Shown: in pieces, positions 1 through 64,000 of the stretch
Layout: every line of letters begins with the position of its first letter
Numbering within the stretch: position 1 is the first letter of the stretch
Position numbers and translations under genes: made by a program
The notes under the pieces: generated by a model
Seen by the model: the letters and a program-made list of their open reading frames with translations, nothing else
Database searches by the model: none
Told to the model about the DNA's origin: nothing
Virus record (IMG/VR): IMGVR_UViG_3300021373_000005
Origin: a virus
DNA length: 64,000 nucleotides
Direction: 5' to 3' (one strand)

Positions 1-3000
1 AAAATCTACATTAAACAAGATGTCAGTGGAGTAGAATCCATTGTTGAGTTTAGTGCCGATCCAAATGACTTACTTACGTTAATTAAAACAGTTGACGGAA
101 CAGGCTCAGGTCTTGATGCTGACTTATTGGATGGTTTAGATTCAACACAATATTTAAGATCTGATGTTGATGATACTTTTGCAGCGAACCTAACAATTAC
201 AGGTAACCTTACTGTATCAGGAAATACTACATATGTCAATACGGAAACAATTCAGTTATCCGATAATATTATTACTCTTAATGCTAACCATACAGGTTCA
301 GCAACTCAAGATGCTGGTCTCGAAGTTGAAAGAGGTTCAGATACAAATGTAGTTCTACAATGGAATGAAGCAAACGATTATTGGGAAATTGCTTCGGGTG
401 GAACAATTGGAAGAATCATTACCACTGGTGATGAAGGCGCAGGGAATGGATTTGACGCCGACTTGTTGGACGGACAAGAAGGTACGTATTACGTAGATTT
501 TACAAATGCGACCAATAAACCCGACCCAACAATAGATGTAAACCTAACAGGGAAGACAACAGGGTCAGGGACGACCACTTTAACGGATCTTGGTAATGGA
601 ACAATTAACATTACTACAGAACTTGCGAATACTGCTGTCACTGCAGGTTCATACGGTTCTGCTTCTCAAATTCCAACATTTACTGTTGATGAAGATGGTC
701 GATTAACTGCAGCACAGAATGTTGCTGTCGCAGGTGTATCTGATACTGATTGGTACATCGCAAATAATACATTCCAAATTTCTACTGTTGATGGCAGTGT
801 ATTTAATACAGTCATTGATGAATTTACAGGTTTAACAGTCACAGGTGATATAGTAGTCACAGGTACAGTTGATGGCCGGGATATATTAGCAGACGGACAA
901 AAGCTTGACACAATTGAAACAGGCGCTCGTAACCTTTCAAATACTGAAATCCTTAATATCGTATTAACTAATGATGGAGAAAATTCAACATTAGATGCTG
1001 ATTTGCTTGATGGAGCAAATAGTGATTTCTATCTCGACTTTACAAATGCAACAAACAAACCTGACCCAACAATTACTTTATCAGGAGATGTCACAGGTTC
1101 AGTTACTTTAACTGATTTAGCAGATGGAACAATCACAACAGACATTGCTGCTTCAGGAGTTACTGCTGCTCAATATGGTGGTGCAACAGAAATTCCTATC
1201 ATTACAATCGCAGCCGACGGTCGTATCACTGCAGCTGCTACTGCTTCGGTCGCAGGTATTAGTTCAACAGCTTGGTTAACAGCAAATAATACTTATCAGA
1301 TTATTACAGGTGATGGTTCTCAATACGACGCTAATATTTCTCAGTTTGATGCAAATGTTGATTTCGGTGCAGGTATTGATATTACTGGTGATATCACAGT
1401 CACAGGTAATGTTGACGGACGAGACGTTTCGGTTGATGGTGCTAAACTTGATGGTATAGAGGCAGGAGCAACCGCCGACCAAACAGCAGCCGAAATATTA
1501 ACAGCAATTAAAACAGTAGACGGTTCAGGTTCAGGTCTTGATGCTGATACTCTTGATGGAATTGATAGTACAGGATTCATTCAAACCGGTACTGCGTTAG
1601 ATGCAGATACTCTTGATGGTCAAGATGGAACTTACTATCTCGATTTTACAAACTTTACAAATTTACCAGACCCAGATATTGATGTAACACTGACTGGTAA
1701 GGTCACTGGTACAGGTTCTACAACACTTACAGACCTAGGTAATGGTTCTATAAGTATAACAACCGCTCTTGAAGATACAGGAGTTACAGCGGCTCAGTAT
1801 GGTTCAGCAACAGCAATTCCTGTTATAACTGTTGACGATGATGGTCGTATTACTGCTGCAAGTACAGCTGCTATTAAAGGTATTGAATCTCTTACTTGGC
1901 ACAACGCAAATACAACATTAAATTTAGAAGCAGGAGATGGTACTCACTTCCTTGCGAATATACATGAATTTGGTGAACTTGATATTACTGGTGATATCAC
2001 AATCTCAGGAACTGTTGATGGACGTGATGTTTCAGCAGACGGTACTAAACTTGACGGTATTGAAGCAGGTGCTACTGCTGACCAAACTGCTTCCGAAATA
2101 TTAACAGCAATTAAGACAGTTGATGGAACAGGTTCTGGGTTAGATGCTGATTTACTTGATGGTCAACACGCTGCTGATATTATTGCTACCGCCCAATCAC
2201 AAGCAGCCGCAAATGTACATGACGCAACGATTACTATTGATGCGGGAGATGCAATTGATGGTGGTGGAACATTTACAGTTAACCAACTTGCTAACTCTAC
2301 AATTACAATACATCACGCAGATACAAGTTCACAAGCAAGTGTATTAGGAAGTGGCGGTCAAGTAATTCAAGATGTTGTACTTGATACTTATGGTCACGTT
2401 ACAGGTCTTGACCAAGTTGATTTTGACAATCGTTATTATACACAAGCATTACTTGATGCAGGTCAACTTGATAACAGATATTATACTGAAGTCGAACTTG
2501 ATGCAGGTCAACTTGATAACAGATATTATACAGAAACAGAATTAGATAACGGGCAGCTTGATAACAGATATTATACTGAAGCTGAACTCGATGCAGGTCA
2601 ATTAGATAATCGTTATTATACAGAAACCGAAACCGAAACATTATTCCTTAAAGCGGCTGATAGGTCAGTTACTGGTGCAGACGGTGTTACGGGTGGTGGA
2701 CCATTAACCGCTAACGTTGTTCTTACTCACGCTGATACATCAGACGTTGCGAATACAGGCGTTCTTGATTTACCTAACGCTGAAGTTATCGAGAGTATGA
2801 ACTTTGATAAGTTCGGTCACGTCGTAGGATACACAACAAATAACCTCGCAGTATTAACACAAAACATTGCTGATGCAAGATATGTAAATGTGACTGGCGA
2901 TACAATGACTGGAAACTTATTTGTTCCAACCATGACAGCCACAGGAAATATTAACGTTGATGGTAATCTTAATTTAGAGCACGCAAGAATTACAAGTAAA

Positions 3001-3297
3001 GAAATAACTACAACGTCAACATCAGCAGCAACTTTAGACTCAAACATACAAGGATTCTTTAAAAGTATTGAATATATCATTACAGCAAAGTCCGGGTCAA
3101 ATGTTGATGTGACAAAGATTTTAGCAGTTGATGATGGAAGCAATATATACGCAACAGAGTTTGCTCGTATTGCACCAAATGGAGAACTTGCTACGTATGA
3201 AGTCGATACGAACTTTGGATTCTCAAGACTACAATGTACTCCATCTTCTGCTACGAGCACAGTATTTACAGTTATTATAACAGGTACTGAGTCTTAA
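1..3297 (+). CDS. Repeat-rich tail fibre / virion structural protein, 5'-truncated
   Basis: Frame 1 is open from base 1 (KIYIKQDVSG...), so the ORF-track start at 127 is internal. Thr/Gly/Asp-rich, with repeated GLDAD(L/T)LDG motifs and three internal ~190-aa modules, as in trimeric phage fibres. Confidence 0.75.
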   Translation, partial: KIYIKQDVSGVESIVEFSADPNDLLTLIKTVDGTGSGLDADLLDGLDSTQYLRSDVDDTFAANLTITGNLTVSGNTTYVNTETIQLSDNIITLNANHTGSATQDAGLEVERGSDTNVVLQWNEANDYWEIASGGTIGRIITTGDEGAGNGFDADLLDGQEGTYYVDFTNATNKPDPTIDVNLTGKTTGSGTTTLTDLGNGTINITTELANTAVTAGSYGSASQIPTFTVDEDGRLTAAQNVAVAGVSDTDWYIANNTFQISTVDGSVFNTVIDEFTGLTVTGDIVVTGTVDGRDILADGQKLDTIETGARNLSNTEILNIVLTNDGENSTLDADLLDGANSDFYLDFTNATNKPDPTITLSGDVTGSVTLTDLADGTITTDIAASGVTAAQYGGATEIPIITIAADGRITAAATASVAGISSTAWLTANNTYQIITGDGSQYDANISQFDANVDFGAGIDITGDITVTGNVDGRDVSVDGAKLDGIEAGATADQTAAEILTAIKTVDGSGSGLDADTLDGIDSTGFIQTGTALDADTLDGQDGTYYLDFTNFTNLPDPDIDVTLTGKVTGTGSTTLTDLGNGSISITTALEDTGVTAAQYGSATAIPVITVDDDGRITAASTAAIKGIESLTWHNANTTLNLEAGDGTHFLANIHEFGELDITGDITISGTVDGRDVSADGTKLDGIEAGATADQTASEILTAIKTVDGTGSGLDADLLDGQHAADIIATAQSQAAANVHDATITIDAGDAIDGGGTFTVNQLANSTITIHHADTSSQASVLGSGGQVIQDVVLDTYGHVTGLDQVDFDNRYYTQALLDAGQLDNRYYTEVELDAGQLDNRYYTETELDNGQLDNRYYTEAELDAGQLDNRYYTETETETLFLKAADRSVTGADGVTGGGPLTANVVLTHADTSDVANTGVLDLPNAEVIESMNFDKFGHVVGYTTNNLAVLTQNIADARYVNVTGDTMTGNLFVPTMTATGNINVDGNLNLEHARITSKEITTTSTSAATLDSNIQGFFKSIEYIITAKSGSNVDVTKILAVDDGSNIYATEFARIAPNGELATYEVDTNFGFSRLQCTPSSATSTVFTVIITGTES
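2425..2628 (+). repeat. Five in-frame 45-bp tandem repeats encoding DNRYYT(E/Q)xxLDxGQL
   Basis: DNRYYT starts at 2425 and at 2605 (4 x 45 bp apart), with copies in between; differences are mostly synonymous or at the variable residues. Confidence 0.95.
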
Positions 3298-3358
3298 CAT
3301 AATAAATAAAGGTATACATTGAACAATTTAAACCGCCTATCTGGGGAGAGTGAACCGA

Positions 3359-6300
3359 ATGGCAAATGATAAGAAATTTATAGTCAAGAATGGTCTCTTG
3401 ACACCGGAAAATGCTGTCATCGGCAGCAATACGGATACTGGTGAAAAACTCCAGGTCACCGGTGACACAGTCCTAACCCAAGGTACGCAAGGTACTCCGA
3501 CTTTAAAAGTTACTAATTCAGGTGGAGCTTCCGCTTCTACAATCGTTGCCCAATTTGAAGGTGATTCTGATTCACTCCAGATTCGCAATATTGGGACAGG
3601 CGATTATTCAATCACAAATCCTCAGCAAGGAAATAGTATTGAATTTTATGACGGTACCGCAGGTATTGTTATTAAATATGCAGGCTCAAATAAATTAGCA
3701 TTCACAAGTACAGGAACTGATTTTACAGGTCTTTCTAATACAACGATTGAAGGTAATCGTATTCTTACAACTGCAGATGAAGGTGCAGGTAATGGATTAG
3801 ATGCTGATACAGTTGATGGATTACAAGCAAGTCAATTCTTAAGATCCGATGTTGATGATACTGCCGCAGGTAATATAAACTTTTCACAAGATATTGATGT
3901 CGCAGGTTCTGCTCAAGTTGATGTTAACTTAACAGTTGATGGTCAAGCAGTTATTAAAGCTTTACTTGATGCACAAGCAAATGCTCAAGTCGCTGGTAAT
4001 TTAACGGTTAGTGGAGATCTTTTAGTTTCAGGTAATACGACAACTGTTAATACCGAAGAAATTCTACTTGCTGATAATATTATTACTCTTAATAGTAATT
4101 ACACAGGCTCAACTCCATCAGAAGATAGCGGTATTGAAATTGAGCGTGGTACATTAGCAAATCCAAAACTTGTTTGGAATGAATCTCAGGACTATTGGGA
4201 ACTACAAGTTAATGGTTCAGTACTTGGTCGAATTATTACAACAGCAGATGAAGGTTCAGGAAATGGATTTGATGCTGATACTGTTGACGGTTTAGAGGCA
4301 GAGCAATTCTTACGTAGTGATGCTGATGATACTGCTACAGGTAATATTACAATTGAAGGTGATCTTACAATTGGAGATGATTCAGGTCCTGCTCAAATTA
4401 TCTTTGACGGTAATGGAGTTAATCGTACTTTATATTCAGCAACAGGTGAAATTGGATTTTTAAACAATGCTGCTAACTGGGCGGCAAGATCTAATGCAAA
4501 TGGTGATTGGATTGTTGAACGAGATGTTTCAGCAGGTAGAGATGTAATTGCTACGAATGATGTTACAGCAACAAGTGGTGATGTAACTGCTGGTGATAGT
4601 ATTACAGCACAAAATAATATTACAGCAACGACAGGTAATATTGCTGCTTCAGCAGGAAGTGTAACAGCACAAACAAACGTAACAGCAGTTACAGGTAATG
4701 TTTCAGCAACAGCTGGTGACGTAACTGCAGGTGATGATGTCATTGCACAAAATGATGTCACAGCAACAACTGGTGATGTTTCGGCCACAGCAGGTAATGT
4801 AACTGCTGGCGACAGCATGACAGCTCAAAATGATATTACAGCTACAACGGGTGATATTACAGCTTCTGCTGGTGACGTCCAAGCAACAGTAGGAAATGTT
4901 AGAGCTGGTGAAGATGTATACGGTAAGAAATTTATCGATGTCAACGATGGAACCTATATTGTAAATCCAAATTCAAGCTCAACAATGCATGAAATTGGAA
5001 TTGATGATAATCTTTTCCATAACGGCGATACAGATACAAGATTAAGATTTGAAACTGACAATATACAATTAAGAACAGGCGGTTCCGATAGATTAGATAT
5101 TAATAATTCAAGAGTCCAATCTAACCTCGACATATATGCACCCAATGTTCGTATAAATGATTCACTTATTCATAACGGTGATACAGATACAAAAATTACT
5201 TTTGCTACTGACACTGTAGATATTGACACAGGCGGTTCAACAAGATTAACCGCGAATAACTCAGGAGTCACAATTGAAGGTGATCTTGATGTTAATGGAG
5301 ATATTACAGCAGTTAATGGTACATTCACAGGTGACCTTGCTGCTTCAAGATTTTTAGATGCTGATAACAATAACTATTATGCGGACCCTAACTCAACATC
5401 AGTAATGAATCGTATCGGCATTGACGATTACATTCAACATAACGGCGATACAAATACTTACTTTGGATTTAATGCTAACGATAATATTCAATTCTTTACT
5501 GATGCAACACAAAGAGTTGAAATCAATGGCACAAACTTTACAAGTACCGTTGATGGTATATTCCCTAATTTATATGCAGGAAGATATTACGATTTAAATA
5601 ACGCAACTTATTATTTAGACCCAGCAAGTAATTCAAGACTGAATGGTATTGCTCTTGTCGGAACAATTTACCACGACGGTGATACTGATACATATTTAAA
5701 CTTTAACGGTGCAAATAGTTTTGAAGTTGTCACAGGAAACGCTCAAAGATTATTAGTTAACAATACTTATGTGTTAGCAAATAACCAAATGCGTTCACCT
5801 ATTTACTACGATAACAATAATACAAATTATTATGGTAACTTTGCTTCTACATCGCAAATGTCTCAAATTGACATTGATTCGTATATTCGTCATCGCGGTG
5901 ATACAAATACTTATCTTGGATTTGATGCAAATGATAGTATTACATTCGTAACGGGTGGTGCTGAAAGAGTTAATATTACCGATGCAAATACAACATTCTT
6001 CCAACCTGTTATTGTTCAAGGTGATATTCAAGCAGACAGATTTGTTGATAGACAAAACACAGGTTATTATTTAAACCCTGCTGATACATCCATAGCTGCT
6101 ACATTAAACGGTAGAGTATTAATCGGTAATGTAACTGATTCCGCAAGATGGGATGATAATTCAGGAAACGGTGGTATTTCATTAATGCCACATGGTTCAT
6201 ATGCAGGAACACAAAATACTACAGTAGGAATTAGTGGTAACGTTTCTGGTGGTTATTCATTAATGTATTTGAATCTTATTGATTCTTCTTCTAACCCAAC

Positions 6301-9300
6301 AGGAAACGGTCAAAGATATATTCATTTCTATCATGATGGAACAGACGGTGGTTCTATTCGTGGTGATAGTTCAGGTAACTTATATCAAGTATTAAAGTCA
6401 GGAACCAATTGGGGATTCTGGACATCAGGATTTAGTGAAGCATTAATTGTTGATGATAGTGGTAATGTAATGGTTGCTTCCGGTACTTCACCTACTTATA
6501 CAGACGGTGGTGATAATACGGCTCTTACCACAACTCCTTCGACACCTAAACTACATGTTGGCGGTTCAATTTATCTAAATGGAAATAACGACGGTATTAT
6601 CTTTGGTCGTGGTACAGCATCCTTCCTGAAAGACGAAGAACTTGCCTTTGGTTGGGGTGGCGGTTGGTATATGCAAGATGGCACATACCTAAGAGTCAGA
6701 AATAATAAAACAATTTATTCTACAGGTGATGCTCACCTTAACAGATATTATGCATATCAGAATACAGCTTATTACCTTGACCCAGATGGTGACTCACAAT
6801 TAAATACAGTTGACATTGATGATTACATTCGTCATCGTGGTGATACAAATACTTTAATTGGTTTCTCAGGTAATGATACATTACTTTTCCAAACAAATGG
6901 TGTTAATCGTTTACAAATTAATAACGGTGCATTTAGGTCAAGAAATAATACAGTACAATTCTACTCAAGTGGAATTGAAATACAAAAACAAAGTAATGGC
7001 GGTGGTGTAGGACTTACAGTATCAGACCAAAACAGTGGAGAGCAACCAGGATTAAGTGGATTACAGCAAGGTTCTATTACATTCTGGCATGCTGATGGAG
7101 CTGTCACAACAGGCTCTAATGCCGCTTGGTATTTTAATTCTTCCGAAGCAATTACTCATTACGTATTTGGAACAAACAGCGGAGCAGCTGGTGGTAATCT
7201 TGTCCCAGTCGTTAACAACTCTGGTAGTTTAGGTAATTCAAGTTATCGTTGGGGTTCAATATACGCAGGAACAGGTGATTTCTCAGGTAATGTAACTGGT
7301 AATAATGCTTACTTCTATCGTTACTATGATAGGAATGATTCCACATATTACGCTGACCCAGCAAGTACTTCTTATCAACAGTTTATGAATATTAATGTTG
7401 GTAACGAAAACACAGGCGGTGCAAACTCAAGTACTAACGGATTGATGATGAGAGGTAATTACAATAGTAATACCTGGGCTCATAAATTCCATAAGTTTGA
7501 CCACGGTGGCGGAGTACCGATTTACTTATCAGAAACAATTGGTACAGCTGCTTGGAATCCAGTACAAAGATGGGGAACATATACAGGAAATGGATTTAAG
7601 TCGCAAATATTTGGTACTCTAAAAGTTGATACAAATATTCATACACCAATATTGTATGATTCAGATAACTCTGGATATTATGTAGATCCTGCCGGATCAT
7701 CAAGAATGAATACAATTACTCTTGATGGCAATGCAGTTGTATTAAGAGAACCTACAGGAACATTTGGTTCACTTGCTATTGATGGCGGCGGAAGAAATGG
7801 TTGGGAAGGATTCTCAATCGGTGACCGCATGGTATTCATGCATGATAATGCAAATAGAGTAGGTGTTTACAATGATGTAGAAAATGAATGGATTTGGTAC
7901 GCAGATAGAAATGCTCAGATGCGATTAATGTATAATGGCGCTGAACAAGCAAGAACAGAAAACGGATACTTCCTAGCACCTAACCAAATGCGTGCACCTA
8001 TTTACTACGATTCAAATAATACAGGCTATTACGTAGATGGTAATAATACGTCAAGATTCAATGCAGTTCAAGCATTAAGATATTACTTTAACCACGCAAC
8101 TACATACTACGCTGATGCAGCATCAGGTGATTATGGTTCAATGGAAGTTGGTGGTCAAAAGAATGGTTGGGCTGGTTATTCTATCGCAGGTCAATGGGTC
8201 TTAATGTCTCCAGGTGTTGACCGTGTTGGTATATACAATGATACTGATAACAAATGGCAGCAGCAGTGGTATAGAAACGCTGGTACATTGATGTACTATA
8301 ATGCTGTAGTCCAGGCAGAAACAAGAAGCGGTTACTTCCTCGCAAATAACCAAATGCGAGCACCAATCTATTATGATTCAAATGATTCAACATATTACTT
8401 AAACCCAGCAGCAGGTAATACAAACCGTGCATTAATGATTAACGGTAGAATATACCGTCAAGGTTTTGCTGGTGGTGATGGAAATAATAACAAACTATTA
8501 GAAACTCAAGACTATTCACATTGGATTTGGAACACTGCTACTGATTGGGGTATTTTCTGGGCAGGTAATGATAATCCATATCGTTCACACTTCAGTACAT
8601 CTAATCCTAATGAAATTGTATTCATAGGTAATGGAAACTTAAGAGCAAGTATTGACCTTGATAATGGTAATGCTCACTTTGTTGGTACTGTATCTGCTGG
8701 TAGTTTTGCACTTAATGGTGGAAATGAAAATATTGAAATTATTAAGTCATACGGTTCAGGTGGAGCTGACTTAGTACTATTTGATGGAACAGAATATTTT
8801 GATAAGCGTGTCATTAAAGCAATGGCACCTAACGAAAGTCCACTTACTACAACTACTTCAGAATATGTAAGAACAACAGACGGTCCTTTCGCAGGTTCTT
8901 ATGTATTACAAACATCTTCTTATAGAACATTCTATTCAGATTACATTCCTGTTGCTCCTGGTGAAGAATTATACGGTGAAATTTCTGTTAAGCGTATTTC
9001 AGGTTCAGGCGGTTTGGTTTATTATGGTATTGAAAGATTTGATAGTCAGAAGAGACCTATTGCTGGAAACACAGGTACAACATACTTCGTTGTAGGTGGA
9101 GCAAACTATACAGGTACATCTTGGAATACATATAGAAACCATACAACAATTCCAACATCTCATACTCCATATAATGGGTCTGACGGCGGAGGTGTTTATT
9201 ATGTAAGAATTCGTATCTTAATGAACTACAACTCTGGTGGTGCTTTAAGACAGTTTGCCGGAATCATGCTCAAACGTCGTAATGCTGAATCTAATTTATT

Positions 9301-12300
9301 AGTTGATGATTTACAAGTACTTGATGATGTGACAATCGGCGGAGATGCAACCATAACAGGTGACTTAACTGTCGATGATATTACGGCTGACGTTATTGAT
9401 GCAAGAAGATTTAGAGATAGAGATAATACTGGATATTATATCGACCCTAAAGATGGAAGTAATGTTGTAGGATCTTGGAACTGGAATAACGGTTCAATTG
9501 AAAATCTAAACAACCTTTCATTCAATGACCCAGGCCCTCAAGAAGGTATTCGTTGGAAAGGTGGTAATGAATGGAAGATTTATGAATCACCAGATAACTT
9601 AAGTTCTAACTCAGGCGGTAATTTACAATTCACATCAGGTAATGGCGCAGGTACTTATCAGATGAGATTGAATACGAGCGGTCGAATGGACGTTCGTGGG
9701 CAAATCAGAACACCTATTGTATATGACTTAAACGATACAGCCTGGTATGTAGATCCTCACTCAGGTTCAAGGTTCAAAGATTTAGAAATACAAGATACAA
9801 GAAGTTCAGATATCTTAACAGTATATAGAACAGGTTCAGCGCCAGGAAACTATACTGCAGCAAGGACAATTAACCAATACGGTAATCACTCTTGGGGTAT
9901 TGTTCATGAATTCAGAATTGGTGATAGGAGCTCACAAAGTGTACCTAGTGGTACTGACCGACCTTCTATTTTATTCTCAACTGGATATAATACAACAACT
10001 TGGTCAGTTGGTTTCGGTTATGTAGATAACGATTTTAGAATCAAACAAAATCACGGTCATATAAATCAATCTTGGGGTACTGAGAGATTTAGAATTAATA
10101 CAAGCGGTGAAGTATTCATTGGAAATAGCTTATGGGGTGCTAACGCATACTTCAACCGTTATTATGACAGAAACAATACTGGATATTATGCTGACCCAGC
10201 AAGTACATCTGTATTTAACGCAATGGTATTTAATGGCGACGTTGATTTCAACGGTGGTGCTAATGCGATTAATATTACAAGTTCTGATATTCGTTCAGAC
10301 GGTAATTCAACTTGGACAGGAAACCCAGGTGCAGGTGTAGGTAAGATTCAAATGCACTCTAACCGTTGGTACATTGTATCTAACGGAAACTCAAATAGAA
10401 TTGTTCAGTTTAGACAAAATGGTTCTGATAGGTCTTATATTGCGAATGATGGTAGATTAATCGGTGTTGGTGGTACAGCTTCTCAGGATTTCAGAGCTCC
10501 AATCTTCTACGATACAAATGATACTAGTTATTATGCAAACCCAGCAAGTGATTCAAGATTTAGTACATTAACACTTCGTGGTAATAGATTAGGATTTGTT
10601 AATACAGCGTTTGATGCAGAGATACGAGTAACTGATAATAACCCAGACGGTACAGGTGCAACATTTGTATTCTGGGGTGACCAAGTAGAATATAATGCTG
10701 AAGTAGCAACCGAAGTATTCAGAGCAACACGACATATGCGTGCTCCTGTATATTATGATTTAAATAATGCTTCATACTACGGTGACTTTGGTGGTACATC
10801 TTACATGAACGATGTAAGAGCTAATATTGTTTACGATAGAAACAACACTGCTTACTATGTACATAATTCGAGCGGTGATGCTCGAATGAGAAATGTTAGA
10901 ACAAATAACATTCAAGTTGAAAACGGCGCAACAATCACATCTGTAAATAATAATGGTAGAATTTATCTTGGTGGTAATTTACATATTGATGCTCAAAATG
11001 GTTTAGACATTTATATGAACTATTACTCGGGTAGAAGGTTCAGATCTTTCTCACCTGGTCAATACGAATCATTCAGAGTTGATACTGACCGTATTACATA
11101 CGCATTTGCTCAATTCAGAACTCCATTAATTTACGATTATAATAATACTGGTTACTATCTTGATATGAATAACAACTCAAGGTTTAACGACCTTATGTTG
11201 AGAGGATTATACGTAACCACGCGTTATCATTCAGGTTCTGACTTTGTTAATGGTACTCTTGTAAGAACAAGTATTCCTGCGACCGCAACTAACGGAGCTT
11301 CATTCGTACTTGAAGCAACAGGTAAATCTTATTCAGGTGATCCACCGTTTATGTTTACCGCACAAGGTTACTTATATGCTAATACTATTATTAATCATTC
11401 TGGTCAACATATTGGTAAGGCCGGATTTAGTACAATGCGTATATTTGAAAACGGTGGAGTATTATGTTTCTGGTGGCCTCGCGTATCTTATTGGAACTCC
11501 TTCTCTGTTCATGTAAGAAATGCAAACGGTGATGATAGAAACTTAGTCACAAGCGTTTCAAATTCATCTTTACCAGGATACTCGAAAGGTGTGACAACAA
11601 CAATGCGTACTACCGCAATGTACAATGTTAACATTGGTACAGGTGATATGTATGCACAACGTTACTACGATAGCAACAATACATTCTATTACGGAGACTT
11701 TGCCTCTAGTTCTAGGATGAACGAAGTAAACATTTACGGAAGTTTAAGAAATCAAGGTGGAACTCCGCATTACTTCTATACAGGTGCTGGAAACTTAAGA
11801 GGTTATATACGAGCCACAGATTCTAATGATTCTCACTTTGAATTTGCTACATCAGGTGGAGAGGACTTCATCTTCCGTGATGGTGGATTTGGAGGTTCTT
11901 GGAATCAGATTATTAGAGGTAATGGTCATGTATTAGTAGCATCAAGATTTGATACTCCTATTATGTATGATAGGAATAATACAGGTTATTATTCTGACCC
12001 AGCAAGTACTTCGCGTTTCAACACAATGCGAACAAACAGAATTTATCCTGCTTATGATAACGCAGGAGATATGTATTTAGATTGGCCTTCAGGTAATTAC
12101 GGTTCAATCCAAACAAACGGTGGCGGTAAAGGCGGCTGGGAAGGTTATTCAATCAATGGTCGTTATGTATTCATGTCGTCAAATAACAACGAATGTGGTA
12201 TTTACAACGACATTGATAATGAATGGATGACAATCTGGCGTCGTAACGGCAGAACTGAAATATTCCATAACGGTACTTGGGAAGAATACGCTCAGCCCGG

Positions 12301-14449
12301 TTATATGCAGGCTCGTGGTTCTTACCGTGCTCCAGTCTTCTATGATTCAAATGATACTGGATATTATTACGATCCTAACAGTACAAGTAATGCGGCAGGA
12401 AGACAAAGAGGTGGTACATTATACGGACCTAACACATCTTGGGGTAGATATCTCGCAGTTGGTACTAATGGTCGATATAGTAACGAAGCTTCGGTTGCTG
12501 CTACAAATGGTAACTTACACCTTGACGCAAGGTCAGGATTTGGAACATATATTAACTGGTATGTAGGTGGTACTACTTACATTAACGGTACACTGCAAGT
12601 TAACTTTATTTACGATAGAGATAATAATTCATATTACTGGAATGGCGCAAGCACATCTCATATGAATGACCTTCGTGTCAATATTCTATATGATCGTAAT
12701 GATACTGCTTATTACTTTGGTTCAAGCTCAGGTGATGCAAGAGCAAGAACAATGCGTGCTTGGAACTTCTACGCTGATGATTGGTTCCGAAACTATAACT
12801 CAGGTGAAGGTTTGTATAACCAAGCAACAGCGATGCATTGGTATTCAGATTCATCTTCAAGATTTAGATTGTATTCTACATCAAGTACTTCACAAATCTT
12901 ATTTACAACTTCAGGTAATAACGCTCGTGGTTATGCATATGCTGATAACAGTAATAATATCGGTTTCCTCAATGCAGGCGGTGGTTGGGCATTAAGAACA
13001 AACTACGGTACGACTGAAGTATACGGTAATGCATATGCAAATGATATGCGTGCTTATATATTCTATGACCGTGCAAATACAGGTTATTTCTGTGACCCAG
13101 CAGGAAGAAGTAGATTATCAAGTATTGACTACGGTAATGGTTCTTATTACTTCAGAAGTGGTTCTTGGGGATGGAGACATCAGACTCCTTCAGGATATAT
13201 TGAATTTGGACCTGCTAACGGTTCACACGCTCATATCTATACTGATAGGTCTAACTTCTATTATAATGTTAATGATTCATATCTTAACGGTAGAAGAATA
13301 TTACACGAAAATCGTTGGATAAGTAATAAGTACTTCAGTAGTGATGGTACAATTTATGGAACCATCTTTAGAGATGCAAACAACGGTGGTTATTACGGAG
13401 ACTTTGCGTCAACATCAAGATTCAATCAAATGGAAATGATTGGGCGAATGGTTGTTGGTGGTAGATTTGATTATAATGCATATAACTCAACATCATCAAC
13501 AAGATTACATTTCGGTGGTGGTAATAGTGATGCAAATGGTAATTATTACATAGGTACAAACAGAGAGAACTATAACGGTAACTATAATAAACTTGATTTA
13601 AGGTGGCATACAGGTATTCGTATAGGTGCTCAACAAGTTTATGGTGGTGTCAGATTCTATAATAATGAAGACCTAAGTTCACTCAGAGTTCATATTGAAG
13701 CAGGTTCTGGTTATACAAGATTAAATACTTGGACTGAAATCGGCGGTGGCGGTGTAGGTATCTACGATGGATATAACGGCGCGCATTGGTTCCCAAATAA
13801 CCAAACATCTTATGGTTCATGGGCTTCATACGGAAACAGAAGTGGATGGTATGGTACTGCTTATCCTCAAGCAGGATACGATCCACATGACATGTGGGAT
13901 GGTTCAGGTAATGGTGGTTGGTACTTACAAGGTCTAGGACGTTGGGTACTTTATCATAACCGTAGTAGAAACTGTATGGGTGTTGCTTCATCAAGTACTG
14001 TGTCCGGTTATCGTATGAGAGTTAACGGTTCACTTTACTGTAATGGTAACGTGGTTGCTTACTCTGACCGTCGTAATAAAGAAAATATCATCACAATTGA
14101 TAATGCTCTTGATAAAGTATTACAATTGCGTGGTGTTTATTATAACAGAAAACAATCAAAAATTGATGACCGTGACGATCTTTACAAAGGACGTCAATTA
14201 GGTATGATTGCTCAGGAAGTTCAAGAAATTGTTCCTGAGGTTGTATCTTATGCTGAAGAAATTGACCAATACGGACTTGATTATCCGAAGATGGTTGGTT
14301 TACTTGTTGAAGGTATTAAGGACCAACATGCAATTGTAGAGAGTCAAAAAGAAACAATAAATAATATGCAGAAAGATATTGACATGTTGAAAGAAATGGT
14401 ATATAATATGCAATCAATAATGGAGAATAGTAAGAATGGCACTAATTAA
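3359..14449 (+). CDS. Giant (~3,696 aa) long tail fibre/adhesin with C-terminal peptidase S74 intramolecular chaperone
   Basis: ATG 3359 follows GGGGAGAG. Many YYxDPxSTS-type repeats. C-terminus AY|SDRRNKENIITIDNALDKVLQLRGVYY...GMIAQEV...LDYPKMVGLLVEGIK (Ser codon at 14063) followed by a coiled coil is the S74 signature. Confidence 0.85.
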   Translation: MANDKKFIVKNGLLTPENAVIGSNTDTGEKLQVTGDTVLTQGTQGTPTLKVTNSGGASASTIVAQFEGDSDSLQIRNIGTGDYSITNPQQGNSIEFYDGTAGIVIKYAGSNKLAFTSTGTDFTGLSNTTIEGNRILTTADEGAGNGLDADTVDGLQASQFLRSDVDDTAAGNINFSQDIDVAGSAQVDVNLTVDGQAVIKALLDAQANAQVAGNLTVSGDLLVSGNTTTVNTEEILLADNIITLNSNYTGSTPSEDSGIEIERGTLANPKLVWNESQDYWELQVNGSVLGRIITTADEGSGNGFDADTVDGLEAEQFLRSDADDTATGNITIEGDLTIGDDSGPAQIIFDGNGVNRTLYSATGEIGFLNNAANWAARSNANGDWIVERDVSAGRDVIATNDVTATSGDVTAGDSITAQNNITATTGNIAASAGSVTAQTNVTAVTGNVSATAGDVTAGDDVIAQNDVTATTGDVSATAGNVTAGDSMTAQNDITATTGDITASAGDVQATVGNVRAGEDVYGKKFIDVNDGTYIVNPNSSSTMHEIGIDDNLFHNGDTDTRLRFETDNIQLRTGGSDRLDINNSRVQSNLDIYAPNVRINDSLIHNGDTDTKITFATDTVDIDTGGSTRLTANNSGVTIEGDLDVNGDITAVNGTFTGDLAASRFLDADNNNYYADPNSTSVMNRIGIDDYIQHNGDTNTYFGFNANDNIQFFTDATQRVEINGTNFTSTVDGIFPNLYAGRYYDLNNATYYLDPASNSRLNGIALVGTIYHDGDTDTYLNFNGANSFEVVTGNAQRLLVNNTYVLANNQMRSPIYYDNNNTNYYGNFASTSQMSQIDIDSYIRHRGDTNTYLGFDANDSITFVTGGAERVNITDANTTFFQPVIVQGDIQADRFVDRQNTGYYLNPADTSIAATLNGRVLIGNVTDSARWDDNSGNGGISLMPHGSYAGTQNTTVGISGNVSGGYSLMYLNLIDSSSNPTGNGQRYIHFYHDGTDGGSIRGDSSGNLYQVLKSGTNWGFWTSGFSEALIVDDSGNVMVASGTSPTYTDGGDNTALTTTPSTPKLHVGGSIYLNGNNDGIIFGRGTASFLKDEELAFGWGGGWYMQDGTYLRVRNNKTIYSTGDAHLNRYYAYQNTAYYLDPDGDSQLNTVDIDDYIRHRGDTNTLIGFSGNDTLLFQTNGVNRLQINNGAFRSRNNTVQFYSSGIEIQKQSNGGGVGLTVSDQNSGEQPGLSGLQQGSITFWHADGAVTTGSNAAWYFNSSEAITHYVFGTNSGAAGGNLVPVVNNSGSLGNSSYRWGSIYAGTGDFSGNVTGNNAYFYRYYDRNDSTYYADPASTSYQQFMNINVGNENTGGANSSTNGLMMRGNYNSNTWAHKFHKFDHGGGVPIYLSETIGTAAWNPVQRWGTYTGNGFKSQIFGTLKVDTNIHTPILYDSDNSGYYVDPAGSSRMNTITLDGNAVVLREPTGTFGSLAIDGGGRNGWEGFSIGDRMVFMHDNANRVGVYNDVENEWIWYADRNAQMRLMYNGAEQARTENGYFLAPNQMRAPIYYDSNNTGYYVDGNNTSRFNAVQALRYYFNHATTYYADAASGDYGSMEVGGQKNGWAGYSIAGQWVLMSPGVDRVGIYNDTDNKWQQQWYRNAGTLMYYNAVVQAETRSGYFLANNQMRAPIYYDSNDSTYYLNPAAGNTNRALMINGRIYRQGFAGGDGNNNKLLETQDYSHWIWNTATDWGIFWAGNDNPYRSHFSTSNPNEIVFIGNGNLRASIDLDNGNAHFVGTVSAGSFALNGGNENIEIIKSYGSGGADLVLFDGTEYFDKRVIKAMAPNESPLTTTTSEYVRTTDGPFAGSYVLQTSSYRTFYSDYIPVAPGEELYGEISVKRISGSGGLVYYGIERFDSQKRPIAGNTGTTYFVVGGANYTGTSWNTYRNHTTIPTSHTPYNGSDGGGVYYVRIRILMNYNSGGALRQFAGIMLKRRNAESNLLVDDLQVLDDVTIGGDATITGDLTVDDITADVIDARRFRDRDNTGYYIDPKDGSNVVGSWNWNNGSIENLNNLSFNDPGPQEGIRWKGGNEWKIYESPDNLSSNSGGNLQFTSGNGAGTYQMRLNTSGRMDVRGQIRTPIVYDLNDTAWYVDPHSGSRFKDLEIQDTRSSDILTVYRTGSAPGNYTAARTINQYGNHSWGIVHEFRIGDRSSQSVPSGTDRPSILFSTGYNTTTWSVGFGYVDNDFRIKQNHGHINQSWGTERFRINTSGEVFIGNSLWGANAYFNRYYDRNNTGYYADPASTSVFNAMVFNGDVDFNGGANAINITSSDIRSDGNSTWTGNPGAGVGKIQMHSNRWYIVSNGNSNRIVQFRQNGSDRSYIANDGRLIGVGGTASQDFRAPIFYDTNDTSYYANPASDSRFSTLTLRGNRLGFVNTAFDAEIRVTDNNPDGTGATFVFWGDQVEYNAEVATEVFRATRHMRAPVYYDLNNASYYGDFGGTSYMNDVRANIVYDRNNTAYYVHNSSGDARMRNVRTNNIQVENGATITSVNNNGRIYLGGNLHIDAQNGLDIYMNYYSGRRFRSFSPGQYESFRVDTDRITYAFAQFRTPLIYDYNNTGYYLDMNNNSRFNDLMLRGLYVTTRYHSGSDFVNGTLVRTSIPATATNGASFVLEATGKSYSGDPPFMFTAQGYLYANTIINHSGQHIGKAGFSTMRIFENGGVLCFWWPRVSYWNSFSVHVRNANGDDRNLVTSVSNSSLPGYSKGVTTTMRTTAMYNVNIGTGDMYAQRYYDSNNTFYYGDFASSSRMNEVNIYGSLRNQGGTPHYFYTGAGNLRGYIRATDSNDSHFEFATSGGEDFIFRDGGFGGSWNQIIRGNGHVLVASRFDTPIMYDRNNTGYYSDPASTSRFNTMRTNRIYPAYDNAGDMYLDWPSGNYGSIQTNGGGKGGWEGYSINGRYVFMSSNNNECGIYNDIDNEWMTIWRRNGRTEIFHNGTWEEYAQPGYMQARGSYRAPVFYDSNDTGYYYDPNSTSNAAGRQRGGTLYGPNTSWGRYLAVGTNGRYSNEASVAATNGNLHLDARSGFGTYINWYVGGTTYINGTLQVNFIYDRDNNSYYWNGASTSHMNDLRVNILYDRNDTAYYFGSSSGDARARTMRAWNFYADDWFRNYNSGEGLYNQATAMHWYSDSSSRFRLYSTSSTSQILFTTSGNNARGYAYADNSNNIGFLNAGGGWALRTNYGTTEVYGNAYANDMRAYIFYDRANTGYFCDPAGRSRLSSIDYGNGSYYFRSGSWGWRHQTPSGYIEFGPANGSHAHIYTDRSNFYYNVNDSYLNGRRILHENRWISNKYFSSDGTIYGTIFRDANNGGYYGDFASTSRFNQMEMIGRMVVGGRFDYNAYNSTSSTRLHFGGGNSDANGNYYIGTNRENYNGNYNKLDLRWHTGIRIGAQQVYGGVRFYNNEDLSSLRVHIEAGSGYTRLNTWTEIGGGGVGIYDGYNGAHWFPNNQTSYGSWASYGNRSGWYGTAYPQAGYDPHDMWDGSGNGGWYLQGLGRWVLYHNRSRNCMGVASSSTVSGYRMRVNGSLYCNGNVVAYSDRRNKENIITIDNALDKVLQLRGVYYNRKQSKIDDRDDLYKGRQLGMIAQEVQEIVPEVVSYAEEIDQYGLDYPKMVGLLVEGIKDQHAIVESQKETINNMQKDIDMLKEMVYNMQSIMENSKNGTN

Positions 14450-14867
14450 AGATTATGAAATCGCAGGTACAGGAGTTGTAGTGCCTGACGCATATCATGT
14501 TATAACTGACTTAAAGGTACACAAGAGAGTTAATGATATTAAACCTCCAAAAGATGAATCTACTGAGTCAGGATATACAAACGAATGGTGGGAAGAAGGA
14601 ACAGAATTATTCTGGAAAAAAGGATATGTCTGTAGAGTTTTTGTCACTATTTGGAAAGACAAGCAGGCAAGAGAAGATGATGTCAAACCCATAGGTGTAG
14701 CAGGTTTAAATACTACAGATATGGAAGCTGACATTAGGATTGGTACTGAAGGTCTTGATGAAAGATGCGAATTTATGTTAGACATGGATTCAGCGGACAG
14801 TGATTTAGTACAAGCGTATAATCATCTTAAGTCATTAGATTTTTATGCTGGTTGTACTGAAGATTAA
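14436..14867 (+). CDS. Hypothetical protein coupled to the tail fibre gene (possible fibre assembly factor)
   Basis: Overlaps the fibre stop codon; 143 aa, acidic. Function inferred from position only. Confidence 0.6.
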   Translation: MALIKDYEIAGTGVVVPDAYHVITDLKVHKRVNDIKPPKDESTESGYTNEWWEEGTELFWKKGYVCRVFVTIWKDKQAREDDVKPIGVAGLNTTDMEADIRIGTEGLDERCEFMLDMDSADSDLVQAYNHLKSLDFYAGCTED

Positions 14868-14868
14868 T

Positions 14869-14876
14869 TATAAATA
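14869..14876 (+). promoter_or_regulatory. T4-type late promoter TATAAATA
   Basis: Exact T4 gp55 consensus in the intergenic gap upstream of 14916. Confidence 0.7.
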
Positions 14877-14915
14877 GAACTATAACTTAAAGTTATTAAA
14901 TAACGGAGAAATAAA

Positions 14916-15353
14916 ATGGCACTTAGCACAGATTATACATGGACCTGGGAAGTAACTGGTTTGAAAAAACAAGACCAAGTTAACTCTGAAGGTGCAAACT
15001 TAGCTGGAGCAGTTGTTCAAACATATTGGAAATTGACTGGTGTAGACGGTAGTGGTAATGAAGGAGAGTTCGCAGGAGCAACTCCTTTTAACGCAACCAA
15101 TGTACCAGCAGGTTCTTTTGTGGCTTTTGAAGATTTGACAGAAGAAACAGTTTTAGGCTGGATTAAAAATGTAGTTGAAACTGACCAAGGATATGCTGAC
15201 CATATCTCAAGCAGAGTTAAATTACAAATTGACGATGCAACTATTGAAGAAGCTTCTATGCCTTGGGCACCTGAAGAGGAAGTAGTTGACCCAGTCATTG
15301 AAGCTGAAGCACCAGCTGAAGGCGAAAGCGATCCAGAACCAGCAGCTGAATAA
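14916..15353 (+). CDS. Hypothetical tail-associated protein, paralog of 15368-15700
   Basis: GGAG RBS; shares WE...AVV...W..TGVD..GN and F..F.DLTEE.V.GW with the next ORF. Confidence 0.7.
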   Translation: MALSTDYTWTWEVTGLKKQDQVNSEGANLAGAVVQTYWKLTGVDGSGNEGEFAGATPFNATNVPAGSFVAFEDLTEETVLGWIKNVVETDQGYADHISSRVKLQIDDATIEEASMPWAPEEEVVDPVIEAEAPAEGESDPEPAAE

Positions 15354-15367
15354 TCCTGGAGTAATAA

Positions 15368-15700
15368 ATGAATTACTCATGGGAAATAATTAAGCTTCAT
15401 ACAAGAGAGCAGACCAACGCAGATGGTGTTGCGTTGGCTGATGCTGTTGTGAAAATTAAATGGAGAAGAACTGGAGTCGATACAGACGGCAATTCTGCTA
15501 AAGTTGTAGGATATACAATTTTATCAGCAGAAGATATTGCTGAAGGTGACTTTACTTCATTTGCTGATTTAACGGAAGAAAAGGTTGTAGGTTGGTTAAA
15601 CTCAACAATCTCTTCATCTGAAATTGAAGCTTACAACCTAAAGATACAAGAGTCGATAAATAAATTGGTAACGACAGAACGCGCAGTTCCTTGGTCTTAA
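15368..15700 (+). CDS. Hypothetical tail-associated protein, paralog of 14916-15353
   Basis: GGAG RBS; same shared motifs as the previous ORF. Confidence 0.7.
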   Translation: MNYSWEIIKLHTREQTNADGVALADAVVKIKWRRTGVDTDGNSAKVVGYTILSAEDIAEGDFTSFADLTEEKVVGWLNSTISSSEIEAYNLKIQESINKLVTTERAVPWS

Positions 15701-15732
15701 TATAACAATTTGATTTACATTATGGAGTCTAT

Positions 15733-16767
15733 ATGCATGATTTACGTCATCACGGATTAGTGCACTATGCATTAAAACGTGGCGGAAGCATCCACCCAAT
15801 CACACTACCCAAAGAGTTAACTGGCGAAACAGGAATAATGAATCCTTCTATCTTTATACATGATGGAAGGATTCTACTCAATATTCGTCATGTTAATTAT
15901 ACGCTTTATCATTCAGAAGGTAAACGTTTTCCTCATACTTGGGGTCCTCTTCAATATCTACATCCTGAAAACGATATTAGTTTAACGACATATAATATTA
16001 TGACGGAGTTAGATAGCGAACTTAATATTCTAAATGCAGGACGTATTAATACATCAGAACTTGATACCGAACCAACATGGAATTTTATCGGACTTGAAGA
16101 TGGTCGTTTATTCTGTTGGGAAGATCGTCTCTTTCTTTGTGGTGTTCGTCGAGATTGTTATGATGATAAAGGAAAGGGTAGAATGGAACTTCAAGAAATA
16201 GAATTTATTGAAGGAGAATGGAAAGAGGTTGCTCGTTTCCCAATACCAGCTCCAGGTGATGATTCAACTTATTGTGAAAAGAATTGGATGCCAATTATTG
16301 ATATGCCTTGGCATTTTGTGAAATGGTGTAATCCTACTGAGGTTGTTAAATTTGATATTGAAAATGGTACAACAGAAACAATACACCACGAAAGAGAAAG
16401 TTATACTGAAATGGTAAGAGACCTCAGAGGAGGTACTCAAGTATATCCTATTGGTGATGGTAAGAGAATTACATTTACTCATGAAGTCGATTTAACAAGA
16501 GATACATTCTCAAGAAAAGATGGACATTATAATCATAGAATAGTTGTATGGGATGAAGATTGGAATCTTATTCATAAGACTCGCGATTTTCATTTTATGG
16601 GTACGCAGATTGACCCAACAACAGGATATGAATATAATATTGAGTTTGCGACAGGAATGACATTCTTGGATGGTAACATTATTATTGCTTTTGGATATCA
16701 AGACAACGGAACGTTTTTATTAAAAATGCCTGAAGATGTATTTTTTGACTTTGTGAGTAGGGGATAG
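15733..16767 (+). CDS. Putative beta-propeller glycosidase/phosphorylase (GH130-like)
   Basis: Motifs NPSI, GLEDGRLF, EKNWMP, LRGGT and IEFATG resemble five-bladed propeller GH130-like proteins. Confidence 0.55.
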   Translation: MHDLRHHGLVHYALKRGGSIHPITLPKELTGETGIMNPSIFIHDGRILLNIRHVNYTLYHSEGKRFPHTWGPLQYLHPENDISLTTYNIMTELDSELNILNAGRINTSELDTEPTWNFIGLEDGRLFCWEDRLFLCGVRRDCYDDKGKGRMELQEIEFIEGEWKEVARFPIPAPGDDSTYCEKNWMPIIDMPWHFVKWCNPTEVVKFDIENGTTETIHHERESYTEMVRDLRGGTQVYPIGDGKRITFTHEVDLTRDTFSRKDGHYNHRIVVWDEDWNLIHKTRDFHFMGTQIDPTTGYEYNIEFATGMTFLDGNIIIAFGYQDNGTFLLKMPEDVFFDFVSRG

Positions 16768-16770
16768 ATT

Positions 16771-17994
16771 ATGTTACAACAATTATTAGAAGATCATATA
16801 TTAGACGGAAAGAATCCTCATAAGTGCTATCTTTTAGCAAAAGAATATGACAGGTTAGAGCAAGGAGCTATGGCGGTATCCTTATACTTAAAGGCTGCTG
16901 ATTTGGCTTCATCTGAATTTGTTGATGATAAAGAACTTCAATACAAATGTATGATAGGTATTGGTCGATGTTACGAAAGAAAAAAGGATAGAGGATTTAC
17001 AGTAGAAGGTGCATTCCTTGATGCAGTTGCATTATTACCTACAAGACCTGAAGCTCATTATCATTTATGTAAACATTACGAAGGTAAATCTTTATGGAAA
17101 CATTGTTTAAGTCATGCAGAAATTGCACTCGATGATCCTCACATTGAAGAGAATTGCGAACTGGGTTTTCCTGGATACGAAAACTTATTATATTATCAAG
17201 CGTTAGCAAACTGGTATATTTCAGGGCAACAAAATGCCAAGCAATTATTCTTCAGTTTAAAATACAGACATAAATTGAAACCATCTTTGAGTGAAAGAGT
17301 TGAAAGGATTGTAAATAATATTTGGTATCCTGATGTTATTCCATACACCACAGAAGACTTTGAAAGAATTAAGTTCATATTTCCAAATTTAGAAAGAATT
17401 ATTAGAAATCACTCAAAACATTTTCAAGATATATTTGTTCTATCTGCCTTTCAAGGTAAAAGAAACGGTTCTTATTTAGAAATTGGTTCAGGCGATCCTT
17501 TTGTTCATAATAATACTGCATTACTTGAAACTGAATTTAATTGGAAAGGTATTTCTATTGACAATTCTGAAGCTTTATGTTATAAGTTTAAAGAGATGAG
17601 AAATAATACTGTCATATGTTCAGATGCAACCGCCATTCCTTTTGAAAATATGTTAAATGCTCATTGCATGGATCCTATCATTGATTATTTACAAGTGGAT
17701 TGTGATGAAGTGTCAATTGATATATTACAGAAAATACCATTTAATAGATTTAAGTTTGGAGTTATAACCTTTGAGCACGATTCATATCGTTTAGGTAATG
17801 AAAGAAGAGATACAGCAAGAAAATTATTAAAAGAACAAGGATATGAATTAGTAGTTCCTAATGTTGCTTTTGCTCCAGGACATCCTTATGAAGATTGGTA
17901 TATACACCCCGATGTTGTAGATTTTCCTAAAGAAATGAGAACAGAAAAAGATGTTAATTTTATATGGGATTATTTTATGGAGCCATTAGAATGA
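16771..17994 (+). CDS. TPR-like N-terminus fused to FkbM-family methyltransferase
   Basis: Helical N-half (RPEAHYHLCKHY). C-half has HSKHFQDIFV, YLEIGSGDP, NNTALLE, IDYLQVDCD, VITFEHD and EDWY. Confidence 0.7.
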   Translation: MLQQLLEDHILDGKNPHKCYLLAKEYDRLEQGAMAVSLYLKAADLASSEFVDDKELQYKCMIGIGRCYERKKDRGFTVEGAFLDAVALLPTRPEAHYHLCKHYEGKSLWKHCLSHAEIALDDPHIEENCELGFPGYENLLYYQALANWYISGQQNAKQLFFSLKYRHKLKPSLSERVERIVNNIWYPDVIPYTTEDFERIKFIFPNLERIIRNHSKHFQDIFVLSAFQGKRNGSYLEIGSGDPFVHNNTALLETEFNWKGISIDNSEALCYKFKEMRNNTVICSDATAIPFENMLNAHCMDPIIDYLQVDCDEVSIDILQKIPFNRFKFGVITFEHDSYRLGNERRDTARKLLKEQGYELVVPNVAFAPGHPYEDWYIHPDVVDFPKEMRTEKDVNFIWDYFMEPLE

Positions 17995-18743
17995 TAACTG
18001 TAGTTGCCACTGGTGGATTTGACCCAATACATTCAGGACACATTGAATATTTAAAGGAAGCAAGTTTATGTGGCACTCAATTAGTTGTAGGTGTTAATTC
18101 TGATGCTTGGTTAAAAAGAAAGAAAGGTAGATACTTTATGCCTTTTGAAGAACGAGCAGCAATTGTTAAAGCACTAAGTTGTGTTGATGAAGTCTTATCA
18201 TTTGACGATAAAGATGGAAGCGCCATACACTGTCTAGAACAAGTTAAACTATTATACCCTAATGATACCATTGTATTTGTAAATGGTGGTGATAGAACAT
18301 CAGACAACATACCTGAGATGGCAGTTGAAGGAATTGAATTTCAATTTGGGATTGGTGGAGAAAATAAAAAGAATTCCTCAAGTTGGATATTAAAAGAATG
18401 GTCACAACCTACAGTTAACCGACAATGGGGATCTTATACTGTATTACATACAAACGGTAAATGGCAAGTAAAAGAATTATCTTTTGACCCAGGCAATTCT
18501 TTAAGTGACCAAAGACATGAACATAGGTCAGAACATTGGCACGTGGTTGATGGTGCTATACTTATGGAATTAGATTACGGTATGAGAAAGAAAGAATCTC
18601 GAGTATACTGGGCAGGACAAAGTATTGATATTCCAAAAGGTGTTTGGCACAAAGCAACAAACGTAGGAACAGAACCTGCTAAAGTAATCGAAGTATGGCT
18701 TGGAGATATTTTATCAGAAGACGACATCGAACGCAGAGACTAA
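17991..18743 (+). CDS. Cytidylyltransferase fused to cupin (mannose-6-phosphate isomerase type II-like) domain
   Basis: GGFDPIHSGH (HxGH) and NGGDR; C-terminal LSDQRHEHRSEHWHVV...IPKGVWH. ATG 17991 overlaps the upstream stop and follows GGAG. Confidence 0.85.
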   Translation: MITVVATGGFDPIHSGHIEYLKEASLCGTQLVVGVNSDAWLKRKKGRYFMPFEERAAIVKALSCVDEVLSFDDKDGSAIHCLEQVKLLYPNDTIVFVNGGDRTSDNIPEMAVEGIEFQFGIGGENKKNSSSWILKEWSQPTVNRQWGSYTVLHTNGKWQVKELSFDPGNSLSDQRHEHRSEHWHVVDGAILMELDYGMRKKESRVYWAGQSIDIPKGVWHKATNVGTEPAKVIEVWLGDILSEDDIERRD

Positions 18744-18745
18744 TG

Positions 18746-18753
18746 TATAAATA
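18746..18753 (+). promoter_or_regulatory. T4-type late promoter TATAAATA
   Basis: Exact consensus upstream of the 18796 paralog array. Confidence 0.7.
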
Positions 18754-18795
18754 AAACTATAATTTAGAATAACTGCTAATAGTCCGGAGACGAAG

Positions 18796-19758
18796 ATGGC
18801 AATCAAAGTAGGCGGTGTATCCGTCATCAATAACAGTTTTGGTCTTGAAAATTTAGAAGGTGCAGATGGTACCTATAATAATTGGCATCCAGACGAAACC
18901 GTATTAACCTCAGCATCAACTTTAAACATCAATTTATTATTACCACACCAAAAGCTTGTGATGGCAAGTAATGTTGCTTTTACTGCTACAAATAAATCAT
19001 TTGGTCGTAATTGTGTTTTAATCTTAGATACTTCAGCAACACCTTACACTCCATCTTTTGATTCTCTTGTAGAATTTCCTGGAGGAGAACCTACATGGAC
19101 CGATCACAGATATTGGAACATTTCCTTTATGTGTTGGAATTCTTCTAATGTAAGAGCAACTGCTCTAGGCTTTGATGCACCAGGAGCAGCATCAGGTTTA
19201 CCTAGCACATTTTCAGAGCACCCATCCTTTACACCAAGAGAAGATGTATGGTCTAGTACTAGTGCTGAATGTTGGGTATCAGTATCTTTTGAACACGAGT
19301 CATCAAATAATAGAATTAAAGTTGGATGGTGGAATGGGAATTCAACCGCTGCAAGTGCTACAGATTATACTTACGTTACTTACACTGGTTTAACTAACAT
19401 TACTTCAGTTCAATATCAATATAATGTAGATTCTCAGTCTACTACCGGTAAAACAACAGGCTATTCCCAAGGGCCAACTCCAGTTGGAGATGGTTTTAAC
19501 CCTGCTACATATTACCCAGCGAATGGTAATGGATCATTTACAAGATTTTGGTGGTATGCAATTGCTGATAATATTAATTCGACAACAACTACGGCCGCAA
19601 ACCTTTCATCTGGGTCAGATCCAGATTTCAGAATAAAAATTGTATGCGACCAAGGAACTCTTTATTCAACTTGTGACATTGACCTTTCTGGTGCAGAAGG
19701 TCCAGGAGTTTTGGGCATTTTCTGTAGAGCACAATACGGAACACAGAAGAGTATATAA
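18796..19758 (+). CDS. Putative virion appendage protein, MAIK paralog 1
   Basis: N-terminal ~125 aa shared with 19773 and 21279; Ser/Thr/Gly-rich; follows a late promoter. Confidence 0.6.
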   Translation: MAIKVGGVSVINNSFGLENLEGADGTYNNWHPDETVLTSASTLNINLLLPHQKLVMASNVAFTATNKSFGRNCVLILDTSATPYTPSFDSLVEFPGGEPTWTDHRYWNISFMCWNSSNVRATALGFDAPGAASGLPSTFSEHPSFTPREDVWSSTSAECWVSVSFEHESSNNRIKVGWWNGNSTAASATDYTYVTYTGLTNITSVQYQYNVDSQSTTGKTTGYSQGPTPVGDGFNPATYYPANGNGSFTRFWWYAIADNINSTTTTAANLSSGSDPDFRIKIVCDQGTLYSTCDIDLSGAEGPGVLGIFCRAQYGTQKSI

Positions 19759-19772
19759 AGGAGTTATAATCA

Positions 19773-21083
19773 ATGGCAATTAAAACAGGCACAACAACAG
19801 TAATAACAGATGCAAGAGAATTAACAAACATTACGAGTGCATCTGGTGTTTACGATTCATTTCATCCTTTAGCTGAAACTATAACCACTGTTGTAGATAT
19901 GGATAAACCTGTTATGACAGTTGCTTTATCTCAAAATACATCTTTTACAGCAAGTAACTTGGCAACAGGAAGAACATCAGTACTTCTTTTGGACACAGGA
20001 TCTGCTGGTTATACTCCAAGCTTTTCTTCAGCATTTAAATGGCCTAATGATACTGAACCTTCTTGGTCAGGAACAAGATATTGGCAAATTGGTCTTACTG
20101 CTTGGGATAATGCAACAATAAGAGTAATAGCAACTGGTTATGCAGGTGTTGGATCTTTATCTTCATTAGCAGGAACTACAACGACTGAAATAGTTCGTAG
20201 TCCTGATGATCTTGGTAGTAGTGATTTAACAGGACTTGCTACAGGCGGTCTTGCTTCTAATTATGCAACAAATTCTGTAACTTGTGATTGTCATGTAGAA
20301 TATAAAGTATATTTAAGTGGAACTAAAGCTATAACACTCACTGCATCAGATGAAGGCACAGATATGACTGGCAATCTTGCTGGCAATACTTTCGCATATT
20401 GCACCGCTTACCCGCCAGGTTGGACGAGCGGCTCAGCAAATCAGTGGGAGAATAATACTGACACAGTAACAAACGATTACTCAGCTGGAGTTACTGAATG
20501 GCATGAAAGTTGGGATAGTCCGGATGGTGAAGGAGTATATTTTGTAACTTATACAATTAAAAGAGGTGGAGCTACAATATACTCTAGTATTTTATACCCT
20601 GGCAATCCTTATGTTTCCTCAAGTGGATATTCATATCTTAGAGGTACTCTAGTATCGTCATCAGGAAGCATTCAAGGTAATGGAGCCGGTACTGCAACTT
20701 ATCGTTTAACATATACGCCGGCTCCGACAGTAATGTATAAATTTACTGCTACAAATAATGTAACGGGAATCAGAGCAGTTTGGAATTGCACTACCGCGAA
20801 CGATGCATCCGGAGAAGTAGTAGCTTTAAGAACTTTTGACGGTGGTGCGTTTGGTACAGGTACTACTGATTCTGGCTGGAAAACTACATCGGGTGATATG
20901 AGTACTGGCATTACGCTTACTATAAATCATCCAGGGCCAACTGCTTATGATGAGGAGACTCATGTATATCTGACAGTTGGTACATTAAGCATATATGGTA
21001 GGGATGCTAGTTCAACAGATACGTTACTTAAAGAAGTAAAAATACAAAACTATACATCAGCAGCAAGTACGGGGTCACCATAA
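19773..21083 (+). CDS. Putative virion appendage protein, MAIK paralog 2
   Basis: Same N-terminal module (LLLDT...YTPSFS...EPSWS..RYWQI); unrelated, longer C-terminus. Confidence 0.6.
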   Translation: MAIKTGTTTVITDARELTNITSASGVYDSFHPLAETITTVVDMDKPVMTVALSQNTSFTASNLATGRTSVLLLDTGSAGYTPSFSSAFKWPNDTEPSWSGTRYWQIGLTAWDNATIRVIATGYAGVGSLSSLAGTTTTEIVRSPDDLGSSDLTGLATGGLASNYATNSVTCDCHVEYKVYLSGTKAITLTASDEGTDMTGNLAGNTFAYCTAYPPGWTSGSANQWENNTDTVTNDYSAGVTEWHESWDSPDGEGVYFVTYTIKRGGATIYSSILYPGNPYVSSSGYSYLRGTLVSSSGSIQGNGAGTATYRLTYTPAPTVMYKFTATNNVTGIRAVWNCTTANDASGEVVALRTFDGGAFGTGTTDSGWKTTSGDMSTGITLTINHPGPTAYDEETHVYLTVGTLSIYGRDASSTDTLLKEVKIQNYTSAASTGSP

Positions 21084-21289
21084 TGGGAAAGGAAATACGA
21101 GGAACATATTCTCAACCACATAAAGATATCATTGACGGTGATACTATTGTTTATAATATCATTACTAAAGATTCTGAAGGGGAAACTGTATCGGTATGGG
21201 TTCCGAGAACATATTACGCAAATACAGAATTAGACGCTGCGGAGTTAACTGCCGCAAGAAATAGTATAGGAATAACAGATGGCGATTAA
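21083..21289 (+). CDS. Small hypothetical protein
   Basis: 68 aa; overlaps both neighbouring genes. Confidence 0.5.
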   Translation: MGKEIRGTYSQPHKDIIDGDTIVYNIITKDSEGETVSVWVPRTYYANTELDAAELTAARNSIGITDGD

Positions 21290-22106
21290 AGTAAATAATA
21301 CAGTAATGATTAGTGATGGTCAAGAATTAGCAAACGTTACTGGGTGTTCAGGATTGTATGGAAGTTTTCATGGCCAAGCTACAGTAACAACTAGTAACAT
21401 TAACTTTACAACTCCTCTTATGACATGTACAATGTCAGCAGCACAATCGTTTACAGAATCAGGTGGAGCGTCAGGTAGAACATGTACATTACTTTTAGAT
21501 ACATCATCAAACAAATATGCTCCAACATTTTCTTCAAACATAAATTGGGAAGGTGGGTCTGAACCAACTTGGAGCGGATATCAGCATTGGCAAATTACTT
21601 TTACATATGTTGCTTCTAATGATATTCGAGCATCTGCGGTAGGTTATACTGCATCTGCTCCAACAGAATCAGTTGGATTACATGGAACTTCAGGATCTCC
21701 TAATAGCACTGCAACAACATTTGGTTCAGCTACTGACCTTATATGTGGAATGAGATTTACAAGTGGCGGAGATGTTCAAAAATATACTACAGGTGTTGCG
21801 CAAGGTTCAAATACTGGTCTTTGGACTTATAGTACTTCACAATGGAATAACATTGTACCTTCGCAAACGTATTATATAAGAGCTACGAGTCATTCTGGAA
21901 CATCTTTAAATTCAACTTATAGTTCATCAATTAACACTTGGAACGCATTATCATCTAGTCATTATTTTAGATATTTTATTAGCGGCCCAAGTAATAATGT
22001 AGGCTCATTAACTGGAGTTATGAAAATAGAAATTGCATCCGACTCAATCGGTTCAAATATACTTGCTACTGGTTATTACGAATGGGATATGAACGGGACA
22101 GCATAA
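21279..22106 (+). CDS. Putative virion appendage protein, MAIK paralog 3
   Basis: Same N-terminal module; distinct C-terminal domain. Confidence 0.6.
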   Translation: MAIKVNNTVMISDGQELANVTGCSGLYGSFHGQATVTTSNINFTTPLMTCTMSAAQSFTESGGASGRTCTLLLDTSSNKYAPTFSSNINWEGGSEPTWSGYQHWQITFTYVASNDIRASAVGYTASAPTESVGLHGTSGSPNSTATTFGSATDLICGMRFTSGGDVQKYTTGVAQGSNTGLWTYSTSQWNNIVPSQTYYIRATSHSGTSLNSTYSSSINTWNALSSSHYFRYFISGPSNNVGSLTGVMKIEIASDSIGSNILATGYYEWDMNGTA

Positions 22107-22116
22107 GAGGATAAAA

Positions 22117-22884
22117 ATGGCATTACCACATACACTTAATGTAATCGCAGGCGGAAAAATAGCCGCAGGCACTGGCGGAGTTGGAGGAAATGAGTACCCA
22201 ACTTCTGGAGAAAATGTATACGACAGAGAAAATCCAAACGATACAGTTGAAGTTGTTATGTTTGCTCTTGGAACAGACGGTGATGCCGCGTCCGCTGATG
22301 CTGACTTGTATTTTGACTTTTTTTATGATACTCTCTTTGGAGGCTTTGTAGTAAGAACAACTGATAATAGTTCAGGTGCTAGCGGAACTAGTAACGCTAC
22401 AGAATCAGAAGAATTTGATTATTTTACAACAGGAGGTACTAGAACTGATATGTTAGGAGGTTCTCGTATTCATTACGCAAACGATTCGGCAGTATCAGGA
22501 GAATCTTATCCTGGCCCAGTTGACTCACTCAGATGGGTTCATTCAGTAACAGATGTTCAAGATATAGGTACCAACACTGAAACATTTACTTTAAGTAGGT
22601 ATCATTTTCAAGGTACAGGAGCTCCTGCGACTATAGGTAGTTATACAGAAGGTTCTTGGTTTAGTGTACATAATGTTGGTGGACAGTCAGGACTTGATGT
22701 TCCAACGGATGGTATAGGACTTAGAGCAAGAATTAGACATGAAGCATCAACATCTGGTAATGCTACTTCAAGATTACACAAAAGACACGTTTTTGAATGT
22801 TGGGCAAGATTATCAGGAAAGGACGACACAAAAGTATTTGAAGCAAAGATAGATATAGCCGCAAGATCTGACTCGACCTTCTAA
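22117..22884 (+). CDS. Hypothetical putative virion protein
   Basis: GAGG RBS; Gly/Ser/Thr/Asp-rich; lies between the paralog array and g13. Confidence 0.55.
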   Translation: MALPHTLNVIAGGKIAAGTGGVGGNEYPTSGENVYDRENPNDTVEVVMFALGTDGDAASADADLYFDFFYDTLFGGFVVRTTDNSSGASGTSNATESEEFDYFTTGGTRTDMLGGSRIHYANDSAVSGESYPGPVDSLRWVHSVTDVQDIGTNTETFTLSRYHFQGTGAPATIGSYTEGSWFSVHNVGGQSGLDVPTDGIGLRARIRHEASTSGNATSRLHKRHVFECWARLSGKDDTKVFEAKIDIAARSDSTF

Positions 22885-22913
22885 TAAATAATAAAAATAA
22901 AGAGTAAATTAAA

Positions 22914-23657
22914 ATGGCACAACCAACAACAAGACAAGAATTCAAGGACTGGGTACTTCGCAAGCTCGGAGCTCCTGTCATTGATATTAATGTGTCAGAT
23001 GAACAAGTTGATGATCGTATTGATGAAGCTGTAGATTATTGGAGAGATTATCATTATAATGGAAGTCAGCTTGTTTATATGAAACATCAAATTACTCAAG
23101 AGAATAAAGACAACGGTTATATAGATTTGCCTACAGGGATACTTGGTATTTCTGGAATCTTTAATATGCAGTCAAGTATTTCAACTGGTTCAGGTATCTT
23201 TAATGTTCAGTACCAATTTGTTTTAAACAATCTTGAAGACATCACTGGATATAATATCACAAACTATTATATGTCCATGTCTCATTTAGAGTTCTTACAA
23301 GAAATGCTTGTAGGTAAACCAATGATTCGTTATAATAAACATGTAAATAAATTATTCCTTGACACTGACCCAGGATTACTTGTAGTTGGAGAATATATTA
23401 TTATTGAAGCTTACGATGTAATTGACCCAGCTACATATTCCGATGTTTGGGGAGATCGTTGGTTACAAAATTATGCAACTGCATTAGTTAAAGAACAATG
23501 GGGTGCAAACCTAACTAAGTTTACAGGTATGCAACTTGTAGGCGGTGTAACATTCAATGGAGAACAAATACTTTCCGATGCAAGGGAAGAGAGGAGATTA
23601 ATGGAAGAAGAAGCAGTGAATAATTTACAACCTCTCAGTTACAATTATATTGGATAA
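22914..23657 (+). CDS. g13: Neck protein gp13
   Basis: LRKLGAPVIDINV...QVDDRIDEA and KEQWGANL.KF.GMQL.GGVT.NG motifs; T4 synteny. Confidence 0.9.
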   Translation: MAQPTTRQEFKDWVLRKLGAPVIDINVSDEQVDDRIDEAVDYWRDYHYNGSQLVYMKHQITQENKDNGYIDLPTGILGISGIFNMQSSISTGSGIFNVQYQFVLNNLEDITGYNITNYYMSMSHLEFLQEMLVGKPMIRYNKHVNKLFLDTDPGLLVVGEYIIIEAYDVIDPATYSDVWGDRWLQNYATALVKEQWGANLTKFTGMQLVGGVTFNGEQILSDAREERRLMEEEAVNNLQPLSYNYIG

Positions 23658-23660
23658 GTA

Positions 23661-24350
23661 ATGGCAACGAACGTATTTTTCAACAATTACTCTAGACTTT
23701 CAGAGCAAGAACTGATTGATGATTTAGTTATTGAATCTATCAGGCAGTATGGTGTTGATGTCATTTATATTAGCAGAGCATTTAAAGGTCGTGATGTAAT
23801 ATTTAATGAAGACGATTTTCCTGAATATAACGAAACTTTTGAGTTCGAGGTTTACGTTAAAAATAACGAAGGATTTGAAGGAGAAGGTGATTTCTTATCC
23901 AAGTTTGGTTTACAAATAAGAGACCAACTAACTCTTACAGTTGCTAATAGAACATTTGAAAGACATGTGACTCGAGAAGTTGTTGAATTGCTTCGTCCGA
24001 GAGAAGGCGATTTAATTTATTTTCCACTCAACGAAAAGATTTTTGAAATTAAGTTTGTTGAACATGAAAGTGTATTTTATCAAACAGGTAAGACACAAGT
24101 ATTTGATATGACATGTGAATTGATAGAATACAGCAATCAAAGGTTTAACACAGGACGAACAGAAATTGACAATTACTTTGCTGATTATAATACCGACATA
24201 ATTGTTGATGCAAATAATGCAACATTAACCGCACTTGCACAAACTGATGATAATGCAGGAAATCTAAACTTTGAATTAGAAGCTGATGGAATTATTGACT
24301 TCTCTGAAGTGGATCCTTTTAGCGAAAACATACAAATAAGTGACTCATAA
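23661..24350 (+). CDS. g14: Neck/head completion protein gp14
   Basis: LVIESIRQYGVDVIY, GFEGEGDFLSKFGL, RPREGDLIYFP, FEIKFVEHE..FYQ.GK. Confidence 0.9.
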   Translation: MATNVFFNNYSRLSEQELIDDLVIESIRQYGVDVIYISRAFKGRDVIFNEDDFPEYNETFEFEVYVKNNEGFEGEGDFLSKFGLQIRDQLTLTVANRTFERHVTREVVELLRPREGDLIYFPLNEKIFEIKFVEHESVFYQTGKTQVFDMTCELIEYSNQRFNTGRTEIDNYFADYNTDIIVDANNATLTALAQTDDNAGNLNFELEADGIIDFSEVDPFSENIQISDS

Positions 24351-25207
24351 TGGCAATAGCAAATTACTTTTACAATTCGACGATTCGTAAATATGTTGCC
24401 TTATTTGGTACATACTTTAATCAATTAGAAGTTCGTAGAACAAGCACTGATGGTAATTTAAATCAGAGACAGATTGTACCTATCTCTTATGGACCATATC
24501 AAAAGATTTTAGCAAGACTTGACCAAGATCCTGCTATATTAGGTGGTGCAAGTTTTGATGCAAACGGTAATCCAATCGCAGGACAACCTTATGCTATGAC
24601 ACTACCTCGTATGGCTTTTGAGTTAACAAGTTTTACATACGACACCGAAAGAAAAGTTGCACCGACAAGAAAATTAAGAAAGACTGCTGTTGACGAAGAC
24701 AACGGCAATAGAAGATTTGTATATTCTGGGACTCCATATAATATGGGATTCAGTTTATACATAATGGCAAAATATAACGAAGATGCTGTTAAAATATTAG
24801 AACAGATTTTACCGTTCTTTAATCCAGAATTTACAAGCACTGTGAATTTAATTGATGGATTAGAACCGATGGATATACCACTTATATTAAGTGATGTTAC
24901 ATCAGAAGATGTTTACGAAGCAGAATTTACGCAAAGAAGAAGTATACTATATACACTAAACTTTACAATGAAAGGTTGGTTCTTTGGTCCGGAAAGAGAT
25001 AAAGGAACAATCAGATTCGTTGATGTTCGTTATGCAACTGATATAACAGCGAATTCTCCATTTGAAGAATTCCAAACAGGACAACCTGGAATGTTGGCAA
25101 ATAATTCGCCGACTGATGACATTACACAAACCGTTGATTATAGCTTAATTGAATTTGACGACGACTGGGAATATATCGGAACGATATCTGATACAGAACC
25201 TAGTTAA
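24350..25207 (+). CDS. g15: Tail sheath stabiliser/terminator gp15
   Basis: YFYNSTIRKYVALFGTYFN, VPISYGP.QK, TLPRMAFE, EQILPFFNP, YTLNFTMKG. Confidence 0.9.
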   Translation: MAIANYFYNSTIRKYVALFGTYFNQLEVRRTSTDGNLNQRQIVPISYGPYQKILARLDQDPAILGGASFDANGNPIAGQPYAMTLPRMAFELTSFTYDTERKVAPTRKLRKTAVDEDNGNRRFVYSGTPYNMGFSLYIMAKYNEDAVKILEQILPFFNPEFTSTVNLIDGLEPMDIPLILSDVTSEDVYEAEFTQRRSILYTLNFTMKGWFFGPERDKGTIRFVDVRYATDITANSPFEEFQTGQPGMLANNSPTDDITQTVDYSLIEFDDDWEYIGTISDTEPS

Positions 25208-25221
25208 GAAGGAATAATATT

Positions 25222-25668
25222 ATGAAAATTGGATTTACTTGTAGTAGCTTTGACTTACTTCATGCAGGACATGTTCAGATGCTAAGAGATGCAAAAGAGC
25301 AATGTGATTATTTAATTGTAGGATTACAAATGAACCCTGCAGCCGACCGACCAAAAGAAAAGAACCCTCCTATTCAAAGTATCGTTGAAAGATATACTCA
25401 ATTAAAAGCAGTAAGCTATGTTGATGAAATCATTCCTTATTCAACCGAAAGAGATCTTGAAGATATATTAGAATTATATACAATTCATGTTCGTATCTTG
25501 GGTGAAGAATATAGAGATAAAGAATTTACAGGAAAAGATATTTGTCGTAAACGAGATGTTGAACTATTTTTCAATAAAAGAGATCATAGATTTAGTACAT
25601 CAGGATTAAGAAAGAATTGTGCTTGGACAAATAAGGACGGTGATTGGAAGATGACCGCCGAGGGATAA
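25222..25668 (+). CDS. Glycerol-3-phosphate cytidylyltransferase-like (TagD-like)
   Basis: FDLLHAGH, DYLIVGL, ER..QL.AV.YVDEIIPY, FSTSGLR. Confidence 0.85.
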   Translation: MKIGFTCSSFDLLHAGHVQMLRDAKEQCDYLIVGLQMNPAADRPKEKNPPIQSIVERYTQLKAVSYVDEIIPYSTERDLEDILELYTIHVRILGEEYRDKEFTGKDICRKRDVELFFNKRDHRFSTSGLRKNCAWTNKDGDWKMTAEG

Positions 25669-25676
25669 ATAATACT

Positions 25677-26216
25677 ATGAAAGATAAAGATGATAAAATA
25701 GCACAGGCATTGAATATGAGATCTTTACAAGAAGCTGAAGATGAAAAGCAAGAAGCCTTAGATAGATTAAATCCAGAGAAACTGCCTGACATTCCAACGA
25801 ATTCTTTTTCAACCAATGAAGAAGCTGAACTTGCAGAAAGTGTAGATTCTGTGAAGAATTTACCGCAAGAAAGTGTAGTTCAACCTCCTGCAGTTATAAG
25901 TAAAGAAGCAGAAGAAAATTTAAAAGACATTGAATTAGCAAAAGCAAACATTGAGAATATTATTAATCTTGGTGATGATTCTGTTAAAGAAATGGTTGAA
26001 ATCGCAAAGCAATCTGAATCTCCTCGAGCCTTTGAGGTTGTATCTACTTTAATGAAAACATTACTTGATGCAAACAAAGATTATGTTGAAATGTCAACAA
26101 AGAAAAGATACGCTAAGGAAGAAGAATCTCCATCTACTCAAGTTACGAATAATAATTTAATTGTCTCAACCGCAGATTTATTAAAAATGATAAAGGGTGA
26201 TAACGAGGATGGATAG
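25677..26216 (+). CDS. g16: Terminase small subunit gp16
   Basis: A..SESPRAFEV.STLMKT, TNNNLIVSTADLLK; directly upstream of g17. Confidence 0.85.
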   Translation: MKDKDDKIAQALNMRSLQEAEDEKQEALDRLNPEKLPDIPTNSFSTNEEAELAESVDSVKNLPQESVVQPPAVISKEAEENLKDIELAKANIENIINLGDDSVKEMVEIAKQSESPRAFEVVSTLMKTLLDANKDYVEMSTKKRYAKEEESPSTQVTNNNLIVSTADLLKMIKGDNEDG

Positions 26217-27822
26217 AGGATACCTCGGCAATTCATATCTTAAAAAGATTGGAGAACAAATAGAATTTACTCCTGAAATGCTTAAAGAGTATATGAAGTG
26301 TGCTGAAGATCCAGTTTACTTTGCTGAGAATTATATTAAAATTGTACATGTTGATAAAGGATTAATTCCAATGAATATGTATGATTACCAAAAAGATATT
26401 ACAAGAAAGATTACAGATTCAAGGCGTGTTGCTGTATTAACATCAAGACAAGCAGGAAAGACTACAACAGCAGTAGCAGTTATATTACACTACATCTTGT
26501 TTAATGAATTCAAGACTGTTGCCATATTGGCAAACAAAGGAGATGCGGCAAGAGAGGTATTAGGAAGGATACAGCTTGCTTATGAAGCATTACCTAAGTG
26601 GATGCAGCAAGGTATTGAAGAATGGAATAAAGGTAATATAACATTAGAGAATGGTTGTAAGATTTATGCAGGAACAACAACGAGTTCAGCAATTCGTGGT
26701 AAATCTATTTCATTCCTATATCTTGATGAGGTTGCGTTTATTGAAGGCTTTAATGAATTCTTTGCTTCTGTATATCCAACAATTTCATCAGGTCAAAGTA
26801 CAAAATTATTAATGACTTCAACACCTAATGGATTAAACCATTTTTGGAAAACTTGTAAAGGTGCCAGAGAAGGAACAAATGGATATGAGTTTGTTGAAGT
26901 AATGTGGTATGATGTTCCTGGGAGAGATGAAAATTGGAAAGATGAAACTCTCGAAGCTTTAGATTTTGACCAAGAAAAGTTTGAGCAGGAATATTGTTGT
27001 CAGTTCTTAGGTAGTTCAGGTACACTAATAAGTGGTGCCAAACTCAAAGAACTTGCTCCTTCTGTGCCAATACATGAGGCTGAAGGTATTACACAATATG
27101 AAGCAGTAATCCCAGAACGTTCATATGTTATGATAGTTGATGTATCGAGAGGTAAAGGTCTTGATTATTCGGCGTTCACTATACTTGACGCAACAGAAAT
27201 GCCATACAAGCAAGTATGTGTCTTTAAGGATAATACGATAAGTCCAGTAGACTTTGCTTCTGTTATATATAGAATAGGGCTGATGTACAATGAGAGTGCA
27301 GTTTTAATTGAAATTAATGATATCGGTGAACAAGTTGCAGATATACTCTTTATGGATTACGGCTATGAAAATCTTCTCTTTACTGAAAACCACGGGAGAG
27401 CCGGGAAGCAAGTATCAAATTTTGGAGGGAAGAGAGCAGATCATGGAATACGAACAACAAGAAGTGTAAAATCAAAAGGTTGTTCTATATTGAAACTATT
27501 AATTGAACAAAATCAGTTAATAATACAGGATTATAACACAATACAGGAGTTATCACGTTTTAGTAAAAAAGGTAATTCTTATGAAGCAGAGTCAGGTTTT
27601 AATGATGATCTCGTAATGACCTTAGTACTGTTTGCATGGTTATCTGACCAACGGTTCTTTAGAGAACTTACAGATATTAATACCTTAGCAGCGTTGAAAG
27701 AAAAAACAGAACAACAGCTTGATGAAGAATTATTACCTTTCGGATTTATAGATACAGGAGATCCTACGCCAGACGAGCAAGGATGGATTGAATATAGACC
27801 AGAAAGAACATTTGAGATATAA
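26209..27822 (+). CDS. g17: Terminase large subunit gp17
   Basis: Walker A SRQAGKTT, Walker B LYLDEVAF, STPNG.NHF, DVSRG.G.DYS, DDLVM. ATG 26209 follows GAGG. Confidence 0.97.
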   Translation: MDRGYLGNSYLKKIGEQIEFTPEMLKEYMKCAEDPVYFAENYIKIVHVDKGLIPMNMYDYQKDITRKITDSRRVAVLTSRQAGKTTTAVAVILHYILFNEFKTVAILANKGDAAREVLGRIQLAYEALPKWMQQGIEEWNKGNITLENGCKIYAGTTTSSAIRGKSISFLYLDEVAFIEGFNEFFASVYPTISSGQSTKLLMTSTPNGLNHFWKTCKGAREGTNGYEFVEVMWYDVPGRDENWKDETLEALDFDQEKFEQEYCCQFLGSSGTLISGAKLKELAPSVPIHEAEGITQYEAVIPERSYVMIVDVSRGKGLDYSAFTILDATEMPYKQVCVFKDNTISPVDFASVIYRIGLMYNESAVLIEINDIGEQVADILFMDYGYENLLFTENHGRAGKQVSNFGGKRADHGIRTTRSVKSKGCSILKLLIEQNQLIIQDYNTIQELSRFSKKGNSYEAESGFNDDLVMTLVLFAWLSDQRFFRELTDINTLAALKEKTEQQLDEELLPFGFIDTGDPTPDEQGWIEYRPERTFEI

Positions 27823-27833
27823 ATTTCAATTAT

Positions 27834-27841
27834 TATAAATA
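27834..27841 (+). promoter_or_regulatory. T4-type late promoter TATAAATA
   Basis: Exact consensus upstream of g18. Confidence 0.7.
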
Positions 27842-27903
27842 AAACTGTGATAACTATAAAATAGTAAATAGATTTAAAATAGATAATATTAAAGGAGAAT
27901 AAT

Positions 27904-29898
27904 ATGGCTTTTTCCGTAAGTCCTTCCGTAATTGTTCGAGAGGTGGACGCATCAGCATCGGTTCCTGCCATCGCAACACCACCTGCAGCAATGGCTGGTG
28001 TGTTTAGATGGGGTCCTGTAGGTGAAGCAATTCTTGTTTCTTCAGAGAATGAATTAGTACAACGTTTTGGTGAACCCAATGACGATAACTATGAAACATT
28101 CTTTGTAGCTGCAGACTATCTTTCATACGCAAACGCATTATGGGTTGCCCGTGCAGACAATGGAGCAGTTACTGCTTCCTCAAGTTCTGTTTCTTACCAT
28201 GCAAATGGTGACATTAACGTCACAACATCTGGTTCATTTGATGCATTATATCCAGGATCCTTGGGTAATTCATTAGAAGTTGCATATGTTAAAGATACAA
28301 ACTTTTCAACAGATATAATTGCTGCAGCAGAAATTCCAACTACACGAATCACAGGTGCAAACTCTGAGGTTATAGCAACCGCGCAAACAATTACATTTAA
28401 CAGTAACACAATTTCATTTGAGGTAATTCCATCAAACGCAATTGATTTAGCAAATACTGAACCGGTTGTAGCAGGTGATATACTTGTTATTGGTAACGAT
28501 TCAGTTGGCTATCAAGAAATTGTCCTTGACAGTATTACTGAAACTACAAGAGCTGCCGATGGTCAAGAAACTGCAAACACTGCATTAATTACTTCGCATG
28601 CTTATGACATAACTTTAGCAAGTCCTTACAGATTAACTGAAACATCTTTAAATAAGTTAAAAATCAGTAGAAAGTGGGCATACTCAAAATCATTTATAAC
28701 TGCTCCAAGTACAGGTAATTATCATATCGCAGTTATTGACGAAGATGGTTTAATTAGTGGAGATGCTGGAACATTATTAGAAATATATTCTGATGTATCA
28801 ACATCCTCAACTGCAAAACTTCCTGATGGTCGTACCAACTACTATAAAGAAGTTATTGAACAACAATCAGCTTGGGTTAAAGTTGCTAATACAACTCATT
28901 TTGAAGCTCAAACAGCGCAATATGAATCATTAGGTGTTAACGTAGGCGGTCTAACCGGCGACTTAGCTGATAACAGCGCAAACGTTGGTACAGATGGTAG
29001 AACAGAATCTACAGCAACACTTGCTGACTTAGCATCTGCTTATGATTTATTCAAATCTTCAAACGAAATTGATATATCATTCGTATTAGGTGGTAAATCA
29101 GACGATGCAGGTAATCTTGCTACATACTTGATTTCAAATATTGCTGATTACAGAAAAGATGCAGTTGCATTTGTTTCCCCTTCTAAAGCAGACGTTGTTG
29201 ATGAATCAAAATCAGAAACTAAATTAGCAAACATTATTGCATTTAAGAACAGCCTCCCAGCTTCTTCTTACTATGTAATGGATTCTGGTTACAAGTATAG
29301 ATACGATAGATATAACGATGTATATAGATATACTCCACTTAACGGTGATATCGCAGGTCTTTCTTCAAGAGTTGAACCTTTTGAATCTCCTGCCGGTTTC
29401 CGTAAGGGTGTAATCAAGAATGTTGTTAAGCTTGCTTTCAATCCTAACAAAGCTCAAAGAGACCAATTGTATAGTTCAAATATTAATCCAGTTATGGCTC
29501 AGGTAGGACGAGGAATTGTTCTATTCGGTGATAAAACAGGATTAGGTGCTAACTCTGCATTTGATAGTATTAATGTTAGAAGATTGTTTATAGCGGTTGA
29601 AAAGGCAATTGCCAATGCAGCCGAAGGATTCTTATTTGAATTGAACGATGAGTTTACTCAATCACAATTCAAAGGAATCGTTGAACCATTCTTAAGAGAC
29701 ATTCAAGGTAAAAGAGGAATTGTTGATTTTAGAGTAGTTTCTGACACAACTGTTAATACACCTTCGGTTATTGACCAAGGTAAGTTCAGAGCTAATATCT
29801 TTATTAAACCTGCACGTTCAATTAATGTTATCGAATTAACTTTCGTGGCAACAAGAAGCGGTGTAGAGTTTGATGAAATCGTTGGGTCACTAACATAA
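27904..29898 (+). CDS. g18: Tail sheath protein gp18
   Basis: SPSVIVREVD, GVFRWGP, PAGFRKG, FGDKT, FDSINVRRLF, FIKPARSINVIELTFVATRSGVEF. Confidence 0.97.
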   Translation: MAFSVSPSVIVREVDASASVPAIATPPAAMAGVFRWGPVGEAILVSSENELVQRFGEPNDDNYETFFVAADYLSYANALWVARADNGAVTASSSSVSYHANGDINVTTSGSFDALYPGSLGNSLEVAYVKDTNFSTDIIAAAEIPTTRITGANSEVIATAQTITFNSNTISFEVIPSNAIDLANTEPVVAGDILVIGNDSVGYQEIVLDSITETTRAADGQETANTALITSHAYDITLASPYRLTETSLNKLKISRKWAYSKSFITAPSTGNYHIAVIDEDGLISGDAGTLLEIYSDVSTSSTAKLPDGRTNYYKEVIEQQSAWVKVANTTHFEAQTAQYESLGVNVGGLTGDLADNSANVGTDGRTESTATLADLASAYDLFKSSNEIDISFVLGGKSDDAGNLATYLISNIADYRKDAVAFVSPSKADVVDESKSETKLANIIAFKNSLPASSYYVMDSGYKYRYDRYNDVYRYTPLNGDIAGLSSRVEPFESPAGFRKGVIKNVVKLAFNPNKAQRDQLYSSNINPVMAQVGRGIVLFGDKTGLGANSAFDSINVRRLFIAVEKAIANAAEGFLFELNDEFTQSQFKGIVEPFLRDIQGKRGIVDFRVVSDTTVNTPSVIDQGKFRANIFIKPARSINVIELTFVATRSGVEFDEIVGSLT

Positions 29899-29928
29899 TA
29901 AATAATTATTAAATAAAGGAGAATAAGA

Positions 29929-30462
29929 ATGGCGTTTAATATTAATGAGTTCAAATCCCAGTTAACTGGCGGTGGTGCTCGAGCTAATCTTTTCCAAGTG
30001 CAAATTCTAAACCCTGTTGACCCGGTGGCTGATTTCAAAATTCCATTCATGGTTAAAGGTGCAAACATTCCTGCTTCCGATATCGCTTCTTACAAAGTGA
30101 ATTATTTCGGAAGACAGGTTGCATATGCAGGTGATAGAACATTCGCTACTTGGGAAGTGACAGTTATTAATGATGAGGATTATCAAATTCGCAATTCTAT
30201 GGAAGCGTGGATGAATTCTATTAATTCACACCAAGGAAATATTTCTGGTTTACCCCAGGATTATAAAACTGATGCATTAATTACGCATTTCAGTAAAAAT
30301 GGAGATCCTCTTAGAACATATAAATTTGAGGGATTATTCCCAACAACCGTTAGCTCAATGGCAATGGGATGGGATACCGCAGCAGGTATTCAGGAATTTA
30401 CAGTAAGCTTCGACTACGACTTATGGACAGTCGAAGGAAATACTGGTATTCCAACTACATAA
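29929..30462 (+). CDS. g19: Tail tube protein gp19
   Basis: GGGARANLF, YFGRQV.YAGDRTF..W.VTVINDED, FTVSFDYD.W. Confidence 0.95.
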   Translation: MAFNINEFKSQLTGGGARANLFQVQILNPVDPVADFKIPFMVKGANIPASDIASYKVNYFGRQVAYAGDRTFATWEVTVINDEDYQIRNSMEAWMNSINSHQGNISGLPQDYKTDALITHFSKNGDPLRTYKFEGLFPTTVSSMAMGWDTAAGIQEFTVSFDYDLWTVEGNTGIPTT

Positions 30463-30481
30463 TTAAATAATAGGTGATATT

Positions 30482-32002
30482 TTGAAAATTTTTGGCTTTG
30501 ATATAAAGAGGGCAGAGGAGGAGACCACTTTACCGGTTTCTTTTGCCGAACCCTCTAATGATGATGGAGCGATTACGGTTGGTAATGCTCTAGGTGGTTT
30601 TTATAATACGATACTTGATATGGAAGGTTCCGCTAAAACGGAATCTGAGTTAATTACAAGATATCGTCACATGTCAATGCAGCCTGAGGTTTCTCAGGCA
30701 ATTGATGACATTGTGAATGAGGCAATTAGTGTTGATACAAATGATAGAGTTGTTGAAATCTCTTTAGGAGAAACAGTTTTATCAGATAAAGTAAAGAAGT
30801 CGGTTATTAAAGAATTTGATAACATACTTGCATTATTTGATTTTACAAACAATGCATATGATATGTTTTTCAAGTTCTACGTTGACGGAAGATTAAATTA
30901 TCATATTATTATTGACCCTGAGGATGTAAAGAAAGGTGTTTTAGAATTAAGATATGTTGACCCTCGTAAACTAAAATTGATACGAGAAGTAGACAAGAAG
31001 AGTAAAGATAAGCATTCAGGAATACCTGTTAAGAAAGTTAAAAATGAGTATTATATGTATTCTGAAAACGGGTTTCAGAATGCGGGTACAGGAGCCGGTG
31101 GTACTTCAAGTACAACAGGTGTAAAGATTGCGAAGGACTCTATAGCAAGAGTAACTTCAGGATTGATGAATGAGAATAACAGTTTAGTATTATCTCATTT
31201 ACATCCAGCAGGTAAAGCTTTAAATCAGCTGAGAATGTTGGAAGATGCTGTTGTAATATACACGTTAACAAGAGCACCAGAAAGAAGAATTTTTTATATT
31301 GATGTAGGTAACTTGCCAAAGAATAAGGCAGAGCAATATCTTAGAGATATGATGGCTCGACATAAGAACAAGTTACAGTACAATTCAGAATCAGGACAGA
31401 TTACTGATTCTCGTAAGATGCTAACAATGACTGAGGACTTTTGGTTCCCTCGTCGTGGTGGAGAAAGGTCAACTGAAGTTGATACCCTCGCAGGAGGTAA
31501 TGCACCAGGATTGAGTGGTAACGAAAACTTAGAGTATTTTCAACGCAAATTATATAAAGCGTTGAAAGTACCTTTATCGCGTTTAGAACCAGAGGCAATG
31601 GCAACCTTCGGTAGAACATCAGAGATTACTCGAGATGAACTGAAGTTTGGTAAATTTATTAGAAGAATTCGTGCACGTTTCTCATGGATATTCAATATGG
31701 TATTAGAGAAACAATTAATTCTAAAAGGAATTTTAACACCTGAGGAATTTAACGAAATCCGTAATGACATACGTTATGATTTTGTTAAAGATAATTATTT
31801 TGAGGAATTAAAGGAAGCTGAGATTCTGAGAGAAAGATTGAATACTTTAAGGGATATATCCGATTACACAGGAAAGTATTTCTCTCATCAGTGGATTACT
31901 CAAAACATTCTGCAAATGTCTGAAGAAGATGCACAGAAAATGGAAGATGAAATTGCAGATGAAAAGGCTCAAGGTGGACATGCAGAAGATGATGCATATT
32001 AA
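30482..32002 (+). CDS. g20: Portal protein gp20
   Basis: TTG start after AGGTGA; FYVDGR, YVDPRK, RAPERRIFYIDVGNLPK.KAEQYL, EDFWFPRRGG, ITRDELKF. Confidence 0.97.
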   Translation: MKIFGFDIKRAEEETTLPVSFAEPSNDDGAITVGNALGGFYNTILDMEGSAKTESELITRYRHMSMQPEVSQAIDDIVNEAISVDTNDRVVEISLGETVLSDKVKKSVIKEFDNILALFDFTNNAYDMFFKFYVDGRLNYHIIIDPEDVKKGVLELRYVDPRKLKLIREVDKKSKDKHSGIPVKKVKNEYYMYSENGFQNAGTGAGGTSSTTGVKIAKDSIARVTSGLMNENNSLVLSHLHPAGKALNQLRMLEDAVVIYTLTRAPERRIFYIDVGNLPKNKAEQYLRDMMARHKNKLQYNSESGQITDSRKMLTMTEDFWFPRRGGERSTEVDTLAGGNAPGLSGNENLEYFQRKLYKALKVPLSRLEPEAMATFGRTSEITRDELKFGKFIRRIRARFSWIFNMVLEKQLILKGILTPEEFNEIRNDIRYDFVKDNYFEELKEAEILRERLNTLRDISDYTGKYFSHQWITQNILQMSEEDAQKMEDEIADEKAQGGHAEDDAY

Positions 32003-32005
32003 TAA

Positions 32006-32013
32006 TATAAATA
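32006..32013 (+). promoter_or_regulatory. T4-type late promoter TATAAATA
   Basis: Exact consensus upstream of 32047. Confidence 0.7.
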
Positions 32014-32046
32014 AAAGTATAGTGTAAATAAAACTAGGGACTAAAT

Positions 32047-33180
32047 ATGAAAAATTTTAAAGATCTCGTCTCAGAAATTGCTCAACCAAAAGCACCTGAA
32101 GAAAGACGCTTTAAGGACCAACATACAATTGAGGTGATTAAACACCCTGTTGCTCCTGACCACGTTTTTACTGGTGAGATTCCTGGCATAGGCAATGGTA
32201 AGCGACCTGCTGACCAAGAAGGTGATACGAGTTACGACTTAGCTTATAAAACTAAAGTTGCTCAAACTTTGCCACAACGTGCAGGTGCAGGTAAGCAAGT
32301 TGCTGAACAAAAATCTATTACAGAAATTCTTGGAGTCAATAAAAAGAAAGACGAAAAGAAAGATGACGAAGAATCAATGGAAGAAGAATTAAAGGCTTCT
32401 TGTGGTTGCGACGAATCTTGTGAACACTGTGGTGGAGAACATAAGGTTGAAGAAATCGGTAAAGAATGTTCTTGCTGTGGTAATGAGATTAAAGGTATTG
32501 AGGAAGGTGGTTGTTCAGGTGATAAGCTAAATGCTGAAAAGAAACCTGTTAAAAAGGCAGAAACTAAAGAATCAGAAACAGATTCTGCTAAAACTATCGA
32601 ACCTGAAGTACAAAAGAAAAAAGTTTTAAAAGGTGATGGTAAACCTAAAACAGGTCCAACATCAGTCACCATTAAAGATAGTAATGGTAAAACATTATCA
32701 ATGACATTTAAAGAAATGTTAGCAAAAGTATCAACAGAGGAAGAATTGCTTGAAAGTCCCCAACAAGAAATTCCTATGATGATGAAACAACTACATTTCA
32801 TTTGTTATGCCACTGAAGAAATCCAAGAATATCTAAAAATGGAAGGACAAGATCCTGAAGAATGGTGGCAAAATAAATTAGCAGAAGTATTTTCTAATGT
32901 TAAATCATTGTATGCTTATAGTAAAGGTGACCAAATGGTTAACGGTAAACCTTTATCAGCAGCAAAGATGTATACAGCAGCTTATGAATCAATCGAAGCT
33001 GGTGAGTTTCAATTACAAAATGAAACAGTAATTGAAGTATCAGAAGAAGATGCTAACATTTTAAATAATATGTTTGATGAATTAAATGAAACTAATACAA
33101 CCGAAATGTATAACGTTCTAATCGCTGACGAAGCAGGTTATAACGAAATCCTTACATTTGCGAAGGAGAATCTACAATGA
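32047..33180 (+). CDS. Highly charged protein at the gp67/gp68 prohead-core position
   Basis: Lies between g20 and g21; Glu/Lys-rich with an 8-Cys cluster. Core role inferred from synteny only. Confidence 0.55.
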   Translation: MKNFKDLVSEIAQPKAPEERRFKDQHTIEVIKHPVAPDHVFTGEIPGIGNGKRPADQEGDTSYDLAYKTKVAQTLPQRAGAGKQVAEQKSITEILGVNKKKDEKKDDEESMEEELKASCGCDESCEHCGGEHKVEEIGKECSCCGNEIKGIEEGGCSGDKLNAEKKPVKKAETKESETDSAKTIEPEVQKKKVLKGDGKPKTGPTSVTIKDSNGKTLSMTFKEMLAKVSTEEELLESPQQEIPMMMKQLHFICYATEEIQEYLKMEGQDPEEWWQNKLAEVFSNVKSLYAYSKGDQMVNGKPLSAAKMYTAAYESIEAGEFQLQNETVIEVSEEDANILNNMFDELNETNTTEMYNVLIADEAGYNEILTFAKENLQ

Positions 33181-33854
33181 ATTTAATTACAGAATATACA
33201 GAAGATTCAGTAGAGGTAATTACAGAAGCTAAAGAAGACGGCAAAAAGAATTACTTTATTGAAGGAATTTTCATGCAAGGCGATATTAAAAATCGCAATG
33301 GAAGAATTTATCCAAGTGCAACTTTAGAAAGCGAAATGGATCGCTATAATAAAGAGTTTATTGAAACTAAACGTGCTCTTGGAGAACTAGGTCACCCTGA
33401 TGGTCCACAAATCAACGGGGATCGCGTTTCACATCTAATTACTGACATGAGACGAGATGGCAACGATTTTTATGGTAAAGCTAAAATCTTATCAACACCG
33501 ATGGGGGAAATCGTTAAAAGCCTATTAGACGAAGGAGTAAAGATTGGAGTTTCGACTCGAGGTCTTGGTTCGGTCAAGGCAGGTAGAAATGGAGTTATGG
33601 AAGTGCAGAAGGATTTCCACCTTTCTACTGTAGATATTGTTACTGACCCTTCAGCACCAAACGCGTTCGTAAATGGTATCATGGAGAACGTTGAATATTA
33701 CTACGATATCGCTTCTGGGAATTGGAGAGCTACTGAAGTTATTCAGGATATCCAAGAAGAAGTTGAGAAAAAGGTTAACAGAGTAGTAAAAACTATTGAC
33801 GAAGCAACGGCAACAAGAATGTTTGAAACATTTATCCGTACTTTGAGAAATTAA
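33177..33854 (+). CDS. g21: Prohead core protease gp21
   Basis: IEGIFMQ..KNRNGRIYP, ALGELGHP, RVSH.I, GVSTRGLGS, DIVTDPSAPNAFV.GIME. Confidence 0.97.
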   Translation: MNLITEYTEDSVEVITEAKEDGKKNYFIEGIFMQGDIKNRNGRIYPSATLESEMDRYNKEFIETKRALGELGHPDGPQINGDRVSHLITDMRRDGNDFYGKAKILSTPMGEIVKSLLDEGVKIGVSTRGLGSVKAGRNGVMEVQKDFHLSTVDIVTDPSAPNAFVNGIMENVEYYYDIASGNWRATEVIQDIQEEVEKKVNRVVKTIDEATATRMFETFIRTLRN

Positions 33855-33859
33855 CTTTT

Positions 33860-33867
33860 TATAAATA
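33860..33867 (+). promoter_or_regulatory. T4-type late promoter TATAAATA
   Basis: Exact consensus upstream of g22/g23. Confidence 0.75.
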
Positions 33868-33930
33868 AAAACAGTCAAGTTTATTATAAAGATATTTGTA
33901 AATTAAAAACAAATTTAAAGGAGAAAAATA

Positions 33931-34914
33931 ATGGCAAACGTAGAAGAAAAATTCGTTGCTGATGATGGAGTCTCAATGGTCCCTGATGCTGTAACACCTG
34001 AAGGTGGAGAAGGTAAAAAGGACAAGCTGAAGAAGACAACAACTGACGAGCCAAAAGGAGCAGCTGACGGTAAGAAAGTAGTTCCTGGTCAAACAGATGC
34101 AGGCAAGCCTGTACCTACTGCTGAAGAAACTGAAGTTGACGCTGAAGTTGAAACAGTAGAGGAAGTAGTTGTAGAATCTTCAATTGAGTCAATCATTGAA
34201 GGCGAAGATTTATCCGAAGAATTCAAAGGCAAGATTAGTCTTGTATTTGAAGCCGCATTAAACGAAGAAGTAAATAAAAGAACTGAGACAATTCGTGAAG
34301 AATTAACTAAGTCTTTAGACGAAGCATTGGAAGAAGCAGTAACTGAGAAATTAGATACCATTTCTGAGAATGTTGATAAGTATTTAGATTACGTTGTATC
34401 TGAGTGGATGTCTGAGAATGAAATCGCAGTCGAATCTGGAATTAAGGTTGAGATGGCGGAATCATTAATGTCAGGTCTTAAGAACTTATTCGTAGAACAT
34501 AATGTTACTGTTTCTGAAGAATCAGTTGACGTTGTGTCTAACTTAGAAGGACAAGTTTCTGAATTGGAAGGAAAAGCAAATGACCTCGTAAATGAGAACA
34601 TTGAATTACAGAAAGAAATTCAAACTTTCAAAGCAGAACAAAAATTTGACGAACTTGCAGAAGGTTTATCTGAGAATCAGGTAGAGCGTTTGAAAGTATT
34701 GTCTGAAAAGCTTGATATTGAAGATTTAGAAGCTTATGCAGAAAATCTTCAAGTAATTAAGGAGTCTTTCTTCAGCGACAAACCTATTGTAGAAAATAAG
34801 GATGTTCAAGAAGAAAATGACGAAATTATTCTAGAAGAACAGGAAGTAACTAAACCAGCTTCTGATTACACTTCTATTAATGCTTTAGTTGAAGCTTTCA
34901 ACACTAAGAAGTAG
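33931..34914 (+). CDS. g22: Prohead core scaffold gp22
   Basis: Acidic coiled coil with LSEEFK.K...VFEAAL, VDKYLDYVV.EW, GIK.E.AES..SGLK.LF.EH. Confidence 0.93.
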   Translation: MANVEEKFVADDGVSMVPDAVTPEGGEGKKDKLKKTTTDEPKGAADGKKVVPGQTDAGKPVPTAEETEVDAEVETVEEVVVESSIESIIEGEDLSEEFKGKISLVFEAALNEEVNKRTETIREELTKSLDEALEEAVTEKLDTISENVDKYLDYVVSEWMSENEIAVESGIKVEMAESLMSGLKNLFVEHNVTVSEESVDVVSNLEGQVSELEGKANDLVNENIELQKEIQTFKAEQKFDELAEGLSENQVERLKVLSEKLDIEDLEAYAENLQVIKESFFSDKPIVENKDVQEENDEIILEEQEVTKPASDYTSINALVEAFNTKK

Positions 34915-34969
34915 AATAATTGAATTTGGTTTTTTAAATTAAATTTAAATTAAATAAAGGAGATCCAAA

Positions 34970-36280
34970 ATGGATAACTATACAAGACTAGTGGAAAAGT
35001 GGGAGCCAATTTTAGCGCACGAATCTTTTTCACCAATTAGTGATTCTCATAGAAGAGCAGTTACAGCTACTATTCTTGAGAACACAGAAAAAGCACTAGC
35101 AGAAACTGGTGACTTATCTGCTAACATGACTAGCTTGCTTTCTGAAGCACCTACTAATGACGTCGGTACAACCGGTGGATTTACAGGTGGTTCTGCTGCT
35201 GCAGGTCCTGGTGCAGGTTATGACCCAATTCTTATCTCATTGGTAAGACGTGCTGTTCCTAATATGATCGCATACGATATCTGTGGTGTTCAGCCTATGA
35301 CTGGTCCTACAGGATTAATCTTCGCAATGCGCGCAAGATATGGTTCACAAGGTGGTGCAGAAGCAATGTACAACGAAGCTGATACAGACTTCGCTGGTAC
35401 AGGTACTCACGCTAATACTTTACCTGGTGGTTCTGTAACTACTGGTACAGGTATGACAACTGCAGCTGCTGAAGCCTTAGGCGACGGTGGTGGCACAAAC
35501 TATGCAGAAATGGCATTCTCTATCGAGAAAGTAACTGTTGCTGCTAAGACTCGTGCTTTAAAAGCAGAATACACAACTGAGCTTGCTCAGGATCTTAAAG
35601 CTGTTCACGGCCTAGACGCAGAAACTGAATTAGCTAATATTCTTCAAACTGAAATCTTAACAGAAATCAACCGTGAAGTTATTAGAACAATTTATGACGT
35701 TGCTGTTGTTGGTGCTGCTGGCGCTGCTACTCCGGGTACATTCGACTTAGACGTTGATGCAAACGGAAGATGGTCTGTTGAGAAGTTCAAAGGTTTAATG
35801 TTCCAAATCGAGCAAGAAGCTAACGCAATTGCTAAAGGAACAAGAAGAGGAAAAGGTAACGTTGTTATTTGTTCTTCTGACGTAGCCTCTGCTTTACAAA
35901 TGGCTGGTGTGTTGGATTACACTCCTGCTCTAAACTCTAACTCTCTAGAAGTTGATGACACAGGTAATACTTTTGCTGGTGTTCTTAACGGTAGATTCAG
36001 AGTATACGTTGACCCATTCGCAGGTGCTAACTACTTAGTAGTTGGTTACAAGGGTTCATCTGCATTTGATGCAGGTTTATTCTACTGCCCATACGTACCA
36101 TTACAAATGGTTCGTGCGGTTGGTGAAAACAGCTTCCAACCAAAAATTGGATTTAAGACACGTTACGGAATGGTTTCAAACCCATTTGCTCAAGGTGACG
36201 TTTCTAGCCAAGGTCTTGGAGCACTTACTGCTGATCTTAACAAGTACTACAGAAAAGTTACAATCGCTAACTTATTCTAA
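34970..36280 (+). CDS. g23: Major capsid protein gp23
   Basis: DPILISLVRRA.PN.IAYD.CGVQPMTGPTGLIFAMR, KTRALKAEYT.ELAQDLKAVHGLDAE.EL, FQPKIGFKTRYG. Likely gp21 cleavage at LLSE|A (E59). Confidence 0.98.
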   Translation: MDNYTRLVEKWEPILAHESFSPISDSHRRAVTATILENTEKALAETGDLSANMTSLLSEAPTNDVGTTGGFTGGSAAAGPGAGYDPILISLVRRAVPNMIAYDICGVQPMTGPTGLIFAMRARYGSQGGAEAMYNEADTDFAGTGTHANTLPGGSVTTGTGMTTAAAEALGDGGGTNYAEMAFSIEKVTVAAKTRALKAEYTTELAQDLKAVHGLDAETELANILQTEILTEINREVIRTIYDVAVVGAAGAATPGTFDLDVDANGRWSVEKFKGLMFQIEQEANAIAKGTRRGKGNVVICSSDVASALQMAGVLDYTPALNSNSLEVDDTGNTFAGVLNGRFRVYVDPFAGANYLVVGYKGSSAFDAGLFYCPYVPLQMVRAVGENSFQPKIGFKTRYGMVSNPFAQGDVSSQGLGALTADLNKYYRKVTIANLF

Positions 36281-36325
36281 GAACTCGTTATAATAAGAAG
36301 AGTTTAGGTCAAACTAAACCACTTG

Positions 36326-36355
36326 AGAGGAATCCTTCGGGGTTCCTCTTTTTTT
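36326..36355 (+). terminator. Rho-independent terminator with cUUCGg tetraloop after g23
   Basis: AGAGGAATCC-TTCG-GGGTTCCTCT followed by a T run. Confidence 0.9.
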
Positions 36356-36671
36356 ATTCCCAAATAAAATTAGTCCAAGGTTCATAACAACCAGAAACTC
36401 CAATTGCTGAATTGTCACAACCTCTTGCATCATCCCATAGTTCTAAGTTAACTTTATCAAACATCTCTTTTGTAAGTTTAACCATAGGAACATTTTCCAT
36501 AAAGATTGCTGATTCGTAATCAATCGACATAGGCTTAACACTAATATGATTTTCTCCAAACTCCTTAATCATACCTACGTATCTTTTACCATCTTTAATA
36601 AACTGACACTGTTCAAAAGTATCTCCGAAAGTATCATTACCAAGTTTAGTCCATTTTTCAAATAATTTCAT
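36354..36671 (-). CDS. Hypothetical protein
   Basis: 105 aa, coupled to the upstream ORF. Confidence 0.6.
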   Translation of the reverse strand: MKLFEKWTKLGNDTFGDTFEQCQFIKDGKRYVGMIKEFGENHISVKPMSIDYESAIFMENVPMVKLTKEMFDKVNLELWDDARGCDNSAIGVSGCYEPWTNFIWE

Positions 36672-36970
36672 TAAGCAACCTCTCTATAACCAGCAGCTTT
36701 ACCATAAAAGCCAAGTTTTTCTAATTTTAAAACAATTTCGTTAAAAGCCGCACCTTCAGAATCTTGCGGATAGATACCAACTGTCATTGGGTCATCAATG
36801 AATAATTGACATTGTTCCCAAGTTGGGTTTTGATTGATATAATCGTTGACGATTTTCTTTCCTTTTTCAAAAAGATTCTCATCTTTTGTTCTAACCTCAA
36901 AATCAACGATTTCGTAACCGTCCATTGTTAATGATGGTTCCGGTTGGTTTCCTAATATTCTTATTTCCAT
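36671..36970 (-). CDS. Hypothetical protein
   Basis: AGGAG RBS; downstream of the promoter at 37000-37028. Confidence 0.65.
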   Translation of the reverse strand: MEIRILGNQPEPSLTMDGYEIVDFEVRTKDENLFEKGKKIVNDYINQNPTWEQCQLFIDDPMTVGIYPQDSEGAAFNEIVLKLEKLGFYGKAAGYREVA

Positions 36971-36999
36971 TTAAACTCCTTTTTCCTTAATATACAATT

Positions 37000-37028
37000 A
37001 TTATACTCTATCTCACAACGAATGTCAA
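37000..37028 (-). promoter_or_regulatory. Sigma70-type early promoter
   Basis: TTGACA-N17-TATAAT on the - strand. Confidence 0.85.
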
Positions 37029-37051
37029 TAGTTTTATGAGAAAAAAGTGAA

Positions 37052-37270
37052 TTATTTTTTAGAGAAATAGGAACGAATTAAAAAGATACGTGTATATGCT
37101 ACAATAGTCATTACAGCAGTGACCAGAGTGCCCAGTATGACAGGGTCGGTTATACCAAACCGTTCTATATAGATATAGAGCAAAAAGAGGTTTAGGGGGT
37201 AATTTATGGCTAGGCCAGTTGCGATTTGAAATGAAGTTTCTTTGTGAATCTTTTTTGTCTCTGGTTTCAT
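37052..37270 (-). CDS. Small membrane protein
   Basis: 72 aa with two hydrophobic stretches; ATGA overlap with the upstream ORF. Confidence 0.65.
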   Translation of the reverse strand: MKPETKKIHKETSFQIATGLAINYPLNLFLLYIYIERFGITDPVILGTLVTAVMTIVAYTRIFLIRSYFSKK

Positions 37271-37401
37271 AAGTATTTACCTACAAGATATCCTGCTAGG
37301 AATACAAACCAATCAAATATGAAATGCATTACAAAAGATAAAGCAAATATTTCTTTCCAATGTTTTTTACATATATTTAAATATTCTGCTAACCGTTTCA
37401 T
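37267..37401 (-). CDS. 44-aa membrane micro-protein (not in ORF track)
   Basis: Hand translation MKRLAEYLNICKKHWKEIFALSFVMHFIFDWFVFLAGYLVGKYL; ATGA overlaps at both ends. Confidence 0.6.
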   Translation of the reverse strand: MKRLAEYLNICKKHWKEIFALSFVMHFIFDWFVFLAGYLVGKYL

Positions 37402-37535
37402 ACCATTGCTGTCCACAATAAATTCAAGCAACCTTTAGTAAAAGCTCCTTCATACCAAAGTATTAACATTGCTAATATTGTAATTGCTGTAAAGCACCAA
37501 ACGATTTCTCTTATTAATTGTATCATCTCTTTCAT
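37398..37535 (-). CDS. 45-aa membrane micro-protein (not in ORF track)
   Basis: Hand translation MKEMIQLIREIVWCFTAITILAMLILWYEGAFTKGCLNLLWTAMV; starts 4 nt after the tRNA-Glu CCA. Confidence 0.5.
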   Translation of the reverse strand: MKEMIQLIREIVWCFTAITILAMLILWYEGAFTKGCLNLLWTAMV

Positions 37536-37539
37536 AATC

Positions 37540-37614
37540 TGGTAGCCCGTAGGAGAATCGAACTCCTGTTGCATGGATGAAAACCATGTGTCCTAACCAC
37601 TAGACGAACGGGCC
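37540..37614 (-). tRNA. tRNA-Glu(UUC)
   Basis: GGCCCGT/ACGGGCT acceptor stem, CATGG-TTTTCAT-CCATG anticodon arm, GTTCGATTC T-loop, encoded CCA. Confidence 0.95.
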
Positions 37615-37618
37615 GAAT

Positions 37619-38280
37619 AAAAAAACGGCGGACCTTCCATATACGCCTATCAAAGGTATGTTAAGATCCGCCTAGGTATTGAACTTCAGTGTCACAATCG
37701 TCATTTGGTCTTACTGCCTTTCTAAAGGACCTGATGACTAGTCAGGGGTTTCAAACTACCTTGGTGATTAGAATACTTTGTTAACGTAATTCGTTAAATA
37801 GTGTAGAATTGTTAATCGTAGTATTCTAATCTAAAAAACTTAAAATTCGTAGGTACGTCTCTCGGACTTATCTGTTACTTGTTAACTCCAGTCTCGGAGG
37901 TAGCAAACTACCTCTATACCTAAAGGAGAAAGATCCTAGACTGCCGTCTTGTGTCGGTTTGGGTGCAAACCTAAACCCTATCTCTTTCACAGTGCGCGGC
38001 TCGCAGCCGACTTCAGTATCGAGCGTTTCTTCATACACGGAGACGCTTTAATACCCACTCTATTGATTTCGTTCTGACCCGTATAATTACATGCATTCCT
38101 ACATCGGCCTTCTCATTACTCTGTGAATATATCTGTTACGATGGGATATATTCAACAGCTTCAGCTGCCGGTCGGGTTGTCCACCTATATATTAGAGCCT
38201 TCCGATTGATAAGATCTTCTACTCGACTCAGGTTCTCTACTCACCGATTGTCTCTGTCGGTGGGGTGTTTCCCTCAATAT
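37619..38280 (-). ncRNA. Candidate large structured non-coding RNA (~660 nt)
   Basis: No ORF of 60 aa or more in any frame; begins just downstream of a perfect sigma70 promoter; many hairpins; ends in a GC-rich stem plus U7 immediately before tRNA-Glu. Confidence 0.65.
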
Positions 38281-38286
38281 GATACT

Positions 38287-38315
38287 ATTATACTATAGTT
38301 TCATTATGATGTCAA
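38287..38315 (-). promoter_or_regulatory. Sigma70-type early promoter driving the candidate ncRNA and tRNA-Glu
   Basis: TTGACA-tcataatgaaactatag-TATAAT. Confidence 0.9.
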
Positions 38316-38334
38316 TAGTTTTTGTGAAAAAAGT

Positions 38335-38526
38335 TTAATTATTTGATAATATGAAATCTGCTACGTCAGAATCCTCGGTAGCTTCAACAATACAAGGAAT
38401 TCCTCTTGCATCCATTTTATCAACAAAATCTCTTGCATGCTTATATCTCATCTCACCTTGGTCAATTTTTTCCATTGTGGATGGATTAATAATAGAGACA
38501 TTAAATAATGTAAAATCGGTAATCAT
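38335..38526 (-). CDS. Hypothetical protein
   Basis: 63 aa, coupled to the upstream ORF. Confidence 0.55.
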   Translation of the reverse strand: MITDFTLFNVSIINPSTMEKIDQGEMRYKHARDFVDKMDARGIPCIVEATEDSDVADFILSNN

Positions 38527-38711
38527 ACTTCAGCAATACTCGACTTATGAATTACAGTTGATTCCAACCTACCATACTTATCGTATGTATATACAGTTTG
38601 TTGCTGATGATCTCCATGCACTTGAGTTGTTACTTTTACAACTCGCGTATCATATTCGACTTTGTTGAAATAATTGGTTGGCCACATTGGGCTGATAGGA
38701 GTAATTTCCAT
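38523..38711 (-). CDS. Hypothetical protein
   Basis: 62 aa in a coupled gene chain. Confidence 0.55.
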   Translation of the reverse strand: MEITPISPMWPTNYFNKVEYDTRVVKVTTQVHGDHQQQTVYTYDKYGRLESTVIHKSSIAEV

Positions 38712-38936
38712 TTAATCATTTTCCTTTTGCTCGTCGTACCATTTAACTAATTCTTGGTCATCTCCCAATCCTTGAGTTCTAAGATAACCCATTTCAATTA
38801 GTGTATCAATTGTTTCTTGAGTGATTCTTTTTGAATGCTTAAATGAAGGAGGTTCATTTCTTGCCATAAACCATCCTACACAAGTAAATATTAAAGCAGT
38901 TAACCAATAAGTCCAATTATCCATACTAATCTCCAT
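38712..38936 (-). CDS. Small membrane-anchored hypothetical protein
   Basis: N-terminal hydrophobic helix WTYWLTALIFTCVGWFMA. Confidence 0.6.
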   Translation of the reverse strand: MEISMDNWTYWLTALIFTCVGWFMARNEPPSFKHSKRITQETIDTLIEMGYLRTQGLGDDQELVKWYDEQKEND

Positions 38937-39168
38937 GTCTTGCTAAGACTGCATCGATAATTCTTTCTTGTATTGATTGCGTGTCATCATCTAAATTAGA
39001 TGGGTTAGTAATTGCACTATCATCTTCAGTAATAATAAAATCATTTTTAATAGCCATTTTATATATTTGGTTTTCTGTCATAGTTTCCAAACAAGCTATT
39101 AAAAGATCATTTTTATTAATGAAGCCTTTGTTCGCATCGTACATTAATTGCTCTGCTATTTGTTCCAT
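38926..39168 (-). CDS. Hypothetical protein
   Basis: AGGAG RBS; 80 aa. Confidence 0.6.
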   Translation of the reverse strand: MEQIAEQLMYDANKGFINKNDLLIACLETMTENQIYKMAIKNDFIITEDDSAITNPSNLDDDTQSIQERIIDAVLARHGD

Positions 39169-39201
39169 AAGAACTCTCCTTTCTATATTGCTAATTATAA
39201 T

Positions 39202-39765
39202 TTAAGCAACTTCAGTCGCATTCCACCATTCAGGTATATCACGTTTTGACCATGTCATACTAAAACGATTTTGCTTTGTATGATAAAACGCACGGTATGA
39301 TTCTACCGCATTTTCAGATATGCACTCTGGGTTTGATGCCATCGCAAGTCTGAATGGTGTTCTTTTATTTGACCTCTTTATATTTTCAGGAGGTGCCTTT
39401 AAGGCGTTTCTTAATTTGTTGTCGGTTGCATGTATCTTTCCATACCTATGTGTATATTCATCACACAATGCAACAAAATGTTTATAGTGCCAATTATAGT
39501 TGGCGGTATTTTCTCTTGTCCAAATAGTACACGGATGATTGAAATGACATGCTTTATACAGTGTCCTTTCTCTTTCTTTATCTTCAAGATAAAAATATTG
39601 TAGCATAGAACCACTTCTTGAAGGTCTACGTTCCATTATACCGTCTAACATACGATGAGTTGTTGAAAGCATCTGTGCAGATTCAATAACCATCTTAACA
39701 ACATGTTTATCACATTGCTGTTGTGCAGCTAATATCGGATCTTCATCTAAAATAAATAAATTCAT
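39202..39765 (-). CDS. Pyrimidine-dimer DNA glycosylase / endonuclease V-like family protein
   Basis: MNLFILDEDP..AAQ..CDKHVVKM..ESAQMLST and H.NHPCTIW.RE...NY.W; true ATG at 39765, downstream of a promoter. Confidence 0.7.
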   Translation of the reverse strand: MNLFILDEDPILAAQQQCDKHVVKMVIESAQMLSTTHRMLDGIMERRPSRSGSMLQYFYLEDKERERTLYKACHFNHPCTIWTRENTANYNWHYKHFVALCDEYTHRYGKIHATDNKLRNALKAPPENIKRSNKRTPFRLAMASNPECISENAVESYRAFYHTKQNRFSMTWSKRDIPEWWNATEVA

Positions 39766-39772
39766 AGTGTCT

Positions 39773-39801
39773 ATTATATCAAAAGTTAAACTAAATGTCA
39801 A
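39773..39801 (-). promoter_or_regulatory. Sigma70-type early promoter overlapping the end of the upstream ORF
   Basis: TTGACA-N17-TATAAT; the -35 lies in the codons for TIDI* of 39791-40078. Confidence 0.8.
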
Positions 39802-40078
39802 TAGTAAAAAAGCCTATTTCTTCAACACGGGCTTTTATGTATTCAGAAGCTTGTTCTAAACCTTTAATCAGCGATGCTATATCTTCTTTATGATACTCTG
39901 CAAATTTATCTACTCCAGGTAATTTATAGCTTTCTAAATCACGGTCAATTAATTCTTTCCAAGTATGTACTTCTTCCCATTCAGGCTCGCAATGGTCTTC
40001 AACATATATAGATTTTAAAATACCTTCCGGCCGAATCCAAGTACTATAATCAATCTCAAGCTCAACCTTCATATTCAA
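39791..40078 (-). CDS. Hypothetical protein
   Basis: 95 aa, coupled to the upstream ORF. Confidence 0.6.
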   Translation of the reverse strand: MNMKVELEIDYSTWIRPEGILKSIYVEDHCEPEWEEVHTWKELIDRDLESYKLPGVDKFAEYHKEDIASLIKGLEQASEYIKARVEEIGFFTIDI

Positions 40079-40280
40079 TTCCTAAGTGTTCACCTTTACT
40101 AAAATGATAGCCCATTGATATCATAAATTTTTCTAATACTTCAATCATATCATCTTTGCCCAAATCTTTTTCCATTATGTCAATGGTGATTCGCGTATTA
40201 ATTGAACTTTTATCTTCGTATGGATGGCATATCAATTGAATATACGGTTTCTCTTCAGCAGGTTTATGATTCCACGTCAT
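40062..40280 (-). CDS. Hypothetical protein
   Basis: GGAAAGG RBS; 72 aa. Confidence 0.6.
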   Translation of the reverse strand: MTWNHKPAEEKPYIQLICHPYEDKSSINTRITIDIMEKDLGKDDMIEVLEKFMISMGYHFSKGEHLGIEYEG

Positions 40281-40304
40281 TTACCTTTCCTCTTGTTATT
40301 AATT

Positions 40305-40391
40305 TGGTACCGCGAGTCGGACTTGAACCGACAAGGCCGTTAAGCCGAGGGATTTTAAGTCCCTTGTGTTTACCAATTTCACCACCGCGGC
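40305..40391 (-). tRNA. tRNA-Leu(UAA)
   Basis: GCCGCGG acceptor 5' strand, AGGGA-CTTAAAA-TCCCT anticodon arm, long variable arm, GGTTCAAGTCC T-arm, encoded CCA; 87 nt. Confidence 0.95.
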
Positions 40392-40426
40392 AAAAAGCTA
40401 AAGAAAAGCCTATCAGACGACAGGCT
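40392..40426 (-). terminator. Probable Rho-independent terminator just upstream of tRNA-Leu
   Basis: - strand AGCCTGTC-GTCT-GATAGGCT followed by TTTCTTT. Confidence 0.55.
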
Positions 40427-40448
40427 CTTCAGATTTGGTCAGAACGAC

Positions 40449-40724
40449 CTATGATGCGTTAAGCATGGTGGCTGGGACTCTCCAAGTACCTTGAGGAGTC
40501 GAAACCTTAATGTTCTTTTGCATTACTTTTTCAACAACTCCGGAGATTTTTTCTCCTGACCTATTTACGAAGAATACGGAATCTCCAGTTGAGAAGTTTC
40601 CTGTTGCCATTTGAGCAACGTTAGTTTGATGTTGCTTGAACAAAGAAGCAACCATTTTAAAATCACCACCTTCCATCTTAGAGAACAAAGTGTTGATTTG
40701 CGAGATTTCAGTTTTAGTTAACAT
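40449..40724 (-). CDS. Hypothetical protein with SH3/KOW-like C-terminus
   Basis: TGDSVFFVNRSGEKISGVVEKVMQKNIKV...WRVPATML beta pattern; has its own promoter. Confidence 0.6.
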   Translation of the reverse strand: MLTKTEISQINTLFSKMEGGDFKMVASLFKQHQTNVAQMATGNFSTGDSVFFVNRSGEKISGVVEKVMQKNIKVSTPQGTWRVPATMLNAS

Positions 40725-40755
40725 AATATATTTCCTTTTTCCAATTTATAGAACT

Positions 40756-40784
40756 ATTATACTATAGTTTCTTTATGATGTCAA
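40756..40784 (-). promoter_or_regulatory. Sigma70-type early promoter
   Basis: TTGACA-N17-TATAAT. Confidence 0.85.
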
Positions 40785-40792
40785 TAGTTTTT

Positions 40793-40984
40793 TTAAGAAA
40801 TTTCATTTTCTTGAGAATAACGAATTTCAGCCAAATCAACTTTAAGCTCAGAAATCATTGCCAAAGTTTCAGGAGGGAAATAATCCTTCCCAAGGTGGCT
40901 GTTAAGAGATAACATTGCTGTTTCAGCTTCTTGTAAAGCTATTACCTTTCGGTCGATGTTTTGAACGTTTTCCATATTTTCCAT
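40793..40984 (-). CDS. Hypothetical protein
   Basis: 63 aa downstream of the promoter at 41009-41037. Confidence 0.55.
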   Translation of the reverse strand: MENMENVQNIDRKVIALQEAETAMLSLNSHLGKDYFPPETLAMISELKVDLAEIRYSQENEIS

Positions 40985-41008
40985 CTCTGTTTCAATTATT
41001 GAATGTAT

Positions 41009-41037
41009 ATTATGGCAGGTTTATCTTGAAATGTCAA
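41009..41037 (-). promoter_or_regulatory. Sigma70-type promoter
   Basis: TTGACA-N17-CATAAT. Confidence 0.75.
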
Positions 41038-41073
41038 CAACTTTTTTCAGTTATTTTTAGAACTTTTTGTTAT

Positions 41074-41126
41074 ATCATTTGTGATTATTATTCACTCTAA
41101 AATGTCCTCTAGTAATCACAAATGAT
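41074..41126. repeat. Perfect 14-bp inverted repeat, 25-bp spacer
   Basis: ATCATTTGTGATTA (41074-41087) / TAATCACAAATGAT (41113-41126) in the divergent intergenic region. Confidence 0.9.
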
Positions 41127-41213
41127 CATAGTATATTGTATCATATGCCAGAGTTTGGGCCTTTAGAAGTGCCAATTTAAGCTTTATGGTTTCGTATTGG
41201 TATGTTCATTGTG

Positions 41214-41221
41214 TATAAATA
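41214..41221 (+). promoter_or_regulatory. T4-type late promoter TATAAATA heading the csg-FecR-cyclase island
   Basis: Exact consensus 5 nt upstream of ATG 41227. Confidence 0.7.
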
Positions 41222-41226
41222 ACGGT

Positions 41227-41523
41227 ATGGAAGAAATATTTCAACTAATATCTGACGTTGGTTTACCTATTGCTGGCGCTCTTACAATGGGATTTTTTAT
41301 ATTCATTATTATTAAGCAAATCTTTGAAGGAATTATTGATAACATTGGTACACTAACAATGTTTGCCGAATCATTAGAGAACCGAGCAAGAACAATGTCA
41401 AATGAAATGGTCAAGATTGACCTTCTTGTTTCGAGTGCCTTAGGGTTAAACCCGGATATTGAAAGAGTGGCTCGTGCTGAAAATTTTGTTGAAGACGGAA
41501 AAGTTGACGTAAGAAGAGATTAA
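41227..41523 (+). CDS. Single-pass membrane protein with coiled coil (holin-like/YvrJ-like candidate)
   Basis: MEEIFQLISDVGLPIAGALTMGFFIFIII followed by an amphipathic helix; ATG 41227 preferred over the track start at 41197. Confidence 0.6.
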   Translation: MEEIFQLISDVGLPIAGALTMGFFIFIIIKQIFEGIIDNIGTLTMFAESLENRARTMSNEMVKIDLLVSSALGLNPDIERVARAENFVEDGKVDVRRD

Positions 41524-41527
41524 AATA

Positions 41528-41800
41528 ATGGACATTGCGAATTTAGTTAATGAGTACGGCTTTCCTGCTGTGATGGTGGTAGGACTTGGGTACTTTGTAT
41601 ATTTTGTTTGGAGGTTTGTAAACGACAAGCTTCAGCCGGAAATTGATAAGCAACACATGGCTTTGATTAGGTTGATTGATAGAATGAGAATGCTTGACCA
41701 GGATCTTATAAGATTACAACAAAAGGTTGATGTTGTTCTCAAGTATAAAGAAATAGAAGAATTGAAGAAAAAAGGTGATAAAGATGGACAACAAGACTGA
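41528..41800 (+). CDS. Single-pass membrane protein with coiled coil, probable paralog of the previous ORF
   Basis: LVNEYGFPAVMVVGLGYFVYFVW resembles the YvrJ-type GFP-TM pattern; coiled-coil tail. Confidence 0.6.
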   Translation: MDIANLVNEYGFPAVMVVGLGYFVYFVWRFVNDKLQPEIDKQHMALIRLIDRMRMLDQDLIRLQQKVDVVLKYKEIEELKKKGDKDGQQD

Positions 41801-42302
41801 TAAAGGTTTATTGTACTTAGGATGGTTTATTGTAATAATGTATCTGTTTTTAGCAGCAGGTAAAGCATACGGAGAACCTATCGTACACAAATTTAAAAAT
41901 CCAAGTTTCAGCGGTGTTGGAACTGGTGCTCATTATCTCACTATCGAGAATCAAGAACATTCACGTAAGAAAGCAATCAAAGATGCTCTTGAAGCTGCAG
42001 AAAGAGCTGCACAAAGAGAATTAGATAATTCTACTCTATCAAAGTTTATTCGTAACTTGGAAAGTAGAATTTATGCTCAGTTAGCAAAACAGTTAGTAGA
42101 CAATATGTTCTCTAACGATGATGCAGTAAGATTTGGATCTTTTACATTGGAAGGTTCAGTCGTAACATATGAAGTCATTACAAATGCAGACGGTACAGAA
42201 TTTATTAAGATGACAATCGTTGATGAGAATGGAACAACAACAGTAATTGAAATCCCAGTAGGTACAGGAAACTTTGGAAGTGAGAATCCAGATGGCGGCT
42301 AA
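41784..42302 (+). CDS. csgF: Curli assembly component CsgF-like
   Basis: Signal peptide ending AYG, then EPIVHKFKNPSFSG (compare CsgF GTMTFQFRNPNFGG); LESRIYAQLAKQL; adjacent to csgG. Confidence 0.8.
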   Translation: MDNKTDKGLLYLGWFIVIMYLFLAAGKAYGEPIVHKFKNPSFSGVGTGAHYLTIENQEHSRKKAIKDALEAAERAAQRELDNSTLSKFIRNLESRIYAQLAKQLVDNMFSNDDAVRFGSFTLEGSVVTYEVITNADGTEFIKMTIVDENGTTTVIEIPVGTGNFGSENPDGG

Positions 42303-43254
42303 ATTATTATCTGCATTTCTGTCAACATTAATTTTAGCAAGTTGTGCACAAATGCCACAATGGTCGGAAGGACCTGCGAATTGTGAATACGGACAAGGAA
42401 GATTTGCACAAGGATTTAATACCGATTTTGATAATGATGGTATTATAAATGATGATGCTTTAAGTTTTGGAAAACAACTATATACCGGTACTCGTAAGTA
42501 TATTGAAACAAAACAGATTTGTATAGAACAACCTGAGGTTGTAAAGTTACCTGCATATATTGATTTACTGAATTTACCACCTGCAGAAAATATGCCTGTG
42601 GTTGCTGTTTACAATTTTATAGATAAAACAGGTCAAAGAAAGGATTCAGTTACAGGACAAAGTTTCTCCACTGCGGTAACACAAGGTGGAACAGAATTAT
42701 TAATAGACGCTCTGAAAACGGCAGGTGGTGGAACCTGGTTCAGAGTTGTAGAAAGACAAGGGATTGATGCTCTTGTTAGAGAAAGACAGATTATTCGTTC
42801 AGGCCGTGATGAAGCGGCAAAGAAACTGGGCGAAGAACCAAAAGGTGTCGGACCATTATTATTCGCAGGAATGATAATTGAAGGAGGCATCATTGGTTAT
42901 GATAGTAATGTAAAAACCGGAGGCCGCGGAGCTAGAACTTTAGGTATTAGCTTTAGCCGTCAGTATCGTCAAGATGTAGTCACAGTATCTGTGCGTGCAG
43001 TTTCGGTTCTTACAGGTGAGATATTATTAAATGTCCAAGCAAAGAAATCAATACTGAGTTACGGCTCAGGAGGAGACGTCTTCCGCTTTATAGAGCAAGG
43101 AACTCAATTGATTGAATACGAGGACGGACTTGGAAATAATGAGAGTGTGACATATGCGGTACGAACAGCAATTGAAGCTGCCGTGCTAGAGATGGTATAC
43201 CAGGGCGACCAACGTGGCTTCTGGACTATTAACAATAAAATAGAGGAAGAATAA
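42292..43254 (+). CDS. csgG: Curli secretion channel CsgG (outer-membrane lipoprotein)
   Basis: Lipobox LAS-C18; VAVYNFIDKTGQ, FSTAVTQG, WFRVVERQG...L.RERQIIR, EGGIIGYDSNVKTGG.GAR, TGEILL.V...K.ILS, VFRFI, NESV - all collinear with E. coli CsgG. Confidence 0.93.
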   Translation: MAAKLLSAFLSTLILASCAQMPQWSEGPANCEYGQGRFAQGFNTDFDNDGIINDDALSFGKQLYTGTRKYIETKQICIEQPEVVKLPAYIDLLNLPPAENMPVVAVYNFIDKTGQRKDSVTGQSFSTAVTQGGTELLIDALKTAGGGTWFRVVERQGIDALVRERQIIRSGRDEAAKKLGEEPKGVGPLLFAGMIIEGGIIGYDSNVKTGGRGARTLGISFSRQYRQDVVTVSVRAVSVLTGEILLNVQAKKSILSYGSGGDVFRFIEQGTQLIEYEDGLGNNESVTYAVRTAIEAAVLEMVYQGDQRGFWTINNKIEEE

Positions 43255-43988
43255 TGAAAAAAATATTAGGCCTATCTTTATTATGTTTATTCTCTTTCAA
43301 TAGTTTAGTGTTTGCGCAAGCAACTGATGACAATGAAATCAACATCGAACAGGATGGTGATACTCTTACTTTGTATATTGACCAATATGGTTATGGTAAC
43401 AAAATAGGATTGGATAATTTCAGTTCAAGCTCAAGTGCTATGCCTATTACTGGTTCATCGTTAACATTTAACATTGACCAAATAGGAAATGAAAACTTGT
43501 TCTTTGGTACTTATGTCGGTGACAGTACAACTGTTAACGCTTTATTTACTGGAGATTCTAACTCTTGGGATTGGAACGTAGGTTATATTGGTTCATCTGA
43601 TACTTCAACAATTGATGTTGATATTACTGGTGATTCAAATACTATGGACTTTGACCAAGGTTATAACGCAAGTGCTGAAAGATTAGATCTTGACTTAACA
43701 GTTATTGGAGACAGTAACATTTTTGATGTTGACATTGATGTCGACGACGCAATATGGAATATGGATATTACTGGTGGAAGTAATAATATTAATACATTAC
43801 AGAAGGACGGTGCTGAGCATGAAATTAACTTGACTCACGTTGGTTCATCTGCTGATATTGATATTAACCAAATCAGTGGTACTTGTCCTACAGGTGTTTC
43901 TACTTGTAATGGAATAATTACTTTGGACATAGATTCTGAAAATGCGACAATTCAAATTAATCAGAAAGACAGTTCAAACGACTCTTAA
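43254..43988 (+). CDS. Secreted curlin-like beta-repeat protein 1
   Basis: Signal peptide ending VFA; repeats NEINIEQDG, IDQYGYGN, IDQIGNEN, GDSN; C-terminal Cys pair. Confidence 0.65.
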   Translation: MKKILGLSLLCLFSFNSLVFAQATDDNEINIEQDGDTLTLYIDQYGYGNKIGLDNFSSSSSAMPITGSSLTFNIDQIGNENLFFGTYVGDSTTVNALFTGDSNSWDWNVGYIGSSDTSTIDVDITGDSNTMDFDQGYNASAERLDLDLTVIGDSNIFDVDIDVDDAIWNMDITGGSNNINTLQKDGAEHEINLTHVGSSADIDINQISGTCPTGVSTCNGIITLDIDSENATIQINQKDSSNDS

Positions 43989-45111
43989 TTTAATTCTGTG
44001 TTCGACACTGCTACTTACTTCGGGAGTGGCATTGTCGAGCTCGGATCCTATTGGAGCAATCGTTGAACATAAAGGTTCAGCTTCTTTAATTAGAGAAGCA
44101 GGTGAAGAGCTTGTTGTTTCTGGTGCATTTGTTCCAGAAGTTGAAATGAACGACACGGCCGAAACTGAGAATGGCCGAATGCTTATTCAGTTCCTTGATA
44201 AAGCAGAACTCAGTTTAACAGAAAACACAAAGGTATACATAGACAAAGTATACTACGACCCAGATCCAAGTAAATCAAAAATGACAATGCGTATGGCATT
44301 AGGCACAGCTCGATTTGCGTCTGGTCGTTTAGGAATGGTCAATAAGAATAACATTGACATTTCAACACCCACGGCAACGGTATCAGTTCGTGGAACAGAT
44401 TTCACAACAACCATTGATGAGTTAGGAAGATCACTTGTAATACTTTTGCCTGACCAATATGGTAATCCTTCAGGTATTATTGACGTAACAAACAACGGTG
44501 GGACAATAAGATTAGAGGAAGCCTACGCTGCCACAATGGTAAGTAGTCTCGATACTCCACCTACAAGACAAATCACAATGCAAGGTATTACACCTTCTAT
44601 GATTGATAATATGTTTATTGTATCACCACCTCCTGAAGTAAAGGAAGCTATTGAGGAGGAAATACAAGATGATGCAAACCAAGACCAAGGATTACTTGAT
44701 ATAGATTTCTTAGAGTTTGATGGATTGGATATTGATTATCTTGAAGATGATGCATTAGAATTTTCAGAGCTTGACATTGATTATCTTGATGTTGATTTTT
44801 TAACAGACTTATTGGATGTAGTTGAAGAACTTGTAAAGACAACCGTTAAACTTGACGATAGTGCAATCGCAGGTTCTTCATTAGGGGCAGAGTTGCGTGG
44901 AGCAACTTTTGGATTAAATGCAGATTCACAATATAACATTTTTGAACAAAGTGGAAGGATTGTATTTTATAGAGATGTAAATGGTGTTATTAATATTTCT
45001 TTAGCATCTGATGCATCCGTAAAGATTGACACTTCAGTTGACGGATACGAAGGAATTATTGACCTCAACCAAGGACAAAATTCTATTATTATAATTAGAC
45101 AAGGAGGATAA
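43942..45111 (+). CDS. Periplasmic FecR-domain protein with acidic C-terminal region
   Basis: Signal peptide; ETENGRMLIQFLDKAELSLTENTKVYID...GTARF...TPTATVSVRGTDF is the FecR pattern. Confidence 0.8.
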   Translation: MRQFKLIRKTVQTTLNLILCSTLLLTSGVALSSSDPIGAIVEHKGSASLIREAGEELVVSGAFVPEVEMNDTAETENGRMLIQFLDKAELSLTENTKVYIDKVYYDPDPSKSKMTMRMALGTARFASGRLGMVNKNNIDISTPTATVSVRGTDFTTTIDELGRSLVILLPDQYGNPSGIIDVTNNGGTIRLEEAYAATMVSSLDTPPTRQITMQGITPSMIDNMFIVSPPPEVKEAIEEEIQDDANQDQGLLDIDFLEFDGLDIDYLEDDALEFSELDIDYLDVDFLTDLLDVVEELVKTTVKLDDSAIAGSSLGAELRGATFGLNADSQYNIFEQSGRIVFYRDVNGVINISLASDASVKIDTSVDGYEGIIDLNQGQNSIIIIRQGG

Positions 45112-45119
45112 ATAATATT

Positions 45120-45905
45120 ATGAAAGACGAAAATGAAAAAAGAGCGTGGGAGATGTTTCGTAAATCAATCGGCCCACACATTTGGACTAGTAATGATTTA
45201 TTCGTATTCTTTGGCGCAGGATTGTTATTTGGTATTCTAATGACCTTGCCATTAGTTGCTTTAGCAGATAATGTAATAACAATAGAACAAACTGGTGATA
45301 ATTTAAATTTAGAGATTCAGCAATACGGTGCTGATAACGAAATTAAAATGTTGGACCAATATTCGTATATTAATGCATCGTCACTTGATTTATTAGTTGT
45401 TCAATATAATACCACAGGTCTTGATAACACAATAGTATTTGATGAAATCAGTGGAACAGGTAATGAAATTAAATTAGGTCAAGGTGTTGCTTTTGATAAC
45501 ACCACACAAGGTTGGAACTATGATGGTGCCGAAGGCGGTGGTCATTATATGGAAATAGATTTATATGGTAATGATAACTTTGTTGAATGGCATCAAACAA
45601 ATCAAAGTGATGCAACTGACGGACATGATTTTAACTTACATGTTGCTGGGTCCGATAATTGGATAGATGGAAGACAACAATCTTCAGGTGCAAAAGAAGC
45701 AAACATTACACTTTACAATTCAGACAATACTTTAACATTCAGACAAAAAGGTGCCAACGCAAACCATACAGCAAATATTACTTTAGACGGTATTTACGGA
45801 ACGGATGCGCTTATCAGACAAAATAGCACAACCAATCAAACATATAACTTATCAGTGGATTGTTATACAGTTGGTGGTTGCTCAGTAAGTGTGTTACAAG
45901 AATAA
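45120..45905 (+). CDS. Secreted curlin-like beta-repeat protein 2
   Basis: Hydrophobic leader ending ALA; repeats NVITIEQTG, IQQYGADN, LYGNDN..WHQ, VAGSDN...RQ, RQKG; C-terminal Cys pair. Confidence 0.65.
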   Translation: MKDENEKRAWEMFRKSIGPHIWTSNDLFVFFGAGLLFGILMTLPLVALADNVITIEQTGDNLNLEIQQYGADNEIKMLDQYSYINASSLDLLVVQYNTTGLDNTIVFDEISGTGNEIKLGQGVAFDNTTQGWNYDGAEGGGHYMEIDLYGNDNFVEWHQTNQSDATDGHDFNLHVAGSDNWIDGRQQSSGAKEANITLYNSDNTLTFRQKGANANHTANITLDGIYGTDALIRQNSTTNQTYNLSVDCYTVGGCSVSVLQE

Positions 45906-46213
45906 TGGAATTAGATATTTACGGAAACCCAGTAGGAACAGTATATCGAGAAGATGTATGTCCGCCTGAATTAGTTTGTGTTCCAAGAGAAACTTTAGAT
46001 GAAATGTTATACGGTGTCGATATGGAATATGTCGAAGAAACTGGAACAATCCAACCAATGGGTGACGCCGAAGCAATTATTGATTTCACAACAGATTTAT
46101 TATTTTTAGATATTTGGACTATCTTAAACATGGCAGTCCCTCTTACTATATTTGCTGTTTATGGTTTGACATTATATGCAGCAGTAAAGTATATTCAAAA
46201 GAAGTTTAGTTAA
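45905..46213 (+). CDS. Small protein with C-terminal membrane segment
   Basis: ATG 45905 overlaps the upstream TAA; abuts the cyclase gene. Confidence 0.6.
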   Translation: MELDIYGNPVGTVYREDVCPPELVCVPRETLDEMLYGVDMEYVEETGTIQPMGDAEAIIDFTTDLLFLDIWTILNMAVPLTIFAVYGLTLYAAVKYIQKKFS

Positions 46214-48253
46214 ATGAAAATATTAACCAAGTGGTGGACAGTCCTTTTGACCATCACAGGATTTGCCTGCCTACATATAGCAAATCCAGATTTTATACAG
46301 AGCATAGAGTATTCTTATTATGACTCCTTACAGCAAGCGAAAGAAGTTGAAGCAATTGAAGACATTGTCCTCGTCAACATCGATGAAACAGCAATCGCTG
46401 CCGAAGGTCAGTATCCGTGGCCTCGTGGTTCTGTTGCTGATTATATACGGAACGGTCCTGACGATAGCTTATATGTCCTTAATGTAATATACTCTGAAGA
46501 AGACAGATTCAAAGAAGATCATCTACTCGCGGAAGCAATGGCTGAAAAGGCGGTTGTTCTTGCGTCCGCTCCTTCACAACAAAAATCAGGTGGAGTCGGT
46601 ACCTTTGTAGGTGTTGCCACCTTTGGAGAACAAAATGAAAATTGGTTATACGAATTTCCTGGACTATTGTACCCTGTGGAATCTCTTTCTTCTTGGGCTT
46701 TTGGTGTTGGCGCCACTGTTGCTGTTCCTGACGCACCAACCGGAGTCGTGCGTAGAGCACCACTCGTGGTCAAAGCAGCCGGGAATGCCTACCCATCTCT
46801 CGCACTCGATACATTACGAGTGTACACCGGTGAACCAAGTTACCAAATGAAAGTAGGCTCCAATGGAGTCGAATGGATTCGTATGGGTCGTCAAGATCCT
46901 ATCACAACAAATAGTTTCGCTGAATTACCTATTGCTTTTTGGAATCAATTTGAAACACAATCTATAACAGAACCACTACCAAGTGGAAAGGTATTAATAT
47001 TTGGTGTAACTGCAGAAGGTGTTTCTAATCCAGTTTCAACCCCAACGGGTGCAATGTATCCCCACGAAGTTCAAGCTCACCTAATTCAGACCGTCCTTTC
47101 AGGAGTTGAAATACAGATTCCCGACTGGAAGCCAATAGCCGAGCTCGGTCTTCTGGTCTTACTGAGTCTAGGTATCCTTGGAGCGGTCTATATCTTGCCC
47201 ACAACTCTTGCGGTGATAATGAGTTTAATTCTGATTGGCGCCTCTTATGCATTAAGCCGTTATCTGTGGAATGATTTAATCTTTTTAGATGCGACCTTAA
47301 GTTCATTTGCTTCCTTAGTAGTTTTTGCTCAATCAAGTTTCAACAAATACTATTTAACATTTTTAGAAAAGCGCGCAATAATGAAACAATTTGCTGGTTA
47401 TTGTTCGCCTGAAGTGGTTACTATTTTACAACAAAATCCTTCACTTGTCAAGGATGGAATGAAAAAAGATGTAAGTATTGTCTTTTCGGATCTTCGAGGA
47501 TTTACTCCTTTGGGTGAAAGCTTTGGAGATGACGTTAAAGGACTGACTACATTGATGAATGGTTATATGGATGCTATTACACAACCTGTTCTAGATGCAA
47601 ATGGAATGATTATCAAATACATTGGTGACGCAAGTATGCATATACATAATGCTCCGATGGAAGATGATGACCACGCAAAGACGGCAGTAATGACAGGTAT
47701 TAATATGTTACGAGCAGTGGATAAATTTAATGATAAGATTACAAAAGAGGGAAGACCTCCGATTGGTATGGGGGCTGGTATTAATAGTGGTTTGGGTTAT
47801 GTTGGTGAGATGGGTTCTACAAGTCGACATAGTTATGACATCCTTGGAGATGCTGTTTCAACGGCTGCACGAATTGAGTCTAAATGTAAAGAATACGGAT
47901 GTTTACTTTTATTAGGAGAAGAAACAGTTAGGAGATGTAATCCTGAAGAATTCCTTTTCTTAAAAGTAGATGATCTTGCGGTCAAAGGTAAATCAGTTGG
48001 TGTTGGAATATATACAGTTCTAGATTTACAAAAAGATAAATACAATAAACCAGCAGAGATGCACAAAGCAATGCATTCAAATTATCAAAAGCAAAACTTT
48101 GATAAGGCGATAAAAATATGTAATGACCTCATGGATTGCTTTGAAGGACAAATGCAAGGTTATTATAAAATGTGGATTGAGCGTTGTGAGTATATGAAAA
48201 CGCAAGATCTTCCGAAGGACTGGAATGGAGTTTTCATCGCGACCACTAAGTAG
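46214..48253 (+). CDS. CHASE2-domain class III adenylate/guanylate cyclase
   Basis: N-terminal TM; CHASE2 motifs (IVLVNIDE, GQYPWPRG, DGxxR-like TGVVRR, SLAL, FGVTAEG, G.MYPHEVQA); three TMs; catalytic FSDLRGFT (D426), KYIGD (K468, D472), YDILGDAVSTAARIES (D542, R553). Confidence 0.92.
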   Translation: MKILTKWWTVLLTITGFACLHIANPDFIQSIEYSYYDSLQQAKEVEAIEDIVLVNIDETAIAAEGQYPWPRGSVADYIRNGPDDSLYVLNVIYSEEDRFKEDHLLAEAMAEKAVVLASAPSQQKSGGVGTFVGVATFGEQNENWLYEFPGLLYPVESLSSWAFGVGATVAVPDAPTGVVRRAPLVVKAAGNAYPSLALDTLRVYTGEPSYQMKVGSNGVEWIRMGRQDPITTNSFAELPIAFWNQFETQSITEPLPSGKVLIFGVTAEGVSNPVSTPTGAMYPHEVQAHLIQTVLSGVEIQIPDWKPIAELGLLVLLSLGILGAVYILPTTLAVIMSLILIGASYALSRYLWNDLIFLDATLSSFASLVVFAQSSFNKYYLTFLEKRAIMKQFAGYCSPEVVTILQQNPSLVKDGMKKDVSIVFSDLRGFTPLGESFGDDVKGLTTLMNGYMDAITQPVLDANGMIIKYIGDASMHIHNAPMEDDDHAKTAVMTGINMLRAVDKFNDKITKEGRPPIGMGAGINSGLGYVGEMGSTSRHSYDILGDAVSTAARIESKCKEYGCLLLLGEETVRRCNPEEFLFLKVDDLAVKGKSVGVGIYTVLDLQKDKYNKPAEMHKAMHSNYQKQNFDKAIKICNDLMDCFEGQMQGYYKMWIERCEYMKTQDLPKDWNGVFIATTK

Positions 48254-48854
48254 TTTATTACTAGGATTTCTTTTATTAGCAGTCCCGGTCTCAGCCTTTG
48301 TTCCAAAGGACCCATTTATTTCTGAAATCTCAGAAGCACGAAAAGAACTTATCAAAATGGGGCATGCAGCTCCTTACAATCAATTAACAGTTAAGAGAGT
48401 CGTAGTTGGTAAAGCAAGAGTAATGCCAAATGGTGCTATTGTTAATCTACCACACGGTCCTGATATGGTTCCCTCTTTTTACGCCTTACAACACGACCCA
48501 AAATGGCAAGTAAAAGAAGAACATAAATACTCAATAGACCACTGGACCGAAAATGAAAAACAAATCATAGATATACTTTTTTGGTCTGCTCAAGTACTTG
48601 ATGTCTATTCAACTTATCGTGGATTAAAATATGATTGTATAACCGAAGCAAATCCATTACTACCAGAAGTACCTGAGATACATGAAATGGTAGGAATAAA
48701 ACTTTTTGTTATTGGTGGACTTGGCGCTTTGTCATCTGGTGATGAAAATTTTTGGTATGGATGGAAACTTGGCGCAGGTTTAACAACAACTGCAGTTACA
48801 TTAAATAACTTTAGGCTTTTAAGAAAAGCTGAAGGTCGTTGTAATAGACGTTAA
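48225..48854 (+). CDS. Secreted/membrane hypothetical protein ending the island
   Basis: Signal peptide ending VSA; C-terminal D..ST.RGL...EANPLL and hydrophobic helices. Confidence 0.6.
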   Translation: MEFSSRPLSSLLLGFLLLAVPVSAFVPKDPFISEISEARKELIKMGHAAPYNQLTVKRVVVGKARVMPNGAIVNLPHGPDMVPSFYALQHDPKWQVKEEHKYSIDHWTENEKQIIDILFWSAQVLDVYSTYRGLKYDCITEANPLLPEVPEIHEMVGIKLFVIGGLGALSSGDENFWYGWKLGAGLTTTAVTLNNFRLLRKAEGRCNRR

Positions 48855-48855
48855 G

Positions 48856-48881
48856 AAAAGGACCCATTACTGAGTCCTTTT
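48856..48881. terminator. Probable bidirectional terminator between convergent units
   Basis: AAAAGGAC-CCATTACTGA-GTCCTTTT with A and T runs on both sides. Confidence 0.7.
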
Positions 48882-48893
48882 AGTTTTGTTGTC

Positions 48894-49007
48894 TTAACCG
48901 AGTTGAGAGATGCTGTAAACCATTACGCCCATAAAGGTCGCAACTAATAAACACTCGACACAAATCTCACCATCTAAATTAAGACTAAGTTTTCTTAGCC
49001 TATTCAT
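48894..49007 (-). CDS. 37-aa membrane micro-protein (not in ORF track)
   Basis: MNRLRKLSLNLDGEICVECLLVATFMGVMVYSISQLG; AAGGA RBS. Confidence 0.55.
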   Translation of the reverse strand: MNRLRKLSLNLDGEICVECLLVATFMGVMVYSISQLG

Positions 49008-49020
49008 AGTAGTTCCTTTT

Positions 49021-49146
49021 TCAGTTTGAGTTTTGCTTTTGTCGAGCTTCGAGCCAGAGCGCCTGTCGTATCTCGTACATAGGATTATGTTTGAGATGTA
49101 AGTATGACATGAATAAGGTAAATGGAATTAAAATTAATAACTCCAT
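49021..49146 (-). CDS. 41-aa micro-protein (not in ORF track)
   Basis: MELLILIPFTLFMSYLHLKHNPMYEIRQALWLEARQKQNSN; TAATG overlap with the upstream ORF. Confidence 0.5.
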   Translation of the reverse strand: MELLILIPFTLFMSYLHLKHNPMYEIRQALWLEARQKQNSN

Positions 49147-49238
49147 TACCTACCTGTATGCCACGGTTGAACCCAATACTTAAAGAACGTTCTTGTCCAC
49201 CCACGAGTGAAAAATTTACGTATTCCTTTAAATAACAT
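49146..49238 (-). CDS. 30-aa basic/aromatic micro-protein (not in ORF track)
   Basis: MLFKGIRKFFTRGWTRTFFKYWVQPWHTGR; AGGAG RBS. Confidence 0.5.
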   Translation of the reverse strand: MLFKGIRKFFTRGWTRTFFKYWVQPWHTGR

Positions 49239-49320
49239 TTGGGCTGACTCCTAATATTGAAACACAAAAAATACTAACGAGAACAAAAAGCTCAAATCGT
49301 TCTTGCATTTTTTCTTTCAT
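49228..49320 (-). CDS. 30-aa hydrophobic micro-protein (not in ORF track)
   Basis: MKEKMQERFELFVLVSIFCVSILGVSPNVI; TAATG overlap with the EF-hand gene. Confidence 0.5.
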   Translation of the reverse strand: MKEKMQERFELFVLVSIFCVSILGVSPNVI

Positions 49321-49574
49321 TATTTTCCTTTAGGACAGTTACTTCTTATAATATACTCAGAAGCTTTTTTAGCTTCTTTTTTGTCTAAGAAGGAGTCTCT
49401 GTTTTTATCAGCGTGTTTAAAAAGAGATTCTTTTACTACACAACCTGACGCTTTTAGCTCAGGTACACTGATTAGATTGTCACCATTTAAATCAAATCGT
49501 TCCATTCTCCAGTCAGCGTATGCTGGGATTGCGATTAAGCATGCAATCAATGCTGTCATAATTTTGTTCATCAT
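49320..49574 (-). CDS. Secreted two-EF-hand calcium-binding protein
   Basis: Signal peptide ending AYA; loops DLNGDNLISVPE and DKNRDSFLDKKE; a Cys pair. Confidence 0.75.
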   Translation of the reverse strand: MMNKIMTALIACLIAIPAYADWRMERFDLNGDNLISVPELKASGCVVKESLFKHADKNRDSFLDKKEAKKASEYIIRSNCPKGK

Positions 49575-49689
49575 TGTTCCTAAATATATATAAGCAATCT
49601 GTTATTCCAATCGCTTACAATTGTATATATAACCGGAATTGATAATGTATTATAAAAATATGAAATAATTGTAATATTTTACAGAAATG

Positions 49690-49866
49690 TTACATCTTGT
49701 AAAAAATTCCTTCTTCCTCAGAGATACACTCATCATAAAACTTTTTAAGAGGTTCATATTGATTACGAATCTGAACTGGCATTACACCACCAGAATCTAT
49801 AACCCACTGAATCTCTCTTGCTAATTTTCTTGCGAGTTGTATTTCTTTTATGATTCTTTCGTCCAT
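49690..49866 (-). CDS. 58-aa hypothetical protein (not in ORF track)
   Basis: MDERIIKEIQLARKLAREIQWVIDSGGVMPVQIRNQYEPLKKFYDECISEEEGIFYKM; starts 2 nt after the upstream stop. Confidence 0.6.
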   Translation of the reverse strand: MDERIIKEIQLARKLAREIQWVIDSGGVMPVQIRNQYEPLKKFYDECISEEEGIFYKM

Positions 49867-49868
49867 AA

Positions 49869-50252
49869 TTATTGCTTAAACGCTGATATTGCTTTAATCT
49901 TAAGGTCGTTAGTCAGCGTTATTAAATCTACGACTTTAAGTGTTTCGTGGTTCTCCGCGAAATCATTTGTTGGGTCAAGACCTTCAGTGATTACTTCAAT
50001 CGTTAACAATGCACAAACATTATTTCCGTCAATAATAATCTCTTCAGGAATAGCAGTGATCCTCAATACAGAATTAAAGATTTGTTCGTTTGCTCTACAT
50101 ACAGGCAATAAACCTTCAGCAGATATATCCCAATCTGTCAAAGTAACATCTTTATCAAACATTTTCTCTAAGGTATCAATATCCTTATTACTAAATGCGT
50201 CAAAGTATTTACGAATTACATCTTCTCTTGTTGCTTGTTCAATAACACTCAT
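49869..50252 (-). CDS. SnoaL/NTF2-like protein
   Basis: VIRKYFDAFSNKDIDTLEKMF..DV.L.DW ... VVDLITL..DLKI..I.AF; ATGA overlap at 50252. Confidence 0.7.
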   Translation of the reverse strand: MSVIEQATREDVIRKYFDAFSNKDIDTLEKMFDKDVTLTDWDISAEGLLPVCRANEQIFNSVLRITAIPEEIIIDGNNVCALLTIEVITEGLDPTNDFAENHETLKVVDLITLTNDLKIKAISAFKQ

Positions 50253-50563
50253 TTTAAGTCTCTCCAATCTTTCAACCATTTAGAACCATCACGTTCAGCA
50301 TCTAAAAATACTGCATTCGTAAATGCAATAGGTAATAGAACACCAATATGAACAACGATACTTGTTATAGTAGAATAACCTAACCATCCCATATAGTAAG
50401 ATGCAACAAATCCAAAGTACACCGACCACATAGTAAACAATACCAACATAAAGTAGGTTTGTAAACTTGGATCTGGAATAAACCTCAAAGGATTATACTT
50501 GGCATTCATTACAAGCCTCCAACTATCCACAACAAATAAAATTACTTTCTTCAACATATTCAT
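50249..50563 (-). CDS. Membrane hypothetical protein
   Basis: Two TM segments after YNPLRFIPDPSLQ. Confidence 0.65.
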   Translation of the reverse strand: MNMLKKVILFVVDSWRLVMNAKYNPLRFIPDPSLQTYFMLVLFTMWSVYFGFVASYYMGWLGYSTITSIVVHIGVLLPIAFTNAVFLDAERDGSKWLKDWRDLK

Positions 50564-50880
50564 GCTACACTCCTTACATGTTTACAATCACCACGGAACT
50601 GAAATCCTTTACAGTTACATTTTCCGTCGATAATATAATAAGTATTCCCATTACTTCCTGGAACAGGAATACCTCCGAGATTATTCTTTTCTTGATAATC
50701 TCCAACCTTTACAAACTTACGTCTTGACTTTGAAAACTGCTTAAGTGGATTTTTAAATACTTTAAGTTTACCACCTGCAGCTTGATGAGCAATTAAATGC
50801 CCAGCTTGATTTACATGATAGAAACCATTATTGATTTTCATATCATTCCAATCAGTGACTTCTTTCAAAATCTCAATCAT
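50560..50880 (-). CDS. SWIM zinc-finger protein
   Basis: C-terminal CNCKGFQFRGDCKH (CxC-x7-CxH). Confidence 0.7.
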   Translation of the reverse strand: MIEILKEVTDWNDMKINNGFYHVNQAGHLIAHQAAGGKLKVFKNPLKQFSKSRRKFVKVGDYQEKNNLGGIPVPGSNGNTYYIIDGKCNCKGFQFRGDCKHVRSVA

Positions 50881-51088
50881 TCATAAACTCCTCAATAAGA
50901 TCTCCGCCTGCTGTATTGAACCACACTGCACCTTTATGAATATAATCTATTGCATAATAGAGTGGTGTCCAAATAAGAGCCAAAGGAACGACTAATAACA
51001 ATTTACTAACTCGTTTCCAATTCACTGACTTAATACTACTTACAACAGCGTCAGCTGCGGTAGTATAATAATCAATAAGAGGTTTCAT
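50873..51088 (-). CDS. Small membrane hypothetical protein
   Basis: Hydrophobic LLLVVPLALIW segment; coupled chain. Confidence 0.55.
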   Translation of the reverse strand: MKPLIDYYTTAADAVVSSIKSVNWKRVSKLLLVVPLALIWTPLYYAIDYIHKGAVWFNTAGGDLIEEFMND

Positions 51089-51291
51089 GTATTATCTCCG
51101 TCAAAATATTTTACTTTACTCTTATCAAACACTTTATGATAAGTTTTATTTAAAAGACCACCTTTTTCCCAAAGTAAAGGGATATGTTTCTTTGCGTCCT
51201 TCTCAACAGACATGTGACATCCGATATAAGTAAGAACTAGTGCAACTAAAAGTAATGCACCTGCGAATATTTGATTTAATATATCTTCCAT
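51085..51291 (-). CDS. Small membrane hypothetical protein
   Basis: N-terminal TM; ATG 51291 overlaps the upstream stop. Confidence 0.55.
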   Translation of the reverse strand: MEDILNQIFAGALLLVALVLTYIGCHMSVEKDAKKHIPLLWEKGGLLNKTYHKVFDKSKVKYFDGDNT

Positions 51292-51491
51292 TATTTTACC
51301 CAAACCTTATTATACTTAGTAGGCATATTCTCACAAGAGAACAATTCTTCAGTATAATTTATTACTTTAACACACTCGTTAGTCGAATGTGATACATGTA
51401 CATCAGGAATATCTGTATGTACTAAGATAGCAAACACAAAAACGCATGATATGATTGCCATTGAAATAGCAGTGTATAGAATATCTTTCAT
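51291..51491 (-). CDS. Small exported hypothetical protein
   Basis: N-terminal hydrophobic segment, Cys pair, GGAGG RBS. Confidence 0.6.
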   Translation of the reverse strand: MKDILYTAISMAIISCVFVFAILVHTDIPDVHVSHSTNECVKVINYTEELFSCENMPTKYNKVWVK

Positions 51492-51994
51492 TACGCTGCC
51501 TCCAAAAATGATTGAAGTTGTTCAGAGGAAAGCAGAGCACCATCCTCCATCTTAAACTGACAGAAGTAATCTTCTCTCTCACATCTAGGCAAGGCAGTCC
51601 AGGTCTCAACCTTTTCGGCAATTTCAGACCTCATGTAGCCATACTCCGGGTCGTTCTTATAGACCCTCTTTGCGAAAGCAAGATCACCACTAGGCCTCAT
51701 ATTGAGGTAAGTAGGAGTCTCCCAAGGCTGAATGTGATCCTCGAGTTTGAAGTCAGCTTCATCAACGACTTCCATATCAAGAATGTATTCCATAGAAGCA
51801 TCGTTGCTATAAGTGACCATCGCCTCAAGCTTATCCCAGAAAGTTGAAAGCTGAGCCTGGTCAGCGGTAACATCATTAACGATGTAGGTGTCACCACCCT
51901 TGAACTTCCAATAGGCATCAGCGCCTGTGCCGAGGGTACCATCCTCGTTCCAAGCGTAGTTTTCTTTGTATTGAGTTTGAATAACGATTTTCAT
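51491..51994 (-). CDS. Hypothetical protein
   Basis: First gene after the promoter at 52026; likely start MKIVIQTQY after AAGGTGG. Confidence 0.65.
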   Translation of the reverse strand: MKIVIQTQYKENYAWNEDGTLGTGADAYWKFKGGDTYIVNDVTADQAQLSTFWDKLEAMVTYSNDASMEYILDMEVVDEADFKLEDHIQPWETPTYLNMRPSGDLAFAKRVYKNDPEYGYMRSEIAEKVETWTALPRCEREDYFCQFKMEDGALLSSEQLQSFLEAA

Positions 51995-52025
51995 ATTTTC
52001 CACCTTTTCCATAATTTATACAACT

Positions 52026-52054
52026 ATTATAATACATTCATAATGAAATGTCAA
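52026..52054 (-). promoter_or_regulatory. Sigma70-type early promoter
   Basis: TTGACA-N17-TATAAT. Confidence 0.85.
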
Positions 52055-52073
52055 TAGTTTTTATGAAAATAAA

Positions 52074-52187
52074 CTAACTTTCTTCATCCTGTTCTTTATC
52101 TCTAATCTTTTCAACGATTTGAATAAGATCTTGGATTTCTTCCGCATCCCTTTGCGTATCAAGTTCAATTTCTATCTTAATTTTCAT
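52074..52187 (-). CDS. 37-aa hypothetical protein (not in ORF track)
   Basis: MKIKIEIELDTQRDAEEIQDLIQIVEKIRDKEQDEES; overlaps the upstream stop. Confidence 0.6.
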   Translation of the reverse strand: MKIKIEIELDTQRDAEEIQDLIQIVEKIRDKEQDEES

Positions 52188-52539
52188 AGCTTCTTCCTTG
52201 CTTCCACATAGCGTCAGTTAGGTACCTATGAATATAGACATCAACTGCACCAGCATTTTCCATTCCACCAATTACATCACCGAAAGAAGTATAACCTACT
52301 TTTCTTCCAGTCCTTGCATTAGTAATTTTATTAATTGGCTTTCTTGCTTTCAGAGTAGTTCTGAATCTGATATCTCTACCTCTTTGGTCCTTTGCTTTGT
52401 AATACTTTAGTTCAGCATTCATGCTTTTCACAACATCTTTAATTGCATCAACCTCAAGCATATCACCAGCACATTGCGTACTGAATGTTCCTACATAAGC
52501 AGGAGTTCTTGGTTTTCCGTTAGCATCAAATTTTATCAT
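52177..52539 (-). CDS. Hypothetical basic protein
   Basis: AAGGA RBS; downstream of the promoter at 52568. Confidence 0.65.
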   Translation of the reverse strand: MIKFDANGKPRTPAYVGTFSTQCAGDMLEVDAIKDVVKSMNAELKYYKAKDQRGRDIRFRTTLKARKPINKITNARTGRKVGYTSFGDVIGGMENAGAVDVYIHRYLTDAMWKQGRSYEN

Positions 52540-52567
52540 AATATATCCTTATTTAATTTATACAACT

Positions 52568-52596
52568 ATTATACCATAGTTTCATTATGATGTCAA
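52568..52596 (-). promoter_or_regulatory. Sigma70-type early promoter
   Basis: TTGACA-N17-TATAAT. Confidence 0.85.
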
Positions 52597-52635
52597 TAGT
52601 TGTATAAGATTAAATTCCATGAAAATGGAAGCCGC

Positions 52636-53592
52636 TTACGCAGCCTCCGCCATTTCAACTGCGATGTTGAGAGCATCAAGCTTTCTTTTCGCGTTATGTC
52701 CAAACCAAGCAGCCTCAGCTCTTGTATCAGCAGACCTTCCCATTTCATGGTCAGTCATATATGTTACTGCGTTATAAGCATTCCACCATGTTCCTGGTGC
52801 AAACTCAGCTCCTGGTTGAGTATCAACAATTTCCAAAGCTCTTTCAGCAGTTCTTGATAGAACCTTGTCCTTCTGATTTGAAGTACCAAATACTTGAGCA
52901 AGGAATGTCTTGAATGCAGAATCATTATACCTTTTAGAACCAAGGAACTCTGCAGCTTCTTTGAACTGTTCTACTCTGTTATGAGAAATACCAAGTAACT
53001 GCTTAACAGTATCAGCATTGAACTCAGACCTGTGAGACATTCTTACAGCAGGTTGACCTTTTTCAGTCAAAGCCATAGACAATGTGTTATTACACACAAC
53101 TCTTGTCATAATAAACTTAACGTCAATAGATTTTCCATATACATGAGGATTAGAGAATAAAAGATAACCTTTTACTTCATCACCATTAAATAAGGAAAAA
53201 CCATCTTTGACATCAGCGGCTGCGAATACCATTTGACCATCTTTCAATGACCCTGCAGTATCCATGACCATGTCACCGTTAGCAACGAATTCATTAAAGA
53301 ACTCAAATGCTTCCAAGTTTTGACAAGGTTTCCAGTTACCTGAAACATTCGTCAAGATTTTTCCATCAGTATCACGAACTAACGCTTCCTGACCTGTCTC
53401 AATCTTTTCACCGTTAAGTTCAATGAAAGATTTTTGCTTTGAAACTGTCCAATCAAGATTAGCAGCTTTCATCATTTCTATCGGAGTCATATCATCCGAT
53501 ACCGGAACACCTAGACCGTGCCAAGGGATTCCTTTACTTTCACGATAAGCCATTGCGGCTTGACCGTTTACCATTTCTAATTCATGTGCCAT
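52636..53592 (-). CDS. DUF932 (DUF945) phage/plasmid-like protein
   Basis: MAHE...PWHGLG, AANLDWTV, Y..QN.EAFEFF, TAGSL..G, YLLFSNPH, RVVCNNTL.MAL, GT.W.AYNAVT...DH. Confidence 0.8.
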   Translation of the reverse strand: MAHELEMVNGQAAMAYRESKGIPWHGLGVPVSDDMTPIEMMKAANLDWTVSKQKSFIELNGEKIETGQEALVRDTDGKILTNVSGNWKPCQNLEAFEFFNEFVANGDMVMDTAGSLKDGQMVFAAADVKDGFSLFNGDEVKGYLLFSNPHVYGKSIDVKFIMTRVVCNNTLSMALTEKGQPAVRMSHRSEFNADTVKQLLGISHNRVEQFKEAAEFLGSKRYNDSAFKTFLAQVFGTSNQKDKVLSRTAERALEIVDTQPGAEFAPGTWWNAYNAVTYMTDHEMGRSADTRAEAAWFGHNAKRKLDALNIAVEMAEAA

Positions 53593-53614
53593 AGTTATAC
53601 TCCTTTTCCATTCA

Positions 53615-53773
53615 TTAGTTATTAAAATTCTCAGTCCAAGCTTTGAAGATCTCGTAAGATTCTCCTTTGCTTAAACCAAACTCATCCTGAAGCACCTTAG
53701 GAGCGCCGAACATATTAATAGTTCCTGACTCCCTCAGAGCATCCAAAAATTCAAAATATTCATTAAGCGACAT
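53615..53773 (-). CDS. 52-aa hypothetical protein (not in ORF track)
   Basis: MSLNEYFEFLDALRESGTINMFGAPKVLQDEFGLSKGESYEIFKAWTENFNN; AGGAG RBS. Confidence 0.7.
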   Translation of the reverse strand: MSLNEYFEFLDALRESGTINMFGAPKVLQDEFGLSKGESYEIFKAWTENFNN

Positions 53774-54146
53774 CAGAAAGAACTCCTGTAATTCCTAGTA
53801 ACTTGAAACCCCAATCACAAACAATGTAATGATCTCCTGTGTCCTTCTCTACGATGATATCACCGACTGAAGTACTGTGACCAGGTTGGATTGTGAACAC
53901 TGCATCAGGTTCGTCCCATAGGTTAGTGATTTTAAATACGTGATCCAAGCTTTGCGCTTGAACTTCAAAGCAGTCTTTGTAGAAGGGAAGACTGTTTATG
54001 TCGAAAGTATCTTCTTCACTGAAGTGCATAGTTTCGAGCTTTGCTTTCCAAGCTGGTGATTTCTCCTCAGCTCCACCCCAACCATAAAGGTTTGGGTATT
54101 CTTTTTCAGATTCTGGGATCTGAATTTGTTTAACGATATAATTCAT
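53763..54146 (-). CDS. Hypothetical protein
   Basis: Likely start MNYIV after AAGGTGG; contains HSTSVGDII. Confidence 0.65.
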   Translation of the reverse strand: MNYIVKQIQIPESEKEYPNLYGWGGAEEKSPAWKAKLETMHFSEEDTFDINSLPFYKDCFEVQAQSLDHVFKITNLWDEPDAVFTIQPGHSTSVGDIIVEKDTGDHYIVCDWGFKLLGITGVLSDVA

Positions 54147-54177
54147 ATTTTCCACCTTTTCCATAATTTATACAACT

Positions 54178-54206
54178 ATTATACTCTATCTCATAACGAA
54201 TGTCAA
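54178..54206 (-). promoter_or_regulatory. Sigma70-type early promoter
   Basis: TTGACA-N17-TATAAT. Confidence 0.85.
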
Positions 54207-54211
54207 TAGTT

Positions 54212-54541
54212 TTAAGCAACTTTTTTCACAAAATTTGCATTTTTGTTATACCTACCTCTACCAGAGTATCCAACAAGGTTAACTGCTTCTCTAGGAGATA
54301 GTTCGTTTGAAACTTTAAGGTATTCCTCAACAGTATAGTTATCAACTAGACAATTAATCCATGACTTGTAAGGAAAAGATCCATATTTGTTTCTTGCGAT
54401 AAAAGCAGGCTTTACTTTACCTACCCAAGAAGGGTGACAGTCAGGATGGACTTCATCCATTGTTTTAGAACCGACATAATCGCCTCTATACATTAAATAC
54501 ATACCATCCCAGGTAAATTGGTTCTTGTCAAATTTAGTCAT
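54212..54541 (-). CDS. Hypothetical protein
   Basis: Likely start MTKFDK after AAGGA. Confidence 0.65.
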   Translation of the reverse strand: MTKFDKNQFTWDGMYLMYRGDYVGSKTMDEVHPDCHPSWVGKVKPAFIARNKYGSFPYKSWINCLVDNYTVEEYLKVSNELSPREAVNLVGYSGRGRYNKNANFVKKVA

Positions 54542-54573
54542 AATTTCCTTTCCTTTTTTCATTTTATACAACT

Positions 54574-54602
54574 ATTATACACCATCTCATAAAGAATGTC
54601 AA
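54574..54602 (-). promoter_or_regulatory. Sigma70-type early promoter
   Basis: TTGACA-N17-TATAAT. Confidence 0.85.
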
Positions 54603-54673
54603 TAGTTTTTATGAGAAAAAATGAATTATTTTGGAATATGGATAGAACTAAAAGGAATAAGGAGATCCAGTCG

Positions 54674-55204
54674 TTATTTAACTGGATCCCAGGATTCGTC
54701 AAGCATTGATTGCGCTTGACCTTTAAGGATTGGGTCTGCCTTCGTTAAAACATCCATCATATATTGTTTTTCATACTTATATGCTTTATGGAAGAACTTT
54801 TGGTCATGTGGGATAATAGTTTGACTGTTGTGAATTAAGTCGGCAACTTTTATCGTTTGACTTTCAGCAGGTCCTAGAGCAAAATGGTCTGCATCCATTT
54901 TCTTGCGGAACGCACGGTTCCCATCTTCCTTTTCGGAAACGTTTGTGCAATAGTGAACATATTCTGCTACTGTGGTACCAAATGTATCTTTGATTTCTCT
55001 AAATGTAACAGGAGTATCTTCAACTACGTCGTGAAGTAAAGCAGCAGCAATCATCTCAGGAGTATGTTCTACTGTCTCTACTATTTTTGAAACGCCAATA
55101 GGATGTATGGAGTAAGGTTCTCCTGTATACTTCCGTCTTTGACCATCGTGTGCACGAATGGCCAACATTAACGCTTCTTGAATTAATTTTGTATCTTTAA
55201 TCAT
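54674..55204 (-). CDS. Stand-alone RelA/SpoT-type HD hydrolase (Mesh1/small alarmone hydrolase-like)
   Basis: AH.GQ.RK.TGEPY.IHP..V, AAALLHDVVEDT, IKVADLIHN. Confidence 0.85.
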   Translation of the reverse strand: MIKDTKLIQEALMLAIRAHDGQRRKYTGEPYSIHPIGVSKIVETVEHTPEMIAAALLHDVVEDTPVTFREIKDTFGTTVAEYVHYCTNVSEKEDGNRAFRKKMDADHFALGPAESQTIKVADLIHNSQTIIPHDQKFFHKAYKYEKQYMMDVLTKADPILKGQAQSMLDESWDPVK

Positions 55205-55213
55205 AATTCAGCT

Positions 55214-55242
55214 ATTTTAATCTATTTTCTTTATGATGTCAA
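55214..55242 (-). promoter_or_regulatory. Sigma70-type promoter
   Basis: TTGACA-N17-TAAAAT directly upstream of the HD gene. Confidence 0.75.
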
Positions 55243-55255
55243 TAGTTATTTATTA

Positions 55256-55603
55256 TTAATGTAATACTTGACTACCTTCTGCCACTAATCCATCAATCAT
55301 ATCAAATGTTTCTTCTCCATGTCCTGACTTGATTATGTCAACAACAGTAGGAAATTCTGACTCTGTTTCAACTTCAAGTGTTGAAAGCTGTCTTTGCTTT
55401 CTTGGAGGAAACATATCAGTTATATAATGATGAGCTGCACGTTCAGTTTTAAATGAGCAACATGTAGTTAAGCCAAAAGGATTGTTCGCAGCAAAGCATG
55501 CATATATTCTACCATCCTCTTCCATACCTAAGTCATATCCGTTATATGTCCCTAAGAAAACTCCCATGTTAATATCAGAGATTATGTACCTTTTCTTTTT
55601 CAT
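55256..55603 (-). CDS. Hypothetical protein
   Basis: 115 aa, overlaps the exonuclease stop. Confidence 0.6.
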   Translation of the reverse strand: MKKKRYIISDINMGVFLGTYNGYDLGMEEDGRIYACFAANNPFGLTTCCSFKTERAAHHYITDMFPPRKQRQLSTLEVETESEFPTVVDIIKSGHGEETFDMIDGLVAEGSQVLH

Positions 55604-56267
55604 ATAATTCTTTATATGTTTCCCTTACAGCTTTAAAGTGGTCAATGTAATCAGTCGTATTAAATTCGAAGATTTGTGGATCTTCATTATCAACACCAAT
55701 AAAGACAACACCTTTTTTAATTTGAGTACCTGTCATTTCCTCAAATGCTTTTGCATAAAATGCAACTTGCATATAATAATTGAGAATCCATTCTTCTTTC
55801 TTAAGTTTTCTTGATGTCTTAAAATCAATGACAGCAAGTTCACCTTCCCATTCTCCGATACAATCTACTTGCCCAGCAGTTTGTAATTCGTTAGAATATA
55901 AGAAACATTCTTGGTACCATATATTATTTATCTTATCATCAAGAACTGGTTTCATCTTATTAAACATATCAATGTTCGCAGGCATATGTTTCTTTTTATA
56001 ATCTGGATCGTTATCCAAATAATCTTCACATAGTTTGTGTACTGCAGTTCCACGACGTGCGGCTTGAGAAGAGATACGATTTGCTTCTTCTTCTCCGACT
56101 CGTTTACGCCATGCCATTAGAGATTCTTTTCCAAGAATACCTAATACTGTTGTGACTGAAGGATAACCTTCACCCGATGGAGTTTGGTAAATACGTTTAC
56201 CGTCTACATTTGCTCGTGTAAGTTTTTCGAGGACTGGTGCCTCTGAATTGTGTTCAAATAATTTCAT
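55575..56267 (-). CDS. PD-(D/E)XK / Cas4-like exonuclease
   Basis: YPSVTTVLG, RGT.VH...E.YL, AGQVDCI, IDFKTSRK, Q..FYA. Confidence 0.85.
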   Translation of the reverse strand: MKLFEHNSEAPVLEKLTRANVDGKRIYQTPSGEGYPSVTTVLGILGKESLMAWRKRVGEEEANRISSQAARRGTAVHKLCEDYLDNDPDYKKKHMPANIDMFNKMKPVLDDKINNIWYQECFLYSNELQTAGQVDCIGEWEGELAVIDFKTSRKLKKEEWILNYYMQVAFYAKAFEEMTGTQIKKGVVFIGVDNEDPQIFEFNTTDYIDHFKAVRETYKELYEKEKVHNL

Positions 56268-56317
56268 AATATAATCCTATGAAAGGTTGGGGATCCGAAG
56301 ATCCCCTTCCTAGTTTG

Positions 56318-57079
56318 TTAGGCAGTCATTGCTAAAGGCGGCCTATATGATTGTTTCTCCTTTGCTATAATATATTCTTTTACTAAACCACTTCTTACGA
56401 TATCTTCAATTCCAAATTGAACTATCTTAAAGGAATGGTCCATCCTTTTTAATACATTAATAAAGTCGGTAAGACCGGATGTATCATTCCGATTCCTACT
56501 CCCAGCAAGATCATCTTGCGCTGTGTCACCACAGAATATGATTCTCGATGTTTCACCTACACGAGTAATAATACTATCTAACTCGTGATATGTCATACTT
56601 TGACATTCATCTACAATAATAATAGAATTATCAAATGTAAGTCCGCGAACGAACGATGATGTCATAAATTTGACGGAATGCTTTTGTTTTAGTATCTCCC
56701 AAGCATCTCCTCTGCCAAATAAGTTATTTACAATATCAGCATAAGGTACTGAATAGACGGCTTCTTTTTGAGCCTGGGTACCTGGCATAAAGCCTTGTTC
56801 CCGTGTCTGAACCGCTGAACGGACAATTATAACTTGGTCATAATTATCATCATTTAAAATGTCACTTAAACCAAGATATAATCCACACATTGTTTTTCCT
56901 GTGCCTGCTGTTCCGATAGCAGCGATATTATATCCAGCATTATAGCTGTCGAACATATCCTCTTGAGTCGTGGTCATTGGGGAAATATTTCTCATTGAGA
57001 ATTTTGTATCCAAAGTTCCTTTTTGTTTCCTTTTCAATAACCTTTTCTCTTTTGGTGATAAACGACGCTGTCTTGACAT
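56318..57079 (-). CDS. phoH: PhoH-like ATPase
   Basis: GTAGTGKT, IVRSAV, GFMPG, SFVRGLTFDN.IIIVDECQ, IITRVG..SRIIFCGD..Q.DL, DIVRSGLVK. Confidence 0.93.
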   Translation of the reverse strand: MSRQRRLSPKEKRLLKRKQKGTLDTKFSMRNISPMTTTQEDMFDSYNAGYNIAAIGTAGTGKTMCGLYLGLSDILNDDNYDQVIIVRSAVQTREQGFMPGTQAQKEAVYSVPYADIVNNLFGRGDAWEILKQKHSVKFMTSSFVRGLTFDNSIIIVDECQSMTYHELDSIITRVGETSRIIFCGDTAQDDLAGSRNRNDTSGLTDFINVLKRMDHSFKIVQFGIEDIVRSGLVKEYIIAKEKQSYRPPLAMTA

Positions 57080-57126
57080 AATTAATCTCCTGTTTGCATC
57101 AACTATGGAGATAACAAAAATCTCAA

Positions 57127-57372
57127 TTATTTCCAGTCGTTGATTTTGTTTCCTGTGTATGATTTGTTTTCCTTCATAGACGAAAGTAAATCACGAAAAC
57201 CTTGGTCAGGTTTCATTCGACCAAGGCGCGCAGCATCAATCACGGAGTTGCCGCTAGAAATTATTGTTTTAAGATGGGGGTTTTCTTTGAGGTAATCTTC
57301 GCGAGCTGAGATCTTCATGAACTTCTCGAATTGCTCGCCTGTGTTTGTATCTTCAAATGTATACGTAGGCAT
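57127..57372 (-). CDS. FmdB-like small regulatory protein
   Basis: MPTYTFEDTNTGEQFEKFM pattern; upstream of phoH as in other T4-like phages. Confidence 0.6.
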   Translation of the reverse strand: MPTYTFEDTNTGEQFEKFMKISAREDYLKENPHLKTIISSGNSVIDAARLGRMKPDQGFRDLLSSMKENKSYTGNKINDWK

Positions 57373-57401
57373 TTAGTATCCAATCCTATATTGCATATTT
57401 T

Positions 57402-57409
57402 TATTTATA
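57402..57409 (-). promoter_or_regulatory. T4-type late promoter TATAAATA
   Basis: Forward TATTTATA at the stop of the HAD gene, upstream of the FmdB-like gene and phoH. Confidence 0.6.
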
Positions 57410-58007
57410 CAATTTCTTCGTAGATTTCTTTCCAAAGCCTAACTTTTCTTATGTCAGGATGGTTATAATCATCGTTGAAATCGTGTGCAATCAGATAAGA
57501 TCTAAGACCCAGATTCAGACCGCATTCTGCGTTTTCAGGTTTATCTTCAACCCAGATACAACCGCTATCTTTGTAAGGAGCTAATCCATCGTCCTTATCT
57601 GCACCGCAGTCAAGGCAAACTACTTTCTCAAATACACCTTTACCGAATAAAGTTTCGAGATTTTGTTCTCTTAATTTACCGGCATAGTAATCAGTACTGA
57701 GACTAGTAATACAATGAAATACATAACCTTCGTCATGTAATTTTTTAACATATTTAATTGCATCTCTTAATCCTGGTAAATATCCGATTCTTGCAGATTC
57801 GTTAAACTGTCTGATTAGTTTCTTAGCTTCGGCTTTTGTAATGCCAAATGTCTCGGCCACTTCATATTGACCGTGTACCTGCATAATATGGCCTTTATCA
57901 GCCATAAAGCTGTAGAAAGCATATTTCCAATCAAGGAGTACACCGTCACAGTCTACAAGTATTAATTTATCTGTTCTAAAGTTCATTTTTGTCATTTCTT
58001 TTTCCAT
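57405..58007 (-). CDS. HAD-family 5'(3')-nucleotidase-like protein
   Basis: LVDCDGVLLDW (DxDG), CITS, WVEDKPEN. Confidence 0.8.
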   Translation of the reverse strand: MEKEMTKMNFRTDKLILVDCDGVLLDWKYAFYSFMADKGHIMQVHGQYEVAETFGITKAEAKKLIRQFNESARIGYLPGLRDAIKYVKKLHDEGYVFHCITSLSTDYYAGKLREQNLETLFGKGVFEKVVCLDCGADKDDGLAPYKDSGCIWVEDKPENAECGLNLGLRSYLIAHDFNDDYNHPDIRKVRLWKEIYEEIV

Positions 58008-58017
58008 TTCAAATTAT

Positions 58018-58046
58018 ATTATAACAAAGAATTGACCAAATGTCAA
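58018..58046 (-). promoter_or_regulatory. Sigma70-type early promoter
   Basis: TTGACA-N17-TATAAT. Confidence 0.85.
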
Positions 58047-58052
58047 TAGTTT

Positions 58053-58199
58053 TTATGAAAAAAAGTTTTTCTTTTCGGATAGCTTTTGTTTCCGAATGTT
58101 CCTAGTTTCATTCTTGGAACTTTTATTCCTTTTATTGTCTACTTTTTTGTATTCATTCCAATCGTTGGAATCTGCGCTTACCTTCTTGCGCCTAGACAT
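58053..58199 (-). CDS. Small basic hypothetical protein
   Basis: Likely start MSRRKK at 58199 after AAGG. Confidence 0.5.
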   Translation of the reverse strand: MSRRKKVSADSNDWNEYKKVDNKRNKSSKNETRNIRKQKLSEKKNFFS

Positions 58200-58212
58200 G
58201 GTGTTTTTCCTT

Positions 58213-58659
58213 TTATTTAAATCCGAGTTCCGGAAGAGGTGTTTCGAAGAGACCTGGAAAAGCAGCTTCAACAGTCTTTCTTGTAAGTCCTTTAACTGGA
58301 GTATGAGAAATCATATTCTCTGATAGCAATTTTGCATCTCCTGGATAAAGATCTTCAAGTAGCTGAATGAACAACGATTCGCGTCTCATTTGGTTTAGGT
58401 TATCATAACCACCGCCTTTGAAGAAAATTCTCAAACGTCTTGCTTCTCTATACAACATTGTGTCTAGGTCAATCAAGTTATTTTCTTTATAAGGTGGCTT
58501 TGAGTCAGGTACCATAAATTCAATGTCTTCATCATAAATCAAACGAAGAACACCTTTAAGTGGTACTGATTCATATTTCTGTAAAAAAGCAACTTTCTCT
58601 TTTACTGTTTTTTGTTTTACTGTGCCGTCAATAACGTCACACACTGCATCTCTAATCAT
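58213..58659 (-). CDS. Conserved T4-like hypothetical protein next to rnh
   Basis: LYREARRLRIF..GG...RRESLFIQLLE.L...DA.LL pattern; position typical of marine T4-like phages. Confidence 0.65.
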   Translation of the reverse strand: MIRDAVCDVIDGTVKQKTVKEKVAFLQKYESVPLKGVLRLIYDEDIEFMVPDSKPPYKENNLIDLDTMLYREARRLRIFFKGGGYDNLNQMRRESLFIQLLEDLYPGDAKLLSENMISHTPVKGLTRKTVEAAFPGLFETPLPELGFK

Positions 58660-58661
58660 AA

Positions 58662-59519
58662 TTAAAAATCCTGTAAGTCTCCGATTAAGTTTTTCAACTT
58701 TTTCTTTACGAAGTAGTTAAACAGTTGTGATCTGCCAACTTCTTCTTGGTTATTATATTCATTGAGGATAATCTTTTGATATTCCTCAGGTATCATAGTC
58801 AGGTCAATCATTTGTTTATTACGATTATACCTTAACTTAGTCTCCTCATCCATTTGTTCTGGAGTATTGGTGAACATTTCAATTCTTTTCTTTGTCATTG
58901 GCTTTTGTCTATTACCGACTGCCAAACAATTATCTTCACTCAATATATTTGGAACACCATCACCAGTGTCACCTTTTAATATATGTTCGGTTATATATTG
59001 CTGAGGATTTGCATGTCTTACCCATTTCTTTAAGACCGGGTTGTATTGGTCAACATTTGCGAATCTTTGTAATTGAATGAAATCCTTATCTCCTGAAAGA
59101 ATCAGAATCTTTTCTGCTCCTGTATTTAATTCAGTGCCATGTTCCATACATAGTGTTGCGATAATATCATCAGCTTCACAACGGTCAACATATACTACCT
59201 TATATGGAAAGAACTCTTCAATCTCTCTACGGATTTCATGGATAACATCAAATAGCATATTCCAATCAAGTTCTGATTCGTCTCGATTCTTTTTACGATT
59301 TGCTTTGTAATATGGAAAGTAATCTTTTCTCCAAACGTTTGTGTTATCACAACAGAGAACAATCTCTCCGTATTCTTTGTGAAACTTTTTGCGATTGAAC
59401 CTAATAGAATTTAGGAACATATGTCGGAGAAGATTTTCATCAAGTTCGACATTTGTGTGATTACCAATACCTGCGAAAAGACTCGCAAGCATAACCTGGT
59501 TATAATCAACTAATATCAT
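58662..59519 (-). CDS. rnh: T4-type RNase H (5'-3' exonuclease)
   Basis: ILVDYNQV, WRKDYFPYYKANRK, EADDIIA, ILSGDKDFIQL, KGD.GDGVPN.LS, RN..MIDL..IP. Confidence 0.93.
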   Translation of the reverse strand: MILVDYNQVMLASLFAGIGNHTNVELDENLLRHMFLNSIRFNRKKFHKEYGEIVLCCDNTNVWRKDYFPYYKANRKKNRDESELDWNMLFDVIHEIRREIEEFFPYKVVYVDRCEADDIIATLCMEHGTELNTGAEKILILSGDKDFIQLQRFANVDQYNPVLKKWVRHANPQQYITEHILKGDTGDGVPNILSEDNCLAVGNRQKPMTKKRIEMFTNTPEQMDEETKLRYNRNKQMIDLTMIPEEYQKIILNEYNNQEEVGRSQLFNYFVKKKLKNLIGDLQDF

Positions 59520-59551
59520 AATATGTACTCATAATTTATTTTGTAATGGAT

Positions 59552-59580
59552 ATTTTAATCTAAATCTTCGTCGATGTCAA
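59552..59580 (-). promoter_or_regulatory. Sigma70-type promoter embedded in the end of the upstream ORF
   Basis: TTGACA-N17-TAAAAT; the -35 lies in the codons for TIDI. Confidence 0.75.
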
Positions 59581-59947
59581 TAGTTTCTTCTAAATTCTTT
59601 TTGAGTCCACCAGATAGGCGATCTGGGTCAGAATCCAATATCATAACATTATTTTCAGCAAATGGTTGTAATTGATGCTCTTCACCCATTGTTTGTAGAT
59701 GTAAAGAACGAATTGCTTCAAAGATAAGAATCATAGAAGGAAAGTACTTATCCATGTTTTCATCAAAGTCGCAACCTGCTCTTGCCATTTCTCCTAATAC
59801 ATTTTCCCATATAATTTCCGCAAGTTCCGTAGAATACGATTCTTTATATTCGCGAATTCTTTCTGAAACACTGACTTGGTCAACTGGTGGATTTGAATGT
59901 ATATTTGGAAAAGGTATTAAGTTATCCTTGTTTTTGGTAGACATCAC
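59555..59947 (-). CDS. Hypothetical protein
   Basis: 130 aa, N-terminal NLIPFP motif. Confidence 0.6.
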   Translation of the reverse strand: MMSTKNKDNLIPFPNIHSNPPVDQVSVSERIREYKESYSTELAEIIWENVLGEMARAGCDFDENMDKYFPSMILIFEAIRSLHLQTMGEEHQLQPFAENNVMILDSDPDRLSGGLKKNLEETIDIDEDLD

Positions 59948-60890
59948 CGATGTTCCTTAGTAAAGTATTCCACATAGTGGCAAATGAAGCAACTGAGTTT
60001 CTTGCTAGGTTAAATCTGTCAGAGAAAGTAAATCCATGGAAATAGTTAGGATCGTTTTTCATTTGTGTTAGTATTTGTCTTGTCACAGCAAAAGCATAAT
60101 TTGCATGATGATTCATATCTTCATTCCAATCATACATAATTGTTGCATTAGCACCTGTCTCAGGTAATGCTCCATAATTTGGGTGAATACAAATCATTTG
60201 CGATTTGATTGCTTCAAGTAATGCAATACAAGATGTTTCTTTCCAAATATTTGGATATAAGAAAATATGAGATTTGTCTAAAGCTTCGAGAACTTCATCA
60301 TTTGATTTAACACCATGATAAGTCATTTGTTCATGGTCTTCAATTCTTTGGAACATTTCTTTATATGCTTCGTTACGTTCTTCCCAACCATAAATCTCAA
60401 ATCCTGAGAATACGTCAAGATGAATATTATCAAATTCTTTACATAGAGTTTCAAAGATAGGAACAAGTAATTCTAATCCACGATGTGGAGTTGTATGATA
60501 GACGAAACGAATTGTTTCCATATCTTTTTCTTTAGGGTTGTATTTCACTTCAACTGCGTTATGAATAACTGAGCATTTTGAATAAGGAATACCAAATCTT
60601 ACAATGTATTGGTCACGCTGCCATGCAGATACAAATACAAAGTGATGGAATTTTTCCCAACCACCTTCTTTTAAGATTTTATTTTCAGGATCTTCTGCGA
60701 GGTCATGACACCAAAGTACATTTGGGACATCATCATATAATTCTCTTGGTCTTGATAAATGTACTGCTACTTTTTCTAATACTTCTTTATCAATATTATC
60801 AATTAATCGCTGTCTCATCATTTCAGTTCCGCCTTTTGAATTCTTAGACAGTTCTGTTTCTACAACTTCACCTTTATATACACAACTCAT
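59922..60890 (-). CDS. GT-B fold glycosyltransferase (GT4-like)
   Basis: KGGTE, FVSAWQ, YHTTPHRGLELL, YP...KETSCIALLEA, GALPET. Confidence 0.85.
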   Translation of the reverse strand: MSCVYKGEVVETELSKNSKGGTEMMRQRLIDNIDKEVLEKVAVHLSRPRELYDDVPNVLWCHDLAEDPENKILKEGGWEKFHHFVFVSAWQRDQYIVRFGIPYSKCSVIHNAVEVKYNPKEKDMETIRFVYHTTPHRGLELLVPIFETLCKEFDNIHLDVFSGFEIYGWEERNEAYKEMFQRIEDHEQMTYHGVKSNDEVLEALDKSHIFLYPNIWKETSCIALLEAIKSQMICIHPNYGALPETGANATIMYDWNEDMNHHANYAFAVTRQILTQMKNDPNYFHGFTFSDRFNLARNSVASFATMWNTLLRNIGDVYQKQG

Positions 60891-61723
60891 TATAATTCTC
60901 CATAAATTTTATGTGATTCTCGTTCATTATCAAATATGCCATCAAGTGATAACCATTGACCTTTCTTTTCCCACCATCCATCTAAGAACTCGTAGGAATA
61001 AAAAGCTGAACTTGCTTGTTCGTTATAATAATATATATTCTTAGACCTAAAGTCAGTTACATTATGGTTGAATAAAGGAAAGGAAATAACTAACCCAAAT
61101 CCATGTAATATATTATTCTCTGTTGTCACCGGACTACCAAGTGGCATACGATAATGAATCTTATCTGAATATTCTCCAAAATAATATTCTATTAATTTTT
61201 CTGCATATTCTCTTTTAATTGCATATGCTTGTAAACCGTGGTCCCAGAGTTCTCTTCTCTTTGGTACCATCGGAATGTATTCGTTTTGATAATCATAGGG
61301 ATATTCAAAAACATTACACATATGTAATGCTCCCCAATCCCACTGATTACATCTTTCAATATATTCTTCTAATGTAAAATTCCAATATTGAATTGTTTCG
61401 TAATCTAAATCATCTTCGAAGAATAAACCGTATTCTTCATCTGTATTTTCATACCACCATTTAATAGTAAGTAAATGTGAGGAAGTTACACCTTTAGTTG
61501 TAGTATTAACTACACTGGGATCACCTACGAAAGCAATACTTTTGCCTTCCTCATAACGATCGTATGAATGTACTTTAATATTATTAACACCGTGTCGTAG
61601 AAATTCTGATTCTGTCCATGACCTACGATCTTGACATTCTTTAAGATTGATTATGTTCGGTATCGGTAGATTCTGTAATTTGTCCGTTAGTGCTATCAAG
61701 TTTAAACTCTTCATTAAGTTCAT
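60890..61723 (-). CDS. GT25-family (LPS biosynthesis-type) glycosyltransferase
   Basis: IINLKE..DRR, SHL..IK.W, LFFEDDL, AYAIKREYAEKL; exact start uncertain. Confidence 0.75.
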   Translation of the reverse strand: MNLMKSLNLIALTDKLQNLPIPNIINLKECQDRRSWTESEFLRHGVNNIKVHSYDRYEEGKSIAFVGDPSVVNTTTKGVTSSHLLTIKWWYENTDEEYGLFFEDDLDYETIQYWNFTLEEYIERCNQWDWGALHMCNVFEYPYDYQNEYIPMVPKRRELWDHGLQAYAIKREYAEKLIEYYFGEYSDKIHYRMPLGSPVTTENNILHGFGLVISFPLFNHNVTDFRSKNIYYYNEQASSAFYSYEFLDGWWEKKGQWLSLDGIFDNERESHKIYGEL

Positions 61724-62327
61724 TATAAATCTCAGTTAGTGTATTATGAAAGTTTCTGACTGAACCATTATTATGTATACGATATGTGTTAATATTTGGT
61801 AATTTCTGTTCAAGTACAAAAGTCTTATCTATTTTTGTTGGATGATTAATTACATATTCTTTAATTAGATTACCATTGAAGTATCTACGACTATCAGTTG
61901 AAAAATCATGTCCTTCTCTTGTAATTTGAACAACAACTATATTCTCTGCACCAACCTTTTCAATTAAAGGTACAAGTTCTTCAACAAATCCACCATCTGC
62001 TACGGCGTAATGTACACCTTCTTCAATTTCTTTTGATACTTTCCAACCAAAGAACGATTTGCCATTTTTAGGTTTAATGATATCTTCTGATACATGAATC
62101 ATTGCTTCTCTTCTTGACCTATCACCTAAAGCAAATTCTTTCTTTTCTTTAATATCTCTATCTTCGTAACCTTCCATGAACCAATTTTCATCAACGCCAA
62201 AATGTGCAATCGTTTCTTTAAACAATTGATACTTAAAAGACAGGTTGCCAAATCCAAACTGTTCTTTATATAAACTTGCTGCTTCATCTTTGCCTGAAGC
62301 TGGGGGACCGTTAAATATTACTATCAT
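61641..62327 (-). CDS. Deoxynucleoside monophosphate kinase (gp1-like)
   Basis: P-loop NGPPASGKD, REAMI..SE, DGGF.EE. Confidence 0.75.
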   Translation of the reverse strand: MIVIFNGPPASGKDEAASLYKEQFGFGNLSFKYQLFKETIAHFGVDENWFMEGYEDRDIKEKKEFALGDRSRREAMIHVSEDIIKPKNGKSFFGWKVSKEIEEGVHYAVADGGFVEELVPLIEKVGAENIVVVQITREGHDFSTDSRRYFNGNLIKEYVINHPTKIDKTFVLEQKLPNINTYRIHNNGSVRNFHNTLTEIYNELNEEFKLDSTNGQITESTDTEHNQS

Positions 62328-62892
62328 CTAATTTTCCGTTTTGTTTATAGAATCCATATTTACAAATATAGTAGGAATCTACAATATCAGTAATAGGATT
62401 CCATGATTTGTTTATTATACCACATTTTTCGCGAATGTCAATAGAAACTTCTTTTTCAAATGCTTCAATCATAAATTCTTTGTTTGCGTTACCTTTTCCA
62501 CTGCCAAACTTTTTAATCATTGTTGGAGGATAAACTTCGTGAGGTATTCCTTTCTCATATAGTTTATGTTTAAACAAACCACAATTCTCTGCTATTTGAA
62601 ATACTCTACCTACTGCTCCAAATGCGTATCCTTCAATTCCAACGAAGTCACATTCAAAACATTTCTCTTGCGACCATGAACCTAACATATCGTATCTCTC
62701 TTGGTCGGTTGTCCAATTGTCAGGATACATTGTTGCTTGAAACTGACCTTTCTCTCCTTGTAGCAATTTCTTTTGCTTTACATAATAATAAAAGGTGCAG
62801 TTATCATAACTCCATTCTTCGCCTTCATGTATACAAATTGCTGGACTACTTAAGCTGTAGTCAACACCAGCGTATTTCATAATATACTCCAT
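62311..62892 (-). CDS. RuvC-like nuclease (possible Holliday junction resolvase)
   Basis: AGVDYSLSSPAIC, IEGYAFG, PT.IKKF.SGKGNANKE.M, DIVDSY. Confidence 0.75.
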   Translation of the reverse strand: MEYIMKYAGVDYSLSSPAICIHEGEEWSYDNCTFYYYVKQKKLLQGEKGQFQATMYPDNWTTDQERYDMLGSWSQEKCFECDFVGIEGYAFGAVGRVFQIAENCGLFKHKLYEKGIPHEVYPPTMIKKFGSGKGNANKEFMIEAFEKEVSIDIREKCGIINKSWNPITDIVDSYYICKYGFYKQNGKLDDSNI

Positions 62893-62896
62893 AATA

Positions 62897-62904
62897 TATT
62901 TATA
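62897..62904 (-). promoter_or_regulatory. T4-type late promoter TATAAATA
   Basis: Forward TATTTATA just upstream of the RuvC-like gene. Confidence 0.6.
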
Positions 62905-62915
62905 GAGTTATTTAT

Positions 62916-63449
62916 TCATTCTGCACGGTAGAATATATGACTTCCGATAGTTCCTACTTGTTGTAAAGATGGAGCCCAATAAGGATCTACCCAAGTCGTA
63001 TGATAATGAGTTGCTCCTTCAGTGATCCCACGATACTTACCGTTATTGATTATCTGATAAGAAATGTATAATGCATCAGACCAAGCATCGCCATCCATGG
63101 CATCATCGGACTTACCATCACAATACCAACTGAATTGACATTGATTTCTTATAGGTACAAGAAGATTAGGGTCCTTCCAAGAAGGTTTATGTTTGCCTTG
63201 ATATATAACTGCACAAACAGTATTTGGATATCTATCGTCACGTACACGATTTAAAACAACATCAGCAACGGCATATTTACCTGCTAAGTTCTCTGAACGA
63301 GATTCGTGGTAAATATTCTTTGCCATACAATGTTCGTCTTGAGAAGTAACATAATCATAATCCATTGAACCTTGGACTTTCATTGTTCCGAAAGCCATTC
63401 CTACTATTAATGCTAAAGCTAAAAATCCGAGTTGATTAAAGATTTTCAT
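62916..63449 (-). CDS. SleB-family cell-wall hydrolase
   Basis: Signal/anchor; CMAKNIYHESR.E, VA.VVLNRV, YPNTVC.VIYQ, CQFSWYCDG, GATHYH, IGSHIFY. Confidence 0.9.
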   Translation of the reverse strand: MKIFNQLGFLALALIVGMAFGTMKVQGSMDYDYVTSQDEHCMAKNIYHESRSENLAGKYAVADVVLNRVRDDRYPNTVCAVIYQGKHKPSWKDPNLLVPIRNQCQFSWYCDGKSDDAMDGDAWSDALYISYQIINNGKYRGITEGATHYHTTWVDPYWAPSLQQVGTIGSHIFYRAE

Positions 63450-63712
63450 TGTCTAGTATAAGCGTCGTATAATTCTTCACCTTTGAGTTCTTTTCCAAAG
63501 TTACGAATATGCTTACCCTGATGCGATCTTTTAATTAGACCACAATTATACTCTACATCAGTTACTGATTTACCACCTTCTGTGTCTTCAGGATGGTCAT
63601 CATACCACATTGAATTAAAAGAATGTACATGCAAAGACTTAACTTGCATTGCCCAATCTTCAGCGTCTAACATAGTCCTTTGTTTATCGACTACTTCATC
63701 ATATTGCGTCAT
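63446..63712 (-). CDS. Hypothetical protein
   Basis: 88 aa; AGGAG RBS; ATGA overlaps. Confidence 0.6.
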   Translation of the reverse strand: MTQYDEVVDKQRTMLDAEDWAMQVKSLHVHSFNSMWYDDHPEDTEGGKSVTDVEYNCGLIKRSHQGKHIRNFGKELKGEELYDAYTRQ

Positions 63713-64000
63713 AGTTTTTCTCCTGGTTTAAAACCTCTAAAACATTTGAATCTCGGAAAGCGTAAACTATATTCATCTTCCGAATCTTGACTTATTGTAA
63801 TAGCATCAGCTCTTACTTCAATTAGTTGACCAAGTACAGAGTCAGCGTGATTCCAAATATCATCCCGCATATCATCGCTAAGACCTGTGCCAACATTAAC
63901 TTTGATAAATTTACCTTCGTCAGTGCCTTCACAGATAAGTGCTCCAGTGCTTCCTTCATTTTTTCCTGTTCCTTCTTCAATATCAATAACTTTAAGTGTA
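63709..64000 (-). CDS. lig: ATP-dependent DNA ligase, C-terminal OB domain (5'-truncated by window end)
   Basis: Hand translation LKVIDIEEGTGKNEGSTGALIC...VNVGTGLSD..RD.IW...LIEV.AD.IT...YSLRFPRF (motif VI); absent from the track because the start is outside the window. Confidence 0.9.
   Translation of the reverse strand, partial: TLKVIDIEEGTGKNEGSTGALICEGTDEGKFIKVNVGTGLSDDMRDDIWNHADSVLGQLIEVRADAITISQDSEDEYSLRFPRFKCFRGFKPGEKL

Follow-up and report, generated by a model that had tools for sequence, protein, structure and literature searches.

We have found, in the genome of an uncultured marine phage, a minus-strand non-coding transcription unit that consists of a sigma-70 promoter, a 436-nt core RNA (module 1), a second RNA of 215 nt (module 2) and a tRNA-Glu gene. 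The core has a GNRA-capped three-way junction as well as a pseudoknot and two closing helices of long range, and many of its unpaired nucleotides are invariant. Both modules belong to RNA families absent from Rfam 15, and no copies turned up outside marine phage contigs. We have little doubt that the unit encodes a genuine structured RNA whose family is new and uncatalogued.

Background

The window, by which we mean the whole 64,000-nt stretch of DNA that was analyzed (IMG/VR record IMGVR_UViG_3300021373_000005), belongs to the genome of an uncultured marine myophage that is T4-like and of the pelagimyophage type. The RNA unit lies in the minus-strand early region behind the major head protein gene, one of four structural genes listed in Table 1. 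The nearest cultured relatives share no more than 65% major-capsid identity and are the Sinorhizobium phages phiM12 and phiN3, the OM43 phage Melnitz and cyanophages. Other parts of the window carry curli-type genes that fit those published for pelagimyophages, and no non-coding RNA was reported in the paper that describes them (PMC7029224).

Several other features of the window were recorded. A single ORF of 3699 aa (3350-14449, plus strand) is situated amid the structural genes of the T4-like phage. A second perfect (12/12) sigma-70 promoter is found at 37000-37028 on the minus strand, 1.3 kb downstream of the RNA and ahead of small minus-strand ORFs (36354-36970). A tRNA-Leu(UAA) gene (40305-40391, minus strand) occurs about 2 kb upstream of the RNA, and the same tRNA-Leu lies approximately 1.5-2.6 kb upstream in 11 other contexts.

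Methods

RNA positions are numbered such that position p corresponds to window position 38281-p. A viral record that is 95% identical over the region already displayed compensated changes. Further homologs were gathered by gp23 synteny, with four DNA patterns taken from conserved blocks, and by one metagenome scan. This yielded 71 sequences that are distinct in their first 450 nt, three of them chance matches, and thus approximately 70 distinct homologs, from which a cut-off of less than 97% identity left 39 representatives. The pattern by which most members were retrieved includes the -10 box and the 5' motif, so the invariance of these two elements is partly by construction, and family breadth may be underestimated owing to this manner of gathering homologs. 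Members found by other routes also carry both elements.

Because the variable arms misalign, RNAalifold gave poor structures when run on the complete MAFFT alignment or on domain 2 (the Pa/Pb/Pc domain). Helices were therefore worked out domain by domain and tested by pair counts, by covariance-model realignment and by alignment-free duplex tests. A covariance model of the Pa/Pb/Pc domain served to realign 66 copies (the model-aligned set A4). A loose 3-bp covariation scan was discarded as too noisy.

Results

Distribution of homologs

Every real homolog comes from marine viral or metagenome contigs, including those of TARA and GOS. When 185,579 species genomes of bacteria and archaea were scanned with a pattern, three matches were returned, all by chance, and a BLAST search with the region and a divergent homolog against 50,697 GenBank phages returned tRNA matches only. 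Among more distant T4-like phages, 77 gp23-syntenic loci were searched with model R1 and no copy was detected. Locus L006, a close relative with 85% gp23 identity, has no RNA copy within 4.5 kb behind gp23 (flank 7318-11846), whereas L015, with a gp23 identity of only 65%, has one. Such a patchy distribution would fit a module that has been gained, lost or transferred.

Two separable modules

An earlier, sequence-only reading of this DNA had proposed one structured RNA of approximately 660 nt. That proposal was not borne out, in that the stretch is made up of two evolutionarily separable modules, each of which is found alone elsewhere. An intrinsic terminator directly follows RNA position ~436 in six lineages (L107, L295, L225, L243, L271 and L260), and in L107 a new promoter occurs after the module 1 terminator. 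Conversely, L303, L304 and L306 carry the 3' 215 nt alone, with its own -10 box before it and tRNA-Glu after it. Since each module also stands alone in other lineages, the 660 nt of the window are best described as two separable RNAs under one promoter. Locus L219, where the RNA starts near 2024 on the plus strand, is a natural deletion variant in which module 2 is fused directly to the initial ~165 nt of module 1, the whole central core is missing and hemC follows. The flanking protein genes, including those upstream, differ between loci.

Table 1 Features of the RNA unit and its surroundings (window coordinates unless a locus is named)
Feature	Coordinates	Strand	RNA positions	Remarks
Sigma-70 promoter TTGACA-N17-TATAAT	38287..38315	-		12/12 match; transcript start ~38280
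Module 1, core RNA	37845..38280	-	1-436	at least 16 helices; ~70 distinct homologs
PK1 pseudoknot	38182..38267	-	14-17/96-99	encloses P2 and P3/P3a
P2	38242-38262		19-24/34-39	hairpin 19-39
P3			52-56/82-86	P3/P3a hairpin 52-86
P3a			65-67/75-77	loop CUUAUCA
Three-way junction domain Pa/Pb/Pc	38078..38176	-		
Pa			105-108/200-203	
Pb			111-114/173-176	
Pc hairpin			177-181/186-190	GGAA tetraloop
V3 insert hairpin	38121-38158		123-160	clade-specific
P_LR long-range helix, 5' strand	38038..38058	-	223-243	partner 37849-37864
P_LR, 3' strand	37849..37864	-	417-432	helix closes 3' half of core
P7h hairpin	38015..38037	-	244-248/262-266	nearly invariant 13-nt loop GAAGAAACGCUCG
V5	37997-38009		272-284	
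P_J long-range helix	37872..37992	-	289-292/406-409	encloses Pj with Pk, Pl, and arm Pm/Pn
Pj junction helix			297-301/347-351	
Pk hairpin	37956-37977		304-325	
Pl hairpin			332-343	GGCA loop
Pm			353-356/392-395	arm Pm/Pn spans 353-395
Pn	37897-37914		366-383	
Module 2	37621..37836	-	445-660	~215 nt
Module 2 rod hairpin	37766-37831	-		12 bp
Module 2 four-way junction	about 37675-37760	-		closed by 9-bp helix
Module 2 terminal hairpin and U7	37627-37672	-		interior conserved, stem covarying
tRNA-Glu (UUC)	37540-37614	-		ARAGORN, Rfam; 5 nt past U7 run
ORF-free stretch	37439-38334			896 nt; no wider gap in window between ORFs of at least 60 aa
Tail sheath gene	27904-29898			
Portal gene	30482-32002			
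Scaffold gene	33931-34914			
Major head protein gene	34970-36280			
hemC	L083:1082-1906	+		
hemC	L100:1373-2212	+		
hemC	L088:1426-2268	-		

Covariation in module 1

Homolog collection with covariation analysis had been named in the sequence-only reading as a check on the structure, and across the ~70 homologs it revealed many compensatory changes. PK1 occurs in three complementary states (CACC/GGUG, GGCC/GGUC and UACU/AGUA), and both P2 and P3 display two-sided changes between clades. In the model-aligned set, 92% of the Pa/Pb/Pc cells are paired, a share that falls to 30-51% once the partners are shifted by one to three columns. Two-sided changes affect 10 of the 12 pairs of this domain, and Pb is 100% paired with all four of its pairs covarying.

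The 3' half of the core was assessed on the plain MAFFT alignment, which was not fitted to any structure, and for its two long-range helices by permutation. In P_LR the strands cannot be aligned column by column, so the helix was tested alignment-free by duplex energy; the mean was -16.1 kcal/mol for cognate strands versus -10.4 kcal/mol for non-cognate strands, none of 2000 permutations reached the cognate mean, and fully compensated examples occur in three clades. For P_J, eight distinct fully complementary 4-mer pairs were found and none of 5000 permutations matched the observed pairing. On the MAFFT alignment, P7h is paired in 97.9% of cells and changes on both sides in four of its five pairs. 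Taken over the inner end of P_LR, P7h, Pj, Pk and Pm, the 21 pairs are 89.8% paired versus 33-49% when slid, 17 of them change on both sides, and none of 500 shuffles reached the observed score. Invariant unpaired blocks lie between helices that are swapped, lengthened or deleted in the alignment. A "twin-box" feature, meaning two short boxes that match each other within every RNA while differing between homologs, is absent: among the 39 aligned sequences no pair of 4-column blocks was at least 90% identical yet variable.

The stems that had been picked out from the single sequence are all present, and they correspond to P2, the V3 insert hairpin (38124-38154), V5, Pk, Pn, the module 2 rod and the terminal hairpin, which are conserved or covarying in homologs. 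The same reading had noticed a 10-mer that occurs twice (37752 and 37904) and had suggested that it allows alternative pairing. Both copies are there; the alternative pairing is not conserved, because the first copy is absent from the 95%-identical relative.

Module 2 and its terminal hairpin

For module 2, RNAalifold on 19 distinct sequences produced 48 pairs, of which 22 are compensatory and very few are broken. The terminal stem is followed by U7 on the minus strand, just as had been described from the letters, and because of this U-run the hairpin doubles as a terminator in the lineage of the window. In L211 the terminal hairpin has no U-run and a separate terminator lies behind it.

Promoter, strand and coding potential

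The promoter claimed at the outset is indeed perfect (Table 1). The -35 box was absent from all search patterns, yet all aligned homologs retain it. Conservation of the RNA sequence begins approximately 7 nt past the -10 box. A preference for the minus strand, also put forward earlier, agrees with the promoter, with the terminators and with an excess of G-U over A-C in the conserved pairs (94 versus 32 cells when read on the minus strand). One hairpin had been said to fold better on the plus strand. Single-sequence folding does favor that strand (z = -5.8, versus -2.4 for the minus strand), but this is misleading as to the strand of the RNA, given the G-U excess.

The region falls in what had been called the longest ORF-free stretch of the window, and with a cut-off of 60 aa this holds (Table 1). 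Within 37619-38280 the longest ORF is 56 aa. No ORF is conserved among the 39 representatives, the remaining ORFs differ in position and frame, and 12 of the 39 have no ORF of at least 50 aa on either strand. That the region is a structured non-coding RNA is thus upheld, with covariation across homologs as the decisive evidence and with no ORF conservation found. The GC content is 55% at 37981-38040, as had been noted, compared with 42% in the region as a whole and a window average of 36%.

Neighboring tRNA-Glu and hemC genes

The tRNA-Glu gene adjoins the structured stretch, in agreement with the sequence-only reading, and it must be co-transcribed with the RNA since there is no promoter between the U7 run and the tRNA. 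Among the contexts scanned, tRNA-Glu directly follows the RNA unit in 17, and it follows module 2 in most sequences inspected. In 29 of the contexts scanned, the start of hemC (porphobilinogen deaminase) lies 60-100 nt behind the RNA; its identity was confirmed by Pfam (PF01379 at E = 4e-58, and PF03900). The order in L088 is RNA, tRNA-Glu, hemC, and the window itself has no hemC. Tetrapyrrole synthesis by the C5 route starts from Glu-tRNA and employs HemC at a later step, for which reason the association of RNA, tRNA-Glu and hemC may have meaning.

Two GAA triplets open the 13-nt loop of P7h (window 38028-38032, RNA positions 249-253), and the invariant GAAA of this loop is complementary to U33-C36 in the anticodon loop of tRNA-Glu(UUC), although at 4 nt this match is too short to serve as evidence. 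Overall complementarity between the RNA and tRNA-Glu was no better than with shuffled tRNA.

Searches against known RNA classes

An Rfam search had been another check named in the sequence-only reading, and Rfam 15 (4227 families) holds no match to the stretch, which supports a new class over a known one. Only tRNAs were found in the window at the gathering score and in a 1.1-kb region at E<=10. Ten diverse homologs searched at E<=1 gave only tRNAs and, in L295, a glutamine riboswitch aptamer (RF01739, 60.9 bits; L295:561-613, plus strand) that lies downstream of the RNA, just past the module 1 terminator. Membership in GOLLD (RF01998) or ROOL (RF03087), which had been raised as a possibility, can be set aside, since no covariance-model match to either was obtained at the gathering score, at E<=10, or at E<=1 in the ten homologs.

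Group I and group II introns, RNase P RNA and tmRNA were likewise rejected, with no Rfam match and with only tRNAs found by ARAGORN. For group I introns and RNase P, the RNA furthermore starts at a promoter, has no flanking exons and has a helix order unlike P1-P9 or P1-P18. The T-box and riboswitch classes were rejected on the absence of an Rfam match and of conserved alternative pairing, and on the existence of free-standing copies with their own terminators.

Discussion

There is a likeness in layout to the species 1 and 2 RNAs of T4 (rnaC and rnaD), which belong to the T4 tRNA cluster. These are stable structured RNAs, co-transcribed with tRNAs and released by tRNA-processing enzymes; they are tRNA-like and ~120-140 nt long. 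Module 2 with its tRNA-Glu is arranged in the same way, and the comparison is one of layout. The modules are larger, at 215 nt for module 2 and 436 nt for module 1, and BLAST of the region against GenBank phages, T4 relatives included, gave a tRNA match only.

T-box and riboswitch leaders resemble the unit in that a terminator-like hairpin and genes dependent on read-through lie downstream of them, and one conserved loop here contains a Glu codon followed by a purine. The RNA described here differs in being much larger, and its codon is located in a terminal loop instead of an internal specifier loop. Neither a conserved antiterminator nor an NCCA-binding bulge came to light, and many members are free-standing genes.

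GOLLD and ROOL are alike in kind without being a homologous family: they too exceed 400 nt, have many covarying helices, are borne by phages or prophages and often lie near tRNA genes, and cryo-EM has shown both to form RNA-only multimers (PMC12286853). They differ in helix architecture and in hosts and habitat, as the present RNA belongs to marine T4-like myophages and consists of two separable modules. The study of Fremin et al. 2023 shares with ours the IMG/VR source and a covariation approach to phage intergenic regions, but its structured-RNA candidates are 29-151 nt long, so that they could include no more than fragments of our RNA, which is not described there as a whole (PMC10690425). 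Literature searches found no description of the RNA.

With somewhat better than even confidence, resting on anatomy and analogy, we take the unit to produce an abundant, early, trans-acting folded RNA rather than a leader. A gene product acting in trans is favored because free-standing copies have their own terminators and unrelated neighbors, and because the RNA is large. Unmodified host RNA polymerase would transcribe the unit strongly and early in infection, and the terminal hairpin with U7 would end or protect most transcripts. Read-through would supply the tRNA and, where present, hemC, and an RNase P cut at the 5' end of the tRNA would free the RNA. The mature RNAs would be stable and compact and would act in trans, presumably through their conserved unpaired nucleotides, either by attaching to a macromolecule of the host or phage or, by analogy with ROOL and GOLLD, by self-assembly. 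A catalytic role would also be compatible with this scheme.

The main rival is a cis-acting leader or attenuator that senses, for example, tRNA-Glu or a metabolite of the tetrapyrrole pathway and thereby sets read-through of the hairpin and U7 into tRNA-Glu and/or hemC. It would account for the recurrent position of the RNA directly upstream of these genes (17 and 29 contexts, respectively) with no promoter between, for the 5-nt spacing between U7 and tRNA-Glu in the window, for the gene order in L088 and for the conserved interior of the terminal hairpin, which is unusual for a plain terminator; the complementarity of the P7h-loop GAAA to U33-C36 would also fit. We nevertheless regard this reading as unlikely. 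At 436 plus 215 nt the RNAs are several times the size of known riboswitch or T-box leaders, and they match none of the Rfam models for these classes. Six lineages end module 1 in a strong terminator that is followed by unrelated genes and a new promoter, and hemC is missing from the window. Complementarity to tRNA-Glu as a whole does not exceed that of shuffled controls, and the alternative pairing expected of such a switch was not found in conserved form.

The proposed trans-acting RNA has a special case in which module 1 is a new large ribozyme, either self-processing or acting on another RNA. Bacterial RNAs of such size and complexity are often catalytic, as in RNase P and the group I and II introns, and with more than 400 nt, a pseudoknot, multi-helix junctions, a GNRA tetraloop and invariant unpaired blocks, module 1 would not look out of place among them. 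No match to an Rfam ribozyme family, no exon context and no conserved cleavage-site signature were found, and we consider catalysis quite unlikely. We would give a still slimmer chance to the idea that module 1 is a large RNA class tied to Glu-tRNA and tetrapyrrole metabolism, whether as a ribozyme or as a tRNA-Glu-binding regulator, in which the GAA loop docks on the anticodon and governs the expression or use of tRNA-Glu and hemC.

Finally, a variable early region beside tRNA genes, in which ORFs of up to 56 aa can be found in single sequences, could be thought a relic: the remains of a tRNA array, of an intron or of a mobile element, or else a series of short protein-coding ORFs. The structure is under strong purifying selection, with more than 40 pairs showing compensatory changes, no tRNA-like or intron match appeared at E<=10, and it is the promoter that is conserved, not the position or frame of any ORF. 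The probability of a relic is negligible, the covariation having effectively refuted this reading.

Conclusions

To our knowledge, well-supported bacterial or phage RNAs of more than 400 nt are rare, and almost all earlier classes of this kind that we know of are ribozymes, ribonucleoprotein scaffolds or, recently, self-assembling RNA cages. The family described here resides in abundant ocean phages of the pelagimyophage type, with a perfect host-type promoter and a repeated linkage to tRNA-Glu and hemC. Its helix map, module boundaries and natural minimal forms (module 1 alone, module 2 alone and the deletion variant) make structural and biochemical tests feasible. If docking on tRNA-Glu were true, T-box-like logic would have been invented independently in marine phages. 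Large RNA genes such as this one are missed by current phage annotation and by RNA catalogues.

Follow-up and report, generated by a model that had tools for sequence, protein, structure and literature searches.

What purpose could a curli-type secretion pore serve beside a nucleotide cyclase in a phage genome? The question is raised by the window analysed here, a stretch of 64,000 nucleotides (IMG/VR record IMGVR_UViG_3300021373_000005) from an uncultured marine T4-like myophage, in which tail sheath, portal and major head protein are all present. It carries ten co-oriented plus-strand genes (41227-48854), abutting or overlapping, which were delimited from the ORF list and Pfam domains (Table 1). 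Both flanks are minus strand, as seen from ORF orientation and from sign changes in the GC skew. The anatomy originally predicted from the letters alone (the ORFs, their domains and the lack of CsgE, CsgC and CsgD) was reproduced when the ORFs and Pfam matches were checked again; no domain of these three proteins was found by Pfam in the operon ORFs. The best reading, to which we give slightly less than even confidence, is that the cassette would be an envelope-spanning sensor device that sets cAMP synthesis.

The operon is most likely one late transcription unit. Only 5 nt separate its T4-type late motif from the TM1 ATG. The total number of TATAAATA copies in the window is no higher than chance (8 against 8.8); seven of the eight, including that of the operon, lie just 5' of the start of a co-oriented ORF, and in 17 of 21 related loci a copy again precedes the TM1 start by no more than 60 nt. 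This placement and recurrence bear out the T4 late promoter that had been proposed. At the other end, where the operon meets minus-strand genes, a hairpin with T-runs on both sides has a folding energy of -9.9 kcal/mol (z -1.8) on the plus strand and -14 kcal/mol (z -4.1) on the minus strand. The proposed bidirectional terminator is thus plausible, but weak on the plus strand.

Table 1. Features of the operon, with positions in the window and the evidence for each.
Feature	Position	Strand	Evidence
T4-type late promoter motif TATAAATA	41214-41221	+	exact match
TM1, 98 aa membrane protein	41227-41523	+	phrog_18771, 4.4e-23
TM2, 90 aa, TM1 paralogue	41528-41800	+	phrog_18771, 3.1e-26
CsgF homologue, signal sequence	41775-42302	+	Pfam CsgF 1.2e-16
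CsgG outer-membrane lipoprotein pore	42274-43254	+	Pfam CsgG 5.8e-52
Curlin-like 1, secreted beta-solenoid	43254-43988	+	Curlin_rpt 6.8e-4
Exported FecR-domain protein	43942-45111	+	Pfam FecR 1.8e-9
Curlin-like 2, long N-terminal signal or anchor	45120-45905	+	Curlin_rpt 0.016
Small tail-anchored membrane protein, 102 aa	45905-46213	+	hydropathy: C-terminal TM segment
CHASE2 + class III nucleotide cyclase, 679 aa	46214-48253	+	Pfam CHASE2 2.4e-29, Guanylate_cyc 1.1e-16
DUF5658 membrane protein, last operon gene	48225-48854	+	Pfam DUF5658 1.8e-5
Hairpin with A-run and T-run, candidate bidirectional terminator	48856-48882		folding energy

This gene set is already in the literature, as the viral curli (type VIII secretion)-FecR-adenylate cyclase cassette known from marine phages of the pelagiphage type. 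The original prediction was right that csgF and csgG are known from phages of SAR11 and OM43, and the cassette is found in Pelagibacter phage HTVC008M and Methylophilales phage Melnitz. It was mistaken in considering the FecR-cyclase arm undescribed in a phage: Wittmers et al. (2022, PMC9599517) describe FecR and adenylate cyclase in the curli cassette of podo- and myoviruses alike, and in GenBank Melnitz is annotated for both genes and HTVC008M for the cyclase. The CHASE2 domain and the late promoter are not named in PMC9599517 or by Zaragoza-Solas et al. (2020, PMC7029224). The published region has the same order (TM, TM, CsgF, CsgG, curlin-like, FecR, curlin-like, cyclase), with protein identities to the window of 27-48% for Melnitz and 33-52% for HTVC008M. 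Compared with these two phages, the clade of the window adds the tail-anchored protein before the cyclase and the DUF5658 protein after it. The location also differs: the cassette follows the structural module and tRNA genes in the window, whereas in HTVC008M and Melnitz it lies between replication and baseplate genes. The tail-anchored protein has no family match (PHROG, Pfam) and is variable, being found in only some related loci. The DUF5658 match (25.8 bits, just above the cut-off of 25.2) concerns a gene that shares 29 nt with the cyclase gene and follows it in most close relatives, though not in Melnitz or HTVC008M.

A search started from CsgG matched at least 578 viral contigs, the best 80 of which were kept. 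Among these, counting for each gene the loci with enough flanking DNA, TM1 was present in 76/77, CsgF in 77/77, curlin-like 1 in 70/70, the FecR gene in 60/60, curlin-like 2 in 52/53 and the cyclase in 42/42. The co-conservation of csgG, FecR and cyclase in phages, which had been suggested as a check, is therefore strict. Starting from the cyclase instead, 19 viral loci and two isolates keep the gene order wherever the DNA is present.

The pore half resembles the E. coli curli system (csgBAC-csgDEFG). The phage CsgG, which has a lipobox (LASC) and a conserved barrel-forming segment, aligns over nearly the whole mature protein (residues 17-245 of the E. coli CsgG structures, 2e-46), and the CsgF match spans the whole profile (positions 6 to 132 of 132). 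The subunits are predicted to be beta-solenoids similar to curlin repeats. For curlin-like 1 an AlphaFold2 model is all-beta (pLDDT 76) and its closest structural counterpart is CsgA of Pontibacter (8c50, Z 17.4). The window copy scores 20.0 bits with Curlin_rpt against a cut-off of 20.7, and all 12 homologues examined have matches (best 2.7e-5). The differences are that the phage cassette is without CsgE, CsgC and CsgD, that its subunits are 244-261 aa long with weak repeat matches, and that its CsgG is extended N-terminally by some 75 aa and departs from E. coli at two of the three constriction residues (the Phe is kept, the Tyr and Asn are not).

Since CsgG, CsgF and both curlin-like subunits are present and conserved, the cassette might primarily make a curli-type amyloid coat on the infected cell (for sibling aggregation, as a superinfection shield or for uptake), with FecR and cyclase as accessory regulators of secretion or host physiology. 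This interpretation, also held in PMC7029224 and PMC9599517, is a serious one but less likely than the envelope-sensor reading. In its favour, only the mature N-terminus is common to the two curlin-like proteins (56% identity over 36 aa), as expected for a secretion or nucleation signal. However, no clumping was seen in Melnitz cytograms or EM (PMC9004378), and the retention of the FecR-CHASE2 pair in every locus is left unexplained. Moreover, a regulator under the same late promoter as its targets presumably could not switch them on; because the promoter is common to both, the cyclase is more likely to be the output of the device than a regulator of pore-gene transcription. A coat would in any case be compatible with the envelope-sensor reading.

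That reading involves the FecR-domain protein, in which a FecR/PupR-type fold (approximately residues 33-222) is followed by a linker of acidic repeats and then by a C-terminus rich in beta structure but with no recognised fold; in the model, residues 33-222 have a pLDDT of about 80 and the remainder less than 50, so that the C-terminal half is not modelled reliably. Foldseek places the domain closest to the signalling domain of PupR (6ovk) and to an anti-sigma factor (4m0h), with probability 1.0 and TM 0.5, which suggests that the phage periplasmic domain shares the fold of these anti-sigma factors. In PupR, the periplasmic domain contacts the outer-membrane transducer. The phage cassette differs in having no cytoplasmic anti-sigma domain, ECF sigma factor or TonB-dependent transducer, and the published label 'iron regulator' is for this reason unsupported.

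Of 31 alphaproteobacterial genomes that have one CHASE2 match, 11 carry a FecR match no more than 5 kb away from it, compared with 0.24 expected pairs (Poisson P 3e-15). At five alphaproteobacterial loci (L038, L040, L041, L042 and L044) the FecR gene is directly 5' of a CHASE2 cyclase that aligns with the phage enzyme over its full length (E 1e-65 to 1e-76, 27-28% identity), and a TPR/SlipAM or TPR/OMP-barrel gene is directly upstream of FecR. The same barrel, FecR and CHASE2 cyclase cluster has been reported in Campylobacterota (PMC9239204), while for Burkholderia it is the pairing of FecR with CHASE2 that has been described (PMC5192318). Together with the alphaproteobacterial and Campylobacterota clusters, the nearest bacterial systems include the CyaD1/NsrA pathway of S. 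meliloti (PMC13001267, PMC5498481), whose CHASE2 cyclases require the outer-membrane barrel NsrA for signal sensing (PMC13001267). Judged by gene order and similarity, FecR and CHASE2 are a bacterial gene pair which the phage half appears to copy, with the curli pore in the position of the barrel gene. In both settings an exported FecR protein gene adjoins a class III CHASE2 cyclase, with an outer-membrane component upstream. In the bacteria, however, this component is a TPR/Slam-like barrel instead of CsgG/CsgF, the FecR proteins of these clusters are for the most part considerably longer (465-934 aa), curlin-like genes are lacking and the cyclases have the catalytic Asn. At alphaproteobacterial CsgG loci, the best five of which were inspected, neither FecR nor CHASE2 was found nearby; the link between pore and sensor therefore appears to be phage-specific, with co-conservation as its sole evidence.

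The phage cyclase matches solved cyclases (down to 2e-21), with D426, K468, D472, D542, S549 and R553 as key residues. Bacterial relatives and HTVC008M-type phages retain Lys, Ser/Thr, Asn and Arg, whereas the clade of the window (seen in the window, Melnitz, L018, L028 and P0125) shows two coupled changes: Asp for the base-specifying Ser/Thr and Ser for the catalytic transition-state Asn. The latter change lowers activity in mammalian cyclase. It is thus conceivable, but improbable, that in this clade the enzyme is weak or a pseudo-enzyme, its CHASE2/membrane part acting as a scaffold or receptor, or that its product is not cAMP. The site retains its two metal-binding Asp residues as well as the Lys and the Arg, and Lys with Asp is the usual adenine-specifying pair in class III cyclases. 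The whole catalytic domain also stays strongly conserved within the clade even where overall identity falls to 44-49%, and this speaks for a functional site.

Slightly less probable again is lysis control, a role proposed by Buchholz et al. (PMC9004378), in which CsgG (with or without CsgF) would be a gated outer-membrane channel, TM1 and TM2 would be holin/antiholin-like and the cyclase would set or postpone the moment of lysis. The late operon does start with two small one-TM paralogues (by hydropathy TM1 has a single TM segment, near its N-terminus, followed by a charged helical tail), and at the CsgG constriction two of the three residues known from E. coli are missing. The Atlas neighbours of TM2 are viral hypothetical proteins throughout and its nearest named cluster is the holin-like Holin_BhlA, at 0.86 simply a lead, as scores below 0.9 are often due to chance. 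Against this, neither protein has homology to any Pfam holin family (TM1 has no Pfam match even at E<=1), and two conserved curlin-like genes are left unexplained. The published 'histidine kinase' label is likewise unsupported, TM2 having no HisKA or HATPase_c domain.

That the island is host DNA misassembled onto a phage contig, a chimera envisaged in the original prediction, is ruled out for practical purposes: the block is indeed co-oriented on the strand opposite to both flanks and similar contigs carry bacterial MAG labels, but the window is T4-like, two isolate phages carry the cassette within their genomes, as do dozens of independent viral contigs, the phage-only TM1/TM2 genes are on all seven MAG contigs, the labels are diverse and unrelated (Sphingobacteriales, Synechococcus, Planctomycetaceae and others), a pattern that binned phage DNA would give, and a phage late-promoter motif opens the block.

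The envelope-sensor reading is not free of difficulties. The predicted signal from pore or fibre through FecR to the cyclase gains indirect support from the bacterial FecR-CHASE2 linkage, the PupR fold and co-conservation, but the replaced catalytic Asn counts against it, as do the separation of the phage FecR and cyclase genes by one or two genes and the unrelated genes inserted there in relatives. The genomes of Melnitz and HTVC008M, like two large related contigs, contain no gene for a cNMP-binding protein.

Whereas the genes and their order, the folds, the late-promoter motif and the strict co-conservation are observed, we infer the physical coupling of the parts, the direction of signalling, the cAMP product and all downstream effects (lysis timing, a response to superinfection and host CRP had been suggested) as follows. 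The CsgG lipoprotein pore would sit in the outer membrane of the infected cell, with CsgF as its cap, and the two curlin-type beta-solenoid proteins would be exported through it. In the periplasm, the FecR/PupR-fold protein may read the state of the pore or of its fibre cargo and pass the signal to CHASE2 of the inner-membrane cyclase. This periplasmic domain would then control the cytoplasmic class III catalytic domain, and so would set cAMP synthesis in the infected cell late in infection.

Ten ORFs with the same orientation, abutting or overlapping, occupy 41197-48854 on the + strand, and the cassette is flanked on both sides by regions coded on the - strand. The individual features are listed in the table. 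No domain of CsgE, CsgC or CsgD was found in the operon with Pfam.

Features of the cassette and its boundaries (window coordinates)
Feature	Position	Strand	Evidence or remark
Late-promoter motif TATAAATA	41214-41221	+	5 nt upstream of first ATG
TM1	41227-41523	+	phrog_18771; one N-terminal membrane segment
TM2	41528-41800	+	phrog_18771; TM1 paralogue; one N-terminal membrane segment
CsgF	41775-42302	+	Pfam 1.2e-16
CsgG	42274-43254	+	Pfam 5.8e-52
Curlin-like 1	43254-43988	+	weak Curlin_rpt, 6.8e-4, marginally below cut-off
FecR	43942-45111	+	Pfam 1.8e-9
Curlin-like 2	45120-45905	+	Curlin_rpt 0.016, weaker than curlin-like 1
Tail-anchored protein, 102 aa	45905-46213	+	precedes cyclase gene
CHASE2 + class III cyclase	46214-48253	+	Pfam 2.4e-29 and 1.1e-16
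DUF5658 protein	48225-48854	+	Pfam
Hairpin	48856-48882	both directions	candidate terminator, stronger on - strand

The window comes from a T4-like myophage, with tail sheath, portal and major head protein genes on the + strand, up to 36 kb. Its capsid protein is approximately 65% identical to those of Sinorhizobium phages and of the Methylophilales phage Melnitz. The structural region starts with a single ORF of 3699 amino acids (3350-14449, +), and two tRNA genes are found in the - strand block that immediately precedes the cassette, tRNA-Glu(TTC) (37540-37614, -) and tRNA-Leu(TAA) (40305-40391, -).

The motif TATAAATA is not enriched in the window (8 copies compared with 8.8 by chance). Its placement is more informative: seven of the eight copies, including that at 41214-41221, lie immediately 5' of co-oriented ORF starts, and in 17 of 21 related loci the motif is found within 60 nt of the first gene, with variable spacing. 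This position 5' of ORF starts, together with the recurrence in related loci, is good evidence for late transcription of the cassette. The hairpin at its end is a plausible bidirectional terminator. The original prediction of an island of + strand genes under a late promoter is thus borne out by the ORFs, their domains and the placement of the motif.

Searches with the cyclase and with CsgG both led to two isolates, Melnitz and the Pelagibacter phage HTVC008M, in which the gene order is that of the window. The Melnitz annotation already reads CsgF, CsgG, curlin repeat, FecR domain, curlin repeat and adenylate/guanylate cyclase. The features by which the pelagiphage T8SS-FecR-cyclase cassette is recognised (csgF next to csgG in a phage genome, with genes for a curlin-repeat protein and then a FecR-domain protein after them) are all found in the window. 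It has the myovirus form, in which FecR precedes another curlin-like gene and an adenylate cyclase, and the one or two small upstream genes of the published cassette are also present (phrog_18771). Zaragoza-Solas et al. 2020 (PMC7029224) and Buchholz et al. 2022 (PMC9004378) discuss the csgGF part alone. Wittmers et al. 2022 (PMC9599517) describe the whole block in podo- and myoviruses ('HK', CsgF, CsgG, CsgA/B, FecR, CsgA/B, AC), with trees for CsgG, CsgF, FecR and AC, and find cassette genes in metatranscriptomes and at every one of the 65 GOV2.0 stations. Because the full block is described there, and is present in Melnitz and HTVC008M, the earlier view of the FecR-cyclase arm as a novelty among phages is wrong. 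What the window adds is one further member, an active-site variant and a clearer origin of the FecR-cyclase half; nothing else is new. The 'histidine kinase' label given to TM1 and TM2 in the same paper (PMC9599517) was rejected: these proteins are 90-98 aa long, lack HisKA/DHp and HATPase_c, and give no Pfam kinase domain at E<=1.

Among the 19 IMG/VR loci and two isolates collected with the cyclase, the full order is kept wherever DNA is present. A scan seeded with CsgG matched at least 578 viral contigs, of which the closest 80 were analysed, each gene being scored only where flanking DNA was sufficient. In this synteny check, of the kind suggested with the original prediction, FecR accompanies CsgG in 60/60 of these loci and the cyclase in 42/42, as do CsgF (77/77), TM2 (77/77), curlin-like 1 (70/70) and curlin-like 2 (52/53). 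Since the 80 loci are 60-98% identical in CsgG, these counts hold for this clade; in podovirus versions described in the literature the cyclase is sometimes absent. Among relatives, the presence of the small tail-anchored protein and of DUF5658 varies. An insertion hot spot separates the small TM gene from the cyclase in related loci (L008:6631-9005, L010:8064-9005 and L016:755-2112), and the unrelated inserts found before the cyclase include a URO-D-like gene, a family 2 glycosyltransferase and a NifU-like gene. In L008 the gene directly abutting the cyclase encodes a calcineurin-like metallophosphoesterase, a possible cyclic-nucleotide phosphodiesterase.

The FecR protein carries a FecR domain (Pfam 38.3 bits against a cut-off of 24), preceded by a signal peptide only. 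The model covers the domain at residues 33-222 (pLDDT about 80), N-terminal to an acidic repeat linker and the last third of the protein. With Foldseek the modelled domain matches the cell-surface signalling domain of PupR (6ovk) and a Parabacteroides anti-sigma factor (4m0h), with probability 1.0, TM 0.5 and rmsd 3 Å. In PupR this domain contacts an outer-membrane protein. There is no sigma factor or transducer gene in the operon and no anti-sigma domain in the FecR protein. A role as anti-sigma factor or iron regulator is therefore not supported, as the cytoplasmic anti-sigma domain, ECF sigma factor and TonB-dependent transducer are all missing from the operon. The reading that fits the protein best is that of a periplasmic partner to the CHASE2 receptor, because FecR and CHASE2 are linked in bacteria, both in the genomes that we sampled and in the literature. 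The idea that the FecR C-terminus is a curlin-like strand joining the fibres was dropped, since comparing its profile with the alignment of curlin-like 1 gave a probability of 0.6%.

To locate bacterial counterparts, contigs of bacterial genomes were scanned with the FecR alignment. This gave seven MAG contigs only (L022-L028), labelled Sphingobacteriales, Synechococcus, Planctomycetaceae, Saprospirales, Flavobacteriaceae, Rhodobacteraceae and unclassified bacterium. All carry the complete phage cassette, including TM1 and TM2, and this, with such diverse and unrelated taxon labels, points to binned phage DNA. CsgG is present on five contigs of one Rhodobacteraceae bin (G002). In a sample of 251 alphaproteobacterial genomes, CHASE2 is present in 110 and CsgG in 45; no CsgG lies less than 17 kb from CHASE2 among the matches listed (150 of 252 for CHASE2), and tblastn found neither FecR nor cyclase within 10 kb of the five best alphaproteobacterial CsgG loci. 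In the genomes searched, and among the matches listed, no bacterial cluster of CsgG, FecR and CHASE2 was found outside the MAG contigs with the phage cassette.

The FecR-CHASE2 pair itself is bacterial. Of 31 genomes with a single CHASE2 match, 11 have a FecR-domain match within 5 kb, compared with 0.24 expected (Poisson P 3e-15). In each of five loci that were fetched (L038, L040, L041, L042 and L044), a FecR-domain gene lies directly 5' of the gene for a CHASE2 cyclase whose full length can be aligned with the phage enzyme (27-28% identity, E 1e-65 to 1e-76). The gene preceding FecR encodes a TPR protein in 5/5, and four of these proteins have a recognisable outer-membrane barrel (SlipAM in three, OMP_b-brl in one). 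In two of the loci (L038:10014-13835 and L042:9718-14049) a small GAF-domain protein and a CitMHS/TrkA_C transporter precede the TPR/SlipAM barrel, FecR and CHASE2-cyclase genes on one strand. A very small alphaproteobacterial genome (G108, 1.2 Mb) carries a CHASE2-SpoIIE/PP2C phosphatase fusion and, downstream of it, first a gene of unknown type and then a FecR-domain gene (L037:6499-10919), so that the pairing of FecR with CHASE2 is not limited to cyclase outputs. Similar arrangements have been described elsewhere. In Campylobacterota a TPR protein, a FecR 'outer membrane protein', a CHASE2 cyclase and a phosphodiesterase are clustered (PMC9239204), in Burkholderia a LysM-FecR gene adjoins a CHASE2 histidine kinase (PMC5192318), and in S. 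meliloti a FecR gene adjoining cyaD1 is among the Clr targets (PMC5498481) and CHASE2 cyclases sense a plant protein via the outer-membrane barrel NsrA (PMC13001267). In the window FecR also lies 5' of the cyclase, with curlin-like 2 and the small TM gene between them. Where the bacterial module has a TPR and SlipAM/OMP-barrel gene upstream, the window has CsgF/CsgG, and Pfam finds no TPR or SlipAM domain in its operon.

We tentatively favour, at somewhat less than even confidence, an envelope-spanning device in which the curli pore would take the place of the outer-membrane barrel of the bacterial FecR-CHASE2-cyclase pathway. The FecR-fold protein would act as periplasmic partner of the CHASE2 receptor, and the cyclase would give a cyclic-nucleotide output late in infection. 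Since the late promoter is common to the cyclase and the structural genes, the cyclase could not switch these on and would be an output rather than a regulator. The sensor mechanism first proposed from sequence, in which pore and curlin-like subunits would signal through FecR to the cyclase, is plausible.

CsgG scores 176.5 bits with Pfam (cut-off 20.8), has an LASC lipobox, aligns with residues 17 to 245 of E. coli CsgG at 2e-46 (4uv3/6si7) and retains the barrel-forming segment. At the constriction the Phe of the E. coli protein is kept, whereas Tyr and Asn are both Ser. Between the lipobox Cys and the core there is an extra segment of about 75 aa (window 42349-42570, residues ~26-100) with a DxDxDG-like acidic motif and two Cys, poorly conserved in relatives except for the Cys residues. 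CsgF covers the full Pfam profile (61.5 bits, cut-off 25.8), has no sequence match among solved CsgF chains, and carries near its mature N-terminus F-x-N-P-x-F, a motif of E. coli CsgF.

A role centred first on the fibres is compatible with the envelope-spanning device, and we consider it rather unlikely as the main explanation. The window copies of the two curlin-like proteins score below the Curlin_rpt cut-off of 20.7 (20.0 bits for curlin-like 1, 15.5 for curlin-like 2), and 12/12 homologues of curlin-like 1 match at E<=0.01. Curlin-like 1 is strongly conserved (86% mean column identity), and its model is an all-beta solenoid of 13 strands (pLDDT 76). Foldseek against the PDB gave nothing at E<=0.001 and weak beta-helix rows only; in a wider VIA structure search of 48,161 chains the best match was Pontibacter CsgA (8c50, Z 17.4, 18% identity, high rmsd), only slightly above unrelated SufD-type beta-helices (Z 16). 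The two curlin-like proteins are similar at the mature N-terminus only (56% over 36 aa), which could be a targeting or nucleation segment.

The cyclase protein has a periplasmic CHASE2 domain at residues 17-319 (Pfam, 103 bits), placed between an N-terminal TM segment and the TM segments at 311-329 and 354-372, and the metal-binding Asp pair D426 and D472. Its adenine-specifying pair is K468 and D542; Lys plus Asp still specifies adenine. Of the transition-state residues, the Arg is kept (R553), and Ser (S549) stands in place of the Asn, a replacement conserved across the window/Melnitz clade. The class IIIb pattern Lys, Ser/Thr, Asn, Arg is seen in bacterial relatives and in the HTVC008M clade, HTVC008M included. 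In the window, Melnitz, L018, L028 and the cyclase representative P0125 two positions show coupled changes, Ser/Thr to Asp and the transition-state Asn to Ser. An enzyme with this Asp/Ser site could work slowly, be under different control or make another product. It is unlikely, though worth stating, that the bacterial pathway was rebuilt with pore and fibres as a surface antenna and that the cyclase site of the Melnitz-type clade was remodelled with it (Asp for Ser/Thr, Ser for Asn), so that the output could differ in rate, regulation or even product. In the mammalian cyclase, loss of the Asn lowers activity. A cyclase that is weakened or repurposed is nevertheless improbable, in our opinion: the whole catalytic domain is strongly conserved, which speaks for a site that is still functional. 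Melnitz, HTVC008M and two large related IMG/VR contigs encode no cNMP-binding protein, and any receptor in these four cases would thus be that of the host.

Control of lysis by the cassette appears slightly more doubtful still. All Atlas neighbours of TM1 and TM2 are viral proteins without a known function; among the named clusters, holin-like BhlA comes closest (0.86), which provides a lead only. Misassembly of host and phage DNA into a chimeric contig, raised as an objection in the original prediction, is excluded.

The cassette takes up approximately 7.6 kb of phage genome, in abundant phages of the most abundant marine bacteria. On the unlikely reading of pore and fibres as a surface antenna, the output could serve to time lysis or to sense other phages or neighbouring cells. 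If a trans-envelope sensor that makes cAMP is the true reading, the phage would rank among the rare lytic ones that provide their host with a signal-perception pathway of their own.
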